Source: a candidate division WOR-3 bacterium (GTDB taxonomy: Bacteria; Hydrothermota; Hydrothermia; LBFQ01). From it: a stretch of DNA of 64,000 nt. A model generated the notes under the pieces. It saw nothing but the letters and a program-made list of their open reading frames with translations, made no database searches and was not told where the DNA came from. The position numbers and the translations under genes are program-made. This document shows positions 1 to 64,000 of this stretch, piece after piece (the stretch's first letter is position 1; the number at the start of each line of letters is the position of its first letter). The stretch is taken from positions 24,128 through 88,127 of the forward strand of contig JALWYV010000001.1 in the NCBI GenBank assembly GCA_027003075.1, read 5' to 3'.

Positions 1-100
1 TTCAAAGCAAACGGGTGAACCGATAAAGAGGGAGAAGCACCCGATCCTCGGTGAGTACCTTCGCACCGGCAAAGTCTCCGGTTTCTGGGGGGATATATTC

Positions 101-1660
101 ATGAGCGTTAGCATGAAGGACGTGAGGAAGGGGGAAATGAAGATAGAGGAGAACGATCCTCCGGAAATAAAGGCGAAGAAGAGAGAGAAGAGAAGAAAGG
201 CCATAGAGGACCTCCTCGGACTCCTTAAGGAGAGGAAGAGGGGAAGGCAGAATTACCTGAGGGCGCTTCTCAAGTACCTGAAGCCGGACGTGGTGGTTGA
301 CACCGTGAACACGGCTACGGCCATAGCCTACAGGAACATCTTCGGAGTTATAAACGAAGCGTACGCCCTCCTCAAATCCGACGGGGAGACGACCGACATA
401 GAACCTGATGATAAACTTGAGACGCTTGAAATCCTGATAGAGGACCTCCTCCTCACGCTGAACATCCCTATCCTCCTGACCCACGCCATGAACCTCCAGA
501 GAGGGCTTAAGGAGGCCGGTACGAAGATATACGTGAAGGTGGGTACTACGGGTACCGGTGGCATGGGATGGAACATACCCTACACCCACGGGGAAGATAA
601 ACCCTCAAAGGTCCTGCTTGACAAATCGGCCATAGCAGGAGCATCTACCCTCCTGTACGTCCTTATGAACCGGGACGACTCCCATACCGTTGTCAAGGAG
701 ATAAAGCCGGCGGCCATGATAGGCTGGAAGGCCATAGGGAGGGGTGAGATAAGGAAAGGGGGTAAACCCATAGCCCTTAAGATGCCCATTGGAGTTTCCC
801 TCGGAGCCGGTGAGATACCGAAAGTAAAGGAAGGGGATACCAAAGACACCGGCGAGATCCTTGAGACCGCCTACGTAGACACAGGAGAGAACGGTCTCTT
901 CTCTCTTGAGGAGTTCAGGGCGATAACGGACCTTGAGCAGATGGAGATGGTGACACCGGAGGACATAGCAGAGGTGATATTCCTTGAGATAATGGGTAAG
1001 AATACCGGGAAAGACGTAGTCGGAGCCGTGGAAGGTTCAATAATGGGTCCCTCCTACCGTGGTGGGTTCATAAGGGAAGACGCCATAAAGCTCCTTGAGA
1101 AGTACGAGAAGGCCTCGCCCATGCCCAGCGTGGCCTTTGAGATACTCGGGCCTCCCCGCCTCTCCAAACTCCTGTTTGAGGCCCACGTACTTAAGGAGAC
1201 GTTCGGTAAGCTTTCTGCTCTGGCCGAAGCCTCACCCGAGGAGATCTCCCGGAAGATGTGGGAGAAGTTGAAGGGAGACCGGAAGTTGATGTCCTACGTA
1301 ACCTCCGTTGGCATAGGCGTACTTTCTCCCGACGGTAAACTGTACTACACCGAAAACCTGAAGGTACCTGAGCCTCCGGTACACGGGTTTACGGAGGAGG
1401 AGGTTGAGGACTGGGCGCGGAAGGGATGGGTGGATACGCGTGAGGAGAACGCCCGAAGGTGGAAGTACAGGGCCATGATGTACCTTGAGGAGCTCCACAG
1501 GAAGCACAGGGAACTGAAGCGTCTCTCCGGAGCCTCCGTACACGATCGCATAGGCATAAACCCGAGGAATCTCAACGTGGACGACCGCATTATCCCGGGG
1601 GACATCGTCCGCTGGATATTCATCCACGAGGACAAGGGTAGGCGTACGAGACCCTATTAA
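101..1660 (+). CDS. hypothetical protein (519 aa), Lys/Glu-rich N-terminus, Gly-rich 'VGTTGTGGMGW' motif; no family recognised
   Basis: Long ORF whose codon usage matches its neighbours. It displaces the overlapping antisense ORFs. I have no confident homology. Confidence 0.5.
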   Translation: MSVSMKDVRKGEMKIEENDPPEIKAKKREKRRKAIEDLLGLLKERKRGRQNYLRALLKYLKPDVVVDTVNTATAIAYRNIFGVINEAYALLKSDGETTDIEPDDKLETLEILIEDLLLTLNIPILLTHAMNLQRGLKEAGTKIYVKVGTTGTGGMGWNIPYTHGEDKPSKVLLDKSAIAGASTLLYVLMNRDDSHTVVKEIKPAAMIGWKAIGRGEIRKGGKPIALKMPIGVSLGAGEIPKVKEGDTKDTGEILETAYVDTGENGLFSLEEFRAITDLEQMEMVTPEDIAEVIFLEIMGKNTGKDVVGAVEGSIMGPSYRGGFIREDAIKLLEKYEKASPMPSVAFEILGPPRLSKLLFEAHVLKETFGKLSALAEASPEEISRKMWEKLKGDRKLMSYVTSVGIGVLSPDGKLYYTENLKVPEPPVHGFTEEEVEDWARKGWVDTREENARRWKYRAMMYLEELHRKHRELKRLSGASVHDRIGINPRNLNVDDRIIPGDIVRWIFIHEDKGRRTRPY

Positions 1661-1678
1661 CGGGAGTAGAATACCGAT

Positions 1679-2287
1679 ATGATCCTCCTTCTGGTCTCTC
1701 AATACGACTGGGAAGCGGAAGAGTACTACTACGAGGAGATCAGGCGCAAGGGTAAGTACGTCCTCTTCGGCGCCGGCTACGGCATGTTCACGTCCAGAGA
1801 TAAGCCTCAGGTAGCCCTCGGATATCTGGGGATAAGGACAACCCGACTTGAGGATCCCCGCGCCTACTTCACCTTCCTCGCCGGGGGAGGCTACTCCTTC
1901 ACCCACGATCTGATAGTGGGAAGCGGTGGGTTCCTCTACGAAAGGCGCACCCAGAGGTTCGGCGGACGGATAGCCTTCCACCTCGGCATAGGACTCGTGG
2001 CATCTTATTACTCCTGGCAGGAGGGATCCTCCCCCCTCGCGGACACCGGCGTGGACGTAACGAACTCCGTGGGTCTGGACTTCCCGATAAGGGGGGCGGT
2101 GAGCCTCCGCTTCGGCTCCTTTGAGTTCATACCCGAGGTGCAGGCCGTGCCTTTCGTGGATACGAAGTTCAACAAGGCCTTCTCCGTAAGGGGAGTGCTG
2201 TACGTACTGTACGGTCAGGAGTCGGAGTCGGAGTTCTTTGAGGCAAAACGGAAGGAAAAGGAGCGAAAGTACAAGAAATTGAAGTGA
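1679..2287 (+). CDS. hypothetical protein (202 aa), Tyr/Gly-rich, possibly beta-rich with a Lys-rich tail
   Basis: The ORF fits the gap between neighbouring genes and overlaps the next gene by 4 nt. No recognisable domain. Confidence 0.35.
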   Translation: MILLLVSQYDWEAEEYYYEEIRRKGKYVLFGAGYGMFTSRDKPQVALGYLGIRTTRLEDPRAYFTFLAGGGYSFTHDLIVGSGGFLYERRTQRFGGRIAFHLGIGLVASYYSWQEGSSPLADTGVDVTNSVGLDFPIRGAVSLRFGSFEFIPEVQAVPFVDTKFNKAFSVRGVLYVLYGQESESEFFEAKRKEKERKYKKLK

Positions 2288-3072
2288 ATCTTCCTAAAAA
2301 CTTCCTGACCCTCCTGCCACCACCGGCGGAGTGGTCCGATGAGAGGGTTGAGGAGTACATGGATGTAGCTGTAAAGTCCATCAGGAAACTGGGAAATGCC
2401 ACAGTTAACGTGCCTGAGGTCGTACCCTACGGCAGAAAGGAGGACAGACCCCTGCCCTTCCGTCCTAAGATGGACCTCCTCAGATTTGCCCGGATGTTGA
2501 AGGGAAGAGGCCTTGAGGTGTACACCGACCGCTACGCACCCCTGATGGAGAGGGAGGAGTTCCTGCGCTTTTTGAGGGAGGCCGTCGCCGTAGTTGACGG
2601 CGTGGTGGTAGTGGGGAGCGTGAGTTCAAGGATGGAGAACCCCGGATACACCGCCGTTGAGGGTATAAAACTGGCCAGAGAGTACTTTGAGAGCGTGGGT
2701 GCCATAACCGTATTTGAGAGGGATGGGGAGGTGGAGAGGGTATGCGAAAAGGCGAGAGCGGGAGCGACCTTCTTCCTGTCCCAGATAACCTTCTATCCAG
2801 AACGTGTGAGAGCCTTTCTATCCTCCCTGAGATCGGAGTGTGAGAGGAGGGGGATGGCCCTTCCCAGAGTTTACGTCAGCGTCGCCCCCGTCTATGGCGA
2901 GAAGGACAGGGAACTCCTTAGATGGATGGAAGTGGACGTCCCCCCTACCCCTCCGAACCTCATAACCCTCGTACGGGAGGTAAAAAAAGTACCCGGAGTT
3001 GCAGGTATAAACTACGAACATCTGAGGTACTCCAACCTACCCGTGCTGTACGACCTTGACCTTCCGGCGTAG
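2284..3072 (+). CDS. methylenetetrahydrofolate reductase-like (MetF-family-like) protein
   Basis: The C-terminal half is patterned like MetF ('ATFFLSQITFYP' ~ 'AITQFFFD'; 'GINYEHL' ~ 'DFHFYTLN'). The N-terminus has a 'LTLLPPP' segment like the MetF 'FEFFPPRT' segment. The match is weak and from memory only. Confidence 0.45.
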   Translation: MNLPKNFLTLLPPPAEWSDERVEEYMDVAVKSIRKLGNATVNVPEVVPYGRKEDRPLPFRPKMDLLRFARMLKGRGLEVYTDRYAPLMEREEFLRFLREAVAVVDGVVVVGSVSSRMENPGYTAVEGIKLAREYFESVGAITVFERDGEVERVCEKARAGATFFLSQITFYPERVRAFLSSLRSECERRGMALPRVYVSVAPVYGEKDRELLRWMEVDVPPTPPNLITLVREVKKVPGVAGINYEHLRYSNLPVLYDLDLPA

Positions 3073-3495
3073 GGTCTCCCTAAGGTTGGACTCCTGAATT
3101 ATGGACTCTATGGTTATGTCGGAGAGGATATCCTTTATCTTCGCCTGAACCCTGTTCCAGACGCTCCGGAGGACGCAGTCCGTAGCCGGCACGAAACACT
3201 CCTCCTCCCCTCCCGGTGTGAGACACTTTACCAGACCGTACTTCCCCTCAACGGCCTCTATCACGTCCAAAACGGTTATCTCGTAGGGCGGGAGGGCGAG
3301 CATGTACCCGCCCTTCTTACCCCTTATGCTCCGGACGAACCCCTTCCTCCTCAGCCTGACGAGGATCTGCTCAAGGAAGTTGGGGGGTATCCTCTCGGCC
3401 TTGGAGATCTGGGGTACGCTCATGGGCTCCTCGCTCAGGCCGAGTCTTACGAGGGCCTTCAGGGCGTACTCCACCTTTAGCGTAAACTTTAACAA
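3037..3495 (-). CDS. Rrf2-family transcriptional regulator (IscR/NsrR-like)
   Basis: Has the 'KVEYALKALVRL' N-terminal helix-turn-helix signature of Rrf2 proteins and is ~150 aa. Uses a TTG start. Confidence 0.8.
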   Translation of the reverse strand: MLKFTLKVEYALKALVRLGLSEEPMSVPQISKAERIPPNFLEQILVRLRRKGFVRSIRGKKGGYMLALPPYEITVLDVIEAVEGKYGLVKCLTPGGEEECFVPATDCVLRSVWNRVQAKIKDILSDITIESIIQESNLRETLRRKVKVVQHG

Positions 3496-3497
3496 AG

Positions 3498-3572
3498 AGG
3501 TGGCGCGGGGATTCGAACCCCGGAATAGCGGTTTTGCAAACCGCCGCCTTGGACCGCTTGGCTACGCCACCC
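3498..3572 (-). tRNA. tRNA-Cys (GCA)
   Basis: On the minus strand the sequence reads GGTGGCG...TTCGAATCC...CGCCACC. It folds into a cloverleaf with a 7-bp acceptor stem, a GGTTCGAATCC T-loop and an anticodon loop TT-GCA-AA. The CCA end is not encoded. Confidence 0.85.
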
Positions 3573-3586
3573 CGTAGGGACGGATA

Positions 3587-3937
3587 TTATAAAGGGGACG
3601 GATTTACTTCTTCCACCTTCTTCCAGTCAACGGGAGGGTGTCCCCTGAGATCGGCGAGTTTCTCCTTACCTATGAAGATCCAGATTCCAGCGGGGAACCT
3701 GTCCTTGTTCAGTCGGTAGAGTTCCCTCAGTTTCCGTTTTATCCTGTTCCGCCTCACAGCCCTTCTTACCCTTCTCTCCACAGCAAAAAGCACCTTCCTT
3801 TCGTTATGCGGAGCATACCTCAGGACGAAGTAGTCCGTTGATAGGACGGTACGGGAGTTCTTAAAGGCGTACCTTATCTCGTCCCTCCTACGGAGGATCT
3901 CCCCCTTCTTCAGGGTGTACCTACCTCCCATCCTCAA
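3587..3937 (-). CDS. rnpA: ribonuclease P protein component
   Basis: ~116 aa basic protein with the 'RNRIKRKLRELYR' RnpA signature. Confidence 0.75.
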   Translation of the reverse strand: MRMGGRYTLKKGEILRRRDEIRYAFKNSRTVLSTDYFVLRYAPHNERKVLFAVERRVRRAVRRNRIKRKLRELYRLNKDRFPAGIWIFIGKEKLADLRGHPPVDWKKVEEVNPSPL

Positions 3938-4199
3938 CGCCGAAGGCCTTAAGCAGAAGCCTCCTGCGGTTTTCTCTGTTCTCCGGGAGGTCTATACCGG
4001 CGAGGGTTTCCCTAGCAACGTCCTTTATCCCGTCCACCTCAACACCGACCAGAGCATCTTTGAGGGTGTCGGCGAGGGATCTGAGGGTCTTGCACCTCGC
4101 AGCCGTGTACTCCACCTCCTTCACCTTCCCGTTCTCAACGCCGAGGACGAACTTAACACGGAGCCACCCGTCCTTCGCCTGAAAGGTGAGTTGTTCCAT
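3921..4199 (-). CDS. hypothetical small protein (92 aa)
   Basis: The ORF sits between pnp and rnpA and overlaps the rnpA start by 17 nt. No recognised domain. Confidence 0.4.
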   Translation of the reverse strand: MEQLTFQAKDGWLRVKFVLGVENGKVKEVEYTAARCKTLRSLADTLKDALVGVEVDGIKDVARETLAGIDLPENRENRRRLLLKAFGVEDGR

Positions 4200-4202
4200 G
4201 GA

Positions 4203-6368
4203 CTAACCCCGCCTTCCGCCCCGGTTATCGTTCCTGTTGTTCTTTGCCGGGCCTCTGGAGAGTCTGGACACCCCCTTCATGGCCTGCTTCCGGGAGACCT
4301 TGACCCGGCCGAGATCGTCCACGTCTATGACCTTTACCAGTATCTTGTCTCCGATCTTAACCTGTCTCCTGAGCTCCTCCGGCGTGGTGCGTCTGAAGTC
4401 GTACTCCGATATGTGAAGCAGGGCGTCCTTCTTGCCTATGCGCACAAATACGCCGTAAGGCTCTATACGGAAGACCTCACCCATATAGGTCTTCCCGACC
4501 TCAAGGTCGGCCGTGATCTCCTCTATCAGGTCCTTCGCCTTCTGAACGTCCTCGTAGGTCTTACCGTAGATGAATACCGTACCCGTCTCGTCGTCTATAT
4601 CTATCTTGGTGTTCGTCTGGCCGATTATGGACCTTATCACACGTCCACCGGGCCCTATTACCTCCCCCACCTTGGAAGGGTCTATCTTCAGGGTTACGAC
4701 CTTGGGAGCGTACTCGGAGACCTTCTCCCGCGGTCTGGATATTACCCCGTTCATGAAGTCCAGAATCTTCATGCGGACCTCTTTTGCCCTGTTGAGGGCG
4801 TCCTCTATCATACCGAGGGTGAGTCCGTCTATCTTCAGGTCCAGCTGTATGGCCGTTATACCCTTTGTGGTACCGGCCACCTTGAAGTCCATGTCCCCGA
4901 AGAAGTCCTCCATCCCCTGTATGTCCGTAAGGAGCCTGTACTGGCTCTTATCGTCGGATGTGATCAGACCTATGGATATCCCCGCCACGTGTTCCCTTAT
5001 AGGTACGCCGGCGTCCATCAGGGAGAGGGAGCCACCGCAAACGCTCGCCATGGAAGTGGAACCGTTGGAGGAGAGTATGTCCGAGACCACCCTTACGGTA
5101 TATGGGAAGGTATCCTCGTCGGGTATTAGAGGCTCAAGGGCCCTTTCGGCGAGGTTTCCGTGTCCTATCTCGCGACGCCCCGGCCCCCTCATGGGCCTGA
5201 CCTCTCCAACGGAGAAAGGCGGGAAGTTGTAGTGGAGCATGAACCTCTTGAACTCCTCCACGTCCAGCTCAGTCATCATCTGCATATCCTCGTGGGTACC
5301 GAGGGTGGTGGAGACGAGCGCGAGAGTCTCGCCGCGGCTGAAGATGGCCGACCCGTGTACCCTCGGAAGCACGCCTATCTCCGCGGATAACGGTCTTATC
5401 TCGTCTAAAGCCCTGCCGTCTATACGGCGATCGTTCTCAAGGACGTACCTGCGGAGGGTTTCCTTTTGTAGGTTGTAAAGGATATCGTTTATCTCCACCT
5501 CGCTGTCGGGGTACTTCTCGGAGAGGGCCTCTATCACCTCTTCCTTGAGCCTGTCAAGGGCCTCGTTCCTCTCCCCTTTCGTCCCGGAGAGCATCGCATC
5601 AAGGAGACGATCCTTGACTAAGGCCACGACATCGTCCTTCAGCCCCTCCGGATAGGTCAGGAGGGTGGGTTCAAACTTCTCCTTACCGAAGTGTTCCCTC
5701 AGCTCCTCCTGAACGTTGGCTATCAGCTCTATCGGTTCACGGGCAACCTCAAGGGCCTCAAGGAGAACCGACTCCGGTACCTCCTTCCCCCCCAGCTCTA
5801 TCATGTGGAACTTCCCTCCGGGCGTGCCGGCCACGAGCAGGTCAAACTCCCCCTCCTCCACCTCATCGTTCGTCGGGAAGAGGATGAACTGACCGTCCTT
5901 ACGGGTCATCCTGACCGCCCCTATGGGTCCGTTGAAGGGTATCTCGGAGAGGGTGAGGGCGACCGATGAGGCTATGGCACCGAGGAAGTTGCCCTCGTAC
6001 TCCATGTCGTAGGATATGAGCATAACGGCCAGCTCAACGTCGTCCGTCATACCCTTGGGGAAGAGGGGCCTCAGGGAACGGTCTATCGCCCTGCCGTAGA
6101 CGATCTCCTTCTCCCTCGGCTTTCCCTCACGGCGGAAGAAACCTCCGGGTATCTTTCCGGCTGCGAAGGACTCCTCCCTGTACTCCACAAGGAGAGGTAG
6201 AAAGTCCCGCTTGTTCCTGGGATCGGCCTTCCTGTACGTGGCGGCGGCCAGCACGACCGTGTCCCCCATCCTGACGAGGGCGGACCCCGCCGCCTGCTTC
6301 GCCCAGTGATCCGCCGGTTCTATGACGAGCGTCCGCCCGTTGAAGTTTAACTCGTACTTCTTCCGCAT
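4203..6368 (-). CDS. pnp: polyribonucleotide nucleotidyltransferase (PNPase)
   Basis: 721 aa with tandem RNase PH-like domains, a KH domain, an S1 domain ('GKTYMGEVFRIEPYGVFV') and a basic tail. It lies immediately downstream of rpsO, the canonical gene order. Confidence 0.95.
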   Translation of the reverse strand: MRKKYELNFNGRTLVIEPADHWAKQAAGSALVRMGDTVVLAAATYRKADPRNKRDFLPLLVEYREESFAAGKIPGGFFRREGKPREKEIVYGRAIDRSLRPLFPKGMTDDVELAVMLISYDMEYEGNFLGAIASSVALTLSEIPFNGPIGAVRMTRKDGQFILFPTNDEVEEGEFDLLVAGTPGGKFHMIELGGKEVPESVLLEALEVAREPIELIANVQEELREHFGKEKFEPTLLTYPEGLKDDVVALVKDRLLDAMLSGTKGERNEALDRLKEEVIEALSEKYPDSEVEINDILYNLQKETLRRYVLENDRRIDGRALDEIRPLSAEIGVLPRVHGSAIFSRGETLALVSTTLGTHEDMQMMTELDVEEFKRFMLHYNFPPFSVGEVRPMRGPGRREIGHGNLAERALEPLIPDEDTFPYTVRVVSDILSSNGSTSMASVCGGSLSLMDAGVPIREHVAGISIGLITSDDKSQYRLLTDIQGMEDFFGDMDFKVAGTTKGITAIQLDLKIDGLTLGMIEDALNRAKEVRMKILDFMNGVISRPREKVSEYAPKVVTLKIDPSKVGEVIGPGGRVIRSIIGQTNTKIDIDDETGTVFIYGKTYEDVQKAKDLIEEITADLEVGKTYMGEVFRIEPYGVFVRIGKKDALLHISEYDFRRTTPEELRRQVKIGDKILVKVIDVDDLGRVKVSRKQAMKGVSRLSRGPAKNNRNDNRGGRRG

Positions 6369-6372
6369 ACTG

Positions 6373-6645
6373 CTACTTCACATCCCTGAGGCCGAGGGCC
6401 TTTATCACCCTCACGTAGGTCCTGTAATCCGTACGTTTGAGGTATCGCATCAGTTTCTTACGCCTCTCAACCAGCTTAAGGAGGCCATAGCGGGTATGGA
6501 CGTCCTTTCTGTGGCGCTTAACGTGCTCCGTGAGGTGTTTTATCCTCTGCGTCAAGAGGGCTATCTGCACCTCAGGGGAACCCGTGTCCTTCTCGTGCCT
6601 CATGAAGTTCTTCGCTACATCTTCCTTCTCGGGCCTGAAAACCAT
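6373..6645 (-). CDS. rpsO: 30S ribosomal protein S15
   Basis: 90 aa with 'GSPEVQIALLTQRIKHLTEHVKRHRKD', the classic S15 sequence. A TATAAT-like box lies upstream. Confidence 0.95.
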   Translation of the reverse strand: MVFRPEKEDVAKNFMRHEKDTGSPEVQIALLTQRIKHLTEHVKRHRKDVHTRYGLLKLVERRKKLMRYLKRTDYRTYVRVIKALGLRDVK

Positions 6646-6696
6646 AGGCGGGGATTATACTGGTGAAAGGTGAAGTATTTGGGGCAATATATCCGT

Positions 6697-7398
6697 TTAA
6701 ATCATCCCTCCGTCCACAACTATAACCTGCCCCGTGATGTAGGAGGCCCTGTCGGATAGGAGAAAGGCTATAACGGAGGCTACCTCCTCCGGCTTACCGG
6801 GGCGCTTAAGGGCCGTACCTTCCACGTACCTCTTTTTGACCTCCTCCGGCAGGCTCTCGGTCATCTTCGTCTCTATGAAACCGGGGGCCACGGCCACCAC
6901 CCTGACGTTCCGGCTGCCCATCTCCTTGGCGAGGGACTTGGTGAAGGCTATGAGACCGGCCTTTGAGGCGGCGTAGGCCGTCTGCCAGGAGTTCCCCACT
7001 ATGCCAACGACGGAGGAGACGTTAACTATCACCCCACCCCTTTTCATGTACTTCAGAACGGCACGGGAGAAGTGGAAGGCGGCGAACAGGTTGACCCGGA
7101 AGACCTTCTCCAGATCCTCGTCGGATATCCTCAGGAGGGGTTTGTCAAGGGTCATGCCAGCGTTGTTGACGAGGGCGTCTATACGTCCGAACTTATCGTA
7201 CGTCGCCTTAACCACCTCCTTGGCACTCTCCGGTCTGGACACGTCGGCGGCGAGTATAAGGTCCTCCGGAAACTCCTCCTTCAGACTCTCCGGGGGTTTC
7301 CTGCCTACGAGGGTGAGGGACCATCCCTCCTCCTTTAAGGCTCTTGCCGTTGCGAGGCCTATACCTCTCGTTGCACCGGTTATTATGGCTACCTTCAT
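6697..7398 (-). CDS. short-chain dehydrogenase, 3-oxoacyl-ACP reductase-like
   Basis: Has the 'ITGATRGIG' Rossmann motif, an 'NNAG' motif and the 'YAASKAG' catalytic motif of the SDR family. Confidence 0.8.
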   Translation of the reverse strand: MKVAIITGATRGIGLATARALKEEGWSLTLVGRKPPESLKEEFPEDLILAADVSRPESAKEVVKATYDKFGRIDALVNNAGMTLDKPLLRISDEDLEKVFRVNLFAAFHFSRAVLKYMKRGGVIVNVSSVVGIVGNSWQTAYAASKAGLIAFTKSLAKEMGSRNVRVVAVAPGFIETKMTESLPEEVKKRYVEGTALKRPGKPEEVASVIAFLLSDRASYITGQVIVVDGGMI

Positions 7399-7505
7399 GC
7401 CACGATTTTACGGGTGGCCTGCCGTGGGGATAGTTGACGTTGTATTTCGTACTTCCCCCTTACAATTGCCCCTATACCGTGATAACTTTGCTTATAACTG
7501 CGACC

Positions 7506-9461
7506 ATGAACCACTTAAAAGGACAAAAAAGCCCCTACCTGCTTATGCACGCCGACAACCCCGTGGACTGGTATCCGTGGGGAGAGGAGGCCTTTGAGAA
7601 GGCGAAGCGGGAGGATAAACCGATATTCCTGTCCATAGGGTACTCCTCCTGTCACTGGTGCCACGTTATGGAGGAGGAGTCCTTCAGCGACCCGGAGGTC
7701 GCGGAGGTGTTAAACCGGGTCTTCGTAAACGTCAAGGTGGACAGAGAGGAGAGGCCGGACGTGGACCGCAAGTACATGACCTACTGCACCCTAATATCGC
7801 GGAACTGCGGATGGCCCCTAAACGTACTGTTAACACCGGACGGAAGACCCTTCGGTATCTTTACCTACCTCCCGAAACCCGCCCTCATATCCCTCGCTCT
7901 GGAGGTTGAGAGGTTGTGGAGGAACGACCGTGAGAGGATAACGAGAGCCGCGGAGCAGGCCGAGAGTATTTTCAACAGCCTGAAGACCTTTTCCCCCAAG
8001 GCTGAACCTTCCTTCAACGTCGCCCGGAAGGTCTACGGGGACCTGAGAGACAGGTACGACCCCCTCTACGGAGGCTTCGGCACGGCTCCCAAGTTCCCTA
8101 CGGTACACAACGTCCTCTTCCTCCTCCACTACCACGACCTGACGAGCGACGGCACAGCCCTGAGTATGACGACGCACACCCTGACGTCCATGCGCAAGGG
8201 AGGGATATACGACCACGTGGGCTTCGGCTTTCACAGGTACTCCGTGGACAGAGCGTGGAAGGTCCCCCACTTTGAGAAGATGCTCTACGATCAGGCGATG
8301 CTCATCCTCGGATACACGGAGGGCTACGCCCGCACAGGTAAGGACCTATTCAGGAGAACCGTGGAGGAGACGGTAACCTTCCTGAAAAACGAGATGCTAT
8401 CGCCCGAAGGTGCCTTTTACTCTGCCATAGACGCCGACTTCAACGGCGAAGAGGGTGGATACTACGTGTGGTCCTACGGAGAACTGGAGAGCCTGCTCAA
8501 GCCGGAGGAACTGGCCCTTCTGAGGGAATGTTACGACGTAAGGCCCGAAGGGAACTACGAGGGTAAGAACGTCCTCTACGCCATGGAATGCGACGAGTTT
8601 GAGAGGAGGATATCGGAGTTTGAACCAGTAAGGGAGAAACTCCTGAGGGCGAGGAAGCGCCGGGGGGAACCCTTCAAAGACACCAAGGTACTCACCGACT
8701 GGAACGGCCTCACCGTGGCGGCTCTCTCACGGGCGGCCTTCGTTCTGAGCCGAAAGGAGTACGCCGACCTGGCTGAAAGAACGGCAGAGTACGTACTGAA
8801 TCACCTCTACGGTAAAGATGGCCTTCTGCATACGGATAGCGTCCCGGCGACGCTTGAAGATTACGCCTACCTCATATACGGCCTTTTACACCTCCACTAC
8901 GCAACGGGGAGGGAGTCCTATCTAAAGTGGGCCTTTGCCCTTGCGGATGAAGTTGTGGATAGGCTGTGGGACGAAGAACGCGGGGCCTTCGTATCCGACA
9001 GGGTGTCTGACGTGGCCGACATGTACGACGGCGCCCTTCCCTCCGGCAACTCCGTTATGCTGTACGATCTCAAAGTACTGAAAGCGATGGGGGGAAAGTA
9101 CGGGGATAAGGTAAACGCCCTCAGCAGGACCCTCGCCGGATTCGCGGAGAACGTTCCTTCCGGTGCCTCTTTCTCCGCCCTCGCCCTGACGTCTGGCCCG
9201 GGGTACGAGGTGGTGGTCGTGGGTAGCCGTGATCCGTGGAAAGATGAGGTGGTGGCCGTCCTTAGGGAAAACCCCCTACCCGATGCCGTTTATCTGTTCG
9301 TAAGCGGTGAGTGGTCATCCCATCTTTCTCTTTCAAAGGGCAGGGACGCCAGGGATGGCCGTACGACCGTTTACATCTGTAAGGATAGGGTGTGCTACCA
9401 TCCGGTTAATACACCGGATTCTTTACGCACCCTCATCCGCGAGGTTACACGCAAGATCTAA
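7506..9461 (+). CDS. thioredoxin-domain protein of the DUF255/YyaL family (thioredoxin fused to a six-hairpin glycosidase-like domain)
   Basis: '[38 protein letters not shown]' is the DUF255 signature. The track ORF starts at 7434; I place the start at the ATG at 7506. Confidence 0.8.
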
Positions 9462-9572
9462 CCTTCTGGGAAAGGATACGGTTAAACGAATTAAAATTGT
9501 TATACAGGTCTGCAAACGGTTCTCATTACCACTTGCAAAGGGAGTTTTTTGCCTTTATAGAATATACGCCTT

Positions 9573-9704
9573 ATGATGGAGAACAGGGATCTCAAAGACT
9601 TCAAGCCGAAGGGGGCGGTGGCCTTCTTCATCGCCATGATCCTGATGTACGCGGTTATGTGGTTCGCGATATACGCCCTTCTGATAATCTCAAGAGGAGG
9701 TTAA
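9573..9704 (+). CDS. cbaD: ba3-type cytochrome c oxidase subunit IIa (43 aa, single transmembrane helix)
   Basis: Small ORF 'MMENRDLKDFKPKGAVAFFIAMILMYAVMWFAIYALLIISRGG' ending 5 nt before the cbaB ATG. It resembles Thermus ba3 subunit IIa (…EEKPKGALAVILVLTLTILVFWLGVYAVFFARG). Too short to appear in the ORF track. Confidence 0.6.
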   Translation: MMENRDLKDFKPKGAVAFFIAMILMYAVMWFAIYALLIISRGG

Positions 9705-9708
9705 AGCC

Positions 9709-10203
9709 ATGAAGTGGGATTTCATAGACGAGTACGAGGCATGGGCTTTCAAGATCTCCCTTGGTCTCGTTCTGGTGTTCTTCGTGGCCGTTATAGGTAT
9801 AGCCGTCCTCAAGGGGATAGACGTACCCACGTGCGTCACCGACTTCAAGCCCTTTGACAAGGGCGAACTCGTCCAGATAGGGCCCAGGGAGTACCAGTTG
9901 AAACTCCTCGCCCGCATGTGGTCTTTCCAGCCCAACGAAGTGGTTATACCTGTGGGATCTAAAGTAACCATATACACCACGAGCCTTGACGTACAGCACG
10001 GTTTTGAGATAGAGGGGAAGGCCGTTAACCTGATGACCATCCCCGGAGCCGTGAACAAGGCTGAGATAGTCTTCAACAGGCCCGGTGAGTACCGCTTCGT
10101 CTGTAACGAGTTCTGCGGCATAGGGCACCAGAGCATGTACGGCGTTATAAAGGTCCTGCCCGAGGCCGAGTACGAGAAGTGGAAGCAGGAACACGGAATG
10201 TAG
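9709..10203 (+). CDS. cbaB: cytochrome c oxidase subunit II, ba3-type (CuA cupredoxin)
   Basis: CuA site 'RPGEYRFVCNEFCGIGHQSMYG' (C-x-E-x-C-G-x2-H-x2-M) with one N-terminal transmembrane helix. The RBS AAGAGGAGG lies upstream. Confidence 0.85.
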   Translation: MKWDFIDEYEAWAFKISLGLVLVFFVAVIGIAVLKGIDVPTCVTDFKPFDKGELVQIGPREYQLKLLARMWSFQPNEVVIPVGSKVTIYTTSLDVQHGFEIEGKAVNLMTIPGAVNKAEIVFNRPGEYRFVCNEFCGIGHQSMYGVIKVLPEAEYEKWKQEHGM

Positions 10204-10213
10204 GAGGCGAAAC

Positions 10214-11878
10214 ATGAAGATAGAAAAGTACCTGAGGAACATAACCTTCTGGCATATGATGATAGGGATCCTCTCCCTCGCCACGGGCGTTACCTTCGGA
10301 CTCTTTCAGGTTCTGGCGAGGGCGGGGATATACAAGTACGGTAGCTTTACCTACGGAACGAAGATATACTATCAGGGTCTTACCCTCCACGGCGTTCTTA
10401 ACGCCATAGTGTTTACCACCTTCTTTATAGTGGGATTCCTCTACATCGTAACGGAGGTGTCCCTCAAGAGGAAGCTTAACAGGGGGCTGGTACACCTCTC
10501 CTTCTGGACGATGGTCGTGGGAACCCTCCTCGCCGCGTGGGCGATCCTCACGAACAAGGCCACGGTTCTTTACACCTTCTACCCTCCCCTTCAGGCCCAC
10601 CCGGCCTTCTACATAGGTGCTACCCTCCTGATAGTGGGGTCCTGGATAGCCATCCTGAACACCGTTATAACCCACCTGAAATGGCGTAATGAGAATCCTG
10701 GCAAACTTACACCCCCTCCGATGGTCGCCGTTCACGCCACGTACGCCGTCTGGTTCCTCGCTACGATCGGTGTGGCCGTTGAGGTCCTGTTCTTCCTGAT
10801 ACCCTGGTCCCTCGGTCTCGTTAAGAGCATTAACCCCGAACTCGCCCGTACCCTATTCTGGTGGTTCGGGCATCCTCTCGTTTACTTCTGGCTCCTTCCG
10901 GCCTATCTGTCCTGGTACTTCCTTCTGCCCCGTATAGCGGGCGGCAAACTTTACTCCGAGCCCATGGCCCGTGTAGTCTTCCTCATGTTCATACTCTTTT
11001 CCCTTCCCGTGGGTACCCACCACCAGTTCTCCGACCCCGGTATAAGCAGCACGTGGAAAGCCGTACAGGCCTTCCTGACCTTCATGGTGGCCGTACCCTC
11101 ACTCCTCACGGCCTTCAACCTCGCCGCCTCCCTTGAGTACGCCGGCCGTGTGAGGGGCGGGAACGGTCTATTCGGCTGGATAAAGAAACTTCCCTGGGGT
11201 GACTACCGCTTTGCCGGAATGATTGGCCCCATGATAGTGTTCATATTCGGAGGTATAAGCGGTATAGTGAACGCCTCTTACAACGTAAACCAGGTCGTAC
11301 ACAACACCTCCTGGATACCGGGACACTTCCACCTTACGGTCGGTACGGCTTCCGCCATGACCTTTCTCACCCTCTCCTACATCCTCATGGAGAAGCTCTT
11401 CGGCAAGAGGCCGTGGAGCAAGAAGCTGGCCACGTGGCACGCCTACCTCTGGGTCGTTGGCGTTCTAATATTCTCCTGGGGCATGATGCAGCTCGGCCGT
11501 GCCGGTATACCGAGGAGGACACACCTCGGTCTCTCCCCTTACATGAACCTTGAAGAGAAGATCCTCATGGGTATATCCGCCGTTGGCGGTGTCCTGATGT
11601 TCACTTCCTTCCTTATCTACTTCATAAACTTCCTCGCCACCGTCTTCAAGAAGCCCGACGTTGCTAACGTTGAAGAGGTTGATCTGGAGTTCACGGACGC
11701 CTACCACAGGGAGAACGAGAACCTTCCGCGTTATCTGGATAACTTCACCATCTGGATCGCAATAGCGGTCTTCCTCCTCATTGTCACGTACGGACCTATA
11801 TTCTACGACGTCTTCCGCTCCACCTACGCCGTACCCAACGCCTTTAGCCCGTTCAACCCGCTTAACCTGATAAAGTAG
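10214..11878 (+). CDS. cbaA: cytochrome c oxidase subunit I, ba3-type heme-copper oxidase
   Basis: 554 aa polytopic membrane protein with the 'WFGHPLVYFWLLPAY' heme-copper oxidase signature. Its size matches ba3-type subunit I. Confidence 0.9.
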   Translation: MKIEKYLRNITFWHMMIGILSLATGVTFGLFQVLARAGIYKYGSFTYGTKIYYQGLTLHGVLNAIVFTTFFIVGFLYIVTEVSLKRKLNRGLVHLSFWTMVVGTLLAAWAILTNKATVLYTFYPPLQAHPAFYIGATLLIVGSWIAILNTVITHLKWRNENPGKLTPPPMVAVHATYAVWFLATIGVAVEVLFFLIPWSLGLVKSINPELARTLFWWFGHPLVYFWLLPAYLSWYFLLPRIAGGKLYSEPMARVVFLMFILFSLPVGTHHQFSDPGISSTWKAVQAFLTFMVAVPSLLTAFNLAASLEYAGRVRGGNGLFGWIKKLPWGDYRFAGMIGPMIVFIFGGISGIVNASYNVNQVVHNTSWIPGHFHLTVGTASAMTFLTLSYILMEKLFGKRPWSKKLATWHAYLWVVGVLIFSWGMMQLGRAGIPRRTHLGLSPYMNLEEKILMGISAVGGVLMFTSFLIYFINFLATVFKKPDVANVEEVDLEFTDAYHRENENLPRYLDNFTIWIAIAVFLLIVTYGPIFYDVFRSTYAVPNAFSPFNPLNLIK

Positions 11879-11897
11879 TCGGAAAACCTACCGTTAA

Positions 11898-11931
11898 GGG
11901 GGGACTTATTTGCAAAGTCCCCCCTTTTTTT
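11898..11931 (+). terminator. rho-independent terminator after cbaA
   Basis: Hairpin GGGGGGAC/GTCCCCCC with an 11-nt loop, followed by a T7 run. Confidence 0.6.
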
Positions 11932-11959
11932 ATGCCGTTCAATCTTATAATTTTCCGTC

Positions 11960-14062
11960 ATGCTCTGGATTATAAGTGTCAGCTTGCCGGAAGCGTATAT
12001 AAAGGCGGTACTTAGAAATAAGCCGTCCAATGCACACCTGATTAAGGTACCTCGCTCTTCCGCCTATAGCCCCTACATGGACGTAGGTGGGTACGGGTAC
12101 CTGATACTATCCAATCAGGACGGGGATCCAGTCACCTTCAACTACGTAGACATATCCGGCACGGGCACGCCTGTGGGAGCGGGAGACGACTGGTGTTCCG
12201 GATCCGATGCAGGTACGCTCTACTACCTCGGATTCTCGTTCCCGTTCTACGATCAGACGAGGGACTCCATATCAATCTGTTCCAACGGTACGGTGATACT
12301 GGAGAACACTTCCACGTACATAGGCCTTTCCAACACCTCCCTTCCCGACACCATTCGGGCCGGCTTCGTGGCCGTAATGTGGGACGACCTCAACCCCACC
12401 GCCTCCGGGGCAGATGACATATACTTCCAGTCCTTCTCCTCCTGTCCCGACGGATACTCCGGCGCCTGTGCTGTAGTACAGTACAATAACGTTCCGAGAT
12501 TTGGCGGAAGCGTCTTCATGAACTTTGAGGTCATATTCTACGATAACGGGAACATAAAGCTCCAGTACAACTCCGCCGTTGATTACAACGATGCCACGGT
12601 GGGCATGCAGGACTCCACCGCCGCCACAGGCACGAACCCCGATTGGTACGTGCAGTACGTTTATGGTGGCATACCCGACAACCACGTCCCCGATAGCGGC
12701 ACGGCCATCCTCATAAGGTTCGTTCCTGTACAGACCAACGACGTTTTAGTGTTTGATGTTAACCCGGACGAGCTTATCCCCGTTTCCCCCGTTAGCGTGA
12801 CGGCTCAGGTGTTCAACGCCGACACCCTCCCCATCACTGGGTTCACCTTCCACGTTGACGTATACGATACCGTGACGAACACCGTAGTATTCTCGGCGGA
12901 TACTTCGGTAGATCTCTCCCCACGGAATATAAACACGGTCACCTTCTCCGCGTTCACGCCTTCCGACCGTATGTACTACAGGGCCGTGGTCTACGTGACG
13001 GACAGCCGGGATCCTGACCCGACCTACGACACATCTCAGACCCGCTTCAGAACCCACGTGAGAGTTGGGGACGTTCTGGGCACCTTCTCCCTCAGGGTAG
13101 ATCCTCTCCTCGGTCAGAACTTCTGGTTCATAACCTACAACCCGACCTATCAGAGGTACTTCATAAGCGACTACTACGGCGGAGTGTACTCCTTTGATCC
13201 GGGTGATCCCGCCGGTACCTTCAGGATGGAGACATGGGCCTTCGCTCCGGTTTACGACCCCTACCTCAACCATCCCTTCGGCATAGCCACGGATAACGAC
13301 AGCCTCTTCTTCCTCGGACACCTTGAGTACGACGGCTGGTACGTCTACGGTGAGGCTCTGGCATCCTACCGGGAGGTATCCCCCGGAGTTTTCGCCTGGA
13401 CCGGAGATTCCCTTGACCTCTTCTCTATAGCCGCGGCCATAACCTACGGAATGGACTACCAGACCGGAACCCGCGACGCCCTATGGCTCGTAATGTCCGA
13501 CGGAACGGCTCACGCCGCCACCCTCATCAACCCCACGACCGGTACCGTGCGCAAGAACGTTCCTCTCACCGGCCTTCTGGATATACCCACGGGTATATCC
13601 TACCTCCCCTACACCGGAGAACTCCTCCTGACGGACGGTAAGAAGGTTTACCGTGTTGACACCATGGGAAACATCGTGGACGCCTACTATACCCCCGGGA
13701 ACCTTCCTCTCTACGACCTTGACGTATACGAGGCCTGTTCTGGAGGTTCAACCAATCCCGTCGTGGCCTACGCCGTAACGCCCGGAGACACCCTGAACAC
13801 CGTCCATATCGTCGCCACGGGATACTACTGTGACGAGGTCATAAGCGTGGCCGAGAGGCCGAAGGTGGAGAAGGAGAAGGTCAGCCTGTACGTGAGCGGC
13901 AGGACGGTGAGACTGCGTGGAGCCGACGGCGTAGCCTACGTCTACGACCTCGCCGGCAGGCGCGTTGGCACCTTCAGGGCGTCCGAAACCTTCACCTTCA
14001 ACCGTAGCGGGGTGTTCTTCGTGAAAGCCGAAGATCGCGTCTTCAAGGTAGTCGTGAGGTAA
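11960..14062 (+). CDS. large secreted protein with a T9SS-like C-terminal sorting domain
   Basis: 700 aa, Thr/Asp/Tyr-rich beta-type composition. The C-terminus '...GVFFVKAEDRVFKVVVR' matches the T9SS type-A CTD pattern and resembles the tails of the genes at 34467 and 23389. Confidence 0.6.
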   Translation: MLWIISVSLPEAYIKAVLRNKPSNAHLIKVPRSSAYSPYMDVGGYGYLILSNQDGDPVTFNYVDISGTGTPVGAGDDWCSGSDAGTLYYLGFSFPFYDQTRDSISICSNGTVILENTSTYIGLSNTSLPDTIRAGFVAVMWDDLNPTASGADDIYFQSFSSCPDGYSGACAVVQYNNVPRFGGSVFMNFEVIFYDNGNIKLQYNSAVDYNDATVGMQDSTAATGTNPDWYVQYVYGGIPDNHVPDSGTAILIRFVPVQTNDVLVFDVNPDELIPVSPVSVTAQVFNADTLPITGFTFHVDVYDTVTNTVVFSADTSVDLSPRNINTVTFSAFTPSDRMYYRAVVYVTDSRDPDPTYDTSQTRFRTHVRVGDVLGTFSLRVDPLLGQNFWFITYNPTYQRYFISDYYGGVYSFDPGDPAGTFRMETWAFAPVYDPYLNHPFGIATDNDSLFFLGHLEYDGWYVYGEALASYREVSPGVFAWTGDSLDLFSIAAAITYGMDYQTGTRDALWLVMSDGTAHAATLINPTTGTVRKNVPLTGLLDIPTGISYLPYTGELLLTDGKKVYRVDTMGNIVDAYYTPGNLPLYDLDVYEACSGGSTNPVVAYAVTPGDTLNTVHIVATGYYCDEVISVAERPKVEKEKVSLYVSGRTVRLRGADGVAYVYDLAGRRVGTFRASETFTFNRSGVFFVKAEDRVFKVVVR

Positions 14063-14083
14063 GAAGAACCTTTCCACTCTTTC

Positions 14084-14108
14084 GGGGGGCCGTGCGGCCC
14101 CCCTTTTT
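14084..14108 (+). terminator. rho-independent terminator
   Basis: Hairpin GGGGGGCC-GTGC-GGCCCCCC followed by a T5 run. Confidence 0.6.
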
Positions 14109-14133
14109 GTTAGGGCGACTCTAAAATACCCTG

Positions 14134-14658
14134 ATGCGTCTGCTGAAAGAGAAGGTGGTGTATAAGGGCAGTTTCATGGATTTCGTCGTAAGGGAGTACG
14201 AGATAAACGGGAAGGTAAAGGTCCGTCAACTGGTCAAACATCCCGGTGCCGTCGTTATGATACCCGTCCTCCCCGACGGCCGGATAATATACGAGAAACA
14301 GTACAGGTTCGCCGTGGGGGACTACATATACGAGCTTCCGGCCGGGACCCTTGAGCCGGGTGAAGATCCCCTTGAGACGGCGAAAAGGGAACTGATAGAG
14401 GAAACCGGATACAGGGCGGAGCAGTGGCGGAAACTCGCCGAATTCTACCTCGCTCCGGGCTACTCCACCGAGTACATGCACCTCTACGTGGCCGAAGGTC
14501 TTACTTTCGTGGGTGAAGACAGGGACGAGGACGAGGATATTACTCTCGTCCTTATGACGCCGGAGGAGGCGGAGAGGGCGGTAAAGGAGAACGTATTTAA
14601 GGATGCCAAGACCATCCTCGGTACGCTGATGTACCTGAAGGAGATCCGGGGGTGTTAG
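14134..14658 (+). CDS. NUDIX hydrolase (ADP-ribose pyrophosphatase-like)
   Basis: Has the Nudix box 'GTLEPGEDPLETAKRELIEETGY'. Confidence 0.8.
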   Translation: MRLLKEKVVYKGSFMDFVVREYEINGKVKVRQLVKHPGAVVMIPVLPDGRIIYEKQYRFAVGDYIYELPAGTLEPGEDPLETAKRELIEETGYRAEQWRKLAEFYLAPGYSTEYMHLYVAEGLTFVGEDRDEDEDITLVLMTPEEAERAVKENVFKDAKTILGTLMYLKEIRGC

Positions 14659-14690
14659 AGGGTATCTCATCCATCGTATAATCTACACCC

Positions 14691-14876
14691 GTGCTTAAGA
14701 AGGAACTCCTTGAGGTTATAGCCTGCCCGAAATGTAAGGGGGAGTTGACCTATTGCCCGAAGAGGAACGAACTGAGATGCTACCGCTGTAAGCTTGTCTA
14801 CCGCGTTGAGGACGATATACCCATCCTCCTCGTTGAGGAGGCAAAACCCCTGAAAGAAGATGAGCCTTGCGAATAA
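14691..14876 (+). CDS. Trm112-family small zinc-ribbon protein (UPF0434)
   Basis: 61 aa with 'CPKCKGEL...CYRCKLVYRVEDDIPILL', the Trm112/YcaR signature. Overlaps the dnaX start by 17 nt. Confidence 0.7.
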   Translation: MLKKELLEVIACPKCKGELTYCPKRNELRCYRCKLVYRVEDDIPILLVEEAKPLKEDEPCE

Positions 14877-16251
14877 GTACAGGCCAAGGACGTTTGAAGA
14901 GGTCGTAGGTCAGAAGTTCGTAAAGAGGGTTTTAGCCCGCGCCCTTGATCGCAAGGACATACCCCACGCCCTGTTGTTTGCCGGTCCCAGAGGCATAGGG
15001 AAGACAACCCTCGCCCGGATATTCGCCAAGGGACTGAACTGCGAGGCAGGGCCCACTTCTAAGCCCTGCGGGGTGTGTCGTTTCTGTAAGGAGATAGACG
15101 AGGGCAGGAGCGTTGACGTGGTTGAGATAGACGCCGCATCCAACCGCGGCATAGAGAACGTAAGGGAGATACAGGAACAGCTCCGTTACATGCCCGTCTC
15201 CCGGTACAGGGTGTACATAATAGACGAGGTCCACATGCTCACCACCGAGGCCTTCAACTCCCTTCTTAAAACCCTTGAGGAGCCACCGCCCTACGTCGTC
15301 TTCGTTCTCGCCACCACCGACCCCCACAGGATACCGGCCACCGTCCTATCCCGTCTCCAGAAGTTCAACCTGAAGCCTCACTCCGTATCCGATATAGTGG
15401 AGAGGCTTAAGTACGTGGCGGCGAAGGAGGGGATATCCGTGACGGACGAGGCCCTGCGCATGATAGCCGAGAGATCCGAGGGGAGCCTCCGGGACGCCCT
15501 CGTGATGTTGGAGCAGGCCCACATATACTCCGACGGTACGGTTACGGAGAAGGACGTATCCGACATGCTCGGCGTCGTGCCGGACAACCTCTACTCCCTC
15601 TTTATGGACGACGTGGTTAAGGGGAACTTCAAGGAGGCCTACGACAGGGTGATGGAGATAACGGAGAGGTTCTCCCCTCAGGAGTTCGCTTCCGGTCTGG
15701 TGAGGTATCTGGAGAGGAGGTTGATGGTGAAGGATGGCCTGTCCTTTGAAGAAAAGGTTGTACTCCTGCGTATGGCTCTGGATATGGAGGTACACATAAG
15801 GCAGTCCTCCGACCCCTACGCCTGGATAGTGTACGACGTGGCCCGGATGTCGGCCTTCAGGAGGGTAGTAAACCTTGACGAGATAAGTCGTTACCTCGGA
15901 GATCCGAACAAGGTACCACCACCCGTAGGGTACGCCCCCCCTACCCCTCCCGCTGGAGAGAGTGAGCCTCAACCGGTGCCAACCGAACCTACCGTAGAAG
16001 ATCCGATTGAGGTTATAAGAAAGAAGAACCCTACCGTAGCCGGGTACCTGTCGGACGCCACCTATACGAAGGATGGGGATACCCTCCACGTCGTGGTGAG
16101 CAGCAGGATAGTCGCCCAGAAGGTTGAGAAGGCGGCCGACCTCGTTAAGGATGCCTTTGGCGTCTCCGAAATTAAAGTTCAGGTGAAGAAGGTCCAGAAT
16201 TACCGGGATCTGTTTGACGAGATAAGGAAGGACTGGGAGAGCGTAGACTGA
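14860..16251 (+). CDS. dnaX: DNA polymerase III subunit gamma/tau (short form)
   Basis: Has the 'KYRPRTFEEVVGQ', Walker A 'GPRGIGKTT', zinc module 'CGVCRFCKE' and 'SRLQKF' motifs. At 463 aa it lacks the tau C-terminal domains. Confidence 0.9.
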   Translation: MSLANKYRPRTFEEVVGQKFVKRVLARALDRKDIPHALLFAGPRGIGKTTLARIFAKGLNCEAGPTSKPCGVCRFCKEIDEGRSVDVVEIDAASNRGIENVREIQEQLRYMPVSRYRVYIIDEVHMLTTEAFNSLLKTLEEPPPYVVFVLATTDPHRIPATVLSRLQKFNLKPHSVSDIVERLKYVAAKEGISVTDEALRMIAERSEGSLRDALVMLEQAHIYSDGTVTEKDVSDMLGVVPDNLYSLFMDDVVKGNFKEAYDRVMEITERFSPQEFASGLVRYLERRLMVKDGLSFEEKVVLLRMALDMEVHIRQSSDPYAWIVYDVARMSAFRRVVNLDEISRYLGDPNKVPPPVGYAPPTPPAGESEPQPVPTEPTVEDPIEVIRKKNPTVAGYLSDATYTKDGDTLHVVVSSRIVAQKVEKAADLVKDAFGVSEIKVQVKKVQNYRDLFDEIRKDWESVD

Positions 16252-16303
16252 CCCGTTGCAAACCCTTCCCTGTCCCATGCCTCTCCCTCTTTAGAATGGG
16301 GCG

Positions 16304-17548
16304 ATGTTTCGCAGGTTGAAGTCCGAAATTTCCTTCAAAGGTAAGGGTTTGCACACCGGAGAGGAGTGCGAGGTTACCGTACGGCCGTCGGAGTCGGGGT
16401 ACGTCTTCATAAAGGATGGAGTCTCTATCCCGGCCCTCTACGAGAACGTCTGCGACACTACCCGGAACACCACCCTCTGCAGGGATGACGTAAAGGTTAT
16501 GACGGTGGAACACCTGCTGTCCGCTCTGTACGGTCTGAGGATTCTGGGGGCGGAAATAGAGGTAAGGGGACCGGAGATCCCGGCTCTGGACGGTTCTGCT
16601 CTGGAGTTCGCACAGGCCTTCTACGACCACTCCGAGACCGTAGGCGAAGGCAGGGCGTACAGGCTCAAGATGCCCATCGTTTACGGTGAAAACGGAGCGG
16701 AGATAAGGGGTCTGCCCTCGGATTCCCTTCGGGTGTCCTACGCCATAGAGTACACGTCTCCCATCCGGTACAGCGCCTTTATAGACGTCGTTATAACGCC
16801 TGAGACCTACCTGAAGGAGATCGCTCCGGCCCGGACGTTCGCCTTTGAAGATGAGGTGAAGGAGCTGCTCTCCAGAGGTCTGGCGAAGGGGGGAAGTCTG
16901 GACAACGCCCTGATATTAACCGAAAGTGGCCCGAGGAACGAGAGGATCCCGGACGAGGCCGTAAGGCACAAGGTTCTGGACTTTCTCGGCGATCTCGCCC
17001 TGACGGGCAGGTTTATAGACGGGCATTACGTCGTCTTCCGGGGTGGCCACGCCTCCCACACGGCCTTCTCTCAAAAGCTCTACGAGGAAGGGATATGGGG
17101 CGACGAGCTGGATATTAAGGATATTTTATCCCTCCTCCCCCACCGTTACCCCTTTCTCCTCGTGGACAGGATAGTACACCTTGACGACAGGAGGGTCGTT
17201 GGCATAAAGAACGTCACGTTCAACGAGGACTTCTTCAACGGTCACTTTCCGGGTGAACCTATAATGCCGGGAGTCCTCCAGATAGAGGCCCTGGCGCAGG
17301 TCGCAGGTGTGGGTATGGCCTACAAACTCCGGGAGATGAACAGGGGGAACGTCCTTCCCCTATTCGCTGGAGTGGAGAACGTCCGCTTCCGGAGGGTAGT
17401 AAGGCCGGGAGATACGTTGATACTTGAAGCCACTCTACTCCGCTTCGGTGGAAGGCTGGCCAAGGCCAGAGGTAGGGCGTTCGTGGACGGAGAATTAGTT
17501 GCCGAGGTCGTGATGATAGCCACCTTCGTTGAGCGGGATACCCTTTGA
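16304..17548 (+). CDS. lpxC/fabZ: bifunctional UDP-3-O-acyl-GlcNAc deacetylase / 3-hydroxyacyl-ACP dehydratase (LpxC-FabZ fusion)
   Basis: The N-terminal ~270 aa are LpxC-like. The C-terminal hotdog domain 'HRYPFLLVDRIVHL...FFNGHFPGEPIMPGVLQIEALAQ' is FabZ. Confidence 0.9.
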   Translation: MFRRLKSEISFKGKGLHTGEECEVTVRPSESGYVFIKDGVSIPALYENVCDTTRNTTLCRDDVKVMTVEHLLSALYGLRILGAEIEVRGPEIPALDGSALEFAQAFYDHSETVGEGRAYRLKMPIVYGENGAEIRGLPSDSLRVSYAIEYTSPIRYSAFIDVVITPETYLKEIAPARTFAFEDEVKELLSRGLAKGGSLDNALILTESGPRNERIPDEAVRHKVLDFLGDLALTGRFIDGHYVVFRGGHASHTAFSQKLYEEGIWGDELDIKDILSLLPHRYPFLLVDRIVHLDDRRVVGIKNVTFNEDFFNGHFPGEPIMPGVLQIEALAQVAGVGMAYKLREMNRGNVLPLFAGVENVRFRRVVRPGDTLILEATLLRFGGRLAKARGRAFVDGELVAEVVMIATFVERDTL

Positions 17549-17583
17549 CGTGGGGGACCAATCCGGGGTAAAATACTGTACCT

Positions 17584-17886
17584 ATGATACCGATCAACCT
17601 GCACTTTAAGAACTTCCCGGCTACGGAGGCTCTGGAAAACTACATAAACAAGCGGTTCAAATCTCTGGAGAAGTTCAAGGATCTCGTGATGCACGTGGAC
17701 CTTCACATGGCCGAGGAGAGGGGTCAGTACGTCGGTACGGCCGTCGCCAAGCTCAAGGGAAAGACCGTAAGGGTAGAGGCCCGGAACAAGGATCCCATGT
17801 CCGTCGTGGACGAAATAAAGGATATACTTCTGCGCGAGGTGAAGAGGGAGAAGGAAAAGATTAAGCTAGAGAGACGCCGGAGTTGA
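17584..17886 (+). CDS. hpf: ribosome hibernation-promoting factor (HPF/RaiA, short form)
   Basis: 100 aa beginning 'INLHFKNFPATEALENYINKRFKSLEKF', the S30EA-family signature. Confidence 0.8.
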   Translation: MIPINLHFKNFPATEALENYINKRFKSLEKFKDLVMHVDLHMAEERGQYVGTAVAKLKGKTVRVEARNKDPMSVVDEIKDILLREVKREKEKIKLERRRS

Positions 17887-18974
17887 TACTTACGAAGATT
17901 GACCGGTACGTTCTGCGGGAGTACCTGAAGGTTTTCCTCGTCCTCGTCGTCGGTGTTATTGGCATCTTCGTGGTGGTGAACTTCTTTGAGATGATGGACA
18001 AGATAGCCGACCACAAGCCCTCTCCTTTGTCTATCGCCAGATACTACGCGTGGATGGTTCCCTACCTCCTGAGCATACTCATGCCCATAGCCGAACTCCT
18101 CGCCTGCTTCTTCTCCGTGGGTGAGATGAACCGGAGGTTGGAGATACTGGCCCTTAAAGCCTCCGGTGTGGACGTCTGGAGGGTGTTCCTTCCCATACTC
18201 CTGCTCGGCGTTATAAATACCGGCATAGGGATATACCTCAACTGGGAACTCGTCCCCAAAGGCAGGTTGAGGGCGGCGGAGATAAAGGCACGGGAGATTG
18301 AGAAGCGGAAGAACCTGCCCAGCCGTACCTTCGCCCGGAACCTCTCCTTCTTCGGTGAGGGAAACAGGTTGTACTTCTTTACCTACATAAACGCGAAGGA
18401 AAACAGGGCGCAGGGGATATCCATATTCATGTTTGACAGTGCGGGGAAGATCAGGGAGAGGATGGACGCCGTAGTCGCAAAGTACGCGGGTGGAAAGTGG
18501 ACGCTTGAGGGCGTGGTACACAGGGTATTTCAGGGCGAGGACGAGATACTGAGGAGGTACGCAAAGTACACGGACACACTCATGAAGGAGACCCCGGCCC
18601 AGTTCCTTAAACCCCTCGGCGACTCCCTTATGACGACTCCGGAACTTCTCCACAGGATAGACTTCCTGAACAGGGCGGGTCTGGTAAACTACGAGGAGAG
18701 GACGGAACTCGCCATCCGTTTCCTCTTCCCCATAATGAACTTCATCATCCTGCTCATCGGCCTGCCTCTGGCCGTCTTCTCAAGCACCAGAGGGGGCAAC
18801 AGGGCGGTATCCTTCGGTTCTGCACTGTTTCTGGCCTTCTTCTACTGGGGAGCATTGCAGTCTGCCCGCGCCTTCGGGGAGACGGGGAAACTGGATCCGT
18901 GGATAGCCGCTTCCATTCCTAACGTTCTATTCCTGCTTCTGGCCATTCCGCTCATGATGAGAATGCATAGGTAA
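17883..18974 (+). CDS. LptF/LptG-family LPS export permease
   Basis: YjgP/YjgQ-type membrane protein with an 'IDRYVLREYLKVF' N-terminus and a periplasmic beta-jellyroll segment. Confidence 0.8.
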   Translation: MILTKIDRYVLREYLKVFLVLVVGVIGIFVVVNFFEMMDKIADHKPSPLSIARYYAWMVPYLLSILMPIAELLACFFSVGEMNRRLEILALKASGVDVWRVFLPILLLGVINTGIGIYLNWELVPKGRLRAAEIKAREIEKRKNLPSRTFARNLSFFGEGNRLYFFTYINAKENRAQGISIFMFDSAGKIRERMDAVVAKYAGGKWTLEGVVHRVFQGEDEILRRYAKYTDTLMKETPAQFLKPLGDSLMTTPELLHRIDFLNRAGLVNYEERTELAIRFLFPIMNFIILLIGLPLAVFSSTRGGNRAVSFGSALFLAFFYWGALQSARAFGETGKLDPWIAASIPNVLFLLLAIPLMMRMHR

Positions 18975-18982
18975 GTCCGTTC

Positions 18983-19689
18983 GTTTCAATCCCTTGGCTG
19001 CAAACTATACGTGGGCAATAGATCCGTTCTGGTGAAAAGACGGTTTCAATCCCTGTTTCAATCCCTTATAGGTAGGCTGAAAACGCACATACCCGTGGGC
19101 TAAATCGCATTAGTCTGGGGAGTTTCAATCCCTTATAGGTAGGCTGAAAACAGTAAAGATGATGCATGGAAAGTTGTGCAGAAAATGCGGTTTCAATCCC
19201 TTATAGGTAGGCTGAAAACGAGCCTGTTGGGGAGGATGAAGACGACCCCTCTTAACAGTTTCAATCCCTTATAGGTAGGCTGAAAACTACCGTATTAGGG
19301 GCAATTTCCCAGTACTCGCCCTTGTTTCAATCCCTTATAGGTAGGCTGAAAACGCTGAAAACTGGGAGAGGACGGCGGCGACCGTGGATAGTTTCAATCC
19401 CTTATAGGTAGGCTGAAAACGTGAGAGTAGGGCGGGGCCCGGTAGTCGCTTCGGGTAGTTTCAATCCCTTATAGGTAGGCTGAAAACCTATCACCATGCC
19501 GGTGGCCCACTGAAGGAGTCGTAGTTTCAATCCCTTATAGGTAGGCTGAAAACTCCGTTTTGTTCAGGTACGTACTTAAATTTGAACCAAGTTTCAATCC
19601 CTTATAGGTAGGCTGAAAACGAATAAAGGAGAATGGAAAAGTAGTGCACGAGTTTAAACGTTTCAATCCCTTATAGGTAGGCTGAAAAC
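18983..19689 (-). CRISPR. CRISPR array of 10 full 30-nt repeats, one truncated repeat, one degenerate terminal repeat and 9 spacers
   Basis: Perfect 30-nt repeats start at 19055, 19122, 19190, 19258, 19324, 19391, 19458, 19524, 19591 and 19660. Spacers are 36-39 nt and all different. A degenerate copy lies at 18983-19005. I infer minus-strand orientation because the leader-like region is on the right and the minus-strand repeat ends in ATTGAAAC. Confidence 0.9.
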
Positions 19690-20023
19690 CCATCTCTCAT
19701 CCCTCGCCAAATTCTCAATTCTCATGCGATTCTACCGGGTATTATAAGGGCGGGAAAATGAAGGTGGAGGTTCGCAAACCTCCAATCCTGCAGAAATGCC
19801 GGGGGGTTTGCGAAGAGGGTGTGGATGCCCATCACTATTGAGAAAACGACATTTCAATACGTTTGAACGGTCGTTCAAGCACCCCACGTAAGTTAAAATT
19901 TTCCGGAGGTTTGCGAAGTCGCTTTGTGGTACAAAGTAGTCTTCAATGTGAACTTAAGTACTCACAGCAACATAGTGTCCCATGCAGAAGACGATTTTTC
20001 GTATCTACAGCCTCCCTCCAGAC
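19690..20023 (-). promoter_or_regulatory. putative CRISPR leader (non-coding, abuts the perfect-repeat end of the array)
   Basis: 334-nt non-coding stretch next to the last perfect repeat. It holds the palindrome GGAGGTTCGCAAACCTCC and two GGTTTGCGAAG copies. Confidence 0.4.
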
Positions 20024-20755
20024 TCATGGGATTATGTAAGGTACACCTCTCCTGTCTACTTTTACCCTTCCCACTATCACGATTTTCTCCTCACCCGGCA
20101 TGTAGATAGGATGTACATCCGGGGATAGTACCCTTCCCGCAATTAGCATTCCACTGCCGTATATACAGCCCGTAGAGTCATAAACTGTCATGGCGGAACG
20201 GCTGAGATCCTCGGGATGAGGGGTGCTTCTCTTTACCGGACACCCCCATCCTCCAGGGGAAACCACTAACAGAACCCTCTTCCCGGCGTAGTCCTTCGGC
20301 GAGTCCAGGATGTCCCCTACCCTTACCCTGTAAATGGGCTTCCCCGAATACTCAAGACGTACGCTCAAAGATTCCCCTACCAGAACCACCTTTCCTTCAG
20401 GAAGGATCTTGAGGGATAACACTTCCCCCGGTTTTCCCCCTTCACGATTTTCCCTGTGACCGTTGTGGGAGATGTACCACTTTCCCCCTTTGTACCCTAT
20501 CTCAATACGGTCTTTCGCAGGGATTTCAAAAGTCACGTTTTCAACAGTTATCAGGAGTGTAGATTTACCACTACTTTCCACATCAAACGCCACAGATACG
20601 GACTTTAGAGTGTCCGATTTCAGGAGAGGAAGCCTGATCCTGTAAGTTATCCCATCCCCCGGGATCTTTATCCGGGAAGATAAATAGGTTTTGGGAAGTG
20701 AGCCATCGTAGGCACCGATGGGAACGGGAAAAACTATTGTAATAGGCGCAACCAT
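20024..20755 (-). CDS. hypothetical protein (243 aa)
   Basis: ORF with host-like composition. The C-terminal 'GKRVLLVVSPGGWGCP' segment is faintly reminiscent of swivelling beta/beta/alpha (DUF126-like) domains. Unassigned. Confidence 0.4.
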   Translation of the reverse strand: MVAPITIVFPVPIGAYDGSLPKTYLSSRIKIPGDGITYRIRLPLLKSDTLKSVSVAFDVESSGKSTLLITVENVTFEIPAKDRIEIGYKGGKWYISHNGHRENREGGKPGEVLSLKILPEGKVVLVGESLSVRLEYSGKPIYRVRVGDILDSPKDYAGKRVLLVVSPGGWGCPVKRSTPHPEDLSRSAMTVYDSTGCIYGSGMLIAGRVLSPDVHPIYMPGEEKIVIVGRVKVDRRGVPYIIP

Positions 20756-20794
20756 ACCCGGATTTTACGGTGGGGACTTTGTGAATACTTCCTT

Positions 20795-21754
20795 TTGCCC
20801 TCGTATAATTCCTGCCGCTTGAAGGGTAGAAAATTACTCACGAACCTTGTAAAGGTTCTGCTTACGGTTGTCGCTGTCTACTGGGTCTTTCGCACGACCG
20901 ATATAAAGGCCGTATATCATCTGATCCTTAAGATGGACGTACTTTTGGGGTTTCTCGGCGTCCTCTTCATATTCCTTGGCCTCTCCCTGTCCGGTATCCG
21001 ATGGTGGATATTCCTGCCCTACAAGGATAAGATATCCCCGTTCAGGGCGGTCTTTATAACTCTGGGGGCCCTCTTTTACGGTATGTTCCTGCCCGCCGGG
21101 GCCGGTGTGGACGCCATAAGGGGGTACTACGCCGGTCTGGAGATAAACTCCCATTCCACAAGTTTCGCCTCCGTGTTCATAGACCGTATGGTCGGTTTCC
21201 TCGCCCTTACCACCATAGCCGTCATAGGCGTCCTCCTTGGCAGCAAACCGCTCCAACCCATCGCTCCCCTGATATTTGTGGGCTTTGTCCTGACCTTCTT
21301 CGCCTCCGTCGTTATCCTGAGCCGGAGACTGAGGCATCCCGTAGCCCGGTTGCTCGGCAGGATCCACCTCTGGGGGTTAGGAGATAAACTGGCCCGCTTC
21401 TTGATGGCGTTTGACCATTACAGGGATAACCCGGGGAAGGTGGGGGTAGGCTTTGTGGTCTCCTTCATCATGCAGAGCCTTCTCGGTGTGGGAGCATACT
21501 TCATAGGGAAAGGCCTCCATCTAGATCCTCCGTTTATAAAGACGGTGGTTTACACTCCCCTCGTAAACCTCATAACCATGCTCCCCGTAACCATAGGGGG
21601 GGTGGGTATCCGTGAAGGGGGGTTCATTTATCTGCTCTCCCATGCCGTTGGTAAAACCGGGGCTGTATCCCTCTCCATCCTGTACTACTTCGGAAACATA
21701 CTGGCCGCATCTCCCGGTTTCCTCTTTATATGGCTGTCGGATAGGAAGAGGTAA
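20795..21754 (+). CDS. flippase-like / lysylphosphatidylglycerol-synthase transmembrane-region family membrane protein (UPF0104)
   Basis: Eight predicted transmembrane helices. 'RWWIFLPYKDKISPFRAVFITLGALFYGMFLPAGAGVDAIRGYY' resembles the MprF transmembrane-domain family. Confidence 0.6.
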   Translation: MPSYNSCRLKGRKLLTNLVKVLLTVVAVYWVFRTTDIKAVYHLILKMDVLLGFLGVLFIFLGLSLSGIRWWIFLPYKDKISPFRAVFITLGALFYGMFLPAGAGVDAIRGYYAGLEINSHSTSFASVFIDRMVGFLALTTIAVIGVLLGSKPLQPIAPLIFVGFVLTFFASVVILSRRLRHPVARLLGRIHLWGLGDKLARFLMAFDHYRDNPGKVGVGFVVSFIMQSLLGVGAYFIGKGLHLDPPFIKTVVYTPLVNLITMLPVTIGGVGIREGGFIYLLSHAVGKTGAVSLSILYYFGNILAASPGFLFIWLSDRKR

Positions 21755-21861
21755 TGCCATAACGGATATTATTGTTTCATATACCCCAATTGTCATAAGC
21801 GTTTAAATTGTTCCGGTATACCGGAGCAATTCCGGTATCTTGACTTCCCTATGACACGTGA

Positions 21862-22377
21862 TCAAACCAGCCCCATTCTTTTTGCCAGAGTGTGAAACAG
21901 TTCCTCCCTGTTTTCAAGGGTTATCAGAATGGGCCGGGAGGTCCTCCTTATCCTTCTCACGAGAGGGTGAACGTCCTTTATAGGTATGGTGGCCAGAACC
22001 CTTATGTTCCTCCGAAAGGCTATCCCCTCAACCACCCTGACGAACCTATCACTGAAGAGCTCCATTTTACCTATCTCGTCCACAAGTACGATCTCTGGAC
22101 AGAGAGGTAAGCACGATTCAAGGATGGGTACAACCACCTCCTCAAATCCCCGGACGTTCACCCTGTACTTCCCCACCCTGTAGGGACTCTCAAAATCCAC
22201 GTGGGCAAGAATACCTTCCTTCCCTTCCGTCGTTATTACCTTAAATCCCACCCTCCTTCCCCTCTCCCTTATCTCCTCCGTCCAGAAACCCCTGAACCTA
22301 TCCGGGTCCAGAGAGTACAACCTCTTAATTAGGGTCGTCTTCCCTACGCCCGGTTTACCCGTAACGAAAACCTTCAA
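21862..22377 (-). CDS. nucleoside-triphosphatase, THEP1/NTPase_1 family
   Basis: Walker A 'VTGKPGVGKTT' and Walker B 'VLVDEIG'. ~170 aa, the typical size for THEP1. Confidence 0.7.
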   Translation of the reverse strand: MKVFVTGKPGVGKTTLIKRLYSLDPDRFRGFWTEEIRERGRRVGFKVITTEGKEGILAHVDFESPYRVGKYRVNVRGFEEVVVPILESCLPLCPEIVLVDEIGKMELFSDRFVRVVEGIAFRRNIRVLATIPIKDVHPLVRRIRRTSRPILITLENREELFHTLAKRMGLV

Positions 22378-23360
22378 CCCCCGTGGGCCTCCAGTTCCCT
22401 TATGTACTCGTCCGCCATCATGGCGGCCACGGCACCGTCCGCTACGGCCGTAACCACCTGCCTGAGGGGTTTGACCCTGCCATCGCCGGCGACGAAGAGG
22501 CCGGGGGTCTTCGTTCTGGTATCCTCACCCACGAGTGCAAAGCCCCTCTCGTCCAGATCAACGAAATCCTTAACTAAGTCGTTCATAGGACGGAGACCTA
22601 TATATATGAAAGCCGCATCCACCTCAAGGAAGCTCTCCTCCCCCGTCTTCGTGTCCCTTAAGCGCAGGCCTTTGAGCATCTTATCCCCCACGAACTCCAC
22701 CACGACCTTGTTCAGAAGGAACTCAACGTTCGGTTTCTTCTTCATCTGCTCAACGTATATCTTCTGCGCCCGGAACTGATCCCTGCGGTGGATGAGGTAG
22801 ACCTTCTTTACGATGTTGGTCAGGTACAACCCCTCGGTAAAGGCGGAGTCCCCTCCCCCTATGACTGCCACCTCTTTGCCCTTGAAAAAGGGGCCGTCGC
22901 ATACTGCACAGTAGGACACACCCCTGCCCGTGAACTCCTTCTCACCCGGAACGCCGAGTTTCCTCGGCTCGGCACCGGTAGCCCATATAACGGCCTTCGC
23001 CCTGAACTCTCCCTCCGTGGTTTCCAGAACGAACTTCCCTTCCCCCTCCTTCCTTATGCGTGTTACCTCCGCGAAAACTATATGGGCGCCGAACTTCTTG
23101 GCGTGCTTCTCCATCCTCTTGGCGAGCTCTGGCCCCTTGATACTCTCTATGCCCGGGTAGTTGTCAACGTCGTCCGTAACGGCTATCTGACCTCCTATGG
23201 AAAGTTTCTCAAATACGACGGTCTTCAACATGGACCTTCCGGCGTACAGGGCGGCGGTGAGTCCGGCGGGCCCCCCACCCACTATAGCCACGTCCAGGTC
23301 TCTCTCCACATCGCTCTCACCGGATATGTCCTCAAGGGTTATCTGGAACATAACCGGCAA
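22374..23360 (-). CDS. trxB: thioredoxin-disulfide reductase
   Basis: FAD site 'VAIVGGGPAGLTAALYAGR', redox site 'CAVCDG', NADPH site 'GGGDSA'. The N-terminus may be over-extended by about 20 aa. Confidence 0.9.
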   Translation of the reverse strand: MPVMFQITLEDISGESDVERDLDVAIVGGGPAGLTAALYAGRSMLKTVVFEKLSIGGQIAVTDDVDNYPGIESIKGPELAKRMEKHAKKFGAHIVFAEVTRIRKEGEGKFVLETTEGEFRAKAVIWATGAEPRKLGVPGEKEFTGRGVSYCAVCDGPFFKGKEVAVIGGGDSAFTEGLYLTNIVKKVYLIHRRDQFRAQKIYVEQMKKKPNVEFLLNKVVVEFVGDKMLKGLRLRDTKTGEESFLEVDAAFIYIGLRPMNDLVKDFVDLDERGFALVGEDTRTKTPGLFVAGDGRVKPLRQVVTAVADGAVAAMMADEYIRELEAHGG

Positions 23361-23388
23361 TTATACCGTTGAAACGGGAAATATAACC

Positions 23389-25539
23389 TTACTTCCCTAC
23401 GGTTGAACCTACCTTCATTACCCTGTCTCCTACCCTTACCAGAACGAAACCCACCCTTTTGGACGGTAGATCCAGAGGTATCCTGTACTTCCCCGCCGGC
23501 AGGTACCCGATACTACGCCTCTTCACGAGACGTCCATCGCCGGAGAATACGTCGTATCCGACGTAGGCGGGACTATCCAGTACCACGACGATCCCATCCC
23601 CCTGAAGTTTGACCTTATCCCGAATCTCAGGAGCCTCGTAAACGTCCACAATATCCGGATCCATCTTCACAATTACCACGTCTTCACTGCCCACAGTTCC
23701 AAAAACCACCCTTGAGGGCATGAAGTCCACAGACTGAAACGAGTAGCCCACGACGAATACGCTCCCGTCGCCTCCAACGGCGACCCCTACACCCCCCTCG
23801 CTGGAGGGCCCCGCAAAGACCCGGCTCTCAACGTGGGTAGTCAGGGTTCCGTCCATCCTCGTGAGGAATATGTCCGATCCTCCTTCCGTCCCTATAACGG
23901 TCCTTGAGACCGAGTACTTTGAGGCGTTGTAGGTCGTACCGGTCACCAGAACGTCCCCATCTCCGGCTACGGCCATACCTCCGAAGATCACGTACATGGA
24001 ATCCCCAAATACGGCCGTAGACAGGTGGGACGAGAGATCCGGTGTAAGTCTGGTCACAAAAGGCGAGATTCTCGTCGCTGGCCCGTACACGGTTCTGGAG
24101 TCGGAGAAGGTAAGTGCAGATCCCGTGGTACCGCCTACGAGGACGTTTCCGGCGCTGTCTAAGGCGACCCCCTCGGCACGGTCGGCGTCCTCGCTTGATA
24201 CGATGGCCGTGGCCACGTGGGAGTTTAGATCGTCGGTAAGCTTTGTAGCGAAGGCCGCCTGATATAGGTTCAGCGTACCGAATACCGTACGCCAGGGCAT
24301 AAAATCGGATCCGTCCCCCGCCTGTCCCACCACGTAAACGTATCCCGAAGGGTCGTAAGTAAGGGCGTAGGCCACGTCCGTTTCGCTGGACGTCAGTATG
24401 GCAGTGGCTATATGGGTGGACAGGTCTCCGCTCAACTTAGTGATGAAGGCGTTCCCGCCTCCCGGTGTACCGAAAACCGTTCTGTTCGGAGCGAAGTCGG
24501 AGGACGACGTGTATCCGGCCACGAAGACGTCACCGCTGTCGTCCGTAGTCACAGCGTGGGCCTCGTCGTAGGAACTTCCCCCGAGAATAACGGTCGCCCG
24601 GTGGGTACTCAGGTCCCCGGACAGACGGGTTATAAAGGCGTCCTTACCTCCGGTGGTTCCCAGAACCGTACGGGAGGGGGCGAAGTCGGAGGGCGAGTAC
24701 GTCCACCCGGCCACCACGACATCCCCGTCGCCTGTCAGAGTGATAGCGTCTCCTGCGTCTCTGCCACTGCTGGATAGGATAACTGTAGCCACGTGACCGG
24801 TGAGATCGGGGGTTAACTTCGTTACGAACACGTCGCTCAGGGTATCGGATGCGGTAGGCCCCAGAAAGGTTCTGGAGGGAGCGAAGTCAAACGGGAAGCT
24901 GGTCGTTCCCACGACGTACACGTACCCGTCGTTGTCCACCACCACCCCTCCGGGTCTATCTTTTCCGCTCCCCGATACGACGGCGGTTACAACGGGGTCT
25001 ATCACCAGAGTGTCCGAGGGGTCGTAATCGTTGACTATAAATCGTATCGCGTTCCCCTTTATCTCCGCAGAGACTTCCACCTCCCGCGTCCCCTGAAATG
25101 CCCTGATCTCGCCTATCCTCACAACCTTCCTTCCATCCCTCACGATGTAAACTCCCCCGTTGTCCCTTAAGAGCGCTGCCCCCTCAACCTCAAGTCCCAC
25201 CTGAGAGGGATCCCTTCCGGGATGGACGAAGAACTGCACCTCCACCCCTCCGTTCGCCCTCGTAAGGGTGACGTCCGTCCCCTCTCCCCCGAACCTCAAC
25301 CTCCTGTACAGGGCGTACGCAGAAGACGTGCCACGACCGAGGAACGTAACCTTCCCCTCCGGCATCTCAGGTATCACCGTACCGTTAAGCCGTACCGTAG
25401 GCCTTACGGTTATACCGGATATACGTACGGAAGCGTCCTTCCCCACGCTTACACCGTCCGACCACGCCGATTCACGGGCCTCACTCACAAGGAAACCGTC
25501 CGGGAACGTCCCGAACGAATTGAGAAAAATATGGAACAT
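23389..25539 (-). CDS. secreted beta-propeller (SBBP-like) repeat protein with a T9SS-like C-terminal domain
   Basis: 716 aa with about 9 repeats of '...DxxGNVYVxGxTxxxDFxPxRTVxG'. The C-terminus '...LPAGKYRIPLDL...GFVLVRVGDRVMKVGSTVGK' is patterned like a CTD. A strong RBS (AAAGGAGG) precedes the ATG at 25539. Confidence 0.6.
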   Translation of the reverse strand: MFHIFLNSFGTFPDGFLVSEARESAWSDGVSVGKDASVRISGITVRPTVRLNGTVIPEMPEGKVTFLGRGTSSAYALYRRLRFGGEGTDVTLTRANGGVEVQFFVHPGRDPSQVGLEVEGAALLRDNGGVYIVRDGRKVVRIGEIRAFQGTREVEVSAEIKGNAIRFIVNDYDPSDTLVIDPVVTAVVSGSGKDRPGGVVVDNDGYVYVVGTTSFPFDFAPSRTFLGPTASDTLSDVFVTKLTPDLTGHVATVILSSSGRDAGDAITLTGDGDVVVAGWTYSPSDFAPSRTVLGTTGGKDAFITRLSGDLSTHRATVILGGSSYDEAHAVTTDDSGDVFVAGYTSSSDFAPNRTVFGTPGGGNAFITKLSGDLSTHIATAILTSSETDVAYALTYDPSGYVYVVGQAGDGSDFMPWRTVFGTLNLYQAAFATKLTDDLNSHVATAIVSSEDADRAEGVALDSAGNVLVGGTTGSALTFSDSRTVYGPATRISPFVTRLTPDLSSHLSTAVFGDSMYVIFGGMAVAGDGDVLVTGTTYNASKYSVSRTVIGTEGGSDIFLTRMDGTLTTHVESRVFAGPSSEGGVGVAVGGDGSVFVVGYSFQSVDFMPSRVVFGTVGSEDVVIVKMDPDIVDVYEAPEIRDKVKLQGDGIVVVLDSPAYVGYDVFSGDGRLVKRRSIGYLPAGKYRIPLDLPSKRVGFVLVRVGDRVMKVGSTVGK

Positions 25540-25708
25540 ATCCCCTCCTTTGCAACTATTATACGGGAGATTTAGGAAATTTTCACATACCGAGCAAAAT
25601 AATTCAAATTTTTGAGCAGATAAAACGGGTAAGGCTCAATAAAATCCGACCTTACAGGTCAGGATTCACCCTTAAAATACCTTCGCAAACCCAAAAGGAG
25701 GTAGAAAG

Positions 25709-26353
25709 ATGAAGCTGATAGGAGACAGGTTCCCGGAGATAGAGGTGGAGACGACCCACGGAAAGATAAAGCTGCCCGATCACTTTGCGGGTAAGTGGTT
25801 TATACTCTTTAGCCATCCCGCCGACTTTACCCCCGTCTGTACGACGGAGTTCTACTCCTTCCAGAAGCACTACGACGAGTTCCGCAACCTCGGGGCGGAG
25901 CTGATAGGTCTATCCGTGGATCAGGTCTTCTCCCACATAAAGTGGGTGGAGTGGATAGAGGAGAAGCTCGGTCTGAAGATAGAGTTCCCCATCATAGCAG
26001 ATCACACCCTTGAGGTTTCTAAAGAGCTCGGCCTGATACACCCCAACAAGGACACGACCACCGTCCGTGCCGTCTTCATAGTGGATCCTAACGGTGTAAT
26101 CCGTGCCATAATCTACTACCCGCAGGAGATCGGTCGCAACATTCCCGAGATCGTGCGCGCCCTTAAAGCCCTCAAGACCTTTGACGAGAAGAAGCTCGCC
26201 GTACCCGCCAACTGGCCCGAGAACGAACTGATAGGGGACAGGCTCATAGTACCGCCGGCGAAGAGCGTGGAGGACGCTAAGGCCCGCCTTGAGGCCGCGA
26301 AGAAGGGCGAACACGAGTGTTACGACTGGTGGTTCTGTCACAAGAAGGCCTGA
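25709..26353 (+). CDS. peroxiredoxin (archaeal-type, Prx6-like, with a C-terminal Cys pair)
   Basis: '[41 protein letters not shown]' is the AhpC/TSA active site. It ends '...[11 protein letters not shown]'. The RBS AAAGGAGGT lies upstream. Confidence 0.9.
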
Positions 26354-26376
26354 GAGAGGGAAATTCGGAAAGGATA

Positions 26377-26401
26377 GGGGAGGCGTAGCCTCCCCTTTTT
26401 T
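26377..26401 (+). terminator. rho-independent terminator after the peroxiredoxin gene
   Basis: Hairpin GGGGAGGC-GTA-GCCTCCCC followed by a T6 run. Confidence 0.6.
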
Positions 26402-26409
26402 CGTTCCAC

Positions 26410-26439
26410 TTGACGTACCTGTCCTCGCGCCTTTAAAAT
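26410..26439 (+). promoter_or_regulatory. sigma70-like promoter for the lipoprotein gene
   Basis: TTGACG, an 18-nt spacer, then TAAAAT, ending 9 nt before the ATG at 26449. This implies a near-leaderless mRNA. Confidence 0.4.
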
Positions 26440-26448
26440 CCACTTACC

Positions 26449-27243
26449 ATGCGTAGAGTTTTGATGGCGTTTCTTCTGGTCGGTGTTATAGCTTCGTGTA
26501 AGAAGTCCACGGAACCGGATACGGGATCTGGACCGGAACCGGAGCCGACCCCCACACCGGAAAGTACGGTGGTGTACTTCGGACTTGACAGTACCTTCGT
26601 GTACAGGGATAGCCTCTACATCTTCAGTTCTGACAGCTCCTCCATAGATACCGTGAAGAGGACGTTCTTTGACGGTATAACCTCAGGTGGATTTTATCTC
26701 GTACCTTTCAGGGACTCCACGTACTCCAGCGGGCAGGTGAGGGAGGATACCTTTAAGGTGAGCGGCGATACCCTCTACCTGAAGATCCGCTTCGCCATGG
26801 ATACCGTCAGCCTCGGTCTGGTCCTTGACTACCTCATAGGGGTCAAACCCCTCACCGTAGGCCAGTCCTGGACTCCTCTGACTCCCGCCGTGTACCCCCT
26901 TACGGACTCGCTCATAAGTCCCCAGAGCGGATGTACCCTTTACGTCTACTTTGATTCCCTGAGTGTGGACTCCTCCTTCGCCAGAGTTCTGGACACCACC
27001 ACCGTCACCACGCCTCTGGACACGTACACCGGAGTTTACCGGGTGATCTACCGCCACTACCTCAAGCTCTACTTCCACACCACCGGATGCTTCACCCTGA
27101 ACGGCACGGCCGATATAGCCATGAGGGACACCTCCTACTTCAAGACGTACTACGGCCTCGTGCAGTCGGACGTGTTTACGCGAATAGTATCTCTGGTTAG
27201 TACGGACTCCACGAAGAACCACAGGGTACTCATAGGGAGGTGA
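26449..27243 (+). CDS. hypothetical lipoprotein
   Basis: Signal peptide with a lipobox, 'MRRVLMAFLLVGVIASC'. The mature protein is Thr/Ser/Asp-rich. Confidence 0.5.
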   Translation: MRRVLMAFLLVGVIASCKKSTEPDTGSGPEPEPTPTPESTVVYFGLDSTFVYRDSLYIFSSDSSSIDTVKRTFFDGITSGGFYLVPFRDSTYSSGQVREDTFKVSGDTLYLKIRFAMDTVSLGLVLDYLIGVKPLTVGQSWTPLTPAVYPLTDSLISPQSGCTLYVYFDSLSVDSSFARVLDTTTVTTPLDTYTGVYRVIYRHYLKLYFHTTGCFTLNGTADIAMRDTSYFKTYYGLVQSDVFTRIVSLVSTDSTKNHRVLIGR

Positions 27244-27485
27244 GCATGGAGATCACCCCCGAGACGACGGTTGAGGAGGTAGTCATCAGGTATCCTGAGT
27301 CCGTGGATATCTTTTTCAAGTACGGTATCCCTGCTATAGCGTGCGGTGCCCCCATCTGGGGGACGATAGGAGAGAACGCCGAGAAGTACGGTGTCAAGGA
27401 TCTGGACGCCCTTCTCAGGGAACTGAACGACCTGGCCAGAAAGAAGGGAGGGAAGATAGACGTAAAGCTCATGCCCGGCTCGTGA
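27240..27485 (+). CDS. DUF1858-domain protein
   Basis: 81 aa with 'FFKYGIPAIACGAPIWGTIGE', typical of DUF1858. Its stop overlaps the next gene's start (TGATG). Confidence 0.6.
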   Translation: MSMEITPETTVEEVVIRYPESVDIFFKYGIPAIACGAPIWGTIGENAEKYGVKDLDALLRELNDLARKKGGKIDVKLMPGS

Positions 27486-27934
27486 TGGAGGATCTGCGTT
27501 GTCTTAAAGAGGTTCTGGTGGGTGAGGGCCTTACGGTTTCTGCCGCCGAATCCTGTACGGGTGGGGCCCTCGCCCACGCCCTGACCTCCATCCCGGGATC
27601 GTCGGAGTACTTTCTCGGTAGCGTCGTTGCCTACTCCGTGGACGTTAAGGTCAAAGTGCTTGGGGTAAATAGGGAGACGGTTGAGAAGTATACCGTGTAC
27701 TCCCCTCAGGTCGTCCGCGAGATGGCCGAGGGTGTAAGGAGAATAACCGGTTCGGAAGTTGCCCTATCCACGAGCGGGGAGTTCAACGGAAAGGGGTACT
27801 TCTACTACTGCATAATCACGCCGTACGGGGAAGAAGTGGGGAGGGTGGAGGTGGAGGGCGACAGAATAGAAATGAAGGAAAAGGCCGTACGTTTCCTTCT
27901 GCGTAGACTCCTGCGTATCCTCGTTACGTCTTGA
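27485..27934 (+). CDS. pncC: CinA C-terminal domain protein / nicotinamide-nucleotide amidohydrolase PncC-like
   Basis: 'LTVSAAESCTGGALAH' is the CinA_C motif. I place the start at the ATG at 27485, not at the upstream ORF extension. Confidence 0.75.
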   Translation: MEDLRCLKEVLVGEGLTVSAAESCTGGALAHALTSIPGSSEYFLGSVVAYSVDVKVKVLGVNRETVEKYTVYSPQVVREMAEGVRRITGSEVALSTSGEFNGKGYFYYCIITPYGEEVGRVEVEGDRIEMKEKAVRFLLRRLLRILVTS

Positions 27935-28844
27935 TAGGTGAGTACTTCGGATCCATAGGGACCGCCTTTATCCGGTCGGTTATCTGGGATATGAGTCCTG
28001 AAAGTACCCTGCCCGGCCCCACCTCCCACGCCTCTCTGACCCCCATACCCACGGCCTCCCTGACCATATCAACGAAACGGACGGGGGAGCTGAGCTGTCG
28101 GACCACCGCCCTCTTCACATCGCTGGCAGTGAGGGCCACCTTACCCGTCGTGTTCATTATTATGGGAACGACCGGATCCCTGAACCTTGCCCCGTCAAGG
28201 ATCCGGGCCAGGCGGTTGGATGCACCCTCCACCAGGGGAGAGTGGGAGGCGAAGCTGATCTTCAGCCTTACCGCCCGTATACGGGCCCTCATCTTCCGGG
28301 CCTGTTTTTCCATGAAATCCACCACCTTATCAAGTTCAACCCTGTGGCCGGATAGTACGATCTGCTTTGGGGAGTTGTAGTTGGATATGACCACACCGAC
28401 GGACGTTAGCCGTTTCAGGACCTCTTCGGCGAGGCTCAGGACGTTCTCCCCTATGAGAGCCACCATACCCCCTTCCCTCCCGGAGTCCTCAACTATTATG
28501 CGTCCCCTCTCAAGGACCAGACTTAAGGCGGTCTCAAAGTCCAGGACGCCGGCAGCGTACAGGGCCGCCAGTTCCCCCAGGCTGTGGCCAAAGACCACGT
28601 CGGGGAAGGCGTCGCGTTTCAGAACGTCGTACAGGGCAGCCTCGTAGAGGAATACGGCCGGATGGGTGTTCTCCGTCCTCTTCAACTCCTCGTCGGACAG
28701 ATTGTACAGCAGATGCCTGAGGGGTCTCCCGCTTATCCTCTCGGCCCGTATTAGGGTCTCCTCGGCCTCCGGGTACCTCCGTACGAGGATCCTGCCCATA
28801 CCGGCGTACTGGCTACCCTGGCCCGGAAAAGCGTAAGCCAGCAT
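27924..28844 (-). CDS. fabD: malonyl-CoA:ACP transacylase
   Basis: Has 'FPGQGSQYAGMG' and the active-site 'GHSLGELAALYAAGVL'. Confidence 0.9.
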   Translation of the reverse strand: MLAYAFPGQGSQYAGMGRILVRRYPEAEETLIRAERISGRPLRHLLYNLSDEELKRTENTHPAVFLYEAALYDVLKRDAFPDVVFGHSLGELAALYAAGVLDFETALSLVLERGRIIVEDSGREGGMVALIGENVLSLAEEVLKRLTSVGVVISNYNSPKQIVLSGHRVELDKVVDFMEKQARKMRARIRAVRLKISFASHSPLVEGASNRLARILDGARFRDPVVPIIMNTTGKVALTASDVKRAVVRQLSSPVRFVDMVREAVGMGVREAWEVGPGRVLSGLISQITDRIKAVPMDPKYSPIKT

Positions 28845-28897
28845 ATCCGGATATTCTAAGAGTAAAACCTCACCATATGGTCGGACGGTGCAGGTAG

Positions 28898-31033
28898 TTA
28901 TACCTCAGCCTCTTCCTTTTCTTCCGTCAACACCCGCGGCTTCTCCACCCTCGTGTAGATCTCAAATACGTCTCCCGGCTTGAACTTGTTAAAGCTCTCA
29001 AGCCTGACACCGCACTCGTATCCCTCCTGCACCTCCCTGACGTCGTCCTTGAAACGCTTCAGGGATGCTATGCGGCTCTGGGCTATTACCTGTCCGTCCC
29101 TGACCACCTTTACAAGGGCGTCCCGGGTTATCTTCCCGGATCTTACGTAACATCCCGCCACCGTTCCGGCTTTAGTGCTGAAGGTGGCTTTAACCTCTGC
29201 CTCACCTATCTTGACCTCCTCTACCTCAGGTTCAAGGTTGCTGGCGAGGATGTTCTTGAGCTCGTCAAGCAGGTGGTAGATCACCTTGTGGGTGCGTATG
29301 GGGACACCGCGGGTCTCGGCCAGCTTACGGGCATCGCTGTTGACCTTGGTGTTGAAGCCGAGTATGACCCCCTCCGACGCCGTGGCGAGGTCCACGTCCG
29401 TAACGGTGATCGGTCCCACTCCGCTGTGGATGACCCTCGGCTCTATCTCCCTGTACTTCATCTTATGGATGGCCTGAACGAGAGCCTCCACGGATCCCTG
29501 AGTGTCCGCCTTGACTATAACGGGGATCTTCAACTTCTCACCGGCCTTCAACTTCTCCTGGATCCGGCGCATTATCTTGACGTCCACCCGCTTATCTATC
29601 TGGTACTTCATCGTACGGCGGTACTCCTCAGCCCTCTCCTTGGCCTCCTGTACGAACGGGACGACCACCAGTATATCTCCGGCTCTCGGCACCTCCTCAA
29701 AACCCTGCACGACGACAGGGGTCGCGGGCGTGGCCTCCTTGACCCTCCGGTTGGTTTCGTCGTACATGGCCCGGACCTTTCCGTAGGTGGGACCACACCA
29801 GAAGGCGTCCCCGACCTTAAGGGTTCCCTTCTGAATTATCACGCTCCCGAGGGGACCCCTTCCCCTCGTGTCCATTCGGGACTCTATGACGACGGCACGG
29901 GCGGGCCCCTTGTACGGAGCCTTCAGTTCCAGTTCTTCGGCTTTTAGAATAATGGCATCTAAGAGGTCGTCTATCCCTATCTTCTTGAGAGCCGAGACCT
30001 CCACCATTATCGTATCCCCGCCGTACTCCTCCGGAACCAGACCGTACTTCATCAGCTGGTTCTTCACCATCATGGGATCGGCACCGGGGACGTCTATCTT
30101 GTTTATGGCGACGATTATCGGAACTCCGGCCGTTTTGGCGTGGTTTATGGCCTCAACCGTCTGAGGCTTTACCCCCTCGTTGGCCGCCACCACAAGCACG
30201 ACCATATCGGTCACCTGCGCCCCTCTGGCCCGCATGGCCGTAAAGGCCTCGTGTCCGGGAGTGTCTATGAATATGATCTCGTAATCTCCCTTCTTTACCC
30301 TCCAGGCACCTATGCTCTGGGTTATCCCTCCGGCCTCCTGCGCGGCCACGCTGGTTCCCCTTATGGCGTCCAGTAAGGTGGTCTTACCGTGGTCCACGTG
30401 TCCCATAACCGTGACTATGGGAGGTCTCGGTCTCCAGTCGGAGTAGAGGTTTTCGTCCTCCTCAACCAGCTCCTCGGCCGCCTCGGAGTACTCCACCTCC
30501 ACGCCGAACTCCCCCGCGAGTACTTCAATGAGGTCGGGTTCAAGTATGTGGTTTATCGTGAGGAGCGTACCCATCTCAAAGGCCTTCTTGATGATCTCCT
30601 CCGGGTCCCTCCCCATGGCGTCGGCGAACTCCCTGAGGGACATTGGACCCGTTACGATTATCTTATCAACCTGCTTTTTGGGTTCGGCCTTCTGTTTTGG
30701 CTTCGGTTTCGTCCGGCTCTTGGTAAGCTTCTTCGTCTGACGGGGTTGCTTCTCGTCCCTTCTTCTGTCGTCTTTCTTCTTGGCTTTGCGGCCGGGCGGG
30801 GGCGGTGTAACCGGCCTGTAGATCTGCTTCTTAACGTTCAACTCCCGGGAGATCTGACGCCTCTGCTCCTCTATCTTCCGGCGTACCAGCATCTCCATAT
30901 CCCGGTTCAGATTGTGAGTCTTACTCCGGACGTGCTTGTAGCCGTTCTCCCGGAGTATCTGGATGATCACCTTCGGATCAACCTTCAGCTCTTCCGCCAG
31001 TTCGTAAAGCGGAACCGGTCCTTTTCTACGCAT
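28898..31033 (-). CDS. infB: translation initiation factor IF-2
   Basis: G domain '[19 protein letters not shown]' with a basic Lys-rich N-terminal region. Lies downstream of nusA. Confidence 0.95.
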
Positions 31034-32258
31034 TCTCTCCGTTCTCCTTCTTTTCCTCTTGCTTTCGGGCTTTCTCCCTTATGGCCTCCTCAACGATATC
31101 TATCACCCTTATGGCCGTGGCCTCGTCCACGTCAAGGAGACGCTGGATATGGACGAGAGGAGGCAGTTTCTTGAAGTACACGAGGGCCGCCCTCTTCATC
31201 TTCTCGTATATCTGAGGCGGGAGCTTGTCCTTTATGTCGTAAAGGGTTACGCCCTCCTCCGGAGGCTCGTACTCCGATATGGGAAGGGCCATGATCCTCT
31301 TACCCACCAGACGGGAGGCGAGGATCACGTTCAGGCCCTCTTTGCCCTTCGCCTTTCCGAGGTCGTCCTCGTTCTCGTAGTAAACCCGTATCTCGTCCTC
31401 GGTTTCATAGGCGGCCACGGCGTTCTCGGCCGGCGATAGGGCCAGCACGGCGAACCTCACCCTATCGGGGTCGTACTCCACGACCTCTATACTCTCGTTC
31501 CTTGGCAACCTCCTCCTCAGGTCCCTGAGGCGTATACCCTTCTTACCCACGAGGCTCGTAACCGGATTCACGAATGGGTCGGTTGTGGATACGGCCACCT
31601 TCGTCAAAACTCCGGCCTCACGGGCTATCGCTCTTATCTGGACGGTTCCGTCGGAGACCTCAGGGATCTTCTCAAGGAGAGCCCTGACGTACGCGGGATG
31701 GGCCCGCGAGAGTATGAGGGGATAGGCGCTCTTCTCCTCTATGCTGAGGACTACGGCATCTATATCCTGACCGGGGCGGTACACTTCCCCTTCCACCATG
31801 CCGGAAGGCTCTATGCGCCCCTCAATGCCTATGTCGTCAATCGTTACCCCGACCAGTATTCCCCGTCTCTTGTCCACCTTCTGTATCTTTCCCGTGACTA
31901 TCTTTCCGATGTAGGGGGTAAGTTTGGCCAGCTTGGACCTCTGGATGTCGTACTTGATCATCTGGACGAAGTAGTTCTTCAGGGTATGGACGTCGTCTAT
32001 ACTCAGGCTGGAGGGATCTATTACCTCGGTCTTCTTCTCGTCGTCCGGGTACTTCAGGATGACCTTAATATCCCCCCTATCAAGGTCAACGTGAGCCTCA
32101 ACCTCCGGTTTGGGATGGGCGTACCTGTACTTATGCTCAAACGTGCGCTTTAAGGCCGCTTCCAGGACTTTGCCGACCCTCTTGGAGTCCACACCGTGCC
32201 TGTTGGCGAACTCTTCCAGAGCAAGTCGCAGTTCGTCAAACCTTATTCTGGTTTCCAT
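31026..32258 (-). CDS. nusA: transcription termination/antitermination factor NusA
   Basis: 410 aa with S1 and two KH domains. The rimP-nusA-infB order is conserved. Confidence 0.95.
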   Translation of the reverse strand: METRIRFDELRLALEEFANRHGVDSKRVGKVLEAALKRTFEHKYRYAHPKPEVEAHVDLDRGDIKVILKYPDDEKKTEVIDPSSLSIDDVHTLKNYFVQMIKYDIQRSKLAKLTPYIGKIVTGKIQKVDKRRGILVGVTIDDIGIEGRIEPSGMVEGEVYRPGQDIDAVVLSIEEKSAYPLILSRAHPAYVRALLEKIPEVSDGTVQIRAIAREAGVLTKVAVSTTDPFVNPVTSLVGKKGIRLRDLRRRLPRNESIEVVEYDPDRVRFAVLALSPAENAVAAYETEDEIRVYYENEDDLGKAKGKEGLNVILASRLVGKRIMALPISEYEPPEEGVTLYDIKDKLPPQIYEKMKRAALVYFKKLPPLVHIQRLLDVDEATAIRVIDIVEEAIREKARKQEEKKENGENA

Positions 32259-32271
32259 TCTTACCTCCTTT

Positions 32272-32718
32272 TTAAACCTCGTCTAACCTGAGGAGGGCCA
32301 CGTCCGCGAGGTTGAAGAACTTACCGCTAACGCCTACCGTGTTCTCCTCCTCGTTGTAGTAGTCCAGAACTCCCCTGTAGGTCCTGCCGTCTTTCAGGAC
32401 GAGAACGACCCTCTTTCCGATCGCCCAGTTTATCTCCCGCGGCTTTACGAGTTTCCTGTCCAGACCCGGAGAGGACACCTCCAGAACGTAGGACTGGTCT
32501 ATAAAGTCCTCCGCATCAAGCATATCGGAGTAGGTGCGGGAGAACCTCTCAACGTCCCGTATGGTTATACCACCTTCACGGTCAATAAAGATACGCAGGG
32601 TTCCCTTCCTGCCCTCCTTCCACTCCACGTCCACCAGCGTGAAGTTCATCTCGTCGGCCAGCTTCTCGGCCATCTCCTCTGCCTTCTTCTCTATCTCCTT
32701 CCCTTTTTCCCCATTCAT
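32272..32718 (-). CDS. rimP: ribosome maturation factor RimP
   Basis: 'LVDVEW...LRIFIDREGGITIRDVERFSR...LEVSSPGLDRKL' is the RimP signature. Confidence 0.85.
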   Translation of the reverse strand: MNGEKGKEIEKKAEEMAEKLADEMNFTLVDVEWKEGRKGTLRIFIDREGGITIRDVERFSRTYSDMLDAEDFIDQSYVLEVSSPGLDRKLVKPREINWAIGKRVVLVLKDGRTYRGVLDYYNEEENTVGVSGKFFNLADVALLRLDEV

Positions 32719-32770
32719 ATAACTGCGTATTATACCGCAGAACTGCGTATTACTTTACGGTAAATCCGCC

Positions 32771-34423
32771 TTACGGACAGACTTTACCCTTGCACACTAC
32801 CCCCCGCGTCGGGAAGGTGGACCTTATACTCAGGGAATCAACGGCCGGATTACTGAAGCCGAGGCCTTTCCCCCTCAGGTTTACCTTCAGACTGCCGTCC
32901 ATATCCCAGAATACGCCCACCCCCTGCGCGTTCCCGCTCCCGAGGCAGAGATTTCCGCACGTGTAGGTGTCCTTTCCCCTACCGTCTAAAAGGAGGCCGT
33001 AGGAGAAGTCGTGTCCCACACCCTGAGACGTGGACCTGGTGGCCAGATACACGTCGTCTCCCCCTCTGTCGTAGAGCGCCCCTATCGCGAAGTGGGCAGC
33101 CGCTCCCTGAACGTACCATACTCCGGAGTAGGCGTCGTTGCCACTTCCGTCGTAAAGTACTCCCGTACCGAGCCAGTACCCGGCCCCCTGAGCAAATACC
33201 CCGGCCTCGTACCTGTCGTCCCCCTCCCCGTCAAGGAGCAGCCCCACACCTCCGGCGAGGGATCTCCCGTCAAAGAAGTCCCTCCTCTCGCCGAACCCCA
33301 TACCCTGACCGAGGCTGGAGTTATGGCGGGGATCCTGCGGGGACGGGAAGAGGGTCAGGGAGTCCTCCATCCTGTAGGAGTCGTTCCCTGAGAGGTCGGC
33401 CAGTATTCCAATACCCCTCACCCATCCGAATCCCTGAGCCTTCTGGTAGGCGTAGTAAGTGTCGTTCCCGGAGACGTCTATGAGGAGGCCCCCACCGTTG
33501 TACCCGGCTCCCTGTACGAAGACCTTACCCCTGTACGTGTCTTTTCCGGACAGGTCAAGGAGGACGCCGAAACCGGAGAACCCTGCCCCCTGCCCTTCAC
33601 CCTCGTATACGTCGTCCCCTCCCACGTCCACGAAGGCGGCTACGGAGAAGAGGCCGAACCCGACGGAACCGGTATAGGTGTCGTTCCCTCCGTTATCTAC
33701 TCCTATGGCCACGGACTTATAGGTGTCGTCCCCACCGGCGTCCACGACTATCAGGGCGTCGGGGAAGCTGTCGTTCTCGGGCCCACCGAAGGAGACGTAC
33801 CCCCACGGTGTAGGGACGTTTAGGCTCTTTATTTTGCCTCCCTCCCTTCGGAGGGCTGACCTCAGGGAGTCCAGAAGCAGGCAGGCCACCTGAAAGGCGT
33901 AGGCTTCCTCGTTCAGATTTCTGAGGTTCTTCCTTTCAAATGCCCTCTTTTCCTTAAGGTTCAGGCTGTCCCAGATGTACGCCCGGCTCCTTTCGGAGAC
34001 CTTCCCGTCAAGGGCGATGTAGAGTTTCAGGAGGGCGGTGACTATCCGGTTGACGGAACGGGGTACGTACTCCGGTATTATCTGAAGGGTGTCCCTGTGG
34101 GCTTTCGTGAGTTTCTTCGCCCTGTCAAATACGAACTTTCCGAGGGGGTTATCGCCCGTTATGCTGAGGACCTCCTCCCTGTAAACGTCTCCAACGATGC
34201 CGGCGCGGACGTTGTAGCCGGATAGTTTTGTTATCAGGGCGCAGGCGGGGAATAGTTTTAAGGTATCACCCTGGGCCTTCCACCTACGGGCTATCTTCTC
34301 GGCCGTCGTGTACGTCAGGTTGGGGTCGGACAGGTAGAGGTCGGTTATGGGAAGTGTGGTATGCCTGCCCGCCCAGAAGTTTATGGCGCTCAAAGAGATT
34401 ACGAAGAGGGAGGAGTCTATCAT
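32771..34423 (-). CDS. Gly/Asp-rich repeat protein, paralog A (putative beta-solenoid with 'xDxxGNDxY' repeats)
   Basis: 550 aa. The C-terminal ~330 aa carry about 12 repeats of 'hhD-x2-G-(N/D)-D-x-Y-x7-QG-x-G' (h = hydrophobic). It is paralogous to the gene at 36655-38298. The N-terminal ~220 aa are unrelated to that paralog. Confidence 0.5.
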   Translation of the reverse strand: MIDSSLFVISLSAINFWAGRHTTLPITDLYLSDPNLTYTTAEKIARRWKAQGDTLKLFPACALITKLSGYNVRAGIVGDVYREEVLSITGDNPLGKFVFDRAKKLTKAHRDTLQIIPEYVPRSVNRIVTALLKLYIALDGKVSERSRAYIWDSLNLKEKRAFERKNLRNLNEEAYAFQVACLLLDSLRSALRREGGKIKSLNVPTPWGYVSFGGPENDSFPDALIVVDAGGDDTYKSVAIGVDNGGNDTYTGSVGFGLFSVAAFVDVGGDDVYEGEGQGAGFSGFGVLLDLSGKDTYRGKVFVQGAGYNGGGLLIDVSGNDTYYAYQKAQGFGWVRGIGILADLSGNDSYRMEDSLTLFPSPQDPRHNSSLGQGMGFGERRDFFDGRSLAGGVGLLLDGEGDDRYEAGVFAQGAGYWLGTGVLYDGSGNDAYSGVWYVQGAAAHFAIGALYDRGGDDVYLATRSTSQGVGHDFSYGLLLDGRGKDTYTCGNLCLGSGNAQGVGVFWDMDGSLKVNLRGKGLGFSNPAVDSLSIRSTFPTRGVVCKGKVCP

Positions 34424-34466
34424 ACCCGAATTCTACGGTTGCGGCTGATACGAGGGGGTAAAGGGC

Positions 34467-35963
34467 TTATCTTACAACAACTCTAAACACCTTACCCCCG
34501 ACCTTCACGAAATACACCCCGGCGGGCAAAGAGACCCTGCCCTTGCCTCTGAAAACGAGCCTGCCGCTGACGGAATACACCTCACCGTACTCCGGAACTT
34601 CAATACCACCTCTCACAACCTTGATAGTGGCCTTCCCTGTTTTCCTCACAACCTCCTCAACCTCGGTGATCTCGCTCACTATACCCCTGAAAAACCACGC
34701 GTTCCCCCCACCGGAGAAGATATAACCATCACGAGACCTATCACCACCAGTGTAGTAATACACCGTATCCCTGTACGTTATCAAACTCGCATAATCATTG
34801 CCCGGTTTGTTGTGGCAGGCAGGAAACATATCGGGATGGTAGCCCCAAGCAGATGCTATCCTCCTGTTCCTCCACACACCTCCCTCCATCCATCCGTACA
34901 TCACCATGCTCGTATCGGGAAGGATGTCAGATCTGACTCTCTCAACGAAGAATAGAAGAAGCGTATCTCCGGAGGAGGATAAAACGGGATTTCCTTGAAT
35001 GCTGTCACTTCTGTAAACTGCACTATCTATCCACGTTGTCCCTCCGTCAAAGCTGTAGGAGACGTATACGTTGCACCTCCCTGTGTCGCTGCGGTCGTTC
35101 CCATAGACGTAGGCAACCGCAAGACCGTTTATACCAAAGGCCGATATGCTCTTGAGCCGCTTCGTGAAGCCATTAAACGGAACGTTGCATTGCTTATACA
35201 GAGGTCTCCTGTAGAACCGTGCTGCCACACCCGGTACCTCGTTCCACGTCGTGCCACTGTCCGTGGAGTAGAGGACGTGGATGTAAACGGAGTCTAAATC
35301 AGTTTTCTCCTCAACTACAAGGTAATACACACCATCGTGATAGGCGAAATATGGAATATTGAAAATTGAACGGCGACGACCAACAGATTTCCTGATCACC
35401 CAATCACCCGGCGCACCGTGGTTGTCGTTGGTAAGGATGAAAACGGTGTCCTCCTTCATCCACGCCCCTATCACCCTGCTACTGCTTAAAACTCCCATCA
35501 CCCACGGTTTGTCCCTCCTCCTCGGGCTGTACTCGTGCATGTTGTAACAGTACCAGCTGCCTGACAGATGGGGATCGGAGAACGCCATGCAGAATACTAT
35601 CATGTTTGAATCCCTTCGTGACGTGTCCTTGAGGCTTACCATTCCTATCAGGTAGAATCCGTTCGGATTATCTCCCATTATGCTGACAGAGGGGTCAACT
35701 ATCGCATACCTGCTCGTGTCCATTACCCACCCGTCATCAAATGTGCCTATCAGGTCCTTTACGTGAAGCCAATTTGTACCTCTGGTGGTATCAACGAAGA
35801 TGCTTATCGTCCAGAACTTATTAGGCCAGTTTCTGTTTAGTACTGCTGCCACTAAATAGCCATCGTTAAGTGCGAGGTCTCCTTCAAGGTAACTCTGGTA
35901 GCAGTAGTTGGGTATATCGCTGTTTATACGTGTAGAGAAGAAGGAGACCGCTAACGGCAGCAC
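34467..35963 (-). CDS. BNR/Asp-box repeat (sialidase-like) protein with a T9SS-like C-terminal domain
   Basis: Asp-boxes 'YSTDSGTTW' and 'YSFDGGTTW'. The C-terminus '...LPAGVYFVKVGGKVFRVVVR' is close to the tail of the gene at 11960. Confidence 0.6.
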   Translation of the reverse strand: MLPLAVSFFSTRINSDIPNYCYQSYLEGDLALNDGYLVAAVLNRNWPNKFWTISIFVDTTRGTNWLHVKDLIGTFDDGWVMDTSRYAIVDPSVSIMGDNPNGFYLIGMVSLKDTSRRDSNMIVFCMAFSDPHLSGSWYCYNMHEYSPRRRDKPWVMGVLSSSRVIGAWMKEDTVFILTNDNHGAPGDWVIRKSVGRRRSIFNIPYFAYHDGVYYLVVEEKTDLDSVYIHVLYSTDSGTTWNEVPGVAARFYRRPLYKQCNVPFNGFTKRLKSISAFGINGLAVAYVYGNDRSDTGRCNVYVSYSFDGGTTWIDSAVYRSDSIQGNPVLSSSGDTLLLFFVERVRSDILPDTSMVMYGWMEGGVWRNRRIASAWGYHPDMFPACHNKPGNDYASLITYRDTVYYYTGGDRSRDGYIFSGGGNAWFFRGIVSEITEVEEVVRKTGKATIKVVRGGIEVPEYGEVYSVSGRLVFRGKGRVSLPAGVYFVKVGGKVFRVVVR

Positions 35964-36040
35964 GTTTCACCTCCTACCTCACGAGATATATCGGGCTTAG
36001 TTCTATCTCGTACCCGCAGGTACGCAAAAGTATGGGCCTT

Positions 36041-36631
36041 TTACTTACCCCGGTGTATCGCTTCCACGTTCAGTTCTACCTTCACCTTCCTGCCCACGAC
36101 CAGACCCCCCGTCTCCATCTTCTTGTTCCACCTTATACCGAAGTCGTACCGGTCTATGGTGAAACTGGCCTCAACGCCTATGCGAAGGTTTCCCCACGGA
36201 TCCTTAACGGGTCCGTACCACTTGAAGGGGAAGGATACCGTCTTCGTTATGCCCTTGATCGTGAGGTCGGCGTCCGCCCACCACTCGCCCCCCTTCTTAT
36301 AAATTCTCTTCACCACCATCTTCATCCGGGGGTACTTCTGGACGTCAAAGAAGTCGGAGTCCCTCAGGTGGTCGTCCCTCTTCTTGTTTCGGGTGTCTAT
36401 GCTGGCGACGTCCACCCAGCCTTCGGCCCGGCTCTTGGTTATGTCGGAGGTATCCAGATCTATCCAGCCGTCAAAGTTGTGGAAGGTCCCAACGACGGTC
36501 GTGACCATCATGTGGCGCACCTTGAAGTTTATGGACGTGTGGGCCTTGTCCACCTTAAATCGGATGGCCTCCGCCCTCAGAGAAACAAAGGGAAGTGCCG
36601 TTACTATCAGGACGATCGTTAACCTCAGCAT
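36041..36631 (-). CDS. YceI-family periplasmic polyisoprenoid-binding protein
   Basis: Signal peptide followed by 'FKVDKAHTSINFKVRHMMVTTVVGTFHNFDGWIDLD', the YceI signature. Confidence 0.8.
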   Translation of the reverse strand: MLRLTIVLIVTALPFVSLRAEAIRFKVDKAHTSINFKVRHMMVTTVVGTFHNFDGWIDLDTSDITKSRAEGWVDVASIDTRNKKRDDHLRDSDFFDVQKYPRMKMVVKRIYKKGGEWWADADLTIKGITKTVSFPFKWYGPVKDPWGNLRIGVEASFTIDRYDFGIRWNKKMETGGLVVGRKVKVELNVEAIHRGK

Positions 36632-36654
36632 AGACAGTGATTGTAAAGGGGAAA

Positions 36655-38298
36655 CTACCTATCCCAGCCGAGACCCCACTTCGGCCTTACCCATAGGGAG
36701 GTGTTCCGGGCGTGGGATTTGAAGGGGTAGACGTCCATATCCGTTCCGAGATCAAGGAAGATCCCTATGCCCCCCATCTCTCTCTGTACGTTTGCCCCTC
36801 CGAAGGATATGTCCTCCTCCCTCGCCGAATAGTTGTCCTTTCCGTCTCCGTCCACGAAGATACCCACGGAGTTGGTCAGGCCCACACCGAACCCCCCGCT
36901 GGTGTAGTAAGTGTCGTTCCCGGTTGAGTCGTAGAAGAAGCCTACGGACAGGTCGTGTCCCTCCCCGATGCTGGGGCCGTAGTAGGCGTAGTAGAGGTCG
37001 TCCCCGTCCTTATCTACGAGGCCACCGACGGAGAGGTGAATCCCCGCTCCCTGACAGTACTCGGCACAGGTGTACCTGTCGTCCCCTCCCCCGTCGTAAA
37101 GGGCGCCGAGACCGTACCAGTAGGAGACCCCCTGAGCGTACGTCCCGGCCGAATAGTGGTCGTTTCCGGAGGCGTCGGCCAGTATGCCCACACCGCCACC
37201 GAACCGGTCCCTCCACCCTATGGAGAAGCCCTGACCCATGGCCTGCCTCTGCCTGAGGAATAGGGGTTTGTGGATGGGACCGTAGCCGAGGGTGTAGACG
37301 TCGTTCCCACCGTGGTCGGAGAGGATACCGACGCCGTACGTCCCTGCGAACCCCTGACCGTATATTACGGCCTTGTAGATGTCGTTCCCGCCTCCGTCCA
37401 TGAGGTACCCCCCTCCGAAGGTTCCGGCACCGAGGGAGTGGAAACCGCCGGAGTAGTAATCGTCCCCCTCCCGATCGTAGAGGAGTCCGAAACCTCCCAG
37501 ACCTACACCGCCACACGTCCCCTTACAGACGTAGACGTCGTTTCCTGCGTAATCGTAGAGGACGGATATTCCCAGAATACCGGCTGCGAACTCCCCGGAG
37601 TACCTGTCTTCCCCGGAGAGGTCCACTATCAGGACGGGCGCCCTCGTGAGGAGGTAGTCGTCGTCCCCGCCGAAGTCGTATATGGCCACATACTCCCCCC
37701 GGTACGTGTTGTTCCCCTTACCCCCTATCGCCACCTTCCCGAAGCCCGTGACGTACTCGTACTGGAAGTCCCCCTCCATCCGGGGAACCGACGAGGTATC
37801 AAAGTTAAGAACGCAAACGAGAGCGTTCAACAGGAGGTTGTAATCCACCGAATCCGAAAGTGTGCGCACCTGTGCGTGGGTAAGGGAGTCCCCCTCCGGT
37901 GAGTCGGGATCCCACGTGGCGATCAATCTGGCCCTCAGGGTATCCCTCTCCCTTTCCTTGAGCTTTACGAAGGCCCTGTTGGTAAAGTAGTCCACGCAGT
38001 GAAGTGTTTCAACTATGCCCCTTATTACCGTATCCTTCACCGTAAATCGGGTCCTCATCCGTACGGGCTTGAACCTGACAGGCCAGAAGGTGGAAGGGAT
38101 ATTTCTGGGGTTAAGGGAAGCGTAGGACGGAAGGGAATCCACGGACCACTTCACGAAACTCAGGGGATCCGATAGAAAGCGGAGAACGGGCCGGGGTTTC
38201 AGTACAGTCCGCGTGGAGAGGTCCTTGTCAAACGTGAGATCCTTCCGGGTCAACCCCCCGTAAAACAGAAGGGAATCAATAAAGGACATAAACCACAT
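36655..38298 (-). CDS. Gly/Asp-rich repeat protein, paralog B
   Basis: 547 aa with about 12 'hhD-x2-G-(N/D)-D-x-Y' repeats, for example 'LYDYAGNDVYV', 'LMDGGGNDIYKA' and 'LADASGNDHYSA'. Confidence 0.5.
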   Translation of the reverse strand: MWFMSFIDSLLFYGGLTRKDLTFDKDLSTRTVLKPRPVLRFLSDPLSFVKWSVDSLPSYASLNPRNIPSTFWPVRFKPVRMRTRFTVKDTVIRGIVETLHCVDYFTNRAFVKLKERERDTLRARLIATWDPDSPEGDSLTHAQVRTLSDSVDYNLLLNALVCVLNFDTSSVPRMEGDFQYEYVTGFGKVAIGGKGNNTYRGEYVAIYDFGGDDDYLLTRAPVLIVDLSGEDRYSGEFAAGILGISVLYDYAGNDVYVCKGTCGGVGLGGFGLLYDREGDDYYSGGFHSLGAGTFGGGYLMDGGGNDIYKAVIYGQGFAGTYGVGILSDHGGNDVYTLGYGPIHKPLFLRQRQAMGQGFSIGWRDRFGGGVGILADASGNDHYSAGTYAQGVSYWYGLGALYDGGGDDRYTCAEYCQGAGIHLSVGGLVDKDGDDLYYAYYGPSIGEGHDLSVGFFYDSTGNDTYYTSGGFGVGLTNSVGIFVDGDGKDNYSAREEDISFGGANVQREMGGIGIFLDLGTDMDVYPFKSHARNTSLWVRPKWGLGWDR

Positions 38299-38324
38299 TT
38301 ATTCCCCTATTCTAAGGTGGCGTA

Positions 38325-39137
38325 CTACATGCGGAAGCTCACGCTTCCGAGGAAGGAGTACCCGAAGTCCAGATGGTAGGACGTACCGAAGGAGAACTTC
38401 CCTCTGCCGTGGTTGTAGGAGAGTCCGAGCCGTCCCTTCCCTTCAACGAGACCCGCATAAACGTCCATCCTCCAGAAAGAAGCCCTTAAAGATAAGAAAC
38501 CGTCCCGCAGAGGTGAGAACCCGCGCCCGTCCGGTGAGTACTCCCCGCCAAATAAGAGGTACGTGGACCCGTAAACCTTAACCCTTGCCCGGAGGTCCAC
38601 GAGAGGAAGGGCGAACTCCCGCCTGCCGGTACTCCATACGACCGGAGACGTGGCCGCGTTTTTAATGCCGGCGTACAGGTCAAGGAGACTGAGAGGCGAG
38701 TAAAGGAACGCAACGTCTATCCCACCCCCCACACCGCTGCCGTACTTCCCCGCCCCCGCGTAGATAAACTTAACGGCTGCCGCAACCTTCAACGTCTTAC
38801 CGAAGGGTTTAAACGCACCGACCCTCCCCTCGTACGCCCCGAACCTCACCCGATCCACCACCTCCGGTACGTTGTCCTCAGAGGGGGGAGCAGTCGTGTC
38901 CGGAAGGGTGGTTATAAGGATCTCTCCCGAACGGTAGACCTTCAGATGGAAGGAGAAGGGTAAGTACCCTACGCTTATCCCTCCGTAAACGTCCCCCGGT
39001 ACCGTACCCGTGGCCAGACCGACCCCTACCCCTCTTTCCGGGGACAGAACGTTGAACGGGGACTGATAGAACACCTCACTCCTTGAAACGTACTCCTCAA
39101 CGTTGTAGGCGAAGTTCAGGAACTCAAGGGCGAACAT
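38325..39137 (-). CDS. putative outer-membrane beta-barrel protein (270 aa)
   Basis: Alternating hydrophobic, Gly- and Tyr-rich beta strands with an aromatic C-terminus. It could be a PorP/SprF-like or PorQ-like T9SS accessory protein, but that is not established. Confidence 0.4.
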   Translation of the reverse strand: MFALEFLNFAYNVEEYVSRSEVFYQSPFNVLSPERGVGVGLATGTVPGDVYGGISVGYLPFSFHLKVYRSGEILITTLPDTTAPPSEDNVPEVVDRVRFGAYEGRVGAFKPFGKTLKVAAAVKFIYAGAGKYGSGVGGGIDVAFLYSPLSLLDLYAGIKNAATSPVVWSTGRREFALPLVDLRARVKVYGSTYLLFGGEYSPDGRGFSPLRDGFLSLRASFWRMDVYAGLVEGKGRLGLSYNHGRGKFSFGTSYHLDFGYSFLGSVSFRM

Positions 39138-39150
39138 ATTCCCCGTTATT

Positions 39151-39726
39151 CTAAGGCAGAGAAGATGCGATCTTCTCCTTAATCCTCTTTAGATCCAGCT
39201 TCTCTCCGTCCCCTCTGTAAACTATCCTTCCGTCCGGGGTTACGACGTGGACGTAGTCCGTATGGGTCAGGAAGTAGACCGTGTCCCCGTTGGGAGCTAT
39301 CTCCGTCTTTCCCTTTACGGCTATCACACCCACGTCCTTTATGAACCTGCGGACCTCCTCCGGATCTCCGGTAAGGAAGATCCAGCCCGACGAGCCTATA
39401 CCGTACATACTCGCATACTTCCGCAGTACCTCAGGCCTATCCCTCTCCGGATCTATGCTCACGGACAGGAAGAGGACCTTTTCCCTCACGCTGTCGGGGA
39501 GGCTGGAGTGGAGTTTTTTGAGGTTGGCCATCGTAAGGGGACAGGCGTCCGGGCAGTGGGTATAGAAGTAACTCACGACGAGGGTACGTCCACTCAGGGA
39601 GTCAAGGGCAACCGTATCCCCCCACCGGTTGATGAAGGTATAACCCTTTCCGTACGGGAACCTCTCCGCTCCCCTCTGGCATGCGAGAAGCAGTAAGGAA
39701 AAGAACAACCACCGCCTTAACGCCAT
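39151..39726 (-). CDS. SCO1/SenC-family copper chaperone (thioredoxin fold), lipoprotein
   Basis: 'YFYTHCPDACP' is the CxxxC motif. Lipobox 'LLLLAC'. Confidence 0.8.
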   Translation of the reverse strand: MALRRWLFFSLLLLACQRGAERFPYGKGYTFINRWGDTVALDSLSGRTLVVSYFYTHCPDACPLTMANLKKLHSSLPDSVREKVLFLSVSIDPERDRPEVLRKYASMYGIGSSGWIFLTGDPEEVRRFIKDVGVIAVKGKTEIAPNGDTVYFLTHTDYVHVVTPDGRIVYRGDGEKLDLKRIKEKIASSLP

Positions 39727-39752
39727 CTATCCATCAAATCTAAGGCCGTACC

Positions 39753-40845
39753 TTAACCTTTCCCTTCCCCTTTATGGAAAAGGTAAGCCTTTATGAAATC
39801 GTCCAGTTCGCCGTCAAGAACGGCCTCGGCGTTGGAGGTCTCGTACCCGGTACGGTGATCCTTGACCAGCTTGTAGGGGTAGAGGACGTAGGACCTTATC
39901 TGGTGTCCCCACTCTATGGAGGACTTGGGTCCGGCCAGCTCCTGAAGTTTCTCCTCCTGCTTCTTCCGGTAGTACTCGTACAGGCGGGCCTTTAAAACCC
40001 GCATGGCGTTCTCCCTGTTCTGGTGCTGGGACCTCTCGCTCCTCATTACGACGGTTATTCCCGTAGGTATGTGGGTTATGCGGACGGCCGATTCCGTCTT
40101 GTTCACGTGCTGGCCACCGGCACCGCTGGATCTGAAGGTCTCAATCTTCAACTCGTCCGGCTTTATCTCTACCTCAACGTCCTTCATCTCCGGGAGTACG
40201 CCCACGGCTGCGAAGGAGGTATGTCGGCGGTTGCTGGCGTCAAACGGGGAAATGCGTACCAGACGATGTACCCCCTTCTCTCCCTTCAGGTATCCGTAGG
40301 CGTAGGGTCCCTGAATCATCAGGGTCGCAGACTTTATCCCCGCCTCCTCACCCCTCTGGTAGTCAAGGACGCTCACCCTGTACCCCCTCCTCTCGGCCCA
40401 TCGCACGTACATACGCATAAGCATCTCCGCCCAATCCTGACTCTCCGTCCCCCCTGCTCCGGGGTGGATCTCAAGGATAGCGTTCTGGTAATCCTCCTCG
40501 TTCTGAAAGAGCAGCTTTATCTGGAAATCCTCTATGGCCCTTTTCAGGTCCTCGTACTCCCTGCTCACCTCTTCGGCCACCTCCGGATCCTCCTCGGCCA
40601 GTTCGTAGACCTCCTTCAGGTAGTCTAACCTCTCCCCTATCTCCCTGAAGGTCTTCAGTCTCTCCTTCAGGACGGAAAGCTCCTGCATCACCCTGCTCGC
40701 CCTCTTCTGATCCGACCAGAAGTCCGGTTTCAGGGACTCCTCTTCCAGCTCCTTTATCCGGCTGACGAGGACATCCTCGTCAAAGATACCCCCTTATTTT
40801 CTCGTACTCCCTGACGAGATCCTCTATGTGCGACAGCAGAACCAT
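39753..40845 (-). CDS. prfB: peptide chain release factor 2, made by a programmed +1 ribosomal frameshift
   Basis: Frame-0 ORF of 21 codons (MVLLSHIEDLVREYEKIRGYL) ends in the canonical shift cassette AGGGGG-TAT-CTT-TGA-C at about 40779-40794. The +1 frame continues into the 343-codon ORF containing 'SGAGGQHVNKTESAVRITHIPTG'. Confidence 0.85.
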
Positions 40846-40885
40846 AGGTGGCAATTTTAAAGGGGAAGATTCCTGCCCGGTTCCG

Positions 40886-41689
40886 CTACTCCCCGTGGGG
40901 ATGGCCGAAGTACTTGCTCAGGAGGTCGTAGATTTTCCGGGGGTCGTGCTTCGGTACGGGATAGGTTACGGTTGTGGTCGTATCACGGTTCCATGATACG
41001 GTGTCGGAGACTGTGGCTACTGCGAAGTACTGTCCCTTCGCCCCCTTCACGTTGTCACCCTCGCCACTCCACGGTGCTGACACGAACGAGAGGAGAAAAT
41101 AGGCGTGGGTGTGCTCTATAGGAACGGGATAGGGGGAACACGCCCTGGGTACGTACACCTTAACCGTGTTCATCTCAAGGTCGGAGATGAGGGTGTCGTA
41201 CTCACCGGACTCAAAGTTCCATCCGGTATCTCTGCAGGTAATGCTGACATGGAACAGTACGAAGTCCACCTTCTCCGGATCGGGCGATTCCCACGATACG
41301 ACCATATGCTGGGAATCTATGCTCACGAGAGTGAGTTTCGGGACGGGAGGTACCTCGTTTATGGCCGAAGCCTCTCTGTCACTTCCGTTCAGATCTTTGA
41401 ACTGCAGGTTCAATTCTACCTCCTGCCCTGACGATATGGGTGGAACGGAGTCCCACACGAAGTATCCGTCCATCCACGCGCTGTATATATCTACGGGATA
41501 CCCGTTTATGCTCACCTGAGGCGTGTCGTACGGGGATATACCGAACATCCAGACGACGTGTTCCGTTGAAGTATCGTACCTGCCCGCACGGTATTCGCTA
41601 ACCGCCCGAATGAGGATCGTCGGTACATCCTTCCTGCATCCCCATCCTGCGATCACGAAGAGAACCGTGAGGATAACTATCCGCCTCAT
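40886..41689 (-). CDS. hypothetical lipoprotein
   Basis: Signal peptide 'MRRIVILTVLFVIAGWGC'. I place the start at the internal ATG at 41689. Confidence 0.45.
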   Translation of the reverse strand: MRRIVILTVLFVIAGWGCRKDVPTILIRAVSEYRAGRYDTSTEHVVWMFGISPYDTPQVSINGYPVDIYSAWMDGYFVWDSVPPISSGQEVELNLQFKDLNGSDREASAINEVPPVPKLTLVSIDSQHMVVSWESPDPEKVDFVLFHVSITCRDTGWNFESGEYDTLISDLEMNTVKVYVPRACSPYPVPIEHTHAYFLLSFVSAPWSGEGDNVKGAKGQYFAVATVSDTVSWNRDTTTTVTYPVPKHDPRKIYDLLSKYFGHPHGE

Positions 41690-41821
41690 GGTACATAATT
41701 TTAGCGCGGGTTTTAATACATTTCGGCAAAACAACCGCATATCAATTTCGTATGAATAGGATGCGTGGCAAACAACCACCTCCTTCCGGGGTCACTTTTT
41801 ACGCAACCACGAAGTGGGATA

Positions 41822-42556
41822 TTACCGCCCTAACCTGTTTCTCACCCTTCTCGCGGCCTCCCTCGCCTTTACGAAGGTGGGGTCGTATTCGGAGGCTCTC
41901 TGGAAATGCATCAGGGCGTCTTCCAGTCTATCCTGAGCGAAGGCCTCAAGACCGGCGTTGTATTCCCTGAGCGCCCTTTCCCTGTCCTTCGGCGTTATCT
42001 TCCTCCTGTACCTGCGCCTTTTGAGCTTTTTAACTACCTTTACCACAACGACCGTATCCTTCTCCACGGTTTTTACCGTATCGTAAACGGTGTCTATCCT
42101 CACGATCTCCACCACTTTAACCTTCATGTTGGCCATATTATGGACGTTCATGGCGTCGTAGATTGAGGCCGAAGCGCACCCCAGAGAGGATACTGAAAAG
42201 GCGGCGGCCGACAGGGGATCAAACGACTCGTCCTCCCTCTTGACGTAGGAAGATCCGATCAGGATGGCACAGGAGGCCGACTTAATACAGCATGAAACGG
42301 CGCCTCCCACGTACTCTCCGTACACGAAGCGGGCTATGGTCGTGGAGCTGGCGAAAAGGAAAGCCCCAAGTGAGAGTAAGGCCCCTCCGATGAGCTGACC
42401 CTGCGCGTCCTCGGACGATAGGGCCATAACCGTTCCCGTGCCGAACATTATGGCCGACAGGGCGGACGACCCGATCATGGCATAATAGGGGAGTTTGTTG
42501 GGTTTACGGACGAATACGCTGTCTTCAATACCGGAGACAAAAAGGAGGGTCAACAT
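41822..42556 (-). CDS. hypothetical membrane protein with a basic helical C-terminal region
   Basis: Three to four transmembrane segments followed by 'KLKRRRYRRK' and a TPR-like helical tail. Confidence 0.4.
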   Translation of the reverse strand: MLTLLFVSGIEDSVFVRKPNKLPYYAMIGSSALSAIMFGTGTVMALSSEDAQGQLIGGALLSLGAFLFASSTTIARFVYGEYVGGAVSCCIKSASCAILIGSSYVKREDESFDPLSAAAFSVSSLGCASASIYDAMNVHNMANMKVKVVEIVRIDTVYDTVKTVEKDTVVVVKVVKKLKRRRYRRKITPKDRERALREYNAGLEAFAQDRLEDALMHFQRASEYDPTFVKAREAARRVRNRLGR

Positions 42557-42563
42557 ATGGAGA

Positions 42564-42908
42564 TTATAAGGAAGTTCGCGGCTTTTTTCGTGGCAGGTCA
42601 GAAGTATCTATACCGTACTTGCTCAGGTAGGCCCTTACGAGAAGTTTGAAGAACTTCGTATGTTTCCCGTCCATCAGCTTAAGATGAACCAGCTCGTGTA
42701 CTATCACCTCGTGGCGGAATCGGGCGGGTTGTTTGAGCAGCTCGCTGTTTAAGGTGAGCCTCCCCCTCGTTGAGACGCTCGCCCACTTGCGTTTCATCGG
42801 CCTTACGTGTATCTCCCTCAGCCTGTCCTCAACCCCTATTCTCCTCGCCCATGTCCAGACCTCGGCGATGAGAACATCCCGCATTACGTCATCCCTCATA
42901 TCTCTCAT
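42564..42908 (-). CDS. YgjP-like (DUF45/M48-family) zinc metallopeptidase, short form
   Basis: 'HEVIVHELVHL' is the HExxH motif. It overlaps the hsdR 3' end by 20 nt, a known hsdR-associated position. Confidence 0.65.
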   Translation of the reverse strand: MRDMRDDVMRDVLIAEVWTWARRIGVEDRLREIHVRPMKRKWASVSTRGRLTLNSELLKQPARFRHEVIVHELVHLKLMDGKHTKFFKLLVRAYLSKYGIDTSDLPRKKPRTSL

Positions 42909-45804
42909 CCTCTATCCTCCTAAGTAATCTGAGTATGTCGTTCGTCCACGGCACGACGTCCTTTATTCCGGCCCCAAGGAGGATTTTGTAAATCCTCTTC
43001 CTAAGTCTCCCCTCCTGTGTGGAGCTCCTGCCCCAATAAGGGAACTCCTTCAGGGCTTCGTCTATACCGGTGGCCAGTTTTTCGGAGGTTTCTGGATCCA
43101 TTTCCTTCTGCACGCGCATCCACCACTTTACGGCGAAGGCCTTGCCGGAGAGATGGGTTTCCTTCATCTGTCTCCGGGCCTCCTTTATTTCCCTTACGAG
43201 CCTTTCCAGTTCCTTCAGGGCCTGCCTGCTGTTTATCTGTCTCTCCTCAAAGGCTTTCCTTATCCTCTCCGCCCTCTCTCCTATGGGAATGAGGTAGGGT
43301 TCTTCCCTCCCTTCCTGTGCCACCAGCCGGGCTATGGTGTTCAGGAGGTTGAACATCCTTACGGTTTCGGGTGTGTGTCTTGCCGCAAGGAGGGTCTCAA
43401 GCGTTTCGGGGGTTATCTCGTAGGTTTCGTTCAAAAAGTTAAGCTTTGACGTGTGGGTGTTCCTCTGTACTATCTCAGCCGTTTTCCTGAGGAAGGATTT
43501 ACTGACGTCAACCTTCGGATCGTAGGCGTTTCTGAGTACCCTGTACATCTCCGCCAGTTTCCTGTAGTCCTCTATGAAAGGGCGCAGGAAAGGGTCCGGG
43601 GATATTACCTCGTAGAGTTCCTGAAGTTCGCGGAAGAACCTGTAAAACTCCTCCCTCTTATCCCTGTCCCGAAACCTCTCCAACAGGGCATCGGCCATCC
43701 TGTCGGCGCTCCCCACGTTGAGAAAACTCAGGTATTCCGTTTTTCCGGCCCGTATCAGCTCCGCGAAGCGCTCCTTCAGGACGTCAATCCCCTCCACGAC
43801 CCCCTTTATGTCCTCGGAGTCAAAGGTCAGCGCCCTCTCAAGGTTGTCAAATATGCCGACGAAGTCTATTATCAGGCCGTTGGTCTTCTTGCGGCCGCTT
43901 TCGTCCTCGTAAGGGCGGTTCACTCTGGCGATGGCCTGAAGGAGGACGTGGTCCCGCATGGGTTTGTCAAGGTACATGGCGTAGAGGATAGGGGCGTCGT
44001 AGCCGGTCAGGAGTTTTTCCGTGACGATGAGGATCTTAGGGTTTTCGTCGGGTTTCCTGAAGGCCTTCCTTATGCGGGTCTCCTCCTCGTCGTTCAGGTG
44101 GTAGCGCTTCAGATGGGGAGGGTCGTTGTGGCCCCGGCTTATCACGACCTCGCTGTATTCAGGGGGCAGGTACCTGTCCAGAGCCTCCTTGTAGAGGACA
44201 CACGCCTCCCTATCCACGGCCACAAGGAAGGCCTTGTACCCCATAGGTTCAACGTTGTTTTTGAAGTGATCGGCGACGAAACGGGCGATCTTATCCACCC
44301 TCTCGCTGTTCTTCAGCATGTTTTTGAGCCTGACAGCCCTATCCAATACCCGGTTTATCTCCTCAATGTCGGCCACCCCCTCAAGGGCAGCGGCCTCCCA
44401 GAACTCCTTTTCCATGGTCACCCTGTCAACTACGAGGTCGTTCGGTGCCATCTGGTAGTAGAGGGGAACGGTCGTCCCGTCCTCTATGGACTCCTTTATG
44501 GAGTACTTGTCAAGGTAACCCCTCGGAGGGTCGTCTGCTCCGAAGACCTTGAAGGTACCCTTCCCCTTGCTCGTCTTGTCTATCGGCGTGCCGGTGAATC
44601 CTATAAACGTGGCGTTGGGGAGCGCCCCCATAAGGTAGTTTCCGAGGTCCCCGCCCGTTGATCTGTGGGCCTCGTCTATCAGGACGATTATGTTGGAGCG
44701 GGTGTTTAGATTGGCGTCCGCTTTATCAAACTTATGGATCATGGAAACTATCAGGCCGCGGGTGTCACTCTTGAGGAGTTCCCGCAGGTGTCTTTTGCTC
44801 TTCGCAACGTGAAGGTTGCCGAAGCCCACGGCCTCAAGGTTCTGGAAGAGCTGTTGCTGGAGTTCGTTCCTGTCCACTATCATGAGGACGGTGGGGTTCT
44901 CAAATCTCGGGTCCTCCAGTATCAACCTCGCAATTGTTATCATGGTGTAGGTCTTACCGGAACCCTGCGTGTGCCATACGAGGCCGCGCCGTTTTATGGG
45001 GTCTCTTGCCCTGCCTATAACCTTCCTCACAGCCCGCATCTGGTGGGGTCTCAGAACGACTTTGGAGAGTTCCCCGTCTCTGCGTACGAACAGGATATAA
45101 TCTCTCAGGACCTTCAGGACCCTCTGCGGAGATATAAAGGTTTTTACGAGGGTCTCAAAGTCCCCGGCCTGCTCATCTTTGTAATTGAACAGCGCCTTTC
45201 TGGATAGGTTCCACGTGGGTCCGTAGAAGAACCGGACCCGGTTCGTCAGGGCATATATCTGGCTCTGAACCATGAGTTCGGGGCCCTCTTCGTGGTACCT
45301 GCGTATCTGGTCGTGGGCCTCCGGTATCCCCTCCATCTTCGTGGGTGATTTGGCCTCAAGGATTATTACGGGTATGCCGTTGATGAGGAAGACGACGTCA
45401 GGCCGTATTACGGCCGCACCACTGACAAAACGGAACTCCTCCGTAACGTGGAACGTGTTGTTGCGTGGATTTTTGAAGTCAACGAGACGGACGTTCTTCT
45501 CCCTTTTCTCCACCTCAACGAAAACGGTTTTAAGGCCCTTCAGGTACTCCCACGCCTCGTAATTCCCCTCTATGTTGAGCTTCACCCTTACGAGCCTGTC
45601 TATTACCTCTTCGGCCTTTGTCCTGTTCGTTATGGTAGTGGGGTTGAGTCTCTGAAGCTGCTCTATCAGGATGCTCCGCAGTACGGGGCTGCTCTCCCCT
45701 CCCCTCAGTCTCAGGGCCTCGTCCGGAGGAAGGTACTCCCAACCCACCTCTTGAGCGTGCTGTATTATCGGGTTCTGAACGGTGTGGCGTTCGGAGAACA
45801 TCAC
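42889..45804 (-). CDS. hsdR: type I restriction enzyme R subunit
   Basis: 971 aa with an N-terminal nuclease domain and SF2 helicase motifs ('WHTQGSGKTYTM', 'IVDRNELQQQ', 'DEAHRS'). Host-like GC content. Confidence 0.9.
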   Translation of the reverse strand: MMFSERHTVQNPIIQHAQEVGWEYLPPDEALRLRGGESSPVLRSILIEQLQRLNPTTITNRTKAEEVIDRLVRVKLNIEGNYEAWEYLKGLKTVFVEVEKREKNVRLVDFKNPRNNTFHVTEEFRFVSGAAVIRPDVVFLINGIPVIILEAKSPTKMEGIPEAHDQIRRYHEEGPELMVQSQIYALTNRVRFFYGPTWNLSRKALFNYKDEQAGDFETLVKTFISPQRVLKVLRDYILFVRRDGELSKVVLRPHQMRAVRKVIGRARDPIKRRGLVWHTQGSGKTYTMITIARLILEDPRFENPTVLMIVDRNELQQQLFQNLEAVGFGNLHVAKSKRHLRELLKSDTRGLIVSMIHKFDKADANLNTRSNIIVLIDEAHRSTGGDLGNYLMGALPNATFIGFTGTPIDKTSKGKGTFKVFGADDPPRGYLDKYSIKESIEDGTTVPLYYQMAPNDLVVDRVTMEKEFWEAAALEGVADIEEINRVLDRAVRLKNMLKNSERVDKIARFVADHFKNNVEPMGYKAFLVAVDREACVLYKEALDRYLPPEYSEVVISRGHNDPPHLKRYHLNDEEETRIRKAFRKPDENPKILIVTEKLLTGYDAPILYAMYLDKPMRDHVLLQAIARVNRPYEDESGRKKTNGLIIDFVGIFDNLERALTFDSEDIKGVVEGIDVLKERFAELIRAGKTEYLSFLNVGSADRMADALLERFRDRDKREEFYRFFRELQELYEVISPDPFLRPFIEDYRKLAEMYRVLRNAYDPKVDVSKSFLRKTAEIVQRNTHTSKLNFLNETYEITPETLETLLAARHTPETVRMFNLLNTIARLVAQEGREEPYLIPIGERAERIRKAFEERQINSRQALKELERLVREIKEARRQMKETHLSGKAFAVKWWMRVQKEMDPETSEKLATGIDEALKEFPYWGRSSTQEGRLRKRIYKILLGAGIKDVVPWTNDILRLLRRIEDERYEG

Positions 45805-46313
45805 AGGAAGATATTATATACGATTTGAGCGACCATAAATATTGCCGTAACCAAATACATACAGGCAAAAATTTTGGGAATTAGTGCCTCATAAGAGGTA
45901 AACGGCTTATAAATTTTGGGATGTTTCCCTTGTTTTAATATTTCCCATTCCGCGGTATATGGCTTCACTGGTAGATAATTTTCTAAAGCATGTATAACCT
46001 TAAATTTGCCGCTATTCATTCGTTTATATGAATTTATAAGATCCCCCCATAGCATTGCTATTGCGAATCCTACTAATGAAGCGGGGATTATGAAAAGTGC
46101 ATTTGATGTTTTAAAGGAATACATTATCACCCCGAGAATGGCTGAGTTGATAGTTATGAATAAATTATTCGTCTTATGCCGTCTTTCGCTTATATTGTCC
46201 GTCATTTTTACATAAAGTTTATAAATTTCTAATAGATGATCTTCATATTTATTACCATATCTCTCTTTTTCCAAACCCCTTATAAAATTCGAAAGTTCCA
46301 ACTCCTTATGCAT
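45801..46313 (-). CDS. small three-helix membrane protein (170 aa), candidate effector partner of the TIR protein
   Basis: Three hydrophobic helices (LFITINSAILGVIMYSF, LFIIPASLVGFAIAMLWGDLI and the C-terminal IFACMYLVTAIFMVAQIVYNIFL). It overlaps the TIR gene by 8 nt and hsdR by 4 nt, and is AT-rich. Confidence 0.5.
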   Translation of the reverse strand: MHKELELSNFIRGLEKERYGNKYEDHLLEIYKLYVKMTDNISERRHKTNNLFITINSAILGVIMYSFKTSNALFIIPASLVGFAIAMLWGDLINSYKRMNSGKFKVIHALENYLPVKPYTAEWEILKQGKHPKIYKPFTSYEALIPKIFACMYLVTAIFMVAQIVYNIFL

Positions 46314-46725
46314 TTGCCCATTTTCGTATTGCTCTAACTATAGATTCTGTATTCCATCCAACAATCTCATTAGCGTTTTCCCTTACTTTTCTGGATATTT
46401 TAATCTGACCTCTTGGAACTATTGCAATAATTGGTTTAGGAATTGCAAATTCTTTCTTCGCTATTAATATTTCCTTCTGTATCCATTTACTGTATGTTGC
46501 ATATACTCCAGCCAAAACTAAAACCACATGGCATGATTTCATCTGGTTCTTTATGGCTTCATAAAGTTCTCTATCACTACCGGAGGTATGAATAGGATCA
46601 TCTGGGGGAACAGAATAATCCTTAAATTTAAAATATTTACGCTTTTGTAGGAGATTTATTAATCTCCTATAATGATCCTCATATGTCCATGAATGGCTGA
46701 TAAACAGGTTATACGTCTTTACCAT
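46306..46725 (-). CDS. TIR-like domain protein (DUF1863, Thoeris ThsB-like)
   Basis: 'YNLFISHSWTYED...' matches the ThsB 'VFFSFHYQD' start. '...SKWIQKEILIAKKEFAIPKPIIAI' matches ThsB 'RRWVRYEIMKSIEKGNKIIGI'. 139 aa and AT-rich. Confidence 0.65.
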   Translation of the reverse strand: MVKTYNLFISHSWTYEDHYRRLINLLQKRKYFKFKDYSVPPDDPIHTSGSDRELYEAIKNQMKSCHVVLVLAGVYATYSKWIQKEILIAKKEFAIPKPIIAIVPRGQIKISRKVRENANEIVGWNTESIVRAIRKWANA

Positions 46726-46748
46726 TTTTTGCCTCCTTTAGGTAGATA

Positions 46749-47528
46749 TTATAAGCCCGGATGAACGTCAAGTGGGCAGCTCTCAACCCTCCACCTGAAT
46801 ATTTCATGCTGGACCTCCACAGCCGAACGGTTATCCTTTATGACACCCGCCCACTCCCACGAGAATTCAGCTCTCTTATCCCCTTCAACGAACTTCAAAA
46901 ATCTTCTAAAGGCGATAAAATAATGCTGTACAAGTGATTTGAAAGTATCCTTCGCCTCCATCAAAACGTTCTCTTTTATGCTGATTTTATTTTCCATCCA
47001 GAACATAAAAACGAAGAGTAAAACCTCAACCTTAAGGGACAGATTTATAGAGTCTTTTAGACTCTCCGCTATCTCCGGTCTGTAGATCAAGATAATCGCC
47101 CAAACGGGATGTGAAAACATGGAACGCATAAAATCCGGGTACGTTATACTTTTGAAGTCAAAACTTTTGAATTCTTCAGGTGATTCGTTCAAGACCGTAC
47201 GGATTAGTTTGGATGAGGATTTAACGATCGGTACCAGATAGTTTTCAACATAGGGGAACATATCTATAAGCTGCGGATGGTCTTTGAACCCCTCACCAAT
47301 CCGTTCTATTCCCTCAACTATATCCACTCCCTCCCATTCTTCTGCAAGTTTAGAAAGGACAAGGAACCTTATCTGAAGCAAGGTCGTTAATATTTCCTTA
47401 TCCTCCAACATCTCTGACACATCTTCGTGGCTCTCAACCAGCTCCCTGAACCTCTCAATCAACTCCCTCCCCTTCTCGTCTTCCATCTCCTCAATCATCC
47501 CCGGCGCCAAAATCTCCAACATAGGCAC
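46749..47528 (-). CDS. hypothetical protein (259 aa) inside the defense island
   Basis: ORF with AT-rich codon usage like its neighbours. Contains an 'RELVESH' (R-x5-H) motif of uncertain meaning. Confidence 0.45.
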   Translation of the reverse strand: MPMLEILAPGMIEEMEDEKGRELIERFRELVESHEDVSEMLEDKEILTTLLQIRFLVLSKLAEEWEGVDIVEGIERIGEGFKDHPQLIDMFPYVENYLVPIVKSSSKLIRTVLNESPEEFKSFDFKSITYPDFMRSMFSHPVWAIILIYRPEIAESLKDSINLSLKVEVLLFVFMFWMENKISIKENVLMEAKDTFKSLVQHYFIAFRRFLKFVEGDKRAEFSWEWAGVIKDNRSAVEVQHEIFRWRVESCPLDVHPGL

Positions 47529-47530
47529 GT

Positions 47531-48877
47531 TTATTTTACAGCCGAACCGTCCCCCTCAAACTGCTTGACGAACTCCTTTGGCAGACGCCTTCGGGCCGTT
47601 AAGAGGTCGTGGAGGAGGGTTTTAAAGAGCGTATCTAACGCTTCCACCTTCTTCCTCTCAGCCTCTATTTTGTCATCCACGGCCTTCAGAATTTCGGCTA
47701 TGTGTTTCTGCTCGTGGAGAGGAGGGAGGGGGATGGGGAGAGAAATTAAAAGTGACTTTGGAAGTCTTTGCCGTCCCGTCGTTCCTTCCATCTTACTCGA
47801 TAGATTTTGGCGAACTTTTGGATACTTCAGATAATATGCTAGATAAAACAAATTCAAAGAGCTTTTTTCGTCTGTCCATATTGGAAAAACTTCTGTCGTA
47901 GCGTAACCCCATTCTCCGGGAATACTCTTAACTATTCCCTGTTTTCCGTTCTCAAAACTCGGTGTTATTCGTGCTACCAGTAAATCCCCTTCTTTTACCA
48001 AAACCCCACTTTTAACGTCCTCCCTGCGTCTCATCTCCCACCGCTCTATAAACATAAATTCATCAGGGATAAGACTCATAGGAATGAATGGAATACTATC
48101 CCCACTTAACTTTACCCCTTTGTGTCCGATCTTTACCACCTCCCCCAACCGCACCACCTCCCAATGTTCCGGGATCTTTCCGACTTCCGTTTCCTTCAAC
48201 TTCACCTTATCAACCTCGTCAAGAGGCACGGGGCCGTAGGTGAATAGGTGCCTCATCAAAGACTTCTTGAGTTCCTTGAGAGCCTTTATAACGTTTTCGG
48301 TCTTCTCCTTCGCCTCCTGCACAGCCCTTAAGACGTAGGCGATGGCCCTCTGCTCCGGTAGAGGGGGGAGGGGGAAAAGAACTTTCAGAAAATCTTGGGG
48401 CTTTAGATTTTTTCTCCTGTGGACGACGTTGGAAGCAAAACGCATGTACTGGGAAATCATAAAAGGTTGTTTAACTAACCAGTTAAGAAAATCTAGATCT
48501 ACATCCTTGCGAACTATATCCCACACGTGATAAGCCGGACTCACTGCTCCGATGGGATAATTAGAAACCGCAAGAACACCTTCATTGATGGGAAATCCAT
48601 ATACAAGTTACCCCTTTAACACCACTTTATAATTACTTATATCGCGTCCTGCCACCCTTTTTTTAAATTTTTTAAACTGGGGTATCAATCCGTCGTATCT
48701 AGTAATGGAGAGTATAATACCCTTAAAACTTTGCTCTAAATCCTTTACACGTAGTGAGCTTTTCCTAAACAAATCAGCCCCTTTGACCACCTCCCACTCC
48801 TCCGGCAAAGGCCCTAACTCTGTCATTCTGTGGCCGGGAGGGAAATTGTTAGATTTAATCATTTTTGTTCTGTTCAT
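47531..48877 (-). pseudogene. hsdS: type I restriction specificity subunit HsdS interrupted by one in-frame TAA
   Basis: The 89-aa ORF (48608-48877, 'LPEEWEVVKGADL') and the 337-aa ORF (47531-48544) share one reading frame. They are separated only by a TAA at 48608-48610 and 21 sense codons. Together they make about 448 aa with two target-recognition domains. Confidence 0.6.
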
Positions 48878-50519
48878 GTTGTGTTCCTGTTTTAACTAAA
48901 TGTTTTATCTTGTCAATCATATTTTTTATGTATGTCCATCCCTCGTGATCCCGGTCCGGATCCAATCTCCGTACCGCTTCTCTTGCTATAAATGGTTTAC
49001 CTGTAGATCCTTCATCTTTTGCTTTCTTTTCTAATTCTCTATAATTCGGGAAATATTGCCTCATAGCATTTTCAAAATTTTTCCCAAATATAGTAAACTT
49101 ATCCTCTACAATCCAGTCATTGGCTGATATCAAATCGCCAATTTCATTTTCGTCGTTTATTCCTACTGAACGCAAAACATCTTTACGTTTTATTCCTTGC
49201 TTGTCATCTGTTATATCGTTGTCAAAAATAATATATGTAGGTATACCGTAAGAAGTAAAAAATCTATACCATTTAGCAAGATTTCCCTTGCCGCCTACAC
49301 TTATTATAGCAATACCTTCTTTTTCCAATTGAAAGTACTGCTTTTCAAAAAGTTCTGGCAATGCAAATACTTCAGTAGGCCCTTCTACAAGTATTATAGC
49401 ACGTGCGAAAAAACCTGAAAGAATTTCAGGGGATGCATGAACACTGTAATACGGGATTACCGTGTCTTCATTAACCTTATCGGAAGGAGCCCCTAATTTT
49501 ATAAGACTGTTGGACAGATCTTTGCGGGTTAACTGTCGGGTCCTTGTAGCACCGTTCTCCTTATATACAAGGACTAATCCTTCCAAGTTTTCTATTGATA
49601 GAAATTCAGGGCTATGGGTTGTTATGAGTATTTGGAGTCCCTCCTGAGCTCTGCTGCGGAGCTTTTTGGCAAGCCATTTTTGTGCAAGCGGATGCAAATG
49701 GGCTTCAGGTTCTTCAATAATTAGCAGTATTCCACCGTGAAAGGCTTTTGCATAAGAGTATGCAAGTGTTAGAGCCAAAATTTGTTGTTCACCAGTCCCC
49801 ATCTCTTCCAGAGAAACAACAGTCTCCCCTTCTATGGCTTGTAGTTTTAATGCATGAAAGTAATTTGCTGGATTATAAGCTTCAAAATCCACTTCAAGAC
49901 GATGCTGCATTCCATCAATCATATCATTAAACTCTGTTTGTAAATCATCAACAAATTGTTTGAATGGGGATATCTTGAGAAATTCTTCTTTAATTTGTTC
50001 GAATAATCCATTAAGGTTATTTACTACCTCATTGTGTTCTTTTAAATGTTTATGGAACCTTCTCATAATTCTACTAAGCAATGTCCATTTAGAAGAATAG
50101 CTCAGGTGATAAGAGAGGTTTCTTTCTGCTTCAACCACAACTGCAATGCAGTCTTCTCTATCTTCATTTCTAATATATCTTGCTTCTCCGTGACTGATTC
50201 CTTTATAATACACCGGAATATCTTCTAATGGATTGTATCGCCATATGATAGCTTCAAACTTCCCTGCAAGAGGAGGATCAAATTTTGCGCTAATTTCAAT
50301 CGTATTACTCCTATCTCTACCGAAAAATTCAAAATCTTCAGGGTCGTAATTACCTGGCCAGACAGGCCCCAGAAGTAACCGTATCGCTTTGACTATATTA
50401 GATTTTCCGGCATTATTTTCTCCTATTAATACTACATGACCTGTTTCAGGAAAAACTATTTTCACAGGATCCTTAATAGAACGGTATCCCGAAATTCTTA
50501 TTTCCCTAATCCTACCCAT
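48855..50519 (-). CDS. OLD-family ATP-dependent endonuclease (ABC-type ATPase plus C-terminal TOPRIM), single-gene class 1-like
   Basis: Walker A 'GENNAGKSN', Walker B '[13 protein letters not shown]', H-loop '[10 protein letters not shown]'. The C-terminal TOPRIM has 'ILVEGPTE' and 'IFDNDITDD'. AT-rich. Overlaps hsdS by 23 nt. Confidence 0.8.
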
Positions 50520-50793
50520 TCTCCCCCTCCATCCTAACCCCCAGTACCCTCAACACCTCCCACAACCTCCTGTCCGCCTCCCTCCTCTCGTCCTCCACGA
50601 TCTGCAGGGCCACATCCCGGCTCCCGTACTCCATCGCCAGGGCCTTTATCTCGTCCTCAAAGACGTCCGAAAGGCGCTTGAGGAAAATGAGTGGCAGTAT
50701 GTAGTCCTTGAACTTCGGGGCGTCAATCGGCCCCCTTATCACCGAGGCGGCTTCCCACAACCAGTTTTCAAGCGTCTTTATGCTCAACGCCAT
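50512..50793 (-). pseudogene. hsdM: HsdM N-terminal domain remnant (93 aa); the methyltransferase domain is absent
   Basis: '[41 protein letters not shown]' is the HsdM_N signature. The ORF ends in a divergent tail whose TAG overlaps the OLD ATG (ATGGGTAG). accD follows immediately, so no catalytic domain can be present. Confidence 0.55.
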
Positions 50794-50829
50794 AGAGCCG
50801 GAGGGTATTATAAGAGGGAGCAGAACCCC

Positions 50830-51678
50830 TCACCTTATGCCCGCAGTCATCATATCAAGGAGGCGGGCTATGGTACGCTTCATCTCCCTCCTGTCCACCA
50901 CCAGGTCCACCTGCCCATGCTCCAGCTGGAACTCGCTCCTCTGGAATCCGGGAGGGAGGTCCTGCCCTATGGTCTGCTTTATCACCCTCGGCCCGGCAAA
51001 ACCAATAAGGGCGTTCGGTTCTGCTATTATCACGTCCCCTAACGCCGCAAAGCTGGCCATAACACCGCCCATGGTCGGGTCCCCGAGGACGGTTATGTAC
51101 GGAACCCCTCTCTCCTCCAGTTGTATGACCCCCACGGTGGTCTTCACCATCTGCATTAACGAAAATATCCCCTCGTGCATCCTCGCCCCGCCCCCGGAGA
51201 AGAGGACGGCTATGAGAGGTACGCGTTTACGTCGGGACTCCCTTGCCGCTCTGTAGAACTTCTCCCCGAAGACCGACCCCATTGACCCCCCAAGGAAGGC
51301 GAAGTCCGTGAAGAACCCCACCACCTTCCTACCGAATATGTGTCCTATCCCGGCCACGCTGCTGTCTTTGAGGCCGTACAGCCTCTCGTACTTGCGCATC
51401 TTATCCTTGTATCCGGGGAAGTTCAGGGGGTCCGCGGAGACGAGGTTCGCCCCGATCTCCTTCTCTATGCCCTCGTCAAAGAGGAGGTTGGCGTACTCGT
51501 ACGCCCCTATACGGAAGTGATAGCCGCACTTCGGACACACCTTGGCGTTGGCCGTCAGGTCCGGGTTCGGGAGGATGCTCCCGCAGGAGGGACACTTTAC
51601 CCAGAAGTCGTCCGGTATGCTTATCCGGGACTTCTTTTTCGGGGGTGGTACCTTCTTCTTTTTCCTGCGGAAGAACAT
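50830..51678 (-). CDS. accD: acetyl-CoA carboxylase carboxyltransferase subunit beta
   Basis: Zinc ribbon 'CPSCGSILPNPDLTANAKVCPKCGYHFR' and a carboxyltransferase domain. The start at 51678 overlaps the upstream gene's stop (ATGA). The track ORF is over-extended. Confidence 0.9.
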   Translation of the reverse strand: MFFRRKKKKVPPPKKKSRISIPDDFWVKCPSCGSILPNPDLTANAKVCPKCGYHFRIGAYEYANLLFDEGIEKEIGANLVSADPLNFPGYKDKMRKYERLYGLKDSSVAGIGHIFGRKVVGFFTDFAFLGGSMGSVFGEKFYRAARESRRKRVPLIAVLFSGGGARMHEGIFSLMQMVKTTVGVIQLEERGVPYITVLGDPTMGGVMASFAALGDVIIAEPNALIGFAGPRVIKQTIGQDLPPGFQRSEFQLEHGQVDLVVDRREMKRTIARLLDMMTAGIR

Positions 51679-52865
51679 CAGGCCACCTCCACGCCCTCGT
51701 ACACGATCTTCTTCCAGAGCGTACCTACCTCCCTGACCCTGTCGGCCACGTACTCCTTTATGTCCTGAAGCTCCGTATCCGTCACCCCACCCCACACCCT
51801 CGTATGGACGAGCTGGGGTTCGTTGATGGGCCTCCCGATCTGGGAGACGAGGTAGATGTAAACGTTCTCAACGGCCGGGAACCTCTCCACCACCTCCCTC
51901 GCTATCATGTTGGCGGCTACGTTGTATATCTTCCCCACGTGGGAGACGGGGTTTTTGCCGGCCGCGGCCTCAAGGGTCATGGGTCTGTAGGGGGTTATGA
52001 GGCCGTTCACACGGTTCCCCCTTCCCACCTGACCGTCGTCCCCCGCCTCAGCGCTGGTGCCGGTTACGGTTATGTAAACCGACCCCCTCCCGTAGTCGTC
52101 GGCCACGTTGATCTCAACCGACAGGGGGTAATCCCCAAGTATCTCCTTGGCGCGTACGTACACGTCGTTCTGGACCCTCGTCTTCAGTTCCCTGTAGTGT
52201 TTGACGTCCTTCACGTACCTGTCAACGAAGGCGAGGGCCACGGTGATCCGGTAGGTCTTGAGGTCCCTCACCACCATCACCTTTATGTCCTCTCCCACGA
52301 AGGGGTTGTCAGATTTGTACTGGGGTGAATTAAGGAAACGTTCCACCTCGTAGGCCAGCTTTTCGGCCTTCGTCAAAGGGTAGAAGCCAACGCCGAAGGA
52401 CGTGTCGTTGGCAAGGGGAACCCCACCCTCCCTCTCAAAGAGGTCGGTGAGGTCCTCGCTTCCGGCCCGCGCCTTCAGGTATAGGTTGATGTGCCGGTCA
52501 ACGTCAAGGTGGGGGAGGTTCCTGCGGAGCCACTCCTTCGTCGTCTCGTAGTAGATCTCCTCTATCTCCTTACGGAACTCCTCCCCCCTGTACCGGTAGG
52601 TTGCTCTCCCCACGAGGGTGAACTCTATAGGTTCCTTTATCTCCCCTCCTCCGAATCTGGGTGAGGCCTCCCCGCCAACGAGGATGGCCTTGTCAAGGTT
52701 GTGATGCAGTATCTTCCCGAACCTGCCGATGTAAAAACGGGAAAGGGCCCTGCTGTACTCCTCCGCGAGGCTGTCGCATATGGTGTCAGGGTGTCCCGTA
52801 CCCTTACGCTCCACTATCTCAAAGTCTCCCATGAAGGGTGCCGTCTCCAGATCTATCCTGACCAT
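51678..52865 (-). CDS. mat: S-adenosylmethionine synthetase, archaeal-type (MAT)
   Basis: 395 aa with 'ERKGTGHPDTICDSLAEE' near the N-terminus, the archaeal AdoMet synthetase signature. It is not the bacterial MetK pattern. Confidence 0.8.
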   Translation of the reverse strand: MVRIDLETAPFMGDFEIVERKGTGHPDTICDSLAEEYSRALSRFYIGRFGKILHHNLDKAILVGGEASPRFGGGEIKEPIEFTLVGRATYRYRGEEFRKEIEEIYYETTKEWLRRNLPHLDVDRHINLYLKARAGSEDLTDLFEREGGVPLANDTSFGVGFYPLTKAEKLAYEVERFLNSPQYKSDNPFVGEDIKVMVVRDLKTYRITVALAFVDRYVKDVKHYRELKTRVQNDVYVRAKEILGDYPLSVEINVADDYGRGSVYITVTGTSAEAGDDGQVGRGNRVNGLITPYRPMTLEAAAGKNPVSHVGKIYNVAANMIAREVVERFPAVENVYIYLVSQIGRPINEPQLVHTRVWGGVTDTELQDIKEYVADRVREVGTLWKKIVYEGVEVA

Positions 52866-52924
52866 TTTGACCTGCTATTCTACACGAGAGAGAAGCGTTA
52901 GAAGACTCCCCCTTTTGCCCTCGC

Positions 52925-54370
52925 CTACCCCTTGACGACTATTACGGGCCTGTTCCTCGCCACTATCTTTGATAGGCCGGCGCCCTCCACCACCTTAACC
53001 ACCTCCTCCGCATCCTTGTAAGCCTCCGGCACCTCCTCAAGGATCGTCGCCCTGCTGCTCGCTCTGATTATTATCCCCCTCTCCTGAAGTCTCCTCTTAA
53101 CCTCTCCAACGCTGAACAGTTTCTTTGCTTTACGTCTGGAGAGGACCCTTCCGGCACCGTGGCACGTGGATCCGAAACTCTTTTCCATAGAACCGGGCAT
53201 ACCCACCAGGACGAAGGAGTACCGGCCCATATCCCCCGGTATTATCACGGGCTGGCCCACGTCCCTGTAGGCCTCCGGTATCTCCGGCCTGCCGGCCGGA
53301 AAGGCGCGGGTTGCCCCCTTGCGGTGAACGAGGACGTCCACCGTCCTGCCGTCCACATCGTACCTCTCAAACTTGGCTATGTTGTGGGCCACGTCGTAAA
53401 GGAGGTGCATTCCGAGATCGTCGGCCGACTTCCTGAAGACCTCCTCAAAGGCCCTCCGGACGTTGAAGGTTATGAGCTGGCGGTTCGCAAAGGCGTAGTT
53501 GGCCGCCGAGGCCATCGCTTTAAGGTAATCCCTCCCCTCCTTGCTCGTTATGGGTGCGCAGGCGAGCTGCTTATCCGGAACGTCTATCCCGTACTTGCTC
53601 TTCATAACGGAGAGCATCACGGAGATGTAGTCGTCGGCGATCTGATGGCCGAAGCCCCTTGAGCCGCAGTGAACCATGACCACCACCTGCCCTTTATAAA
53701 GGCCGAACTTCTGAGCAACCTCCCTGTCGTAAATCTTATCCACCACCTGAACCTCAAGGAAGTGGTTGCCGCTCCCGAGGGTACCCAGCTGGTCCGCCCC
53801 CCTCTGCCTCGCCCTCCGGGACACCTTTGAGAAGTCGGCCCCCTTCATCTGGCCGTTCTCCTCTATGAAGTTCAGATCCTCCTCCCAGCCGTACCCCATC
53901 TCCACCATGTACCTTGCCCCCTCGTGGGAGACCCTCTCCAGATCCTTCTTGCTCGCCCGGAAGGGACCCCCCACCCCCACACCCGAAGGTACGTAGGAGT
54001 AGAGTTTGTTCGCGAGCCTCTCGGCCACGCTCTGGAGCTCCTCGTAAAATATGTTGGTCTTTATGAGTCTGACCCCGCAGTTTATGTCAAACCCTATCCC
54101 CCCCGGAGAGACGACCCCGTCCTCTACCCGGAAGGCGGCAACGCCCCCGACGGGGAAGCCGTACCCCCAGTGGATGTCCGGCATCCCTATGGAGTACTTC
54201 ACTATACCCGGCAACGTCGCCACGTTGGCCACCTGTTCAAGGGCCTCGTCCTCCGGCATTATCCGGGAACTCGTAAATATCAGGCCGGGGACCCTCATAC
54301 CCGGCTTGTAATCCATCGGAAGCTCGTACATGAACCTTCCGATCTTTCTCAGATGACTTCTCGCACCCAC
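52925..54370 (-). CDS. rtcB: RNA-splicing ligase RtcB (3'-phosphate/5'-hydroxy RNA ligase)
   Basis: 'HCGSRGFGHQ' and 'GSTCHGAGR' are RtcB motifs. 481 aa. Confidence 0.9.
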   Translation of the reverse strand: MGARSHLRKIGRFMYELPMDYKPGMRVPGLIFTSSRIMPEDEALEQVANVATLPGIVKYSIGMPDIHWGYGFPVGGVAAFRVEDGVVSPGGIGFDINCGVRLIKTNIFYEELQSVAERLANKLYSYVPSGVGVGGPFRASKKDLERVSHEGARYMVEMGYGWEEDLNFIEENGQMKGADFSKVSRRARQRGADQLGTLGSGNHFLEVQVVDKIYDREVAQKFGLYKGQVVVMVHCGSRGFGHQIADDYISVMLSVMKSKYGIDVPDKQLACAPITSKEGRDYLKAMASAANYAFANRQLITFNVRRAFEEVFRKSADDLGMHLLYDVAHNIAKFERYDVDGRTVDVLVHRKGATRAFPAGRPEIPEAYRDVGQPVIIPGDMGRYSFVLVGMPGSMEKSFGSTCHGAGRVLSRRKAKKLFSVGEVKRRLQERGIIIRASSRATILEEVPEAYKDAEEVVKVVEGAGLSKIVARNRPVIVVKG

Positions 54371-54392
54371 CTTTTGATTGTAAGGTTGAAGG

Positions 54393-55196
54393 TCAACCCA
54401 GCTTGCCGAGGAACTCGTCCAGCTCCTCGCGGCTCTTGAACTTTATCTCAAGGGTGAGCGACCTCTTTCCCGCCTTGAGGCGGCCCCTCAACCCCTTCCT
54501 CTGGAGCATCTCCTCGTACTCGTTCACCCAGACGTTATCGTCCTCCCCGTCCGATAGCAGCCTCTCAAGCTCCCGGACGCTTATACCCTCCTCAACCACC
54601 CTCCTCGCCCACAGGATCTGATCGTCGGGGTCGTTCAGCCGCAGTAGAACCCTCGCGTGTCCCTCGCTTATCCGACCGTTCGCGAGGAGATTTAGGACCT
54701 CCTCCGGAAGGTCCAGAAGGCGAAGGGTGTTGGTTATGGCGCTCCGGCTCTTCCCCACTATCTTACCTATCTCGGAGTCCGTGGCGTTGAACTCCTCCTT
54801 GAGCTTCTTCAGGGCGAGGGCCTTTTCAACCGGGTTAAGGTCCTCCCTCTGCAGGTTCTCAACTAAGGCGAATATCAGCATCTCCTCTTCGCTCTCCACC
54901 TCCCTTATTATGGCCGGAACCCGGTCAAGACCGGCCAGTTTGGCCGCCCTCCACCTCCTCTCACCGGCTATTATCTCGTACCTGCCGTCCTTCTCCCTGA
55001 CCACTATGGGCTGGAGCATGCCGTGGCTCTTTATGGATTCGGCCAGCTCAAGGAGTTCCTCCTCCGTGAAGTTGCGGCGGGGCTGGTAAGGGTTCGGCAC
55101 GATCTCGTCCACGGGTACGTACCTCTGGAGACTCACGTCCTCCTTCTCGCTGAATATGGCACCCAGTCCCCTACCGAGCCGACTTGACCTTGGCAT
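54393..55196 (-). CDS. parB: chromosome partitioning protein ParB/Spo0J
   Basis: 'PNPYQPRRNFTEEELLELAESIKSHGMLQPIVVR' and 'EIIAGERRWRAAKLAGL'. Confidence 0.9.
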   Translation of the reverse strand: MPRSSRLGRGLGAIFSEKEDVSLQRYVPVDEIVPNPYQPRRNFTEEELLELAESIKSHGMLQPIVVREKDGRYEIIAGERRWRAAKLAGLDRVPAIIREVESEEEMLIFALVENLQREDLNPVEKALALKKLKEEFNATDSEIGKIVGKSRSAITNTLRLLDLPEEVLNLLANGRISEGHARVLLRLNDPDDQILWARRVVEEGISVRELERLLSDGEDDNVWVNEYEEMLQRKGLRGRLKAGKRSLTLEIKFKSREELDEFLGKLG

Positions 55197-55932
55197 ACTT
55201 TATCTCCTTTGCCAGCTCCATGTACGCGATGGCCCCGCGGGATGAGGGGTCGTAGACCACACCGGGCTTCCCGAAACTCGGCGCCTCCGCCAGTTTGACG
55301 TTTCGGGGGATAACGGAGCGGAAGAGCTTGTCCCCGAAGTACCTCCGCAACTCCTCGTACACCTCTCTTGCAAGCCTCACCCTCTTGTCGTACATGGCCA
55401 CAAGAACGCCCATCAACTCCAGACGGGGGTTCAGGAGGTTGATAACGTACTTCAGGGTCTCAAGGAGCTGCCCCAGACCTTCAAGGGCGTAGTACTCCGC
55501 CTGAACCGGTATGATCACCCTGTCGGCCGCCGTGAGGGACAGGATAGTTAAGGTACCGAGGGACGGGGGCGTATCTATTATGACCCAGTCGTAATCCAGC
55601 CCCCTCAGGAGGTCTCGCAGGCGGTACTCCCATCCGCCCATCCCCTTCAGTTCGGCGTCAACACCTATCAGATCCGGGGAGGAGGGCAGACAGTCCATTC
55701 CCTTGACCTCCGTGGGGTATATGGCCTCCCGTACGTCGGCCAGACCTATAAGGGCGTGGTAGAGGTTGGGCGTGCGGTTCACGAGACCCACCCCTATGCT
55801 GGCGTTGGCCTGAGAGTCCGCGTCAACCAGAAGGACCCTGTCCCCCATGAGGGCGAGGGCGGCGGAGAGGTTCACGGCGGTGGTGGTCTTGCCCACCCCT
55901 CCCTTCTGGTTGGCTATTACGATCCTCATCAC
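55171..55932 (-). CDS. parA: chromosome partitioning ATPase ParA/Soj
   Basis: Deviant Walker A '[15 protein letters not shown]'. Confidence 0.9.
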
Positions 55933-56810
55933 CAGCCCCTGGTCTGGAGGAGTTCCCCTTCGGAGAGCTCGTGGATGTCCACTCCCCTCATCGGCTCACC
56001 GAGGCCACGGGAGATACGGGCCAGAACCTTCGGGTTGTCGTAGTAGGCGACGGCCTCAACTATGGCTGCGGCCATACGGCGGGGGTTGGAGGACTTGAAT
56101 ATACCGCTACCCACGAATACGGCCTCGGCTCCCAGCTGCATCATCAGGGCGGCGTCGGCGGGCGTTGCTATCCCACCGGCGGCGAAGTTGGGTACGGGAA
56201 GGCGACCGTGTTCCGCAACGTACTTGACCAGTTCGTAGGGGGCCTTTAACTCCTTCGCTGCGGCGTAGAGTTCCTCGGGGTCCTTCGTCGTTAGCTCCCT
56301 TATCTGGCGATTTATACGGCGCATGTGCCGGACGGCCTCCACCACGTTACCCGTGCCGGCCTCACCTTTGGTCCTTATCATGGCCGCCCCCTCCGCTATC
56401 CTTCTGAGGGCCTCACCGAGGTCCCTGGCCCCGCACACGAAGGGGACGTTGAAGGGATGTTTGTCTATGTGGTTCTCCTCGTCCGCAGGGGTAAGAACCT
56501 CGCTCTCGTCTATGAAGTCAACTCCGAGCTCTTCCAGTATCTGGGCCTCAACGAAGTGGCCTATCCGGACCTTTGCCATTACGGGTATGGTCACGGCGTC
56601 CATTATCCGGAGGATGATTTCGGGGTCGGCCATACGGGCGACTCCCCCCTGCTTCCGGATGTCGGCCGGGACCCTCTCCAGGGCCATGACGGCCACGGCT
56701 CCGGCCTCCTCGGCTATTCTGGCCTGTTCCGGAGTGGTAACGTCCATTATCACCCCACCCTTCAGCATCTGAGCCAGCCCTACCTTAACGCGCCAGGTTC
56801 CTCTGAGCAT
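55929..56810 (-). CDS. pdxS: pyridoxal 5'-phosphate synthase lyase subunit PdxS
   Basis: '[31 protein letters not shown]'. I place the start at the ATG at 56810, not at the track's extended start. Confidence 0.9.
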
Positions 56811-56855
56811 GTTCAACCGATATTCTAAAGGTGCGGAAAGTGGTATATCCCCACT

Positions 56856-57764
56856 GTGGAATACCGTGTGTGCTTCCCCCGTACAATATCCCATATGCCT
56901 TCAGTGGCCATAATGGACGAACTTGATCCGATAGCCCGGAATATCCTTCAGGAGGCGGGGATAACCGTACTCCCCCCTGAGAGGTACACCGAAGCCGAAG
57001 CCGTGATAGTCCGTAGCAGGACGAAGGTGGACAGAAAGTTCATGGATTCGGCTCCCCGGCTGCGTCTCGTGGTCCGGGCGGGTGTGGGGCTGGACAACGT
57101 GGACCTCGCGTACGCCAGAGAGAGAGGTATTACCGTAAAGAACACGCCACAGGCGACGGTGGTGTCTGTCGCCGAACTCGCTATCGGCCTGATGATAGCC
57201 GCGGCACGGCACATCCCCCGCGCCCACTCCTCCACGAAGGCCGGCCTCTGGGAGAAGAAGAAACTCAAGGGTATTGAACTCCACGGTAAGGTGTTGGGTG
57301 TGGTGGGCATGGGAAGGATAGGAAGGGCGGTGGCCGAGAGGGCGAAGTGCTTCGGTATGGAGGTCGTTTACTACGACCTCGTTGACGTTCCGGGGTACCG
57401 TAAGGTGGACCTCCCGGAACTCTTCTCCACAGCCGACGTCGTAAGCCTTCACCTTCCCCTGAACGAGAACACGCGGGGTATAATAAACTACGACCTCATG
57501 AAGAGGATGAAGGAGGGGGCGATACTGATAAACACCGCGCGGGGAGGCCTGATACCCACGGAAGACCTCGTAAGGGTCCTGGAGGAGGGGAAGATAACCG
57601 TGGCCCTTGACGTTTACGAGGAGGAACCTCCACCGCCCCACCTCCTGAAGTACCCCAATCTCATAGCCACACCCCACATAGGGGCGCAGACGAAAGAAGC
57701 CCAGAGGAGGGCCGCCGAAGAGGCCGCGAGAATAGTGGTGGAATTCTTTAATGCGGGCGCCTGA
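56856..57764 (+). CDS. serA: D-isomer-specific 2-hydroxyacid dehydrogenase (phosphoglycerate dehydrogenase-like)
   Basis: NAD-binding motif '[16 protein letters not shown]' plus catalytic R, E and H residues. The true start is probably the internal M (MPSVAIMDE). Confidence 0.75.
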
Positions 57765-58719
57765 GGTTTACCTATCAACCGAAGGTTTCGCCGTCCCCTA
57801 CGAGAACCTATGGCCGTTTTTAAGCTCCTCGTGGGAGAGCCTGAAGAACCTGCCCCTGAGACACGTCGGCCAGACCTACCTCCTCGTCGTTCAGGAGTTC
57901 AATTTGAACGGGGTAAAACGCGTTAGACGGGCGCTCCTGTGTATGGTAGACCCGAAGGATTACCGGATATACCCCCACGAGGACACCTTTCCGGAGGGCG
58001 TGGCATTTTACAGGGAGATAGCCCGAAACTTCCCCTACCAGTTCGCTCCCGTCATGCTCATAGGTGAGGATGAGGACGGTGTCCTGAAACGCACGGAGCC
58101 AGTTGACCTGTTATTTGAAGCGGAGTTTTACGGAGTAAGGACCTATCTGTACACGGCGAAGGTAAAGGGAAAGTTGCCCCGCGAGATGGTGATAGCAGAT
58201 GGGCATCACAGGTACCGGGCGTACAGCATGGAGGGAGAGGTTTTCGTGGCCTTTATGGACGTAAACGATCCCGCCCTCGTTATACTGCCGACCCACAGGG
58301 GTTTGAAGGTTAACAGGGTACTCATAAAAAAACTCCTGAAAAACGGGAACGTTCAGAAGAAAGTCCTCCGGGACGTCAGGGACGAGCATCTCAACCGTTT
58401 CCCGGTCGTACTCAAAGGCGGAGGAGCCAGGCCCATCGGTCTGAACTTCAACGTCAAAGACGGGCCAATAACCGGAGTACCCGCCCATCTGAGCGACAAC
58501 GTCTTTCTCGGTGGACGGTACGACCGCATAGTCGGGTACGAGAGGCACAGACGGGAGGCCCTTAAGAAACTCTACGATGGGGTGTACGACTTCGTCCTCC
58601 TTCTGAGGGCGACAACACCGAAACAGGTAATGGAGGTGGCGAGGGCGGGTCTCAACATGCCGAGGAAATCAACCGACTTCTTTCCCAAACTCGTCGCCGG
58701 GCCTACTTTTGTCAAATAA
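57751..58719 (+). CDS. DUF1015-family protein
   Basis: 'VIADGHHRYRA' is the DUF1015 signature. It overlaps the end of the serA-like gene. Confidence 0.7.
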   Translation: MRAPEVYLSTEGFAVPYENLWPFLSSSWESLKNLPLRHVGQTYLLVVQEFNLNGVKRVRRALLCMVDPKDYRIYPHEDTFPEGVAFYREIARNFPYQFAPVMLIGEDEDGVLKRTEPVDLLFEAEFYGVRTYLYTAKVKGKLPREMVIADGHHRYRAYSMEGEVFVAFMDVNDPALVILPTHRGLKVNRVLIKKLLKNGNVQKKVLRDVRDEHLNRFPVVLKGGGARPIGLNFNVKDGPITGVPAHLSDNVFLGGRYDRIVGYERHRREALKKLYDGVYDFVLLLRATTPKQVMEVARAGLNMPRKSTDFFPKLVAGPTFVK

Positions 58720-58772
58720 CTGCACCTTCTTCCGGATTATCCGTTGGATATCAACCTTAGAATACCTTCGTC

Positions 58773-59546
58773 ATGAAGAGGTTTTCAGTTTTGCTGTTTG
58801 CCGGCGCTCTGCTGGTGGCTGGATGTAAGAAGGGAGAGGTAGGCACGCCTGAGGTTACGGCTAAGGCCGTGAACAACGGTGCCGATCTGGATCTTACCTG
58901 GAACGCGGTTGAGAATGCCAGCACGTACAAGATCTACGGGGACGACTCCCTCCTGGCCGAGATAGACTCCACCCACTTCGTCATATCCGGAAACAACGGT
59001 GTCTTCACCAAGGTTACGGTAGAGGCCGTGGGCGGCGGTAAGTACGACGTGGACCTGATGCCCTACGAGAAGGATCTCGGCACCATATACACCCACGACG
59101 ATCCCGATACCACCCACCACTCCTGGGTCAAGGTGTACCTGAGCGGCGATAGTACGGAAGCCACGACCACCAACCAGGCGGGTGTGGACACTACCCTCGC
59201 TAACACCGCTTACTTCGTCTTCTTTAACAACTCCGGAACCGTCCAGTTCAAGGATATACATCAGACCTCCTTCGGAGCGGGGAAGGTTCACTCCTACTTC
59301 GCCGATCCCGGTAGCGTTTCCGGTCTTGCCCCCAACTCCACGAGCGACTACGCCGACATAAAGGACGTCTCCGGAAACTCCGAGTACTACATCTGGTTTG
59401 ACAGGGATCTGGACGGAGACATATCCACCAACTCCTGTTTCGGTCTCATAAAGGTCGGACCCACCAACGGAACCGGTCCCTACAACACCACCGCCACCAT
59501 CTACGTCCAGAACAAGGTCCCCGGTCTCGGCTGGATAAAGTACTGA
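58773..59546 (+). CDS. hypothetical lipoprotein
   Basis: Lipobox 'LLVAGC'. Thr/Asp/Gly-rich beta-type composition. Confidence 0.5.
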   Translation: MKRFSVLLFAGALLVAGCKKGEVGTPEVTAKAVNNGADLDLTWNAVENASTYKIYGDDSLLAEIDSTHFVISGNNGVFTKVTVEAVGGGKYDVDLMPYEKDLGTIYTHDDPDTTHHSWVKVYLSGDSTEATTTNQAGVDTTLANTAYFVFFNNSGTVQFKDIHQTSFGAGKVHSYFADPGSVSGLAPNSTSDYADIKDVSGNSEYYIWFDRDLDGDISTNSCFGLIKVGPTNGTGPYNTTATIYVQNKVPGLGWIKY

Positions 59547-59570
59547 TTCAGAAGACGGAACTCAGCCTCA

Positions 59571-59595
59571 GGGGGGCGGAATGCCCCCTTTTTTG
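59571..59595 (+). terminator. rho-independent terminator
   Basis: Hairpin GGGGGGC-GGAAT-GCCCCCC followed by a T6 run. It overlaps the track's 59581 start, supporting the later start for the next gene. Confidence 0.6.
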
Positions 59596-59631
59596 TTCGC
59601 TTATCTCCCTTCCCCCCTTAAAATAGAGTCT

Positions 59632-61314
59632 ATGCGTGAAACCGTCAAGAAGGATCTGGAGGAGCTGTACAGGGAGTGGAGGGAAAGGGCCAGAGCCAGA
59701 TCAAAGGACAGGAAGGAAAGGTACCTTACGATCTCCGGAGTTCCCATAAAGGACCTGTATACCCCACTGGACATTCCCGGATTTGACTATACGGAGAAGC
59801 TCGGTTTTCCCGGGGAGTACCCTTACACCCGCGGGCCGTACTACAACATGTACAGGGGCCGACCCTGGACCATAAGGCAGTTCGCCGGTTTCGGCAGGGC
59901 GAAGGACACGAACGAGCGTTTCAAGTACCTCATATCGGTGGGTCAGACGGGCCTCTCAACGGCCTTTGATATGCCCACCCTGATGGGGTACGACTCCGAC
60001 CACCCCATGGCCGAGGGAGAGGTCGGAAGGGAGGGGGTGGCCGTTGATACGCTGGCCGACTTTGAGATCCTGTTTGACGGCATAAACCTCGGGGAGGTCT
60101 CCGTCTCCTTCACCATAAACGCCCCTGCCATCTTCATCTACGCCCTCTACCTCGCCGTCGCCGAGAAGCAGGGGGTCCCCTGGGAGAAGCTCCGCGGCAC
60201 CCTCCAGAACGACATGCTCAAGGAGTTCCACGCCCAGAACGAGTGGATATTCCCGCCCGGCCCCTCCGTCAAGCTCGTGACGGACATCGTTGAGTTCTCC
60301 ACCTACCACACCCCCAAGTTCAACACCATATCCATATCCGGGTACCACATCCGGGAGGCGGGTTCCACGGCGGCCCAGGAGCTGGCCTTCACCCTGGCGG
60401 ATGGCTTCGCGTACGTTGAGGCCGGAATACGCCGTGGTTTGGACGTGGACGCCTTCGCCCCCCGTTTATCCTTCTTCTTCAACTCCCACCTTGACTTCTT
60501 TGAGGAGATAGCGAAGTTCAGGGCCGCCCGCCGGATATGGGCGAGGGAGATGAGGTACCGCTACGGTGCCAGGAAGCCCGAAAGCTGGCGTCTACGCTTC
60601 CATACCCAGACGGCCGGATGCTCCCTCACCGCCCAGCAGCCCCTCGTGAACATAGTCAGGACGGCCTTTGAGGCCCTCGCTGCCGTCCTTGGCGGTACCC
60701 AGAGCTTGCATACCAACTCCTACGACGAGGCCCTTCAGCTTCCCTCCAGGGAGGCCGTAACCATAGCCGTGAGGACGCAGCAGGTCATCCTGCACGAGAT
60801 AGGGGTCGCCAACACCATAGACCCCCTCGCCGGTTCCTACTTCGTGGAGTGGCTTACGGACGAGATGGAGAGGCAGGCCTACGAGTACTTTGACAGGATC
60901 CTTGACCTCGGAAACGGCTCCTTCCTTGACGGCATACTCAAGGGTATAGACCTCGGCTTCTTCAAGAAGGAGATAGCCGACGCCGCCTACGATTTCCAGA
61001 AGAGGGTTGAGGAAGGGGAGTTCATATGGGTAGGTATAAACGCCTATCAGGAAGACGTACCCCTTGAGGTTCCCAAGTTCCACGTGGATCCGAAGATAGA
61101 GGAGGAGCAGAAGGCCTTCGTCAGGAAGATAAGGGAGACGAGGGACAACTACGCCGTTAAAGAGGCCCTGAAGAGGCTGAAGGAGGCCGCAAAGAGGGGC
61201 GAGAACCTCGTGCCCTACTTCGTGGAGGCCGTGAAGGTCTACGCCACCGAAGGGGAGCTGATGGACGCCTTGAAGGAGGTGTACGGCACCTACAGGGAGA
61301 ACCTCATTATCTGA
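59632..61314 (+). CDS. methylmalonyl-CoA mutase family, large (catalytic TIM-barrel) subunit without a fused B12-binding domain
   Basis: 'RGPYYNMYRGRPWTIRQFAGFG', 'QTGLSTAFDMPT' and 'ISISGYHIREAGS' are mutase barrel motifs. I place the start at the ATG at 59632. Confidence 0.85.
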   Translation: MRETVKKDLEELYREWRERARARSKDRKERYLTISGVPIKDLYTPLDIPGFDYTEKLGFPGEYPYTRGPYYNMYRGRPWTIRQFAGFGRAKDTNERFKYLISVGQTGLSTAFDMPTLMGYDSDHPMAEGEVGREGVAVDTLADFEILFDGINLGEVSVSFTINAPAIFIYALYLAVAEKQGVPWEKLRGTLQNDMLKEFHAQNEWIFPPGPSVKLVTDIVEFSTYHTPKFNTISISGYHIREAGSTAAQELAFTLADGFAYVEAGIRRGLDVDAFAPRLSFFFNSHLDFFEEIAKFRAARRIWAREMRYRYGARKPESWRLRFHTQTAGCSLTAQQPLVNIVRTAFEALAAVLGGTQSLHTNSYDEALQLPSREAVTIAVRTQQVILHEIGVANTIDPLAGSYFVEWLTDEMERQAYEYFDRILDLGNGSFLDGILKGIDLGFFKKEIADAAYDFQKRVEEGEFIWVGINAYQEDVPLEVPKFHVDPKIEEEQKAFVRKIRETRDNYAVKEALKRLKEAAKRGENLVPYFVEAVKVYATEGELMDALKEVYGTYRENLII

Positions 61315-61411
61315 GGGTTTCTCCCTTTAAGGGGGAGGTGGTGATTATAGGAGGACCGTAGGTATCTCCCCTACTCTGCTAATAAAATATTTGAGGATTT
61401 CGCCGGTATAA

Positions 61412-63322
61412 TTGCCACTTATGGCCGAAGTAAGGAACGAATACGGTGCGGAGGCGATACGGGTACTCAAAGGCCTTGAAGGTGTAAGACGTCGCCCCGC
61501 CATGTACATAGGGGACACCGGACGCAGGGGGTTCCATCACCTACTCCTTGAGATCCTTGACAACGCCGTGGACGAGGCTCTGGCAGGATATGCGAAGAAC
61601 ATCACTGTTACCCTGCACGCGGATGACTCCGTCTCCGTAGAGGACGATGGACGAGGCATCCCCACCGACCCCCACCCGGAGCTGGGCATAAGCGGTGTTG
61701 AGGTCGTATTTACGGTACTCCATGCTGGAGGGAAGTTTGACAGGAAGGCCTATCAGGTGTCCGGAGGGTTGCACGGTGTGGGTGCATCCGTGGTCAATGC
61801 CCTGTCCGAATGGACGGAGGTAATAGTAAAGCGGGACGGTAAGGTATGGAGGGCGCGGTTCAGCAGAGGGGAGGTGGTGGAACCCCTTCACGTGATAGGT
61901 GAGGCGAATGGTACGGGAACTTTCGTCAGGTTCAAACCTGACCCCGAAATATTCGGACACCAGACGTGGGATAAGGAGTTCATAAGGCACAGACTGCGGG
62001 AACTCTCCTACCTCGTATCCGGGGTGCGTTTCCGCTTCGTGGACGAGAAAACCGGGGAGGAAGAGGTTTACGAGAGCGGTGGGCTTGTGGACTTCCTGCT
62101 CTACGTGGACGAGGGAAACCCTCCCCTCTTCTCCCCGCCCTTCTACGTTAAAAAGAGGGAGGGAGACTACGAGCTTGAGCTGGCCCTCCACTATACGGAT
62201 ACGGACGACGAGAAGATAATATCTTTCGTTAACACCATACAGACGACCGAAGGTGGTACCCATGTAACCGGCCTGAGGGCGGCCCTTACCAAGGTGGTGA
62301 ACGAGTACGCTCAGGCCCACAACATGCTCCGGGAGCTGAAGGGCAAGACCCTTTCCGGTGAGGACGTGAGGGAAGGCCTTACGGCTATAATCCACGTGAA
62401 ACTTCCGGAGCCGCAGTTTGAGGGCCAGACCAAAACCAAACTCGGAACGGCTGCAGCGAGGACGTTCGTTGAGGGAATAGTCGCACGGGAGTTCCGTCGG
62501 TTCCTTGAGGAGAACCCCAAAGCCGCCCAGGCCATCATCCAGAAGGCCATAGTGGCCGCAAAGTCAAGGGCGGCCGCCCGTAAGGCGAGGGAACTGGTAA
62601 AGCGCAAGAGTTTCTTAGAGTCGGATACCCTTCCCGGCAAGCTCTCCGACTGCATAACCAAAAACCCCGAAGAGGCCGAGCTCTTCATCGTGGAGGGAGA
62701 TTCGGCGGGTGGTTCGGCCAAGCAGGCGAGGGACAGGAGGACTCAGGCCATACTCCCCATAAGGGGTAAGATAAGGAACGTGGAGAAGGCCGAGGTGGTC
62801 AAAGTACTTTCTAACGCCGAGGTGAGAGCGATAATAAGCGCCATAGGTTGCGGTATAAAGGACGAGTGCGATCCTTCCAAAGCCCGTTATAAGAAGATCA
62901 TCATCATGAGCGACGCCGACGTGGACGGCGCCCACATCCGTACCCTACTCCTTACCCTCTTCTGGCGTTTCATGAAACCCTTAGTGGAACAGGGGTATAT
63001 CTACATCGCCATGCCGCCCCTCTACAGGGTACAGAAGGGTAAGCAGGTACGTTACCTCTATTCCGACGAGGAGCTGGAGGAGCTGAAGAGGGAGTGGGGC
63101 AACAACATCACGATCCAGAGGTACAAGGGGTTAGGTGAGATGAACCCGGAGCAGCTCTGGGAGACTACCATGAACCCGGAGACCCGTACCCTCAAAAAGG
63201 TGACCGTTGAAGACGCCATAGAGGCCGACCACCTCTTCTCCATCCTCATGGGCAAGATCGTGGAGAGGAGGAGGGAGTTCATAGAGCAGAACGCCCAATT
63301 CGTAAAGAACCTGGACGTCTAA
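61412..63322 (+). CDS. gyrB: DNA gyrase (type II topoisomerase) subunit B
   Basis: GHKL ATPase motifs 'LLLEILDNAVDEALAG' and 'GLHGVGASVVNALS'. TOPRIM motifs 'EGDSAGGSAKQ' and 'IMSDADVDGAHI'. 636 aa. Confidence 0.85.
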   Translation: MPLMAEVRNEYGAEAIRVLKGLEGVRRRPAMYIGDTGRRGFHHLLLEILDNAVDEALAGYAKNITVTLHADDSVSVEDDGRGIPTDPHPELGISGVEVVFTVLHAGGKFDRKAYQVSGGLHGVGASVVNALSEWTEVIVKRDGKVWRARFSRGEVVEPLHVIGEANGTGTFVRFKPDPEIFGHQTWDKEFIRHRLRELSYLVSGVRFRFVDEKTGEEEVYESGGLVDFLLYVDEGNPPLFSPPFYVKKREGDYELELALHYTDTDDEKIISFVNTIQTTEGGTHVTGLRAALTKVVNEYAQAHNMLRELKGKTLSGEDVREGLTAIIHVKLPEPQFEGQTKTKLGTAAARTFVEGIVAREFRRFLEENPKAAQAIIQKAIVAAKSRAAARKARELVKRKSFLESDTLPGKLSDCITKNPEEAELFIVEGDSAGGSAKQARDRRTQAILPIRGKIRNVEKAEVVKVLSNAEVRAIISAIGCGIKDECDPSKARYKKIIIMSDADVDGAHIRTLLLTLFWRFMKPLVEQGYIYIAMPPLYRVQKGKQVRYLYSDEELEELKREWGNNITIQRYKGLGEMNPEQLWETTMNPETRTLKKVTVEDAIEADHLFSILMGKIVERRREFIEQNAQFVKNLDV

Positions 63323-63323
63323 G

Positions 63324-64000
63324 GTGCTGGCCGACCTCCTCGTTAACCTACGGGACGTTCACATAGTGTTCAACCTATTCTCCTACCTCACCTTTCGCTC
63401 CGCCGTCGCCTTCGTCCTGTCTTTCGTCCTCTCTTACCTCCTCCTCGGATGGTACATAAGGAAGTTTGGGAACAGCCTGTACGAGAGGATATCGGAGGAC
63501 GTACCTGAAAGACATCGCAAAAAGGAGGGTACCCCCTCCTCCGGTGGTCTGATATTTGTTCCTGTGGCTCTGATAGTCACCCTCCTTTTCGCCTCACCCG
63601 TTCCGGAGGTTCTCACGGCGGTTTTCGCCACGTCCGTCATGGGAGCCATGGGTTTCGTTGACGACCTCTCCAAACTCCGCAGGACGGACAAAAAGGGAGG
63701 CCTGCCCAAACGGGTGAAACTCCTGTTTCAGCTGGGCCTCGGCTTCGTGTTTGCCTTGGTCGCCCTTCACATCTTCGGCAACAAGGCCTTCACCACACAA
63801 CTTCTCTTCCTGAAGAACTACTTCATCTACATGGGGTGGTTCTACGTTCTGTTCGTGGCTCTCGTCCTTGCGGGTACGGCCAACGGTGTAAACCTGACCG
63901 ATGGACTTGATGGTCTGGCTGCGGGTGTGGTACTCTATCCCCTCGTCGTCTTCGGGATCATAGCCTACGTGGAGGGTAACGTCAAGTTCGCCACCTACCT
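63324..64000 (+). CDS. mraY: phospho-N-acetylmuramoyl-pentapeptide transferase MraY (partial, runs off the window)
   Basis: GTG start 2 nt after the gyrB stop. 'GGLIFVPV', 'MGFVDD' and 'NGVNLTDGLDGLAAG' are MraY motifs. Absent from the track because it has no stop within the window. Confidence 0.75.
   Translation, partial: MLADLLVNLRDVHIVFNLFSYLTFRSAVAFVLSFVLSYLLLGWYIRKFGNSLYERISEDVPERHRKKEGTPSSGGLIFVPVALIVTLLFASPVPEVLTAVFATSVMGAMGFVDDLSKLRRTDKKGGLPKRVKLLFQLGLGFVFALVALHIFGNKAFTTQLLFLKNYFIYMGWFYVLFVALVLAGTANGVNLTDGLDGLAAGVVLYPLVVFGIIAYVEGNVKFATY

What the first reader, a model, noticed from the sequence alone, without database searches (positions are those of the whole stretch)
18983..19689. 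Orphan CRISPR array with internal scars: a degenerate terminal repeat, a 12-nt truncated repeat fused to a full repeat, and a 9-nt repeat-end duplication
There are ten perfect 30-nt repeats. No cas gene lies within about 19 kb upstream or the rest of the window downstream. The flanks are an lptF/G-family gene on the left and a hypothetical gene on the right.

At the left end, a 23-nt degenerate repeat (18983-19005) has lost 'ATAGGTA'. It is followed by a spacer, then 'GTTTCAATCCCT' (19043-19054) joined directly to a full repeat, the signature of an internal deletion of a repeat-spacer unit. After the repeat at 19324, the spacer begins with a second copy of 'GCTGAAAAC'.

Read on the minus strand, the repeat ends in ATTGAAAC, the common 8-nt crRNA 5' tag of Cas6-processed type I-B/III repeats. 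Together with the right-side leader and left-side degenerate repeat, this orients the array on the minus strand.
Basis: seen in the sequence. Interest (0 to 1): 0.6.

Follow-up and report, generated by a model that had tools for sequence, protein, structure and literature searches.

The report
Isolated type I-B-family CRISPR array
This is a genuine but ordinary CRISPR array in an uncultured WOR-3 bacterium, far from any cas gene and read on the minus strand, with three small real sequence scars that add little beyond known CRISPR biology.

Summary
There are ten perfect 30-nt repeats (19055-19689), a 23-nt degenerate repeat (18983-19005), a 12-nt partial repeat fused to a full repeat (19043-19054), and a spacer that starts with a second GCTGAAAAC (19354-19362).

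The repeat matches Rfam CRISPR-DR2. In 17 of 17 related metagenomic loci that carry cas1, type I-B cas genes lie on the GCT..AAAC side and are transcribed toward the array. About 300 nt to the right of the array is a leader shared with three other cas-less arrays in WOR-3 MAGs, including an invariant TATAAT. Degenerate repeats sit at the opposite end. Minus-strand orientation is therefore well supported.

No cas gene was found in the window, in 8.3 kb to its left or in 3.9 kb to its right. This shows the array is isolated. It does not show it is orphan, because the rest of the genome could not be searched.

The scars also occur in two other assemblies. They are rare in this repeat family: 2 comparable events in 1858 spacers. 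The 12-nt scar fits a tandem duplication as well as a deletion. The 9-nt scar keeps the spacer at the normal 37 nt, which fits capture of a spacer from a CRISPR array. No spacer target was found. Interest is low.

The parts
18983..19005 (-). Degenerate terminal (trailer-end) repeat, 23 nt. It is the repeat lacking ATAGGTA (crRNA-sense positions 11-17) and carrying one substitution at 19001. It begins 8 nt after the lptF/G stop codon.
   Evidence: The same sequence is in L001 and L002. Degenerate repeats lie at this same end in at least 12 related arrays.
19006..19042 (-). Oldest spacer (Sp10), 37 nt.
   Evidence: Matches only L001 and L002, which are the same genome.
19043..19054 (-). 12-nt partial repeat: GTTTCAATCCCT on the plus strand, AGGGATTGAAAC in crRNA sense (repeat positions 19-30). 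It is fused directly to full repeat R10.
   Evidence: Present in the Logan contig L002.
19055..19689 (-). Core array: ten identical 30-nt repeats and nine spacers of 36-39 nt. In crRNA sense the repeat is GTTTTCAGCCTACCTATAAGGGATTGAAAC. R1, next to the leader, is 19660-19689; R10 is 19055-19084.
19354..19390 (-). Spacer Sp5, 37 nt. Its plus-strand start (19354-19362) repeats the last 9 nt of the repeat, GCTGAAAAC. In crRNA sense the spacer ends in GTTTTCAGC, immediately before repeat R6.
   Evidence: The length is normal with the 9 nt included; the family range is 32-43 nt.
19690..19990 (-). Leader, about 300 nt, GC 0.47. It is conserved next to three other arrays in two WOR-3 MAGs that have unrelated flanking genes.
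   Evidence: blastn: 86% identity over 259 nt to L005, 77% over 296 nt to L004, 81% over 63 nt to L003. Alignment A1. Flanking genes are not shared. GC.
19741..19746 (-). TATAAT on the minus strand, invariant in all four leaders, about 52 nt upstream of the first repeat. Putative -10 box of the array promoter.
   Evidence: CCTTATAAT is invariant. Promoter function is inferred. The sigma-70 scan did not call it because the -35 region is poor.
19771..19780 (+). Leader motif TTCGCAAACC, inverted copy. In this window it lies inside the imperfect palindrome TGGAGGTTCGCAAACCTCCA.
   Evidence: 4 copies in the window against 0.08 expected. The motif half is conserved in all four leaders, but the hairpin partner is not.
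19805..19814 (-). Leader motif TTCGCAAACC, direct copy 2.
   Evidence: (family D4).
19908..19917 (-). Leader motif TTCGCAAACC, direct copy 1.
   Evidence: (family D4).

Best explanation
This is a CRISPR array of the widespread 30-nt repeat family Rfam CRISPR-DR2, whose repeats end in ATTGAAAC in crRNA sense. In other organisms this family sits directly downstream of type I-B (Csh/Hmari-type) cas operons. Here it lies in the chromosome of a candidate-division WOR-3 bacterium, between lptF/G and a hypothetical gene, with no cas gene nearby.

Inferred mechanism:
1. Transcription starts in the conserved leader to the right of the array, near the invariant TATAAT at 19746-19741, and runs leftward on the minus strand.
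2. A Cas6b-type endoribonuclease encoded elsewhere cuts each repeat 8 nt before its 3' end. This gives crRNAs with an ATTGAAAC 5' handle.
3. New spacers are added at the leader end (19689) by Cas1-Cas2(-Cas4) acting in trans. The oldest unit and the decayed repeat therefore lie at 18983-19054.

The three scars are by-products of array maintenance:
- The terminal repeat has decayed, as is usual at the trailer end.
- The 12 extra nucleotides are a tandem duplication of repeat positions 19-30, or equivalently the remnant of a deleted unit. The crRNA for Sp10 would then carry a 20-nt 5' extension and would probably be non-functional.
- Sp5 is most simply a normal-length prespacer captured across a spacer-repeat boundary of a CRISPR array.

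Shown: the array, the scars, the shared leader, the cas side and strand in relatives, and the absence of cas in the window.
Inferred: promoter use, Cas6 processing, supply of Cas proteins in trans, and the origin of each scar.

The confidence of 0.7 is for this whole reading, including service in trans now or until recently. That the feature is a minus-strand CRISPR array of the type I-B repeat family is close to certain.
For: - Array and Rfam match.
- Organism: an exact-repeat scan of GTDB genomes hit only WOR-3 MAGs. The window equals ENA contig JOHN19-1 scaffold_134 apart from 2 SNPs.
- Type I-B link: locus L100 encodes cas8b/Csh1, cas7/Csh2, cas5b, cas3, cas4 and cas1b (NCBIfam E from 1e-95 down to 5e-143 for the signature genes) next to a repeat that differs by 1 nt.
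- Orientation, line 1: in 17 of 17 related loci with cas1, the gene lies on the GCT..AAAC side and on the strand opposite to the GTTTCAAT reading. The same holds for cas3 (11 of 11) and cas4 (9 of 9).
- Orientation, line 2: the same side of the window array carries a leader conserved at three other arrays in different genomic contexts, with an invariant TATAAT.
- Orientation, line 3: degenerate or truncated repeats lie at the opposite end in at least 12 related arrays and in L004 and L005.
- Orientation, line 4: repeats oriented independently by PAM position commonly end in ATTGAAAC, which forms the crRNA 5' handle (PMC8482600).
- Signs of activity: ten identical repeats, and no spacer shared with the sister arrays L003-L005.
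- Precedent: P. furiosus has seven arrays dispersed from its cas loci and all of them acquire spacers. CRISPR arrays are themselves protospacer hotspots there (PMC5737086).
- Sp5 is 37 nt with the repeat fragment included. L067 has an analogous 36-nt spacer with an 11-nt repeat fragment.
Against: - No cas locus was found for this organism, so activity in trans is unproven. The four WOR-3 arrays seen (window, L003, L004, L005) all lack adjacent cas genes.
- No spacer matched any phage, plasmid or IMG/VR contig, so no PAM-based check of orientation was possible.
- Rfam reports its hits on the plus strand. To my knowledge the CRISPR-DR families were built without regard to transcription strand, so this counts for little.
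- lptF/G (plus strand) ends 8 nt before the array with no terminator. Antisense read-through into the array is therefore possible.
- Two scars in only ten spacers, against 2 in 1858 elsewhere, could mean relaxed selection on a decaying array.
- The source array for Sp5 was not found.
Confidence: 0.7

Rival explanations
1. True orphan relic. The genome has lost its type I-B cas genes, and the array persists as a non-functional remnant that is accumulating scars.
For: No cas genes lie near any of the four WOR-3 arrays that share this leader. Scar density is unusually high: 2 internal scars in 10 spacers against 2 in 1858. No spacer target was found.
Against: Ten repeats are 100% identical, and the roughly 300-nt leader with its TATAAT is conserved across species. 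That argues for purifying selection or recent activity. The sister arrays share no spacers, which implies independent acquisition. MAGs are incomplete, so absence of cas cannot be inferred from them.
Confidence: 0.25
2. The array is transcribed from the plus strand, with the leader on the lptF/G side, as the Rfam hit strand would suggest.
For: Rfam CRISPR-DR2 hits are reported on the plus strand. lptF/G transcription runs into the array with no terminator between them.
Against: There is no room for a leader on the left, because the lptF/G stop codon is 8 nt from the first repeat. The degenerate repeat is at that end. The conserved flank is on the other side. In 17 of 17 relatives cas1 lies on the right-hand side. 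The plus-strand repeat ends in GAAAAC, not in the ATTGAAAC handle.
Confidence: 0.04
3. The 12-nt partial repeat is the remnant of an internal deletion that removed one spacer and the first 18 nt (crRNA sense) of the next repeat. It concerns only the origin of this one scar and is compatible with the best explanation.
For: The sequence is compatible with it. Loss of repeat-spacer units is common in arrays (general knowledge).
Against: Ordinary repeat-to-repeat recombination regenerates a full repeat and leaves no scar. This deletion would need one end exactly at a repeat-spacer boundary and no homology. An exact 12-nt tandem duplication gives the same sequence in one step. L081 shows an unambiguous 23-nt tandem duplication across a junction in the same repeat family.
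Confidence: 0.4
4. The scars are assembly or sequencing artefacts in a repetitive region.
For: CRISPR arrays are often misassembled in metagenomes. Contig L002 breaks inside the array.
Against: The window, ENA contig L001 and Logan contig L002 agree base for base over the left-end scars, and L001 agrees over the whole array. The Logan contig comes from a different assembler.
Confidence: 0.03

Closest known systems
Type I-B (Csh/Hmari-type) CRISPR arrays with 30-nt repeats ending in ATTGAAAC, for example metagenomic loci L100 and L060 (cas8b-cas7-cas5-cas3-cas4-cas1-array)
   Same: Repeat length is the same and 29 of 30 nt are identical. Spacer lengths are 36-39 nt. The repeat polarity relative to the leader and cas side matches, and the degenerate repeat is at the trailer end.
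   Different: There is no cas operon next to the window array. Its leader is unrelated to those of the cas-adjacent loci retrieved. One repeat position differs (G instead of A at crRNA-sense position 6).
Dispersed multi-array genomes such as Pyrococcus furiosus: seven arrays far from the cas loci, all transcribed and all acquiring spacers (PMC5737086)
   Same: Several arrays per lineage share a repeat and a conserved leader and sit in unrelated chromosomal contexts without adjacent cas genes. In P. furiosus, CRISPR arrays are protospacer hotspots, which offers a route to repeat-containing spacers such as Sp5.
   Different: In P. furiosus the cas loci are known and activity was measured. Here neither is known.
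Orphan CRISPR loci such as Enterococcus faecalis CRISPR2 (PMC4580645), and the isolated CRISPRs surveyed in PMC5294841
   Same: There is no cas gene within 10 kb, which is the definition of 'isolated' in PMC5294841.
   Different: Orphan status requires that the whole genome lacks a companion cas locus, and this was not testable here. Orphans typically show no spacer turnover, whereas the WOR-3 sister arrays share no spacers.
Cas6b-processed repeats of Clostridium thermocellum and Methanococcus maripaludis type I-B systems
   Same: 30-nt, weakly structured repeat with an 8-nt ATTGAAAC 5' tag. The minus-strand repeat folds only weakly (-6.2 kcal/mol, z = -1.5).
   Different: No Cas6 gene and no processing data exist for this organism.

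Membership tests
CRISPR array | Regularly spaced, near-identical direct repeats of 23-47 nt separated by unique spacers of similar length | tested here: met
   Ten identical 30-nt repeats and spacers of 36-39 nt, all different.
CRISPR array | Repeat matches a curated CRISPR repeat family | tested here: met
   Rfam RF01315 CRISPR-DR2: 47.9 bits against a gathering score of 37, for all ten repeats.
CRISPR array | A leader on one side, conserved among arrays of the lineage, and a degenerate repeat at the other end | tested here: met
   The leader at 19690-19990 is conserved with L003, L004 and L005. The degenerate repeat is at 18983-19005.
CRISPR array | Spacers match mobile genetic elements | tested here: inconclusive
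   No hits in 50,697 phage records or 72,556 plasmid records. Four 24-25-nt spacer cores gave no hit in IMG/VR. Few viruses of WOR-3 bacteria are likely to be in these collections.
Type I-B CRISPR-Cas system | Adjacent cas8b-cas7-cas5-cas3-cas4-cas1-cas2 operon (with cas6) | tested here: not met
   No Cas family hit (Pfam, NCBIfam, PADLOC) anywhere in the window, nor in 8.3 kb to the left or 3.9 kb to the right of it.
Type I-B CRISPR-Cas system | The repeat family co-occurs with type I-B cas genes elsewhere | tested here: met
   18 related loci (repeats sharing the first 24 nt) carry cas homologues of L100, and 17 of them carry cas1. L100 was typed as I-B by NCBIfam.
Type I-B CRISPR-Cas system | A cas locus of this subtype somewhere in the same genome | not testable with these tools
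Type I-B CRISPR-Cas system | crRNAs processed by Cas6b to an 8-nt 5' handle | not testable with these tools
   Only the ATTGAAAC repeat end is seen (sequence; PMC8482600). There are no RNA data.
Orphan CRISPR (no cas in the genome) | No companion cas locus anywhere in the genome | not testable with these tools
   Only 'isolated' was shown: more than 10 kb from any cas gene, the criterion of PMC5294841.
Orphan CRISPR (no cas in the genome) | No spacer turnover among related strains | tested here: inconclusive
   L001 and L002 are the same strain. Sister arrays at other loci share no spacers. Orthologous lptF/G loci in relatives have no array at all.

The most novel reading that the evidence does not exclude
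The internal scars may be natural footprints of imprecise type I-B adaptation rather than random slippage. On this reading, Sp5 here and the L067 spacer are prespacers captured across repeat-spacer boundaries of a CRISPR array. The re-iterated repeat 3' segments would then mark aberrant Cas1-Cas2 nicking or disintegration at the mid-repeat docking motif: they start at crRNA-sense position 19 here, 20 in L067 and 17 in L081. If so, surveys of such scars could map integrase fidelity in uncultured lineages.
Probability: 0.12. Interest if true: 0.35.

Novelty: new member of a known kind. Interest (0 to 1): 0.15.

Why it matters
It matters little beyond annotation. It shows that a WOR-3 lineage carries dispersed arrays of the type I-B family with a lineage-specific conserved leader. 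It gives ten spacers that could link this uncultured bacterium to its viruses once matching viral contigs exist. It also provides a small natural example of a repeat-containing spacer and a partial-repeat duplication. The correct strand call matters for any later spacer-to-protospacer or PAM analysis.

Tried and rejected
- **Cas operon in the low-GC block (42.5-50.5 kb).** I suspected one from the ORF sizes. Pfam shows a type I restriction-modification / OLD nuclease / TIR defence island instead.
- **Hypothetical genes.** Those at 32.8-41.8 kb, plus the 243-aa and 700-aa ORFs, were scanned with Pfam, NCBIfam and PADLOC. No Cas or defence hits.
- **Spacer targets.** No self-match in the window and no shared spacer in 120 related loci. 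Nothing in phages or plasmids except repeat-to-repeat hits to Geobacillus and Aneurinibacillus plasmid arrays. Four spacer cores and the exact repeat gave nothing in IMG/VR.
- **Source array for Sp5.** The 28-nt non-repeat part was not found in any locus or viral contig.
- **243-aa ORF as an array-associated gene.** Rejected: there is no homologue next to the other arrays that share the leader.
- **Leader palindrome at 19765-19784 as a conserved hairpin or terminator.** Rejected: only the motif half is conserved in L004 and L005.
- **One fixed breakpoint for partial repeats.** This looked possible (12 nt here and apparently in L081). It weakened once L081's own repeat was used: the fragment there is 14 nt and the event is a plain 23-nt tandem duplication.
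- **Array at the same locus in relatives.** LptF/G orthologues at 77-88% identity have different downstream genes and no repeats.
- **Look-ups that failed.** Two window proteins were not on record, probably because their start codons differ.
- **Literature.** A search for WOR-3 together with type I-B CRISPR found nothing.

Full report
**1. Observation**

The region contains ten exact copies of GTTTCAATCCCTTATAGGTAGGCTGAAAAC. They start at 19055, 19122, 19190, 19258, 19324, 19391, 19458, 19524, 19591 and 19660, and shuffled sequence gives none. The spacers between them are 36-39 nt and all different. Each repeat scores 47.9 bits against Rfam CRISPR-DR2, whose gathering score is 37.

- 18983-19005 is the repeat without ATAGGTA.
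- 19043-19054 is GTTTCAATCCCT, fused to the full repeat at 19055.
- The spacer at 19354-19390 begins with GCTGAAAAC, the last 9 nt of the repeat.

An ENA metagenome contig (L001) is identical across the array. It differs from the window at only two positions in 21 kb. A Logan contig (L002) built with a different assembler has the same left-end scars. The features are therefore real.

**2. Organism and surroundings**

A scan of GTDB species representatives for the exact repeat hit only three places, all in candidate-division WOR-3 MAGs.

The window is ordinary chromosome: cytochrome oxidase, dnaX, an lpxC-fabZ fusion, lptF/G, IF2, nusA, gyrB and others.

No ORF matched a Cas family in Pfam, NCBIfam or PADLOC. 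This covers the window, 8.3 kb to its left (scaffold_134) and 3.9 kb to its right (scaffold_1995). By the 10-kb criterion of PMC5294841 the array is 'isolated'. Whether it is 'orphan', meaning no cas genes anywhere in the genome, could not be tested.

**3. Which system the repeat belongs to**

The family shares those 24 nt and varies at plus-strand positions 25-28.

Locus L100 has a repeat that differs by one base. It encodes cas8b/Csh1, cas7/Csh2, cas5b, cas3, cas4 and cas1b by NCBIfam, so it is type I-B.

tblastn with these proteins found cas1 in 17 loci:
- In all 17, cas1 lies on the GCT..AAAC side of the array and on the strand opposite to the GTTTCAAT reading.
- The same holds for cas3 (11 of 11) and cas4 (9 of 9).

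In this family, then, the cas operon runs into the array and the repeat reads GTT...ATTGAAAC in that direction.

**4. Orientation in the window**

- **Cas side in relatives.** See section 3.
- **Shared leader.** The roughly 300 nt to the right of the array (19690-19990) are conserved next to the arrays L003, L004 and L005. These come from two other WOR-3 MAGs and have unrelated flanking genes. The conserved stretch includes an invariant TATAAT (window 19746-19741, minus strand) about 52 nt before the first repeat. It also includes three copies of TTCGCAAACC.
- **Degenerate repeats.** They lie at the opposite end here, in L004 and L005, and in at least 12 other family arrays.
- **Repeat end.** The minus-strand repeat ends in ATTGAAAC. 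This is the 3'-end motif found in many type I and III repeats oriented independently by PAM position, and it forms the crRNA 5' handle (PMC8482600).

On the left there is no room for a leader, because the lptF/G stop codon is 8 nt from the terminal repeat.

Rfam reports its hits on the plus strand. I give this little weight because, to my knowledge, those families were not built with regard to transcription strand. Antisense read-through from lptF/G is possible, since no terminator separates the gene from the array.

**5. The scars**

Across 90 related arrays with 1858 spacers, lengths range from 32 to 43 nt apart from a few long outliers. Only two internal events resemble the window's:
- **L067:** a 36-nt spacer whose last 11 nt (plus strand) are the start of the repeat.
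- **L081:** an exact 23-nt tandem duplication covering 9 nt of spacer and the first 14 nt of that locus's repeat.

The window's ten-spacer array therefore has an unusual density of scars.

The scars fall into two classes.

*Scars that add length.* These are the window's 12 nt and L081's 23 nt.
- For the window, a 12-nt tandem duplication of repeat positions 19-30 (crRNA sense) and a deletion of one spacer plus 18 nt of repeat give the same sequence.
- L081 shows that junction-spanning tandem duplication does happen in this family.
I put the deletion at about 0.4.

*Scars that keep the spacer at normal length.* These are the window's Sp5 (37 nt) and the L067 spacer (36 nt).
- A deletion or a duplication would imply original spacers of 28 or 25 nt. 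No spacer in the family is that short.
- A length-measured process fits better: capture of a prespacer across a repeat-spacer boundary.
- CRISPR arrays are documented protospacer hotspots in P. furiosus and E. coli (PMC5737086).
- This remains an inference, because the source of Sp5 was not found.

*Expected consequences (inferred).*
- The Sp10 crRNA would carry ATTGAAAC plus 12 extra nt as its 5' end and would probably be non-functional.
- Sp5 could only match a CRISPR-like target.

**6. Active or relic?**

For activity:
- All ten repeats are identical.
- The leader is conserved across species.
- The sister arrays share no spacers.

For decay:
- Scar density is high.
- None of the four WOR-3 arrays has adjacent cas genes. 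This includes a whole 19.5-kb contig, L134.
- No spacer target was found in phages, plasmids or IMG/VR.

LptF/G orthologues at 77-88% identity have different downstream genes and no repeats. The array therefore sits at a synteny break and is specific to this lineage at this site.

I put 'isolated array served in trans, or active until recently' at about 0.7 and 'true orphan relic' at about 0.25.

**7. Comparison and verdict**

The array works like, and by its repeat belongs with, type I-B arrays. Membership of a complete type I-B system fails on the adjacency criterion and is untestable at genome level.

The closest analogy is the dispersed multi-array layout of P. furiosus, where all seven arrays remote from the cas loci are active (PMC5737086).

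Nothing here falls outside known CRISPR biology. It is a new member of a known kind, and interest is low. 'Orphan' should be softened to 'isolated', and the deletion reading of the 12-nt scar is only one of two equal options.

Noticed in passing
window 42564-50793 (minus strand): A defence island with a low-GC core (GC 0.40 at 46-50 kb, against about 0.55 elsewhere). It contains a YgjP-like peptidase, HsdR (971 aa), an 8xMP membrane protein, a ThsB-like TIR protein, a 259-aa protein of unknown function, HsdS, an 89-aa ORF and an OLD-family AAA_15/TOPRIM nuclease. Only a 93-aa HsdM N-terminal fragment is present. No full methylase subunit was seen, so the type I restriction-modification system looks disrupted or rearranged by inserted defence genes.
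   Followed up: partly
window 47860-48179 (hsdS): 18 of the 19 differences between the window and ENA contig L129 cluster in about 320 nt of the hsdS specificity gene. This suggests strain-level variation in the target-recognition domain.
   Followed up: no
window 25682-25691 (+): A fourth copy of the leader motif TTCGCAAACC lies between a TAAAAT box and the ribosome-binding site of the AhpC/peroxiredoxin gene (ATG at 25709). The window holds 4 copies against 0.08 expected, so the motif may be the site of a general DNA-binding factor rather than something specific to CRISPR.
   Followed up: partly
window 19798 and 19816: The only two differences between the window and ENA contig L001 over 21 kb both lie in the CRISPR leader, on either side of the motif copy at 19805-19814 (G/C and A/T).
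   Followed up: no
window 32771-41779 (minus strand): A run of sizeable genes (550, 498, 547, 270 and 297 aa) has no hit, or only faint hits, in Pfam, NCBIfam or PADLOC. They are interspersed with YceI, SCO1 and a release factor.
   Followed up: partly
window 18967-18973: The heptamer ATAGGTA that is missing from the terminal degenerate repeat occurs 10 nt upstream of that repeat, overlapping the lptF/G stop codon (ATAGG-TAA). This is probably coincidence, because the surrounding 30 nt do not resemble a repeat (10 of 30 matches).
   Followed up: partly
L004/L134 1994-2076: The sister WOR-3 array has an 83-nt interval between two repeats with no recognisable repeat fragment. It also mixes two repeat variants (GCTGAAAAC and GCTTCAAAC). 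The arrays of this lineage that share the leader may be generally prone to scars.
   Followed up: no
window 20063-20084 and 20129-20150: A 22-nt direct repeat spaced 66 nt apart lies just beyond the leader and looks CRISPR-like. It falls inside the 243-aa ORF and corresponds to a repeated peptide motif (..IAGRV.. / ..IVGRV..), so it is not a relic array.
   Followed up: yes

Follow-up and report, generated by a model that had tools for sequence, protein, structure and literature searches.

Type I restriction-modification (R-M), BREX and DISARM operons are known to carry embedded defence genes, which have been catalogued under the principle of 'guilt-by-embedding' (Payne et al. 2024, bioRxiv 10.1101/2024.01.29.577857). 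PrrC, embedded in EcoprrI, represents a published precedent for a defence gene inside a type I R-M system, while a report on TgvAB, located in a type I R-M (T1RM) cluster of Vibrio VPI-2, indicates that the whole cluster protects 10-100-fold more than tgvAB alone (PMC11411939). It is established for type I systems, and repeated in that report, that HsdR needs the M2S1 complex for action, and hence that loss of the methyltransferase as the first step is harmless. Among systems built on TIR proteins, validated type V Thoeris comprises ThsB with a ThsF/DUF2270 effector that has three transmembrane (TM) helices, and 3'cADPR. A 2025 preprint describes 29 putative Thoeris types, including TIR plus '3TM' pairs, which are listed there as a putative type (bioRxiv 10.64898/2025.12.03.692087).

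Here, a locus from a heat-loving, hot-spring bacterium of candidate division WOR-3 was examined within a 64-kb stretch of DNA, referred to below as the window. The preliminary description viewed this locus as a decayed type I R-M operon re-used to couple an OLD nuclease and a TIR signalling module to HsdR, in a combination thought to be undescribed. However, embedded defence genes of this sort are already catalogued, and the pairing of TIR and '3TM' proteins is already listed, in the two preprints cited above. What it has in common with the Payne et al., TgvAB and PrrC loci is that autonomous defence cassettes, all facing the same way and often with overlapping ORFs, lie among the hsdM, hsdS and hsdR genes, that the cargo is variable between relatives, and that ABC-ATPase/TOPRIM proteins are frequent in it. 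It is a well-documented kind of arrangement, as opposed to a new coupled system, although it differs from the precedents in that the R-M scaffold has been inactivated.

Organisation of the locus

Eight ORFs, overlapping or abutting on the minus strand, were located between positions 42564 and 50793, in agreement with the layout first proposed. The features are as follows (L numbers denote related loci used for comparison).

42564-42908, minus strand: ygjP, 114 aa, short YgjP-like HExxH metallopeptidase (PF01863, 5.1e-17)
42889-45804, minus strand: hsdR, 971 aa from GTG, or 970 aa from the ATG at 45801
45801-46313, minus strand: 8xMP gene, 170 aa (PF24838, 1.5e-36), overlapping the TIR gene by 8 nt and the hsdR start by 4 nt
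46306-46725, minus strand: ThsB-type TIR gene, 139 aa (PF08937, ThsB_TIR, 3.7e-16; PADLOC ThsB, 1.4e-11)
45805-46775, minus strand: extent of the TIR-8xMP cassette, from repeat comparison and alignment with L083, L003 and L004
46749-47528, minus strand: u259, orphan all-helical protein, likely start ATG at 47522
47531-48877, minus strand: hsdS pseudogene, two target-recognition domains in one frame (Methylase_S, 6.1e-21; many PADLOC Specificity_I matches)
48855-50519, minus strand: OLD gene, 554 aa, ABC ATPase plus TOPRIM, overlapping the hsdS start by 23 nt
50512-50793, minus strand: internally deleted hsdM, 93 aa (PF12161, HsdM_N, 5e-14), its stop overlapping the OLD ATG by 8 nt
from 50830: accD, neighbour of the hsdM stub

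Pfam and PADLOC profile searches bore out every domain call (HsdM_N, OLD, hsdS, ThsB_TIR, HsdR and YgjP-like). Overlaps of 8, 23, 8, 4 and 20 nt across the operon are compatible with co-translation of the cargo and R-M genes. GC content is mosaic, being ~0.55-0.60 in the host versus 0.32-0.47 for OLD (0.35-0.39), hsdS, u259, TIR and 8xMP; the hsdM stub (0.58) and hsdR are host-like, and the low GC of the defence cargo marks it as foreign. An artefact of assembly is ruled out for this arrangement: two further public assemblies contain the same junction between the stub and OLD.

Loss of methyltransferase and specificity functions

The 93-aa hsdM product had been described as an N-terminal remnant, which holds for residues 1-72 (matching HsdM 1-72, with 81% identity to a Thermotogota HsdM) but not for the remainder. 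Blastp and tblastn comparisons matched residues 73-93 to the HsdM C-terminus, and aligned the stub with full-length HsdM of L015 and L005 in two segments, 1-72 and 496-529; the Pfam HsdM_N match covers positions 1-59 only. The stub has therefore arisen by an in-frame internal deletion that removed ~434 codons, including the whole methyltransferase domain, and joined residues 1-72 to the last ~21 with the native stop retained. An E[DE]ER[RA]E repeat marks the deletion junction, close to 50577/50578. As with other degenerate or orphan R-M components, the methyltransferase has been lost, but here the excision is clean and in frame, leaving an ORF with native start, stop and overlap with the next gene. 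What is left in this mini-HsdM is precisely the segment at its N-terminus plus the helix at its C-terminus, and its overlap with OLD would keep the two translationally coupled.

The HsdM searches covered the 64-kb window. Within it, tblastn with two full-length HsdM queries found no HsdM catalytic domain, and the sole match to an HMM derived from 37 HsdM sequences was the stub itself (HMM positions 11-82 of 517). A full-length hsdM just outside the operon, which the preliminary description had named as evidence that would count against it, was likewise not found in the window, and a search of metagenome contigs for an intact-hsdM allele, using the exact accD-hsdM junction pattern, gave 0 matches. 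Full-frame translation of hsdS revealed exactly one in-frame stop, the TAA already noted, at 48608-48610 (codon 90), and gene calls in an independent assembly (L001) show the same split. Of the components of a functional type I enzyme, then, HsdR is present, whereas the HsdM catalytic domain and an uninterrupted HsdS are not. Because of the hsdM deletion and the hsdS TAA, an M2S1 complex cannot form from this locus, and the earlier view of a decayed R-M system without a methyltransferase catalytic domain stands. The same two lesions mean that neither complementarity between R-M and cargo nor guarding of the R-M complex can be derived from this locus.

Identity of the embedded genes

The OLD protein matches AAA_15 (5.6e-30), AAA_21 (2.1e-23) and OLD-like_TOPRIM (3.2e-23), consistent with its initial assignment. 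'Old' was the top PADLOC model (1.3e-47), with GajA models lower (2.2e-44), and the best solved structure was 6p74, the Thermus scotoductus OLD (5.8e-31, residues 5-437). It is a single polypeptide with an ABC ATPase at the N-terminus and a TOPRIM domain at the C-terminus, which places it in class 1, along with phage P2 Old and 6p74, these being similarly built and without a tandem helicase. No tandem partner (UvrD-like GajB of class 2, retron of class 3 or AriB of class 4) was found beside the gene, the neighbours being the deleted hsdM and hsdS; Gabija was rejected since there is no adjacent UvrD-like GajB gene. In contrast to P2 Old and 6p74, the WOR-3 protein is embedded behind a methyltransferase gene, being neither phage-borne nor isolated, and it has ~115 C-terminal residues beyond the part matched to 6p74.

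Orthologues with 58-60% identity follow methyltransferase genes in L167 (Thermoflexus), L169, where an MmeI-like methyltransferase precedes OLD and further genes including Piwi, and L171, an intact relative arranged hsdM-SLFN-OLD-hsdS with the same OLD/hsdS overlap; the neighbours accordingly vary between SLFN, MmeI-like and hsdS. At the WOR-3 locus the stop that overlaps the OLD start codon, reported previously as the stop of the stub, is the native hsdM stop. The junction is thus no special coupling, since OLD merely follows hsdM as cargo does in the intact L171.

Among the entries of Table S1 in 10.64898/2025.12.03.692087, the TIR protein shares 62.6% identity with one associated with '3TM' and 56% with the validated TIR of type IV Thoeris. 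It falls in one TIR cluster with the '3TM' entries and with the type IV protein, and its candidate catalytic Glu85 lies in SKWIQKE, which is aligned to SKWIDAE in the latter. On sequence similarity it belongs to the '3TM' putative Thoeris type, and the '3TM' effector of the preprint is probably 8xMP, as judged from TIR similarity and TM count as opposed to effector sequences. The ThsB-like assignment and 8-nt overlap with the following gene agree with those proposed at the outset, as do the three TM helices of the 170-aa protein, which Pfam terms '8xMP'.

8xMP comprises an N-terminal amphipathic helix and three long TM helices (AF2 pLDDT 88.9), with no significant PDB sequence match, no Foldseek fold match and no match to a PADLOC model; a literature search on 8xMP and PF24838 found nothing relevant. 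The TIR and 8xMP genes resemble Thoeris systems with membrane effectors (type V, '3TM') in gene order, with the ThsB-type TIR first and a small protein with three TM helices next, and show the generic Thoeris features of a ThsB-type TIR with a candidate Glu and a two-gene operon with a candidate effector. However, 8xMP does not correspond to the effectors of types I, II, V or VII (SIR2-SLOG, Macro-TM, DUF2270 and SLATT, respectively): PF24838 is its sole profile match, and 34 family members at E<=1 gave no DUF2270, Macro or SLOG match, and a single SLATT_1 match at 0.044. Type V specifically was rejected since no member matches PF10028.

The TIR gene adjoins 8xMP in 50 of 69 evaluable metagenome loci, the other partners being SLOG or TIR_2 proteins, and the two were paired in all five further look-ups, one of which lies inside BREX between BrxC and PglX. 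At least 379 relatives were confirmed in one metagenome scan. The pair is an autonomous cassette in which 8xMP is the putative effector of the TIR. It is bracketed by a 14-nt direct repeat, TATAATATCT[A/T]CCT, at 46740-46753 and 45805-45818, which may be due to chance given an estimated half a dozen or so 13/14 matches expected in 8.6 kb. The sequence upstream of the cassette contains a promoter-like TTGACG-N12-TATAAT box, of non-canonical spacing, as well as the ribosome-binding site AAGGAGG; with only 12 nt between TTGACG and TATAAT, it is not taken as a canonical sigma-70 promoter ahead of the TIR gene.

Comparison with related loci

A census of 80 loci of this HsdR family, in which cargo was counted if longer than 600 bp, revealed cargo in 16 of 41 hsdM-hsdS gaps and 26 of 56 hsdS-hsdR gaps, including MNT/HepT, SLFN_AlbA_2, Mrr, DarT-Macro, AAA_13, HamA, GmrSD, Piwi, TumE and Fic. 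Between related strains hsdR is 84-99% identical, yet the cargo differs (PIN, DarT-Macro, MNT-HepT, DUF3800). L003 is arranged hsdS-u263-PIN-hsdR, with flanks that are 96.6% identical and begin exactly at the hsdR ATG; L083 has hsdS-DarTG-u235-TIR-8xMP-hsdR; and L004, from a second WOR-3 lineage, has PIN_12, MNT-HepT, hsdS, DarTG, DUF3800 and hsdR. The set of class 1 OLD, u259 and TIR-8xMP was found in no other locus retrieved, and both OLD and TIR-8xMP occur outside type I loci, near BREX, MmeI-like enzymes, GmrSD or housekeeping genes. The idea that OLD and TIR were coupled to HsdR by re-use of the operon is not supported, given this exchange of cargo around a closely similar hsdR and the recurrence of the cassettes elsewhere. 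The proposed comparison with related loci was thus answered in part only, in that OLD after methyltransferase genes recurs, but the cargo is swapped around the same hsdR.

The analogy with prr fared no better. It would have the OLD and/or TIR module silenced by, or sensing, the type I complex and firing upon phage inhibition, for which the embedded position, overlapping ORFs and PrrC precedent in EcoprrI could be cited, together with the discussion in bioRxiv 10.1101/2024.01.29.577857 that anti-restriction proteins are a frequent trigger of defence proteins with an ABC ATPase. Against this, the locus cannot make the M2S1 complex, the cargo is not conserved with hsdR and has the dispersed occurrence described above, and neither OLD nor TIR-8xMP resembles PrrC/RloC (AAA_13 plus anticodon nuclease). 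A guarding role is considered extremely unlikely.

The inactivation of two of three R-M genes, and low-GC cargo that is recent and not ameliorated, might also suggest that the whole accD-hsdR interval is a decaying relic, its cargo genes being non-functional passengers heading for loss. However, the ORFs of OLD, TIR, 8xMP and u259 all run full length, and direct reading of the sequence together with Pfam shows their motifs to be intact (Walker...DxD, TIR E85); the TIR-8xMP cassette is 87% identical at the nucleotide level in a sister population (90% for the 8xMP protein), and the u259 frame is kept open in three variants at 40-76% identity. General decay is accordingly highly improbable.

HsdR has the full complement of nuclease and SF2 motor domains (TIGR00348, 511 bits; HSDR_N, 5.6e-38; SWI2_SNF2, 1.8e-64; T1R_D3-like), and dN/dS values of 0.08 versus L003 and 0.13 versus L004 are similar to those of flanking housekeeping genes. 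The gene is intact, as it had appeared to be, and under purifying selection. No record was returned for the 971-aa HsdR when it was looked up as an exact protein, probably since the called start is the ATG. The YgjP-like HExxH peptidase, likewise correctly identified at first, is a conserved partner in this HsdR family, tblastn placing ygjP directly 3' of hsdR in almost every one of the 80 related loci. In L004 and five other loci, hsdR-ygjP is present without a nearby hsdM, as judged over ~10 kb of upstream flank, so HsdR may be more than a relic, and separation of R from M and S is recurrent.

These observations bear on two further explanations. First, the R-M system could still function if another type I locus in the same genome provided HsdM, and possibly HsdS, in trans; hsdR-ygjP would then be a working restriction subunit and the cassettes would form complementary layers (cf. 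BrxU/BREX, TgvAB). Besides the selection on hsdR and the six loci without hsdM, the reported greater protection by the whole Vibrio cluster (PMC11411939) is in keeping with this. Conversely, the window holds no HsdM catalytic domain, both partners would need an outside source since the local hsdS is also broken, and the signal of purifying selection also reflects the period preceding the deletion; supply in trans is on these grounds rather unlikely. Secondly, HsdR-YgjP could be kept by selection as a motor-nuclease without its own M2S1, an 'R-only' module working via the 93-aa mini-HsdM or with the OLD/TIR cargo. Were it real, a type I enzyme would have given rise to a module for defence. The low dN/dS, the same six loci and the preserved operon overlaps are compatible with such a module, but it is given very little credence.

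Discussion

The observed gene content, domain identities, deletion structure, cassette turnover and recurrence of cargo elsewhere lead us to favour, with good confidence, an ordinary embedded-defence hotspot in an hsdM-hsdS-hsdR-ygjP operon, combined with separate R-M decay. Like many of its family, this operon would be a hotspot at which independent anti-phage cassettes insert, the hsdM-hsdS gap taking a stand-alone class 1 OLD nuclease and the hsdS-hsdR gap taking u259 and a self-contained two-gene TIR plus 8xMP module. The hsdM codons were lost by deletion between two short repeats that encode E[DE]ER[RA]E, and hsdS gained its TAA. As the locus makes no M2S1, the intact HsdR would be inert unless HsdM and HsdS come from elsewhere in the genome, and the cargo presumably acts independently of HsdR. 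The OLD protein is most likely an ATP-powered TOPRIM nuclease, self-triggered like phage P2 Old. TIR plus 8xMP is most likely Thoeris-like: upon infection, the ThsB-type TIR may turn NAD+ into an ADP-ribose-derived signal, which would open or assemble a membrane oligomer of the three-TM 8xMP and lead to abortive infection.

The most useful leads to emerge are the TIR-8xMP module and the orphan 259-aa gene. The former is a widespread and compact two-gene cassette that has neither a PADLOC model nor a solved structure and, because its TIR is 56% identical to that of validated type IV, readily suggests itself as a candidate new type of Thoeris whose membrane effector would have a new fold. The cassette swaps in WOR-3, with fixed junctions at the hsdS 3' end, the first ~33 u259 codons and the hsdR ATG, provide a natural series for hotspot turnover. 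The recurrent absence of hsdM beside hsdR-ygjP prompts a question open to test, namely whether HsdR works in trans or serves some other purpose.

Organisation of the locus

The genes of the defence locus and the gene adjoining it are as follows.

42564–42908, minus strand: ygjP, YgjP-like (5.1e-17)
42889–45804, minus strand: hsdR, TIGR00348 (511 bits)
45801–46313, minus strand: 8xMP, 170-aa membrane protein with three TM segments, PF24838 '8xMP' (1.5e-36)
46306–46725, minus strand: TIR protein, 139 aa, ThsB_TIR (3.7e-16)
46749–47528, minus strand: u259, a 259-aa ORF, from the ORF list
47531–48544 and 48608–48877, minus strand: hsdS, two pieces in the same frame, Methylase_S
48855–50519, minus strand: OLD nuclease, AAA_15, AAA_21 and OLD-like_TOPRIM
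50512–50793, minus strand: hsdM remnant, 93-aa ORF, HsdM_N (5e-14)
From 50830: accD, adjoining the hsdM remnant

The ORF list thus agrees with the eight minus-strand genes of the preliminary description, all of whose domain calls (HsdM_N, OLD, Methylase_S, ThsB_TIR, HsdR and YgjP-like) were upheld in profile searches, and translation of the whole frame confirmed the single in-frame TAA reported in hsdS. From ygjP to accD the junctions comprise overlaps of 20, 4, 8, 23 and 8 nt, the others being gaps of 2–36 nt. Base composition is a mosaic, with a GC content of 0.53–0.60 in the flanks, the hsdM remnant and hsdR, 0.35–0.39 in OLD, 0.39–0.47 in u259 and hsdS, and ∼0.32 in the TIR and 8xMP genes.

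Two other genes of the window merit mention. The prfB (release factor 2) ORF at 39753–40850 (minus strand) lacks its first ∼50 codons in frame, and a CTTTGAC motif is present just upstream, at 40779–40785 on the minus strand, which is where the classical +1 programmed frameshift of RF2 takes place. The S-adenosylmethionine synthase encoded at 51678–52865 (minus strand) is an archaeal-type enzyme (PF01941 AdoMet_Synthase) as opposed to bacterial MetK, in this WOR-3 bacterium.

Internal deletion of hsdM and the position of OLD

When aligned with full-length HsdM from two related loci, residues 1–72 of the remnant correspond to HsdM 1–72 (81% identity), whereas its 21-residue tail aligns to the extreme HsdM C-terminus (…EEERAEADRKLREVLGVLGIRIGGRKNGI*). 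The remnant was therefore correctly described as N-terminal HsdM over its first 72 residues, but it is the product of an internal deletion and not of truncation. The motifs that meet at the junction, VEDERRE on the N-terminal and EEERAE on the C-terminal side, resemble each other; excision between two short repeats therefore removed ∼434 codons, including the entire catalytic domain, while keeping the frame. The stop codon overlapping the OLD ATG is thus the native hsdM stop. When the 64-kb window was searched with a profile HMM of 37 HsdM sequences, the remnant was the only match, so the original claim that no methyltransferase catalytic domain is present stands for that interval. The junction of remnant and OLD is found also in two further public assemblies, ERZ23491050 and SRR14510437.

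The OLD protein is matched best by the PADLOC model 'Old' (1.3e-47), just above GajA, and among solved structures by 6p74, the class 1 OLD of Thermus scotoductus (5.8e-31); no UvrD-like partner adjoins it at the locus. Orthologues with 58–60% identity again directly follow methyltransferase genes, in the orders hsdM-SLFN-OLD-hsdS (locus L171, with OLD and hsdS overlapping as in the window), hsdM-SLFN-OLD (Thermoflexus), and an MmeI-like enzyme followed by OLD and further genes including Piwi (L169). The position of OLD is therefore a recurrent embedding that was not created by the stub, and the special coupling of stub and OLD proposed initially is not supported. Deletion of hsdM is an event separate from the embedding of OLD, which already sat between hsdM and hsdS.

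In the Thermoflexus loci L167/L168 (3025–4601), the hsdM beside SLFN and OLD is split, a 107-aa HsdM_N ORF abutting a 417-aa N6_Mtase ORF; the split may be natural, or hsdM may have been disrupted here in a different way.

Cassette turnover in related loci

A genome scan with HsdR retrieved 80 loci, the closest being from candidate division WOR-3 MAGs. The canonical order across the HsdR family is hsdM-hsdS-hsdR-ygjP, with cargo exceeding 600 bp in 16 of 41 hsdM-hsdS gaps and 26 of 56 hsdS-hsdR gaps. This cargo comprises typical defence or toxin genes (MNT/HepT, SLFN_AlbA_2, Mrr, DarT-Macro, AAA_13, HamA, GmrSD, Piwi, TumE and Fic), together with IS200/TnpB.

The WOR-3 loci form a clean cassette-swap series. 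The HsdR of one MAG locus, L003, is 99% identical to that of the window, and the two loci share 96.6% identity over a stretch that starts at the hsdR ATG and takes in ygjP and the housekeeping genes; upstream of hsdR, L003 has the 3' end of hsdS and a 263-aa u259 homologue (40% amino acid identity), while a PIN protein replaces TIR and 8xMP. A second MAG locus, L004 (HsdR 84% identical), lies in a different chromosomal neighbourhood; its hsdR is preceded by PIN_12, MNT and HepT, an hsdS that is intact, a DarT-Macro fusion and DUF3800, and hsdM was not found within 10 kb. The sister-sample contig L083, ordered hsdS-DarTG-u235-TIR-8xMP-hsdR, combines the arrangement of L004 with that of the window in a mosaic. 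Cassette junctions are fixed, DarTG (DarT-Macro) being inserted ∼37 nt before the hsdS stop (L004 8968–9150; L083 2385–2570; window 47420–47600). The displaced window-type hsdS 3' end and the first ∼33 codons of u259 are kept after DarTG, and in L004 these persist only as a 99-bp remnant, the rest of u259 being missing.

The closest relative outside WOR-3, the Thermotogota MAG locus L015/L173 (JAADCS010000093.1), has a Piwi (pAgo) gene in its hsdM-hsdS gap; its hsdS-hsdR gap contains DarT-Macro with an inverted 179-aa u259 homologue.

No family in any library searched was assigned to u259, and its all-helical fold gave no informative match. Relatives are rare, with three proteins among 5.8 billion and five representatives among 1.84 billion. 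Leaving out the 93-aa fragment P0245, four of five traced representatives fall within the hsdS-hsdR gap in loci of this HsdR family, the Thermotogota copy being oppositely oriented; P0247, a divergent member, sits among housekeeping genes. Given its overlap with the PIN gene in L003, an antitoxin or regulatory role might be guessed at.

The TIR-8xMP pair

A ThsB_TIR gene of ∼135 aa lies immediately upstream of the 8xMP gene, usually overlapping it, in all five exact-protein look-ups; one such pair adjoins GmrSD, and another (L086 4600–5522) lies inside a BREX operon, between a 1157-aa gene in the BrxC position and a PglX-like methyltransferase. Of the 69 8xMP loci that could be evaluated among the matches listed in a metagenome scan, 50 have an adjacent ThsB-type TIR, which in 44 cases is encoded upstream on the same strand; some of the remainder pair with a SLOG or TIR_2 protein instead, which fits 8xMP being an effector exchangeable between nucleotide-signalling partners. 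At L090 984–1805 and L104 1922–3223, 8xMP accompanies a SLOG (LD_cluster3) or larger TIR_2-domain protein, with no small ThsB-type TIR partner.

In the 8xMP family alignment, the TM2-TM3 loop contains charged and aromatic positions that do not vary (SY..LNSGKFKV…LP..PY.AEW). Its AF2 model is confident (pLDDT 88.9), with no match in the PDB and none among PADLOC models. Pfam hits of 34 members included no DUF2270, Macro or SLOG, and a single, non-significant match to SLATT_1 (E of 0.044).

A 2025 preprint on TIR signalling systems annotated 29 putative Thoeris types and validated types V–XI, the type V effector being a three-TM DUF2270 protein that 3'cADPR activates; a '3TM' effector class in its Table S1 was not picked for testing there (10.64898/2025.12.03.692087). 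The window TIR, in which the SKW…E glutamate is kept, is 62.6% identical to one '3TM' TIR of that table, compared with 56% to the validated type IV Thoeris TIR, and TIRs adjoining 8xMP in the retrieved loci are 47–70% identical to '3TM' TIRs. Judging from TIR similarity and TM count, the '3TM' class probably corresponds to the 8xMP family.

A 14-nt direct repeat at 46740–46753 and 45805–45818 (minus strand TATAATATCT[A/T]CCT, 13/14 identical) exactly brackets the cassette, the upstream copy lying inside a TTGACG-N12-TATAAT box that is followed by AAGGAGG and the TIR ATG. Both copies are present in L083 and neither in L003 or L004, which are without the cassette. The repeat could be an insertion scar or could have arisen by chance.

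Conservation of hsdR and standing of the operon

Relative to L003, hsdR has accumulated 14 non-synonymous against 49 synonymous changes, a dN/dS of 0.08; relative to L004 the value is 0.13, and those of flanking genes span 0.01–0.25. These values show that hsdR was functional through most of the divergence, and leave the hsdM deletion undated. HsdM was absent from six loci (L004, L006, L017, L034, L048 and L059) by tblastn and profile HMM over an upstream flank of ∼10 kb each, all of which carry hsdR-ygjP and some also hsdS. Conservation of hsdR is compatible with HsdM being supplied in trans.

Decay of the R-M system into a defence island, as proposed at the outset, is borne out by the hsdM deletion, the hsdS nonsense codon and the defence cargo. 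The proposed coupling of OLD and TIR to HsdR is not: neither OLD nor TIR-8xMP shows any link to HsdR, since the cargo varies around a constant hsdR and both modules live also without type I genes. Guarding in the manner of PrrC was suggested also; the family assignment is excluded, and the mechanism is unlikely because the complex to be guarded cannot form from this locus. According to PMC11411939, a type I system can lose M without harm, since restriction requires a 2R+2M+1S complex. Nor is the general phenomenon undescribed, as embedded defence genes have published precedents in PrrC, in TgvAB (PMC11411939) and in the work of Payne et al. (10.1101/2024.01.29.577857), who report that BREX, DISARM and type I R-M systems contain 17,432 non-redundant embedded genes.

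The best-supported reading is that the type I operon is a docking site for independently acting, often exchanged defence cassettes, its R-M scaffold in this lineage being disabled by deletion of M and a nonsense codon in S. The interest of the locus is carried by the TIR-8xMP pair as a candidate defence module, by the clean cassette-swap series and by an hsdR that is conserved yet without hsdM.

Follow-up and report, generated by a model that had tools for sequence, protein, structure and literature searches.

The 64,000 nt stretch of DNA analysed here (the window) probably carries a horizontally acquired two-gene antiphage cassette of the Thoeris (TIR-signalling) family, consisting of a gene for a ThsB-type TIR protein and an overlapping gene for a small membrane protein of the 8xMP family (PF24838). 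TIR signalling is common to the immunity of bacteria, plants and animals, and mapping of the effectors that read TIR-made molecules is still in progress. Pairs of TIR and 8xMP are abundant across bacteria and archaea, and 8xMP has no solved or recognisable ligand-binding fold; if this three-helix protein of ~165 aa senses an ADP-ribose (ADPR)-derived molecule, it would be a new class of receptor and add to the validated Thoeris types. Leads from the analysis are the equivalence of the catalogued '3TM' effector class with PF24838, the sharing of one effector by two type IV TIR clades, and a set of invariant residues for mutagenesis.

A ThsB-type TIR gene overlapping a membrane protein gene

The thsB-like gene (46306-46725, minus strand) has an ATG start codon and encodes a 139-aa single-domain TIR protein, which matches PF08937 (ThsB_TIR) with E=3.7e-16 and 59.8 bits against a Pfam cut-off of 21.2, and is also matched by the PADLOC ThsB model PDLC00418 (1.4e-11). 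The TIR motifs LFISHSWTYED (residues 7–17) and W81...E85 are present, and E85, F8 and W124 are invariant in an alignment of 41 TIRs that partner 8xMP. The predicted catalytic glutamate, Glu85 (codon at 46471-46473, minus strand), aligns with E79 of PsTIR, where the E79Q mutant has lost defence, and with E85 of BcThsB. Searching the PDB with the profile of the 41 partner TIRs retrieved BcTir (8fz9, 1.9e-13) and ThsB (6lhy/9b7d, 1.8e-8), and by these matches the 139-aa protein is a ThsB-type TIR carrying the predicted catalytic glutamate.

The adjoining predicted effector gene (45801-46313, minus strand, ATG start) encodes an inner-membrane protein of 170 aa and overlaps the TIR gene by 8 nt (ATGCATAA, 46306-46313, minus strand). 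The overlap joins the TIR stop codon to the 8xMP start codon, with the TIR reading frame ending in GCA AAT GCA TAA and the 8xMP frame starting with ATG CAT AAG, which is consistent with translational coupling of the two genes. A Shine-Dalgarno sequence (AGGAGG, 46732-46737, minus strand) is located 6 nt before the TIR ATG, inside the 23 nt gap that separates the TIR gene from an upstream gene for a 259-aa protein (46749-47528, minus strand). Promoter-like and terminator-like sites flanking the pair did not exceed chance, and it is therefore probably co-transcribed with the 259-aa gene and the hsdS and hsdR genes.

The sequence-only reading had described a ThsB-like TIR and a 170-aa protein with three transmembrane (TM) helices whose genes overlap by 8 nt, and we could confirm the ORFs, the overlap and the motifs; given the PF08937, PADLOC ThsB and PF24838 matches, neither is a chance ORF. 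Its assignment of the pair as Thoeris-like also holds, given the PF08937 and PADLOC ThsB matches and the retention of E85. It had named loss of the catalytic glutamate, or a 170-aa protein that is not conserved beside TIR genes or is a known unrelated membrane protein, as grounds for abandoning the proposal; we tested for these, and found the glutamate in place and the 170-aa protein conserved beside TIR genes and not a known unrelated membrane protein.

The membrane partner belongs to the 8xMP family

The 170-aa protein matches PF24838 with E=1.5e-36 and 125.6 bits (cut-off 30) over model positions 1–134 of 136, as do all of its aligned homologues (35/35 matching this family). Pfam lists PF24838 as "octameric membrane protein family, 8xMP", and the putative octameric state is taken here from this family name. 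At E≤0.001, a library of 1.84 billion proteins yields 4,292 cluster representatives of the family, from both bacteria and archaea. The 8xMP protein has zero matches in PADLOC v2.0.0 or NCBIfam, and RefSeq lists one plasmid-encoded homologue as "hypothetical protein".

An AlphaFold2 monomer model of the 170-aa protein (mean pLDDT 86) contains helices at residues 23–68, 72–111, 118–125 and 136–169. Hydrophobic stretches are located at approximately 51–68, 74–92 and 148–170, and the lysine and arginine residues are concentrated in residues 1–50 and 93–147, with 10 in each segment. Model and hydropathy support three membrane-spanning helices, and both the N-terminus and the 93–147 loop are predicted to be cytoplasmic. 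Of the 19 columns that are invariant in the family alignment (A1), W89 alone lies outside the predicted cytoplasmic segments, in which K32, R45, K103, K105, E111, W123, Y135 and E142 are invariant; these conserved residues hint at a candidate ligand face. Neither the 170-aa nor the 259-aa protein has a SLOG, SIR2, Macro, SAVED or CARF domain detectable with Pfam, NCBIfam or PADLOC, and fold searches with both returned nothing significant, in agreement with the earlier proposal that the partner is without a known nucleotide-sensor domain. The description of the membrane protein as "bare" is not supported, as almost all of the invariant residues fall within the two predicted cytoplasmic segments, which are positively charged.

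Conservation of the TIR-8xMP pairing

We fetched 80 8xMP loci, of which 75 were informative in having room upstream, and in 60 of the 75 a TIR gene directly precedes 8xMP on the same strand. The paired loci span many bacterial and archaeal phyla, and the membrane protein is thus conserved beside TIR genes, as the sequence-only reading had required. The two genes often overlap, and for the majority of the 60 pairs their spacing was −16 to +18 nt; the 8 nt overlap of the window pair recurs in L091-L093. Of the other loci, three have a TIR gene near 8xMP in another arrangement. The absence of an immediately adjacent upstream TIR in 15/75 loci suggests that the family may also use other partners.

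Two clades of 8xMP-paired TIRs could be distinguished, which are 17% identical to each other, with 8xMP partners that are 39% identical across the groups. The TIR and 8xMP identity matrices were weakly correlated (Mantel r=0.34, a value reached by 0 of 2000 permutations). The combination of such divergent TIR clades with one conserved 8xMP family fits a pattern of one effector serving several sensors.

The pair belongs to a catalogued putative Thoeris class

A recent preprint described 29 putative Thoeris types (Yirmiya et al. 2025, bioRxiv, December, doi 10.64898/2025.12.03.692087; Fig. 1C, Table S1), which include '3TM', a putative effector class associated with TIR cluster 2734565194 that was not selected for experiments. 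Among the Table S1 sequences compared, the best matches of the window TIR were the '3TM' TIRs 2620551849 (63% identity), 2676542066 (61%) and 2595430680 (57%). The first of these (IMG 2620551849) is 100% identical to the TIR P0272, the gene of which precedes a PF24838 gene in 3 contigs and overlaps it by 8 nt. Via this listed entry, the '3TM' effector class is the PF24838 family. Judged by sequence, the window pair is therefore a member of this already catalogued putative class, with which it shares the TIR cluster, the effector family and the 8 nt overlap; there is no structural difference, and the window copy is set apart by its location in a metagenome bacterium of 55% GC, inside a type I restriction-modification (R-M) operon. 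The architecture is thus not the new minimal one that the sequence-only reading had proposed.

Comparison with characterised Thoeris types and candidate signal

TIRs of cluster 2734565194 also pair with proven effectors, namely a caspase (type IV), a SLATT protein (type VII) and a CMP hydrolase (type VIII) (Yirmiya et al. 2025), and since these are interchangeable as partners of the one TIR cluster, an effector role can be predicted for 8xMP. Membrane effectors without SLOG or Macro domains have been validated in the same study, namely ThsF/DUF2270 (3 TM helices), ThsH/SLATT and an ion channel.

The TIRs of type IV Thoeris, which signals through N7-cADPR, are nearest among those characterised, with the catalytic glutamate aligned: identity of the window TIR is 56% to EcTIR (type IV) versus ~40% to the cADPR-producing TIRs of types VII and VIII, and the clade-B 8xMP-partner TIRs resemble PsTIR of type IV, with up to 50% identity. 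EcTIR metabolites activate PsCaspase, and hence both clades can make N7-cADPR. As the two type IV TIR clades share 8xMP, their characterised members suggest N7-cADPR as the first signal candidate, with canonical cADPR as an alternative. TIRs within the window TIR's own cluster produce at least two different molecules. The type IV effector is a soluble caspase-like protease, whereas the window partner is a membrane protein, and no caspase-like gene was found in the 64-kb window.

Type V Thoeris (ThsB with ThsF, DUF2270/PF10028, 3′cADPR) provides a parallel in form, ThsF being likewise small, with three membrane helices and without a classical sensor domain. The AlphaFold3 model of ThsF is a ring with positively charged pockets (Yirmiya et al. 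2025), and 8xMP also has positive charge, on its conserved, predicted cytoplasmic face. There was no PF10028 match at E≤10 in the window 8xMP or in any of 35 family members. Three 3-TM proteins of 135 aa that partner type-V-like TIRs, and are also without a PF10028 match, gave a profile-profile probability of 13.8% with 8xMP, and the preprint keeps the '3TM' and ThsF classes separate (Yirmiya et al. 2025). Type VII Thoeris (ThsB with the SLATT protein ThsH, cADPR) has the TIR cluster in common for some members, and its effector is, like 8xMP, a membrane protein without SLOG or Macro domain, which is predicted to oligomerise. However, SLATT is a 2-TM domain and 8xMP has three helices, and SLATT did not match the window 8xMP, with only marginal matches (E 0.044–2.8, far below threshold) in 3 of 35 family members. 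Types I and II share the ThsB-type TIR with catalytic glutamate and an adjoining effector, but their ThsA effectors are SIR2-SLOG or TM-Macro proteins, and no such domain is encoded by the neighbouring genes in the window.

Proposed mode of action

We propose that upon phage infection the TIR would convert NAD+ into an ADPR-derived second messenger, which would bind an 8xMP ring at its conserved positive cytoplasmic face. The N-terminal helix and the 93–147 loop would make up this face, and the ring would be octameric if the Pfam family name applies. Binding may then open or destabilise the membrane assembly, and the resulting depolarisation would leave the cell unable to support phage replication, giving abortive infection.

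A reversal of these roles, with 8xMP as a membrane sensor of phage DNA injection or holin damage and the TIR as an NAD+-depleting effector, appears unlikely. Such an arrangement would accommodate the lack of a known ligand-binding domain in 8xMP, and published descriptions of TIR NADase effectors in other systems include TIR-STING, PucsarTIR and SpbK. However, effector TIRs elsewhere are fused to sensor domains, whereas the window TIR consists of a ThsB-type domain of 139 aa and nothing else, and its cluster contains demonstrated signal producers with swappable effectors. The low identity (17%) of TIR clades found with one 8xMP family also argues against role reversal, as it fits a single effector with several sensors.

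Genomic context and acquisition of the cassette

The pair is inserted between hsdS and hsdR of a type I R-M operon, and the defence genes in the window are hsdR, hsdS and an OLD nuclease gene. With hsdM present as a 93-aa fragment, the host R-M operon looks decayed. The TIR-8xMP genes have a GC content of 33% versus 55% for the window, and are flanked by a 14 nt direct repeat, of which the upstream copy (TATAATATCTACCT, 46740-46753, minus strand) lies at the upstream boundary of the cassette, where it overlaps the 259-aa stop codon, and the downstream copy (TATAATATCTTCCT, 45805-45818, minus strand) codes for the final 8xMP residues and ends shortly before the start of hsdR. The 64-kb window contains just 2 matches to the repeat where 0.04 would be expected, and none of 100 shuffled sequences reached 2. 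Both the divergent GC content and the flanking repeats point to horizontal acquisition. Nucleotide homology with a syntenic locus carrying a PIN-domain gene (L086, 97.4%) starts exactly at position 45801.

Defence context was surveyed in a sample of the other loci. A TIR-8xMP pair is contained in the BREX operon of L090, and that of L087 adjoins GmrSD, a methylase and an integrase. Four loci have the pair between hsdS and hsdR (L046, L054, L068 and L069), and in L071 it follows hsdS. This placement resembles that of the abortive-infection gene prrC, which sits in the hsdS-hsdR slot of the prr locus (EcoprrI), although the prrC proteins are unrelated to TIR-8xMP. The R-M complex could in the same manner keep the pair latent until triggered by a phage anti-restriction protein, possibly with the 259-aa protein as an adaptor, but we consider this quite unlikely. 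The hsdS-hsdR slot of L086 does hold a different toxic module (PIN) behind a homologue of the 259-aa gene; against this, R-M genes were present within 6 kb of 8xMP in just ~6 of 80 loci, the pair stands alone on plasmids elsewhere or lies inside BREX, the window hsdM is only a fragment, and unrelated defence cargo is common in R-M and BREX operons. Similarly improbable is the wider proposal that the slot is a recurrent docking site, in which TIR-8xMP, or the PIN gene of the sister genome, is wired to Hsd as a PrrC-like guard. The mosaic 259-aa protein, with conserved ends and a diverged middle, would then be a cargo-matched adaptor, and TIR signalling would be linked to the guarding of restriction enzymes.

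The pair is also small, overlapping, mobile and low in GC, and the syntenic slot is filled by a gene with a typical toxin fold (PIN), as might be expected of a toxin-antitoxin or addiction module in which the TIR-like protein restrains an 8xMP toxin and the island is stabilised without nucleotide signalling. We give this little credence, since the invariant catalytic glutamate in ~40 diverse partner TIRs argues for an enzymatic function, and the nearest TIR relatives are signalling enzymes by experiment.

The 259-aa protein

The gene for the 259-aa protein has a GC content of 0.436, below that of the host. The protein has no Pfam, NCBIfam or PADLOC family, and its predicted structure is all alpha-helical (pLDDT 72), without a significant fold match in the PDB. 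A search of 5.8 billion proteins gave three matches, which were the protein itself, a 76%-identical copy and one homologue of 39% identity, the last encoded in a syntenic operon of hsdS-X-hsdR arrangement, where PIN replaces TIR-8xMP. The sequence-only reading had offered the 259-aa protein as a possible ThsA equivalent, for which its position on the same strand, 23 nt upstream of the TIR gene, and its GC content below the host would speak, but a role as effector or sensor is most improbable for a protein without family or fold match that has no counterpart in 78 of the 80 8xMP loci fetched and has its 39% homologue beside PIN. The sole strong match among these loci is in L001, which holds a homologue of 76–80% identity, and in L033, which is without a TIR, an unrelated 268-aa neighbour of 8xMP gave one weak match (E=0.0094).

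TIR and membrane protein genes in a dense minus-strand chain

The genes from the hsdS-like ORF to the YgjP-like peptidase form a densely packed chain on the minus strand, consisting of a 337-aa hsdS-like ORF (47531-48544), a 259-aa ORF (46749-47528), the 139-aa TIR ORF (46306-46725), a 170-aa membrane protein ORF (45801-46313), hsdR (from about 45801-45804 down to 42889) and the YgjP-like peptidase gene (42564-42908). The TIR ORF has a good AGGAGG 6 nt before its ATG and overlaps the 170-aa ORF by 8 nt (ATGCATAA), and the stop codon of the latter in turn overlaps the hsdR start (TGATG). The ORF listing and direct reading of the sequence bore out all coordinates, lengths, the overlap and the motifs quoted in the sequence-only reading. 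Consensus scans around the pair gave no sites resembling promoters or terminators beyond chance level, so the two genes probably share a transcript with the hsd genes. The surrounding type I restriction-modification (R-M) operon looks decayed judging from its ORFs, as in the stretch 48608-50793 a 93-aa N-terminal HsdM_N fragment, a remnant of hsdM (about 50512-50793), is followed by a low-GC gene (48855-50519), which encodes an AAA/TOPRIM nuclease of the OLD family, and then, before the 337-aa hsdS ORF is reached, by an hsdS fragment of 89 aa (48608-48877). RF-1 and ParAB genes in the window mark its host as a bacterium.

The 139-aa protein matched PF08937 (ThsB_TIR, E=3.7e-16) and ten PADLOC ThsB models (best 1.4e-11). 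Residues F8, E85 and W124 were invariant in an alignment of 41 partner TIRs, and E85 aligned both with the B. cereus ThsB glutamate (6lhy) and with E79 of the type IV Thoeris TIR PsTIR, the E79Q mutant of which has lost defence; the catalytic glutamate is thus present. Two clades can be told apart among the partner TIRs, FISHSW.Y (the window type) and FISF(D/A).., with an inter-clade identity of only 17%; their membrane protein partners are still 39% identical between the groups, and the identity matrices of the two proteins are weakly correlated (Mantel r=0.34, a value reached in 0 of 2000 permutations).

A conserved predicted cytoplasmic face in the 8xMP partner

The family PF24838, "Octameric membrane protein family (8xMP)", spans the 170-aa protein over the whole model (E=1.5e-36), which rules it out as an orphan; neither NCBIfam nor PADLOC provided a model for it. 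The AlphaFold2 monomer, based on 35 homologues, had a pLDDT of 86 and helices at residues 23-68, 72-111, 118-125 and 136-169, and hydropathy and charge predicted transmembrane (TM) helices at about 51-68, 74-92 and 148-170, with residues 1-50 and 93-147 (10 K+R each) placed in the cytoplasm. The three TM helices of the sequence-only reading are therefore retained, but not its description of the partner as bare. The family alignment has 19 invariant columns, which apart from W89 lie within the two cytoplasmic segments (Y31, K32, Y34, V35, R45, Y96, G102, K103, F104, K105, E111, L114, P115, E122, W123, Y135, E142 and P146), and since they cluster there, 8xMP is predicted to be more than a bare membrane anchor, with a small, basic and highly conserved cytoplasmic face. 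Sequence and fold searches found no solved relatives of the 170-aa protein, and a literature search on PF24838 or 8xMP as an octameric membrane protein, or on a Francisella RipA octamer, returned nothing relevant. Fusions of TIR and 8xMP were not seen, as a second domain was present in 0/10 unusually long family members scanned, the extensions of which are probably miscalled starts.

Conservation of the TIR-8xMP pairing

An exhaustive profile search retrieved 4,292 8xMP cluster representatives among 1.84 billion (E<=0.001). Scanning one genome per species gave 367 loci encoding an 8xMP relative, and the 80 fetched for inspection came from many bacterial phyla (e.g. Patescibacteria, Chloroflexota, Pseudomonadota, Cyanobacteriota and Actinomycetota) as well as archaea. 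Among the 75 loci whose upstream sequence reached at least 400 bp, 60 had a TIR-like ORF directly upstream on the same strand, with a spacing of mostly -16 to +18 nt in paired loci, and three more loci had a nearby TIR in a different arrangement. The 170-aa gene is thus conserved beside TIR genes elsewhere, and neither of the two points offered as fatal to the pairing, a nonconserved or unrelated membrane partner and a missing catalytic glutamate, was borne out on examination. The TIR-8xMP feature is genuine, had been spotted correctly and shows good conservation; its function in defence is predicted.

Twelve 8xMP loci with upstream room (455 bp to about 6 kb) lacked an adjoining TIR (L006, L007, L033, L047, L049, L051, L055, L064, L066, L070, L077 and L080), and the family may work with other partners or alone. 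One TIR was located 1.2 kb upstream of 8xMP in L077, and the 8xMP gene of L033 is flanked by hsdM-like and hsdS-like ORFs. In L089 (5840-8492), 8xMP comes after genes for a TIR_2 protein of 433 aa and an LD_cluster3 protein, which indicates that TIRs of other classes can occur with 8xMP, as can a second putative effector; this island also codes for TIR-NB-ARC-TPR and TIR-WD40 proteins. Some loci have a tandem TIR pair before one 8xMP gene (L054 4991-5955, L069 2458-3317 and L068 11655-12408), reminiscent of multi-ThsB Thoeris loci. A cultured strain, Synechococcus elongatus IITB6, carries the pair with a 4-nt overlap on plasmid pIITB6_1 (L085 2561-3489), the 8xMP gene being labelled 'hypothetical protein' in RefSeq.

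The pair belongs to a catalogued putative Thoeris kind

In a scan covering about 600 million proteins, Yirmiya et al. (bioRxiv, 3 Dec 2025, doi 10.64898/2025.12.03.692087) annotated 29 putative Thoeris types, and they validated types V to XI. Their effector category "3TM" occupies at least 100 rows of Table S1 and was not chosen for experiments. The "3TM" TIRs sit in cluster 2734565194 of that table, and the window TIR is plainly similar to them, with 63% identity to entry IMG 2620551849. A search with this entry identified P0272 at 100% identity, a TIR whose gene overlaps a downstream PF24838 gene by 8 nt in three contigs; this equates the "3TM" class with the 8xMP family, as shown directly for this one entry. 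Small membrane effectors without a SLOG or Macro domain have been validated in the same preprint, e.g. ThsF/DUF2270 of type V, which has three helices and an AF3 model of a ring with basic pockets. For these two reasons the window pair is a member of a catalogued putative Thoeris kind and not the new minimal effector architecture that had been proposed. Other "3TM" names in the defence literature (Guanyin GuyA, Rst_Hydrolase-3Tm and Rst_2TM_1TM_TIR) refer to unrelated systems.

On paper 8xMP resembles ThsF and ThsH (the SLATT protein of type VII) in its working, but the searches placed it in neither family, with no PF10028 (ThsF) hits among 35 8xMP members even at E<=10, and only marginal SLATT hits in three of the 35. 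A 135-aa family with three TM helices is encoded directly after type-V-like TIR genes on Firmicutes plasmids from Terribacillus, Clostridium botulinum and Priestia (L095 2777-3187, L096 2838-3245 and L097 2486-2893). These proteins gave no Pfam hit even at E<=10 and have a layout like that of 8xMP, with an N-terminal helix, two TM helices, a loop and one more TM helix; hhalign of 8xMP against the three, which are stand-ins and not bona fide ThsF, gave a probability of 13.8%.

A low-GC cassette and its 259-aa neighbour

The pair is probably a mobile cassette. The GC content of the TIR (0.338) and 8xMP (0.333) genes contrasts with that of hsdR (0.545) and the whole window (0.546). A locus from a sister genome (L086) is syntenic with the window, with hsdR, YgjP and 244-aa proteins 97-99% identical, but a 261-aa homologue (39%) of the 259-aa protein and a PIN-domain gene replace TIR-8xMP in its hsdS-hsdR slot. 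When L086 1412-2681 was compared with window 45801-47528, nucleotide homology (97.4%) began exactly at 45801 and picked up again at the 3′ end of the 259-aa gene; the 259/261-aa gene is a mosaic, with 93% nucleotide identity at the 5′ end, 82% at the 3′ end and a diverged middle. The cassette is bracketed exactly by a 14-nt direct repeat (TATAATATCTWCCT, minus strand, 45805-45818 and 46740-46753), these being the only two copies in the 64 kb versus 0.04 expected. The repeat was absent from L086; it may mark a recombination site or have arisen by target-site duplication.

The 259-aa protein had been put forward as an alternative ThsA equivalent. It has no family in Pfam, NCBIfam or PADLOC, and its all alpha-helical model (pLDDT 72) gave no significant match in a fold search. 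A search of 5.8 billion proteins returned only three hits, namely itself, a 76% copy (L001) and the 39% homologue of L086, and L001 was also the only strong match among the 80 fetched 8xMP loci. With no family or significant fold match, so few hits and a homologue that is syntenic with a PIN gene instead, the protein was rejected as the effector, and from its genomic context the gene belongs to the R-M slot rather than the TIR module. A 268-aa protein adjoining the 8xMP gene of L033, a locus without TIR, matched it weakly (E=0.0094).

Predicted mechanism and alternatives

The TIR would sense infection and make an ADPR-derived signal, which would bind the cytoplasmic face of an 8xMP ring, and this ring would then breach the membrane, leading to abortive infection. 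The observed groundwork comprises a ThsB-type TIR with its catalytic Glu, a conserved operonic membrane partner and defence-island contexts. According to Yirmiya et al. (doi 10.64898/2025.12.03.692087), TIRs of cluster 2734565194 also pair with three validated effectors, which are caspase-like in type IV (N7-cADPR as signal), a SLATT protein in type VII (cADPR) and a CMP hydrolase in type VIII (cADPR). The closest characterised TIR to that of the window is EcTIR of type IV (56% identity, versus about 40% for cADPR producers), type IV uses the same two TIR clades that pair with 8xMP, and PsCaspase is activated by EcTIR metabolites, which together make N7-cADPR our first guess for the signal and cADPR the second, at low confidence.

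An arrangement in which the roles of TIR and 8xMP are reversed is unlikely. It is improbable that the pair acts as a PrrC-like guard of the R-M complex; four other, distant loci (L046, L054, L068 and L069, from Dehalococcoidia and a Proteobacteria MAG) do have TIR-8xMP in the hsdS-hsdR slot on the same strand, a Patescibacteria locus (L071) has it immediately behind hsdS, and one more locus carries it within a BREX operon, but R-M genes are not nearby in most TIR-8xMP loci. A toxin-antitoxin module is likewise improbable. In the BREX operon (L090), the pair (7600-8522) is flanked by a gene for a PglX-like methyltransferase and by one for a 1157-aa protein, the latter located after BrxB; the end of this locus gave a faint PglZ hit.
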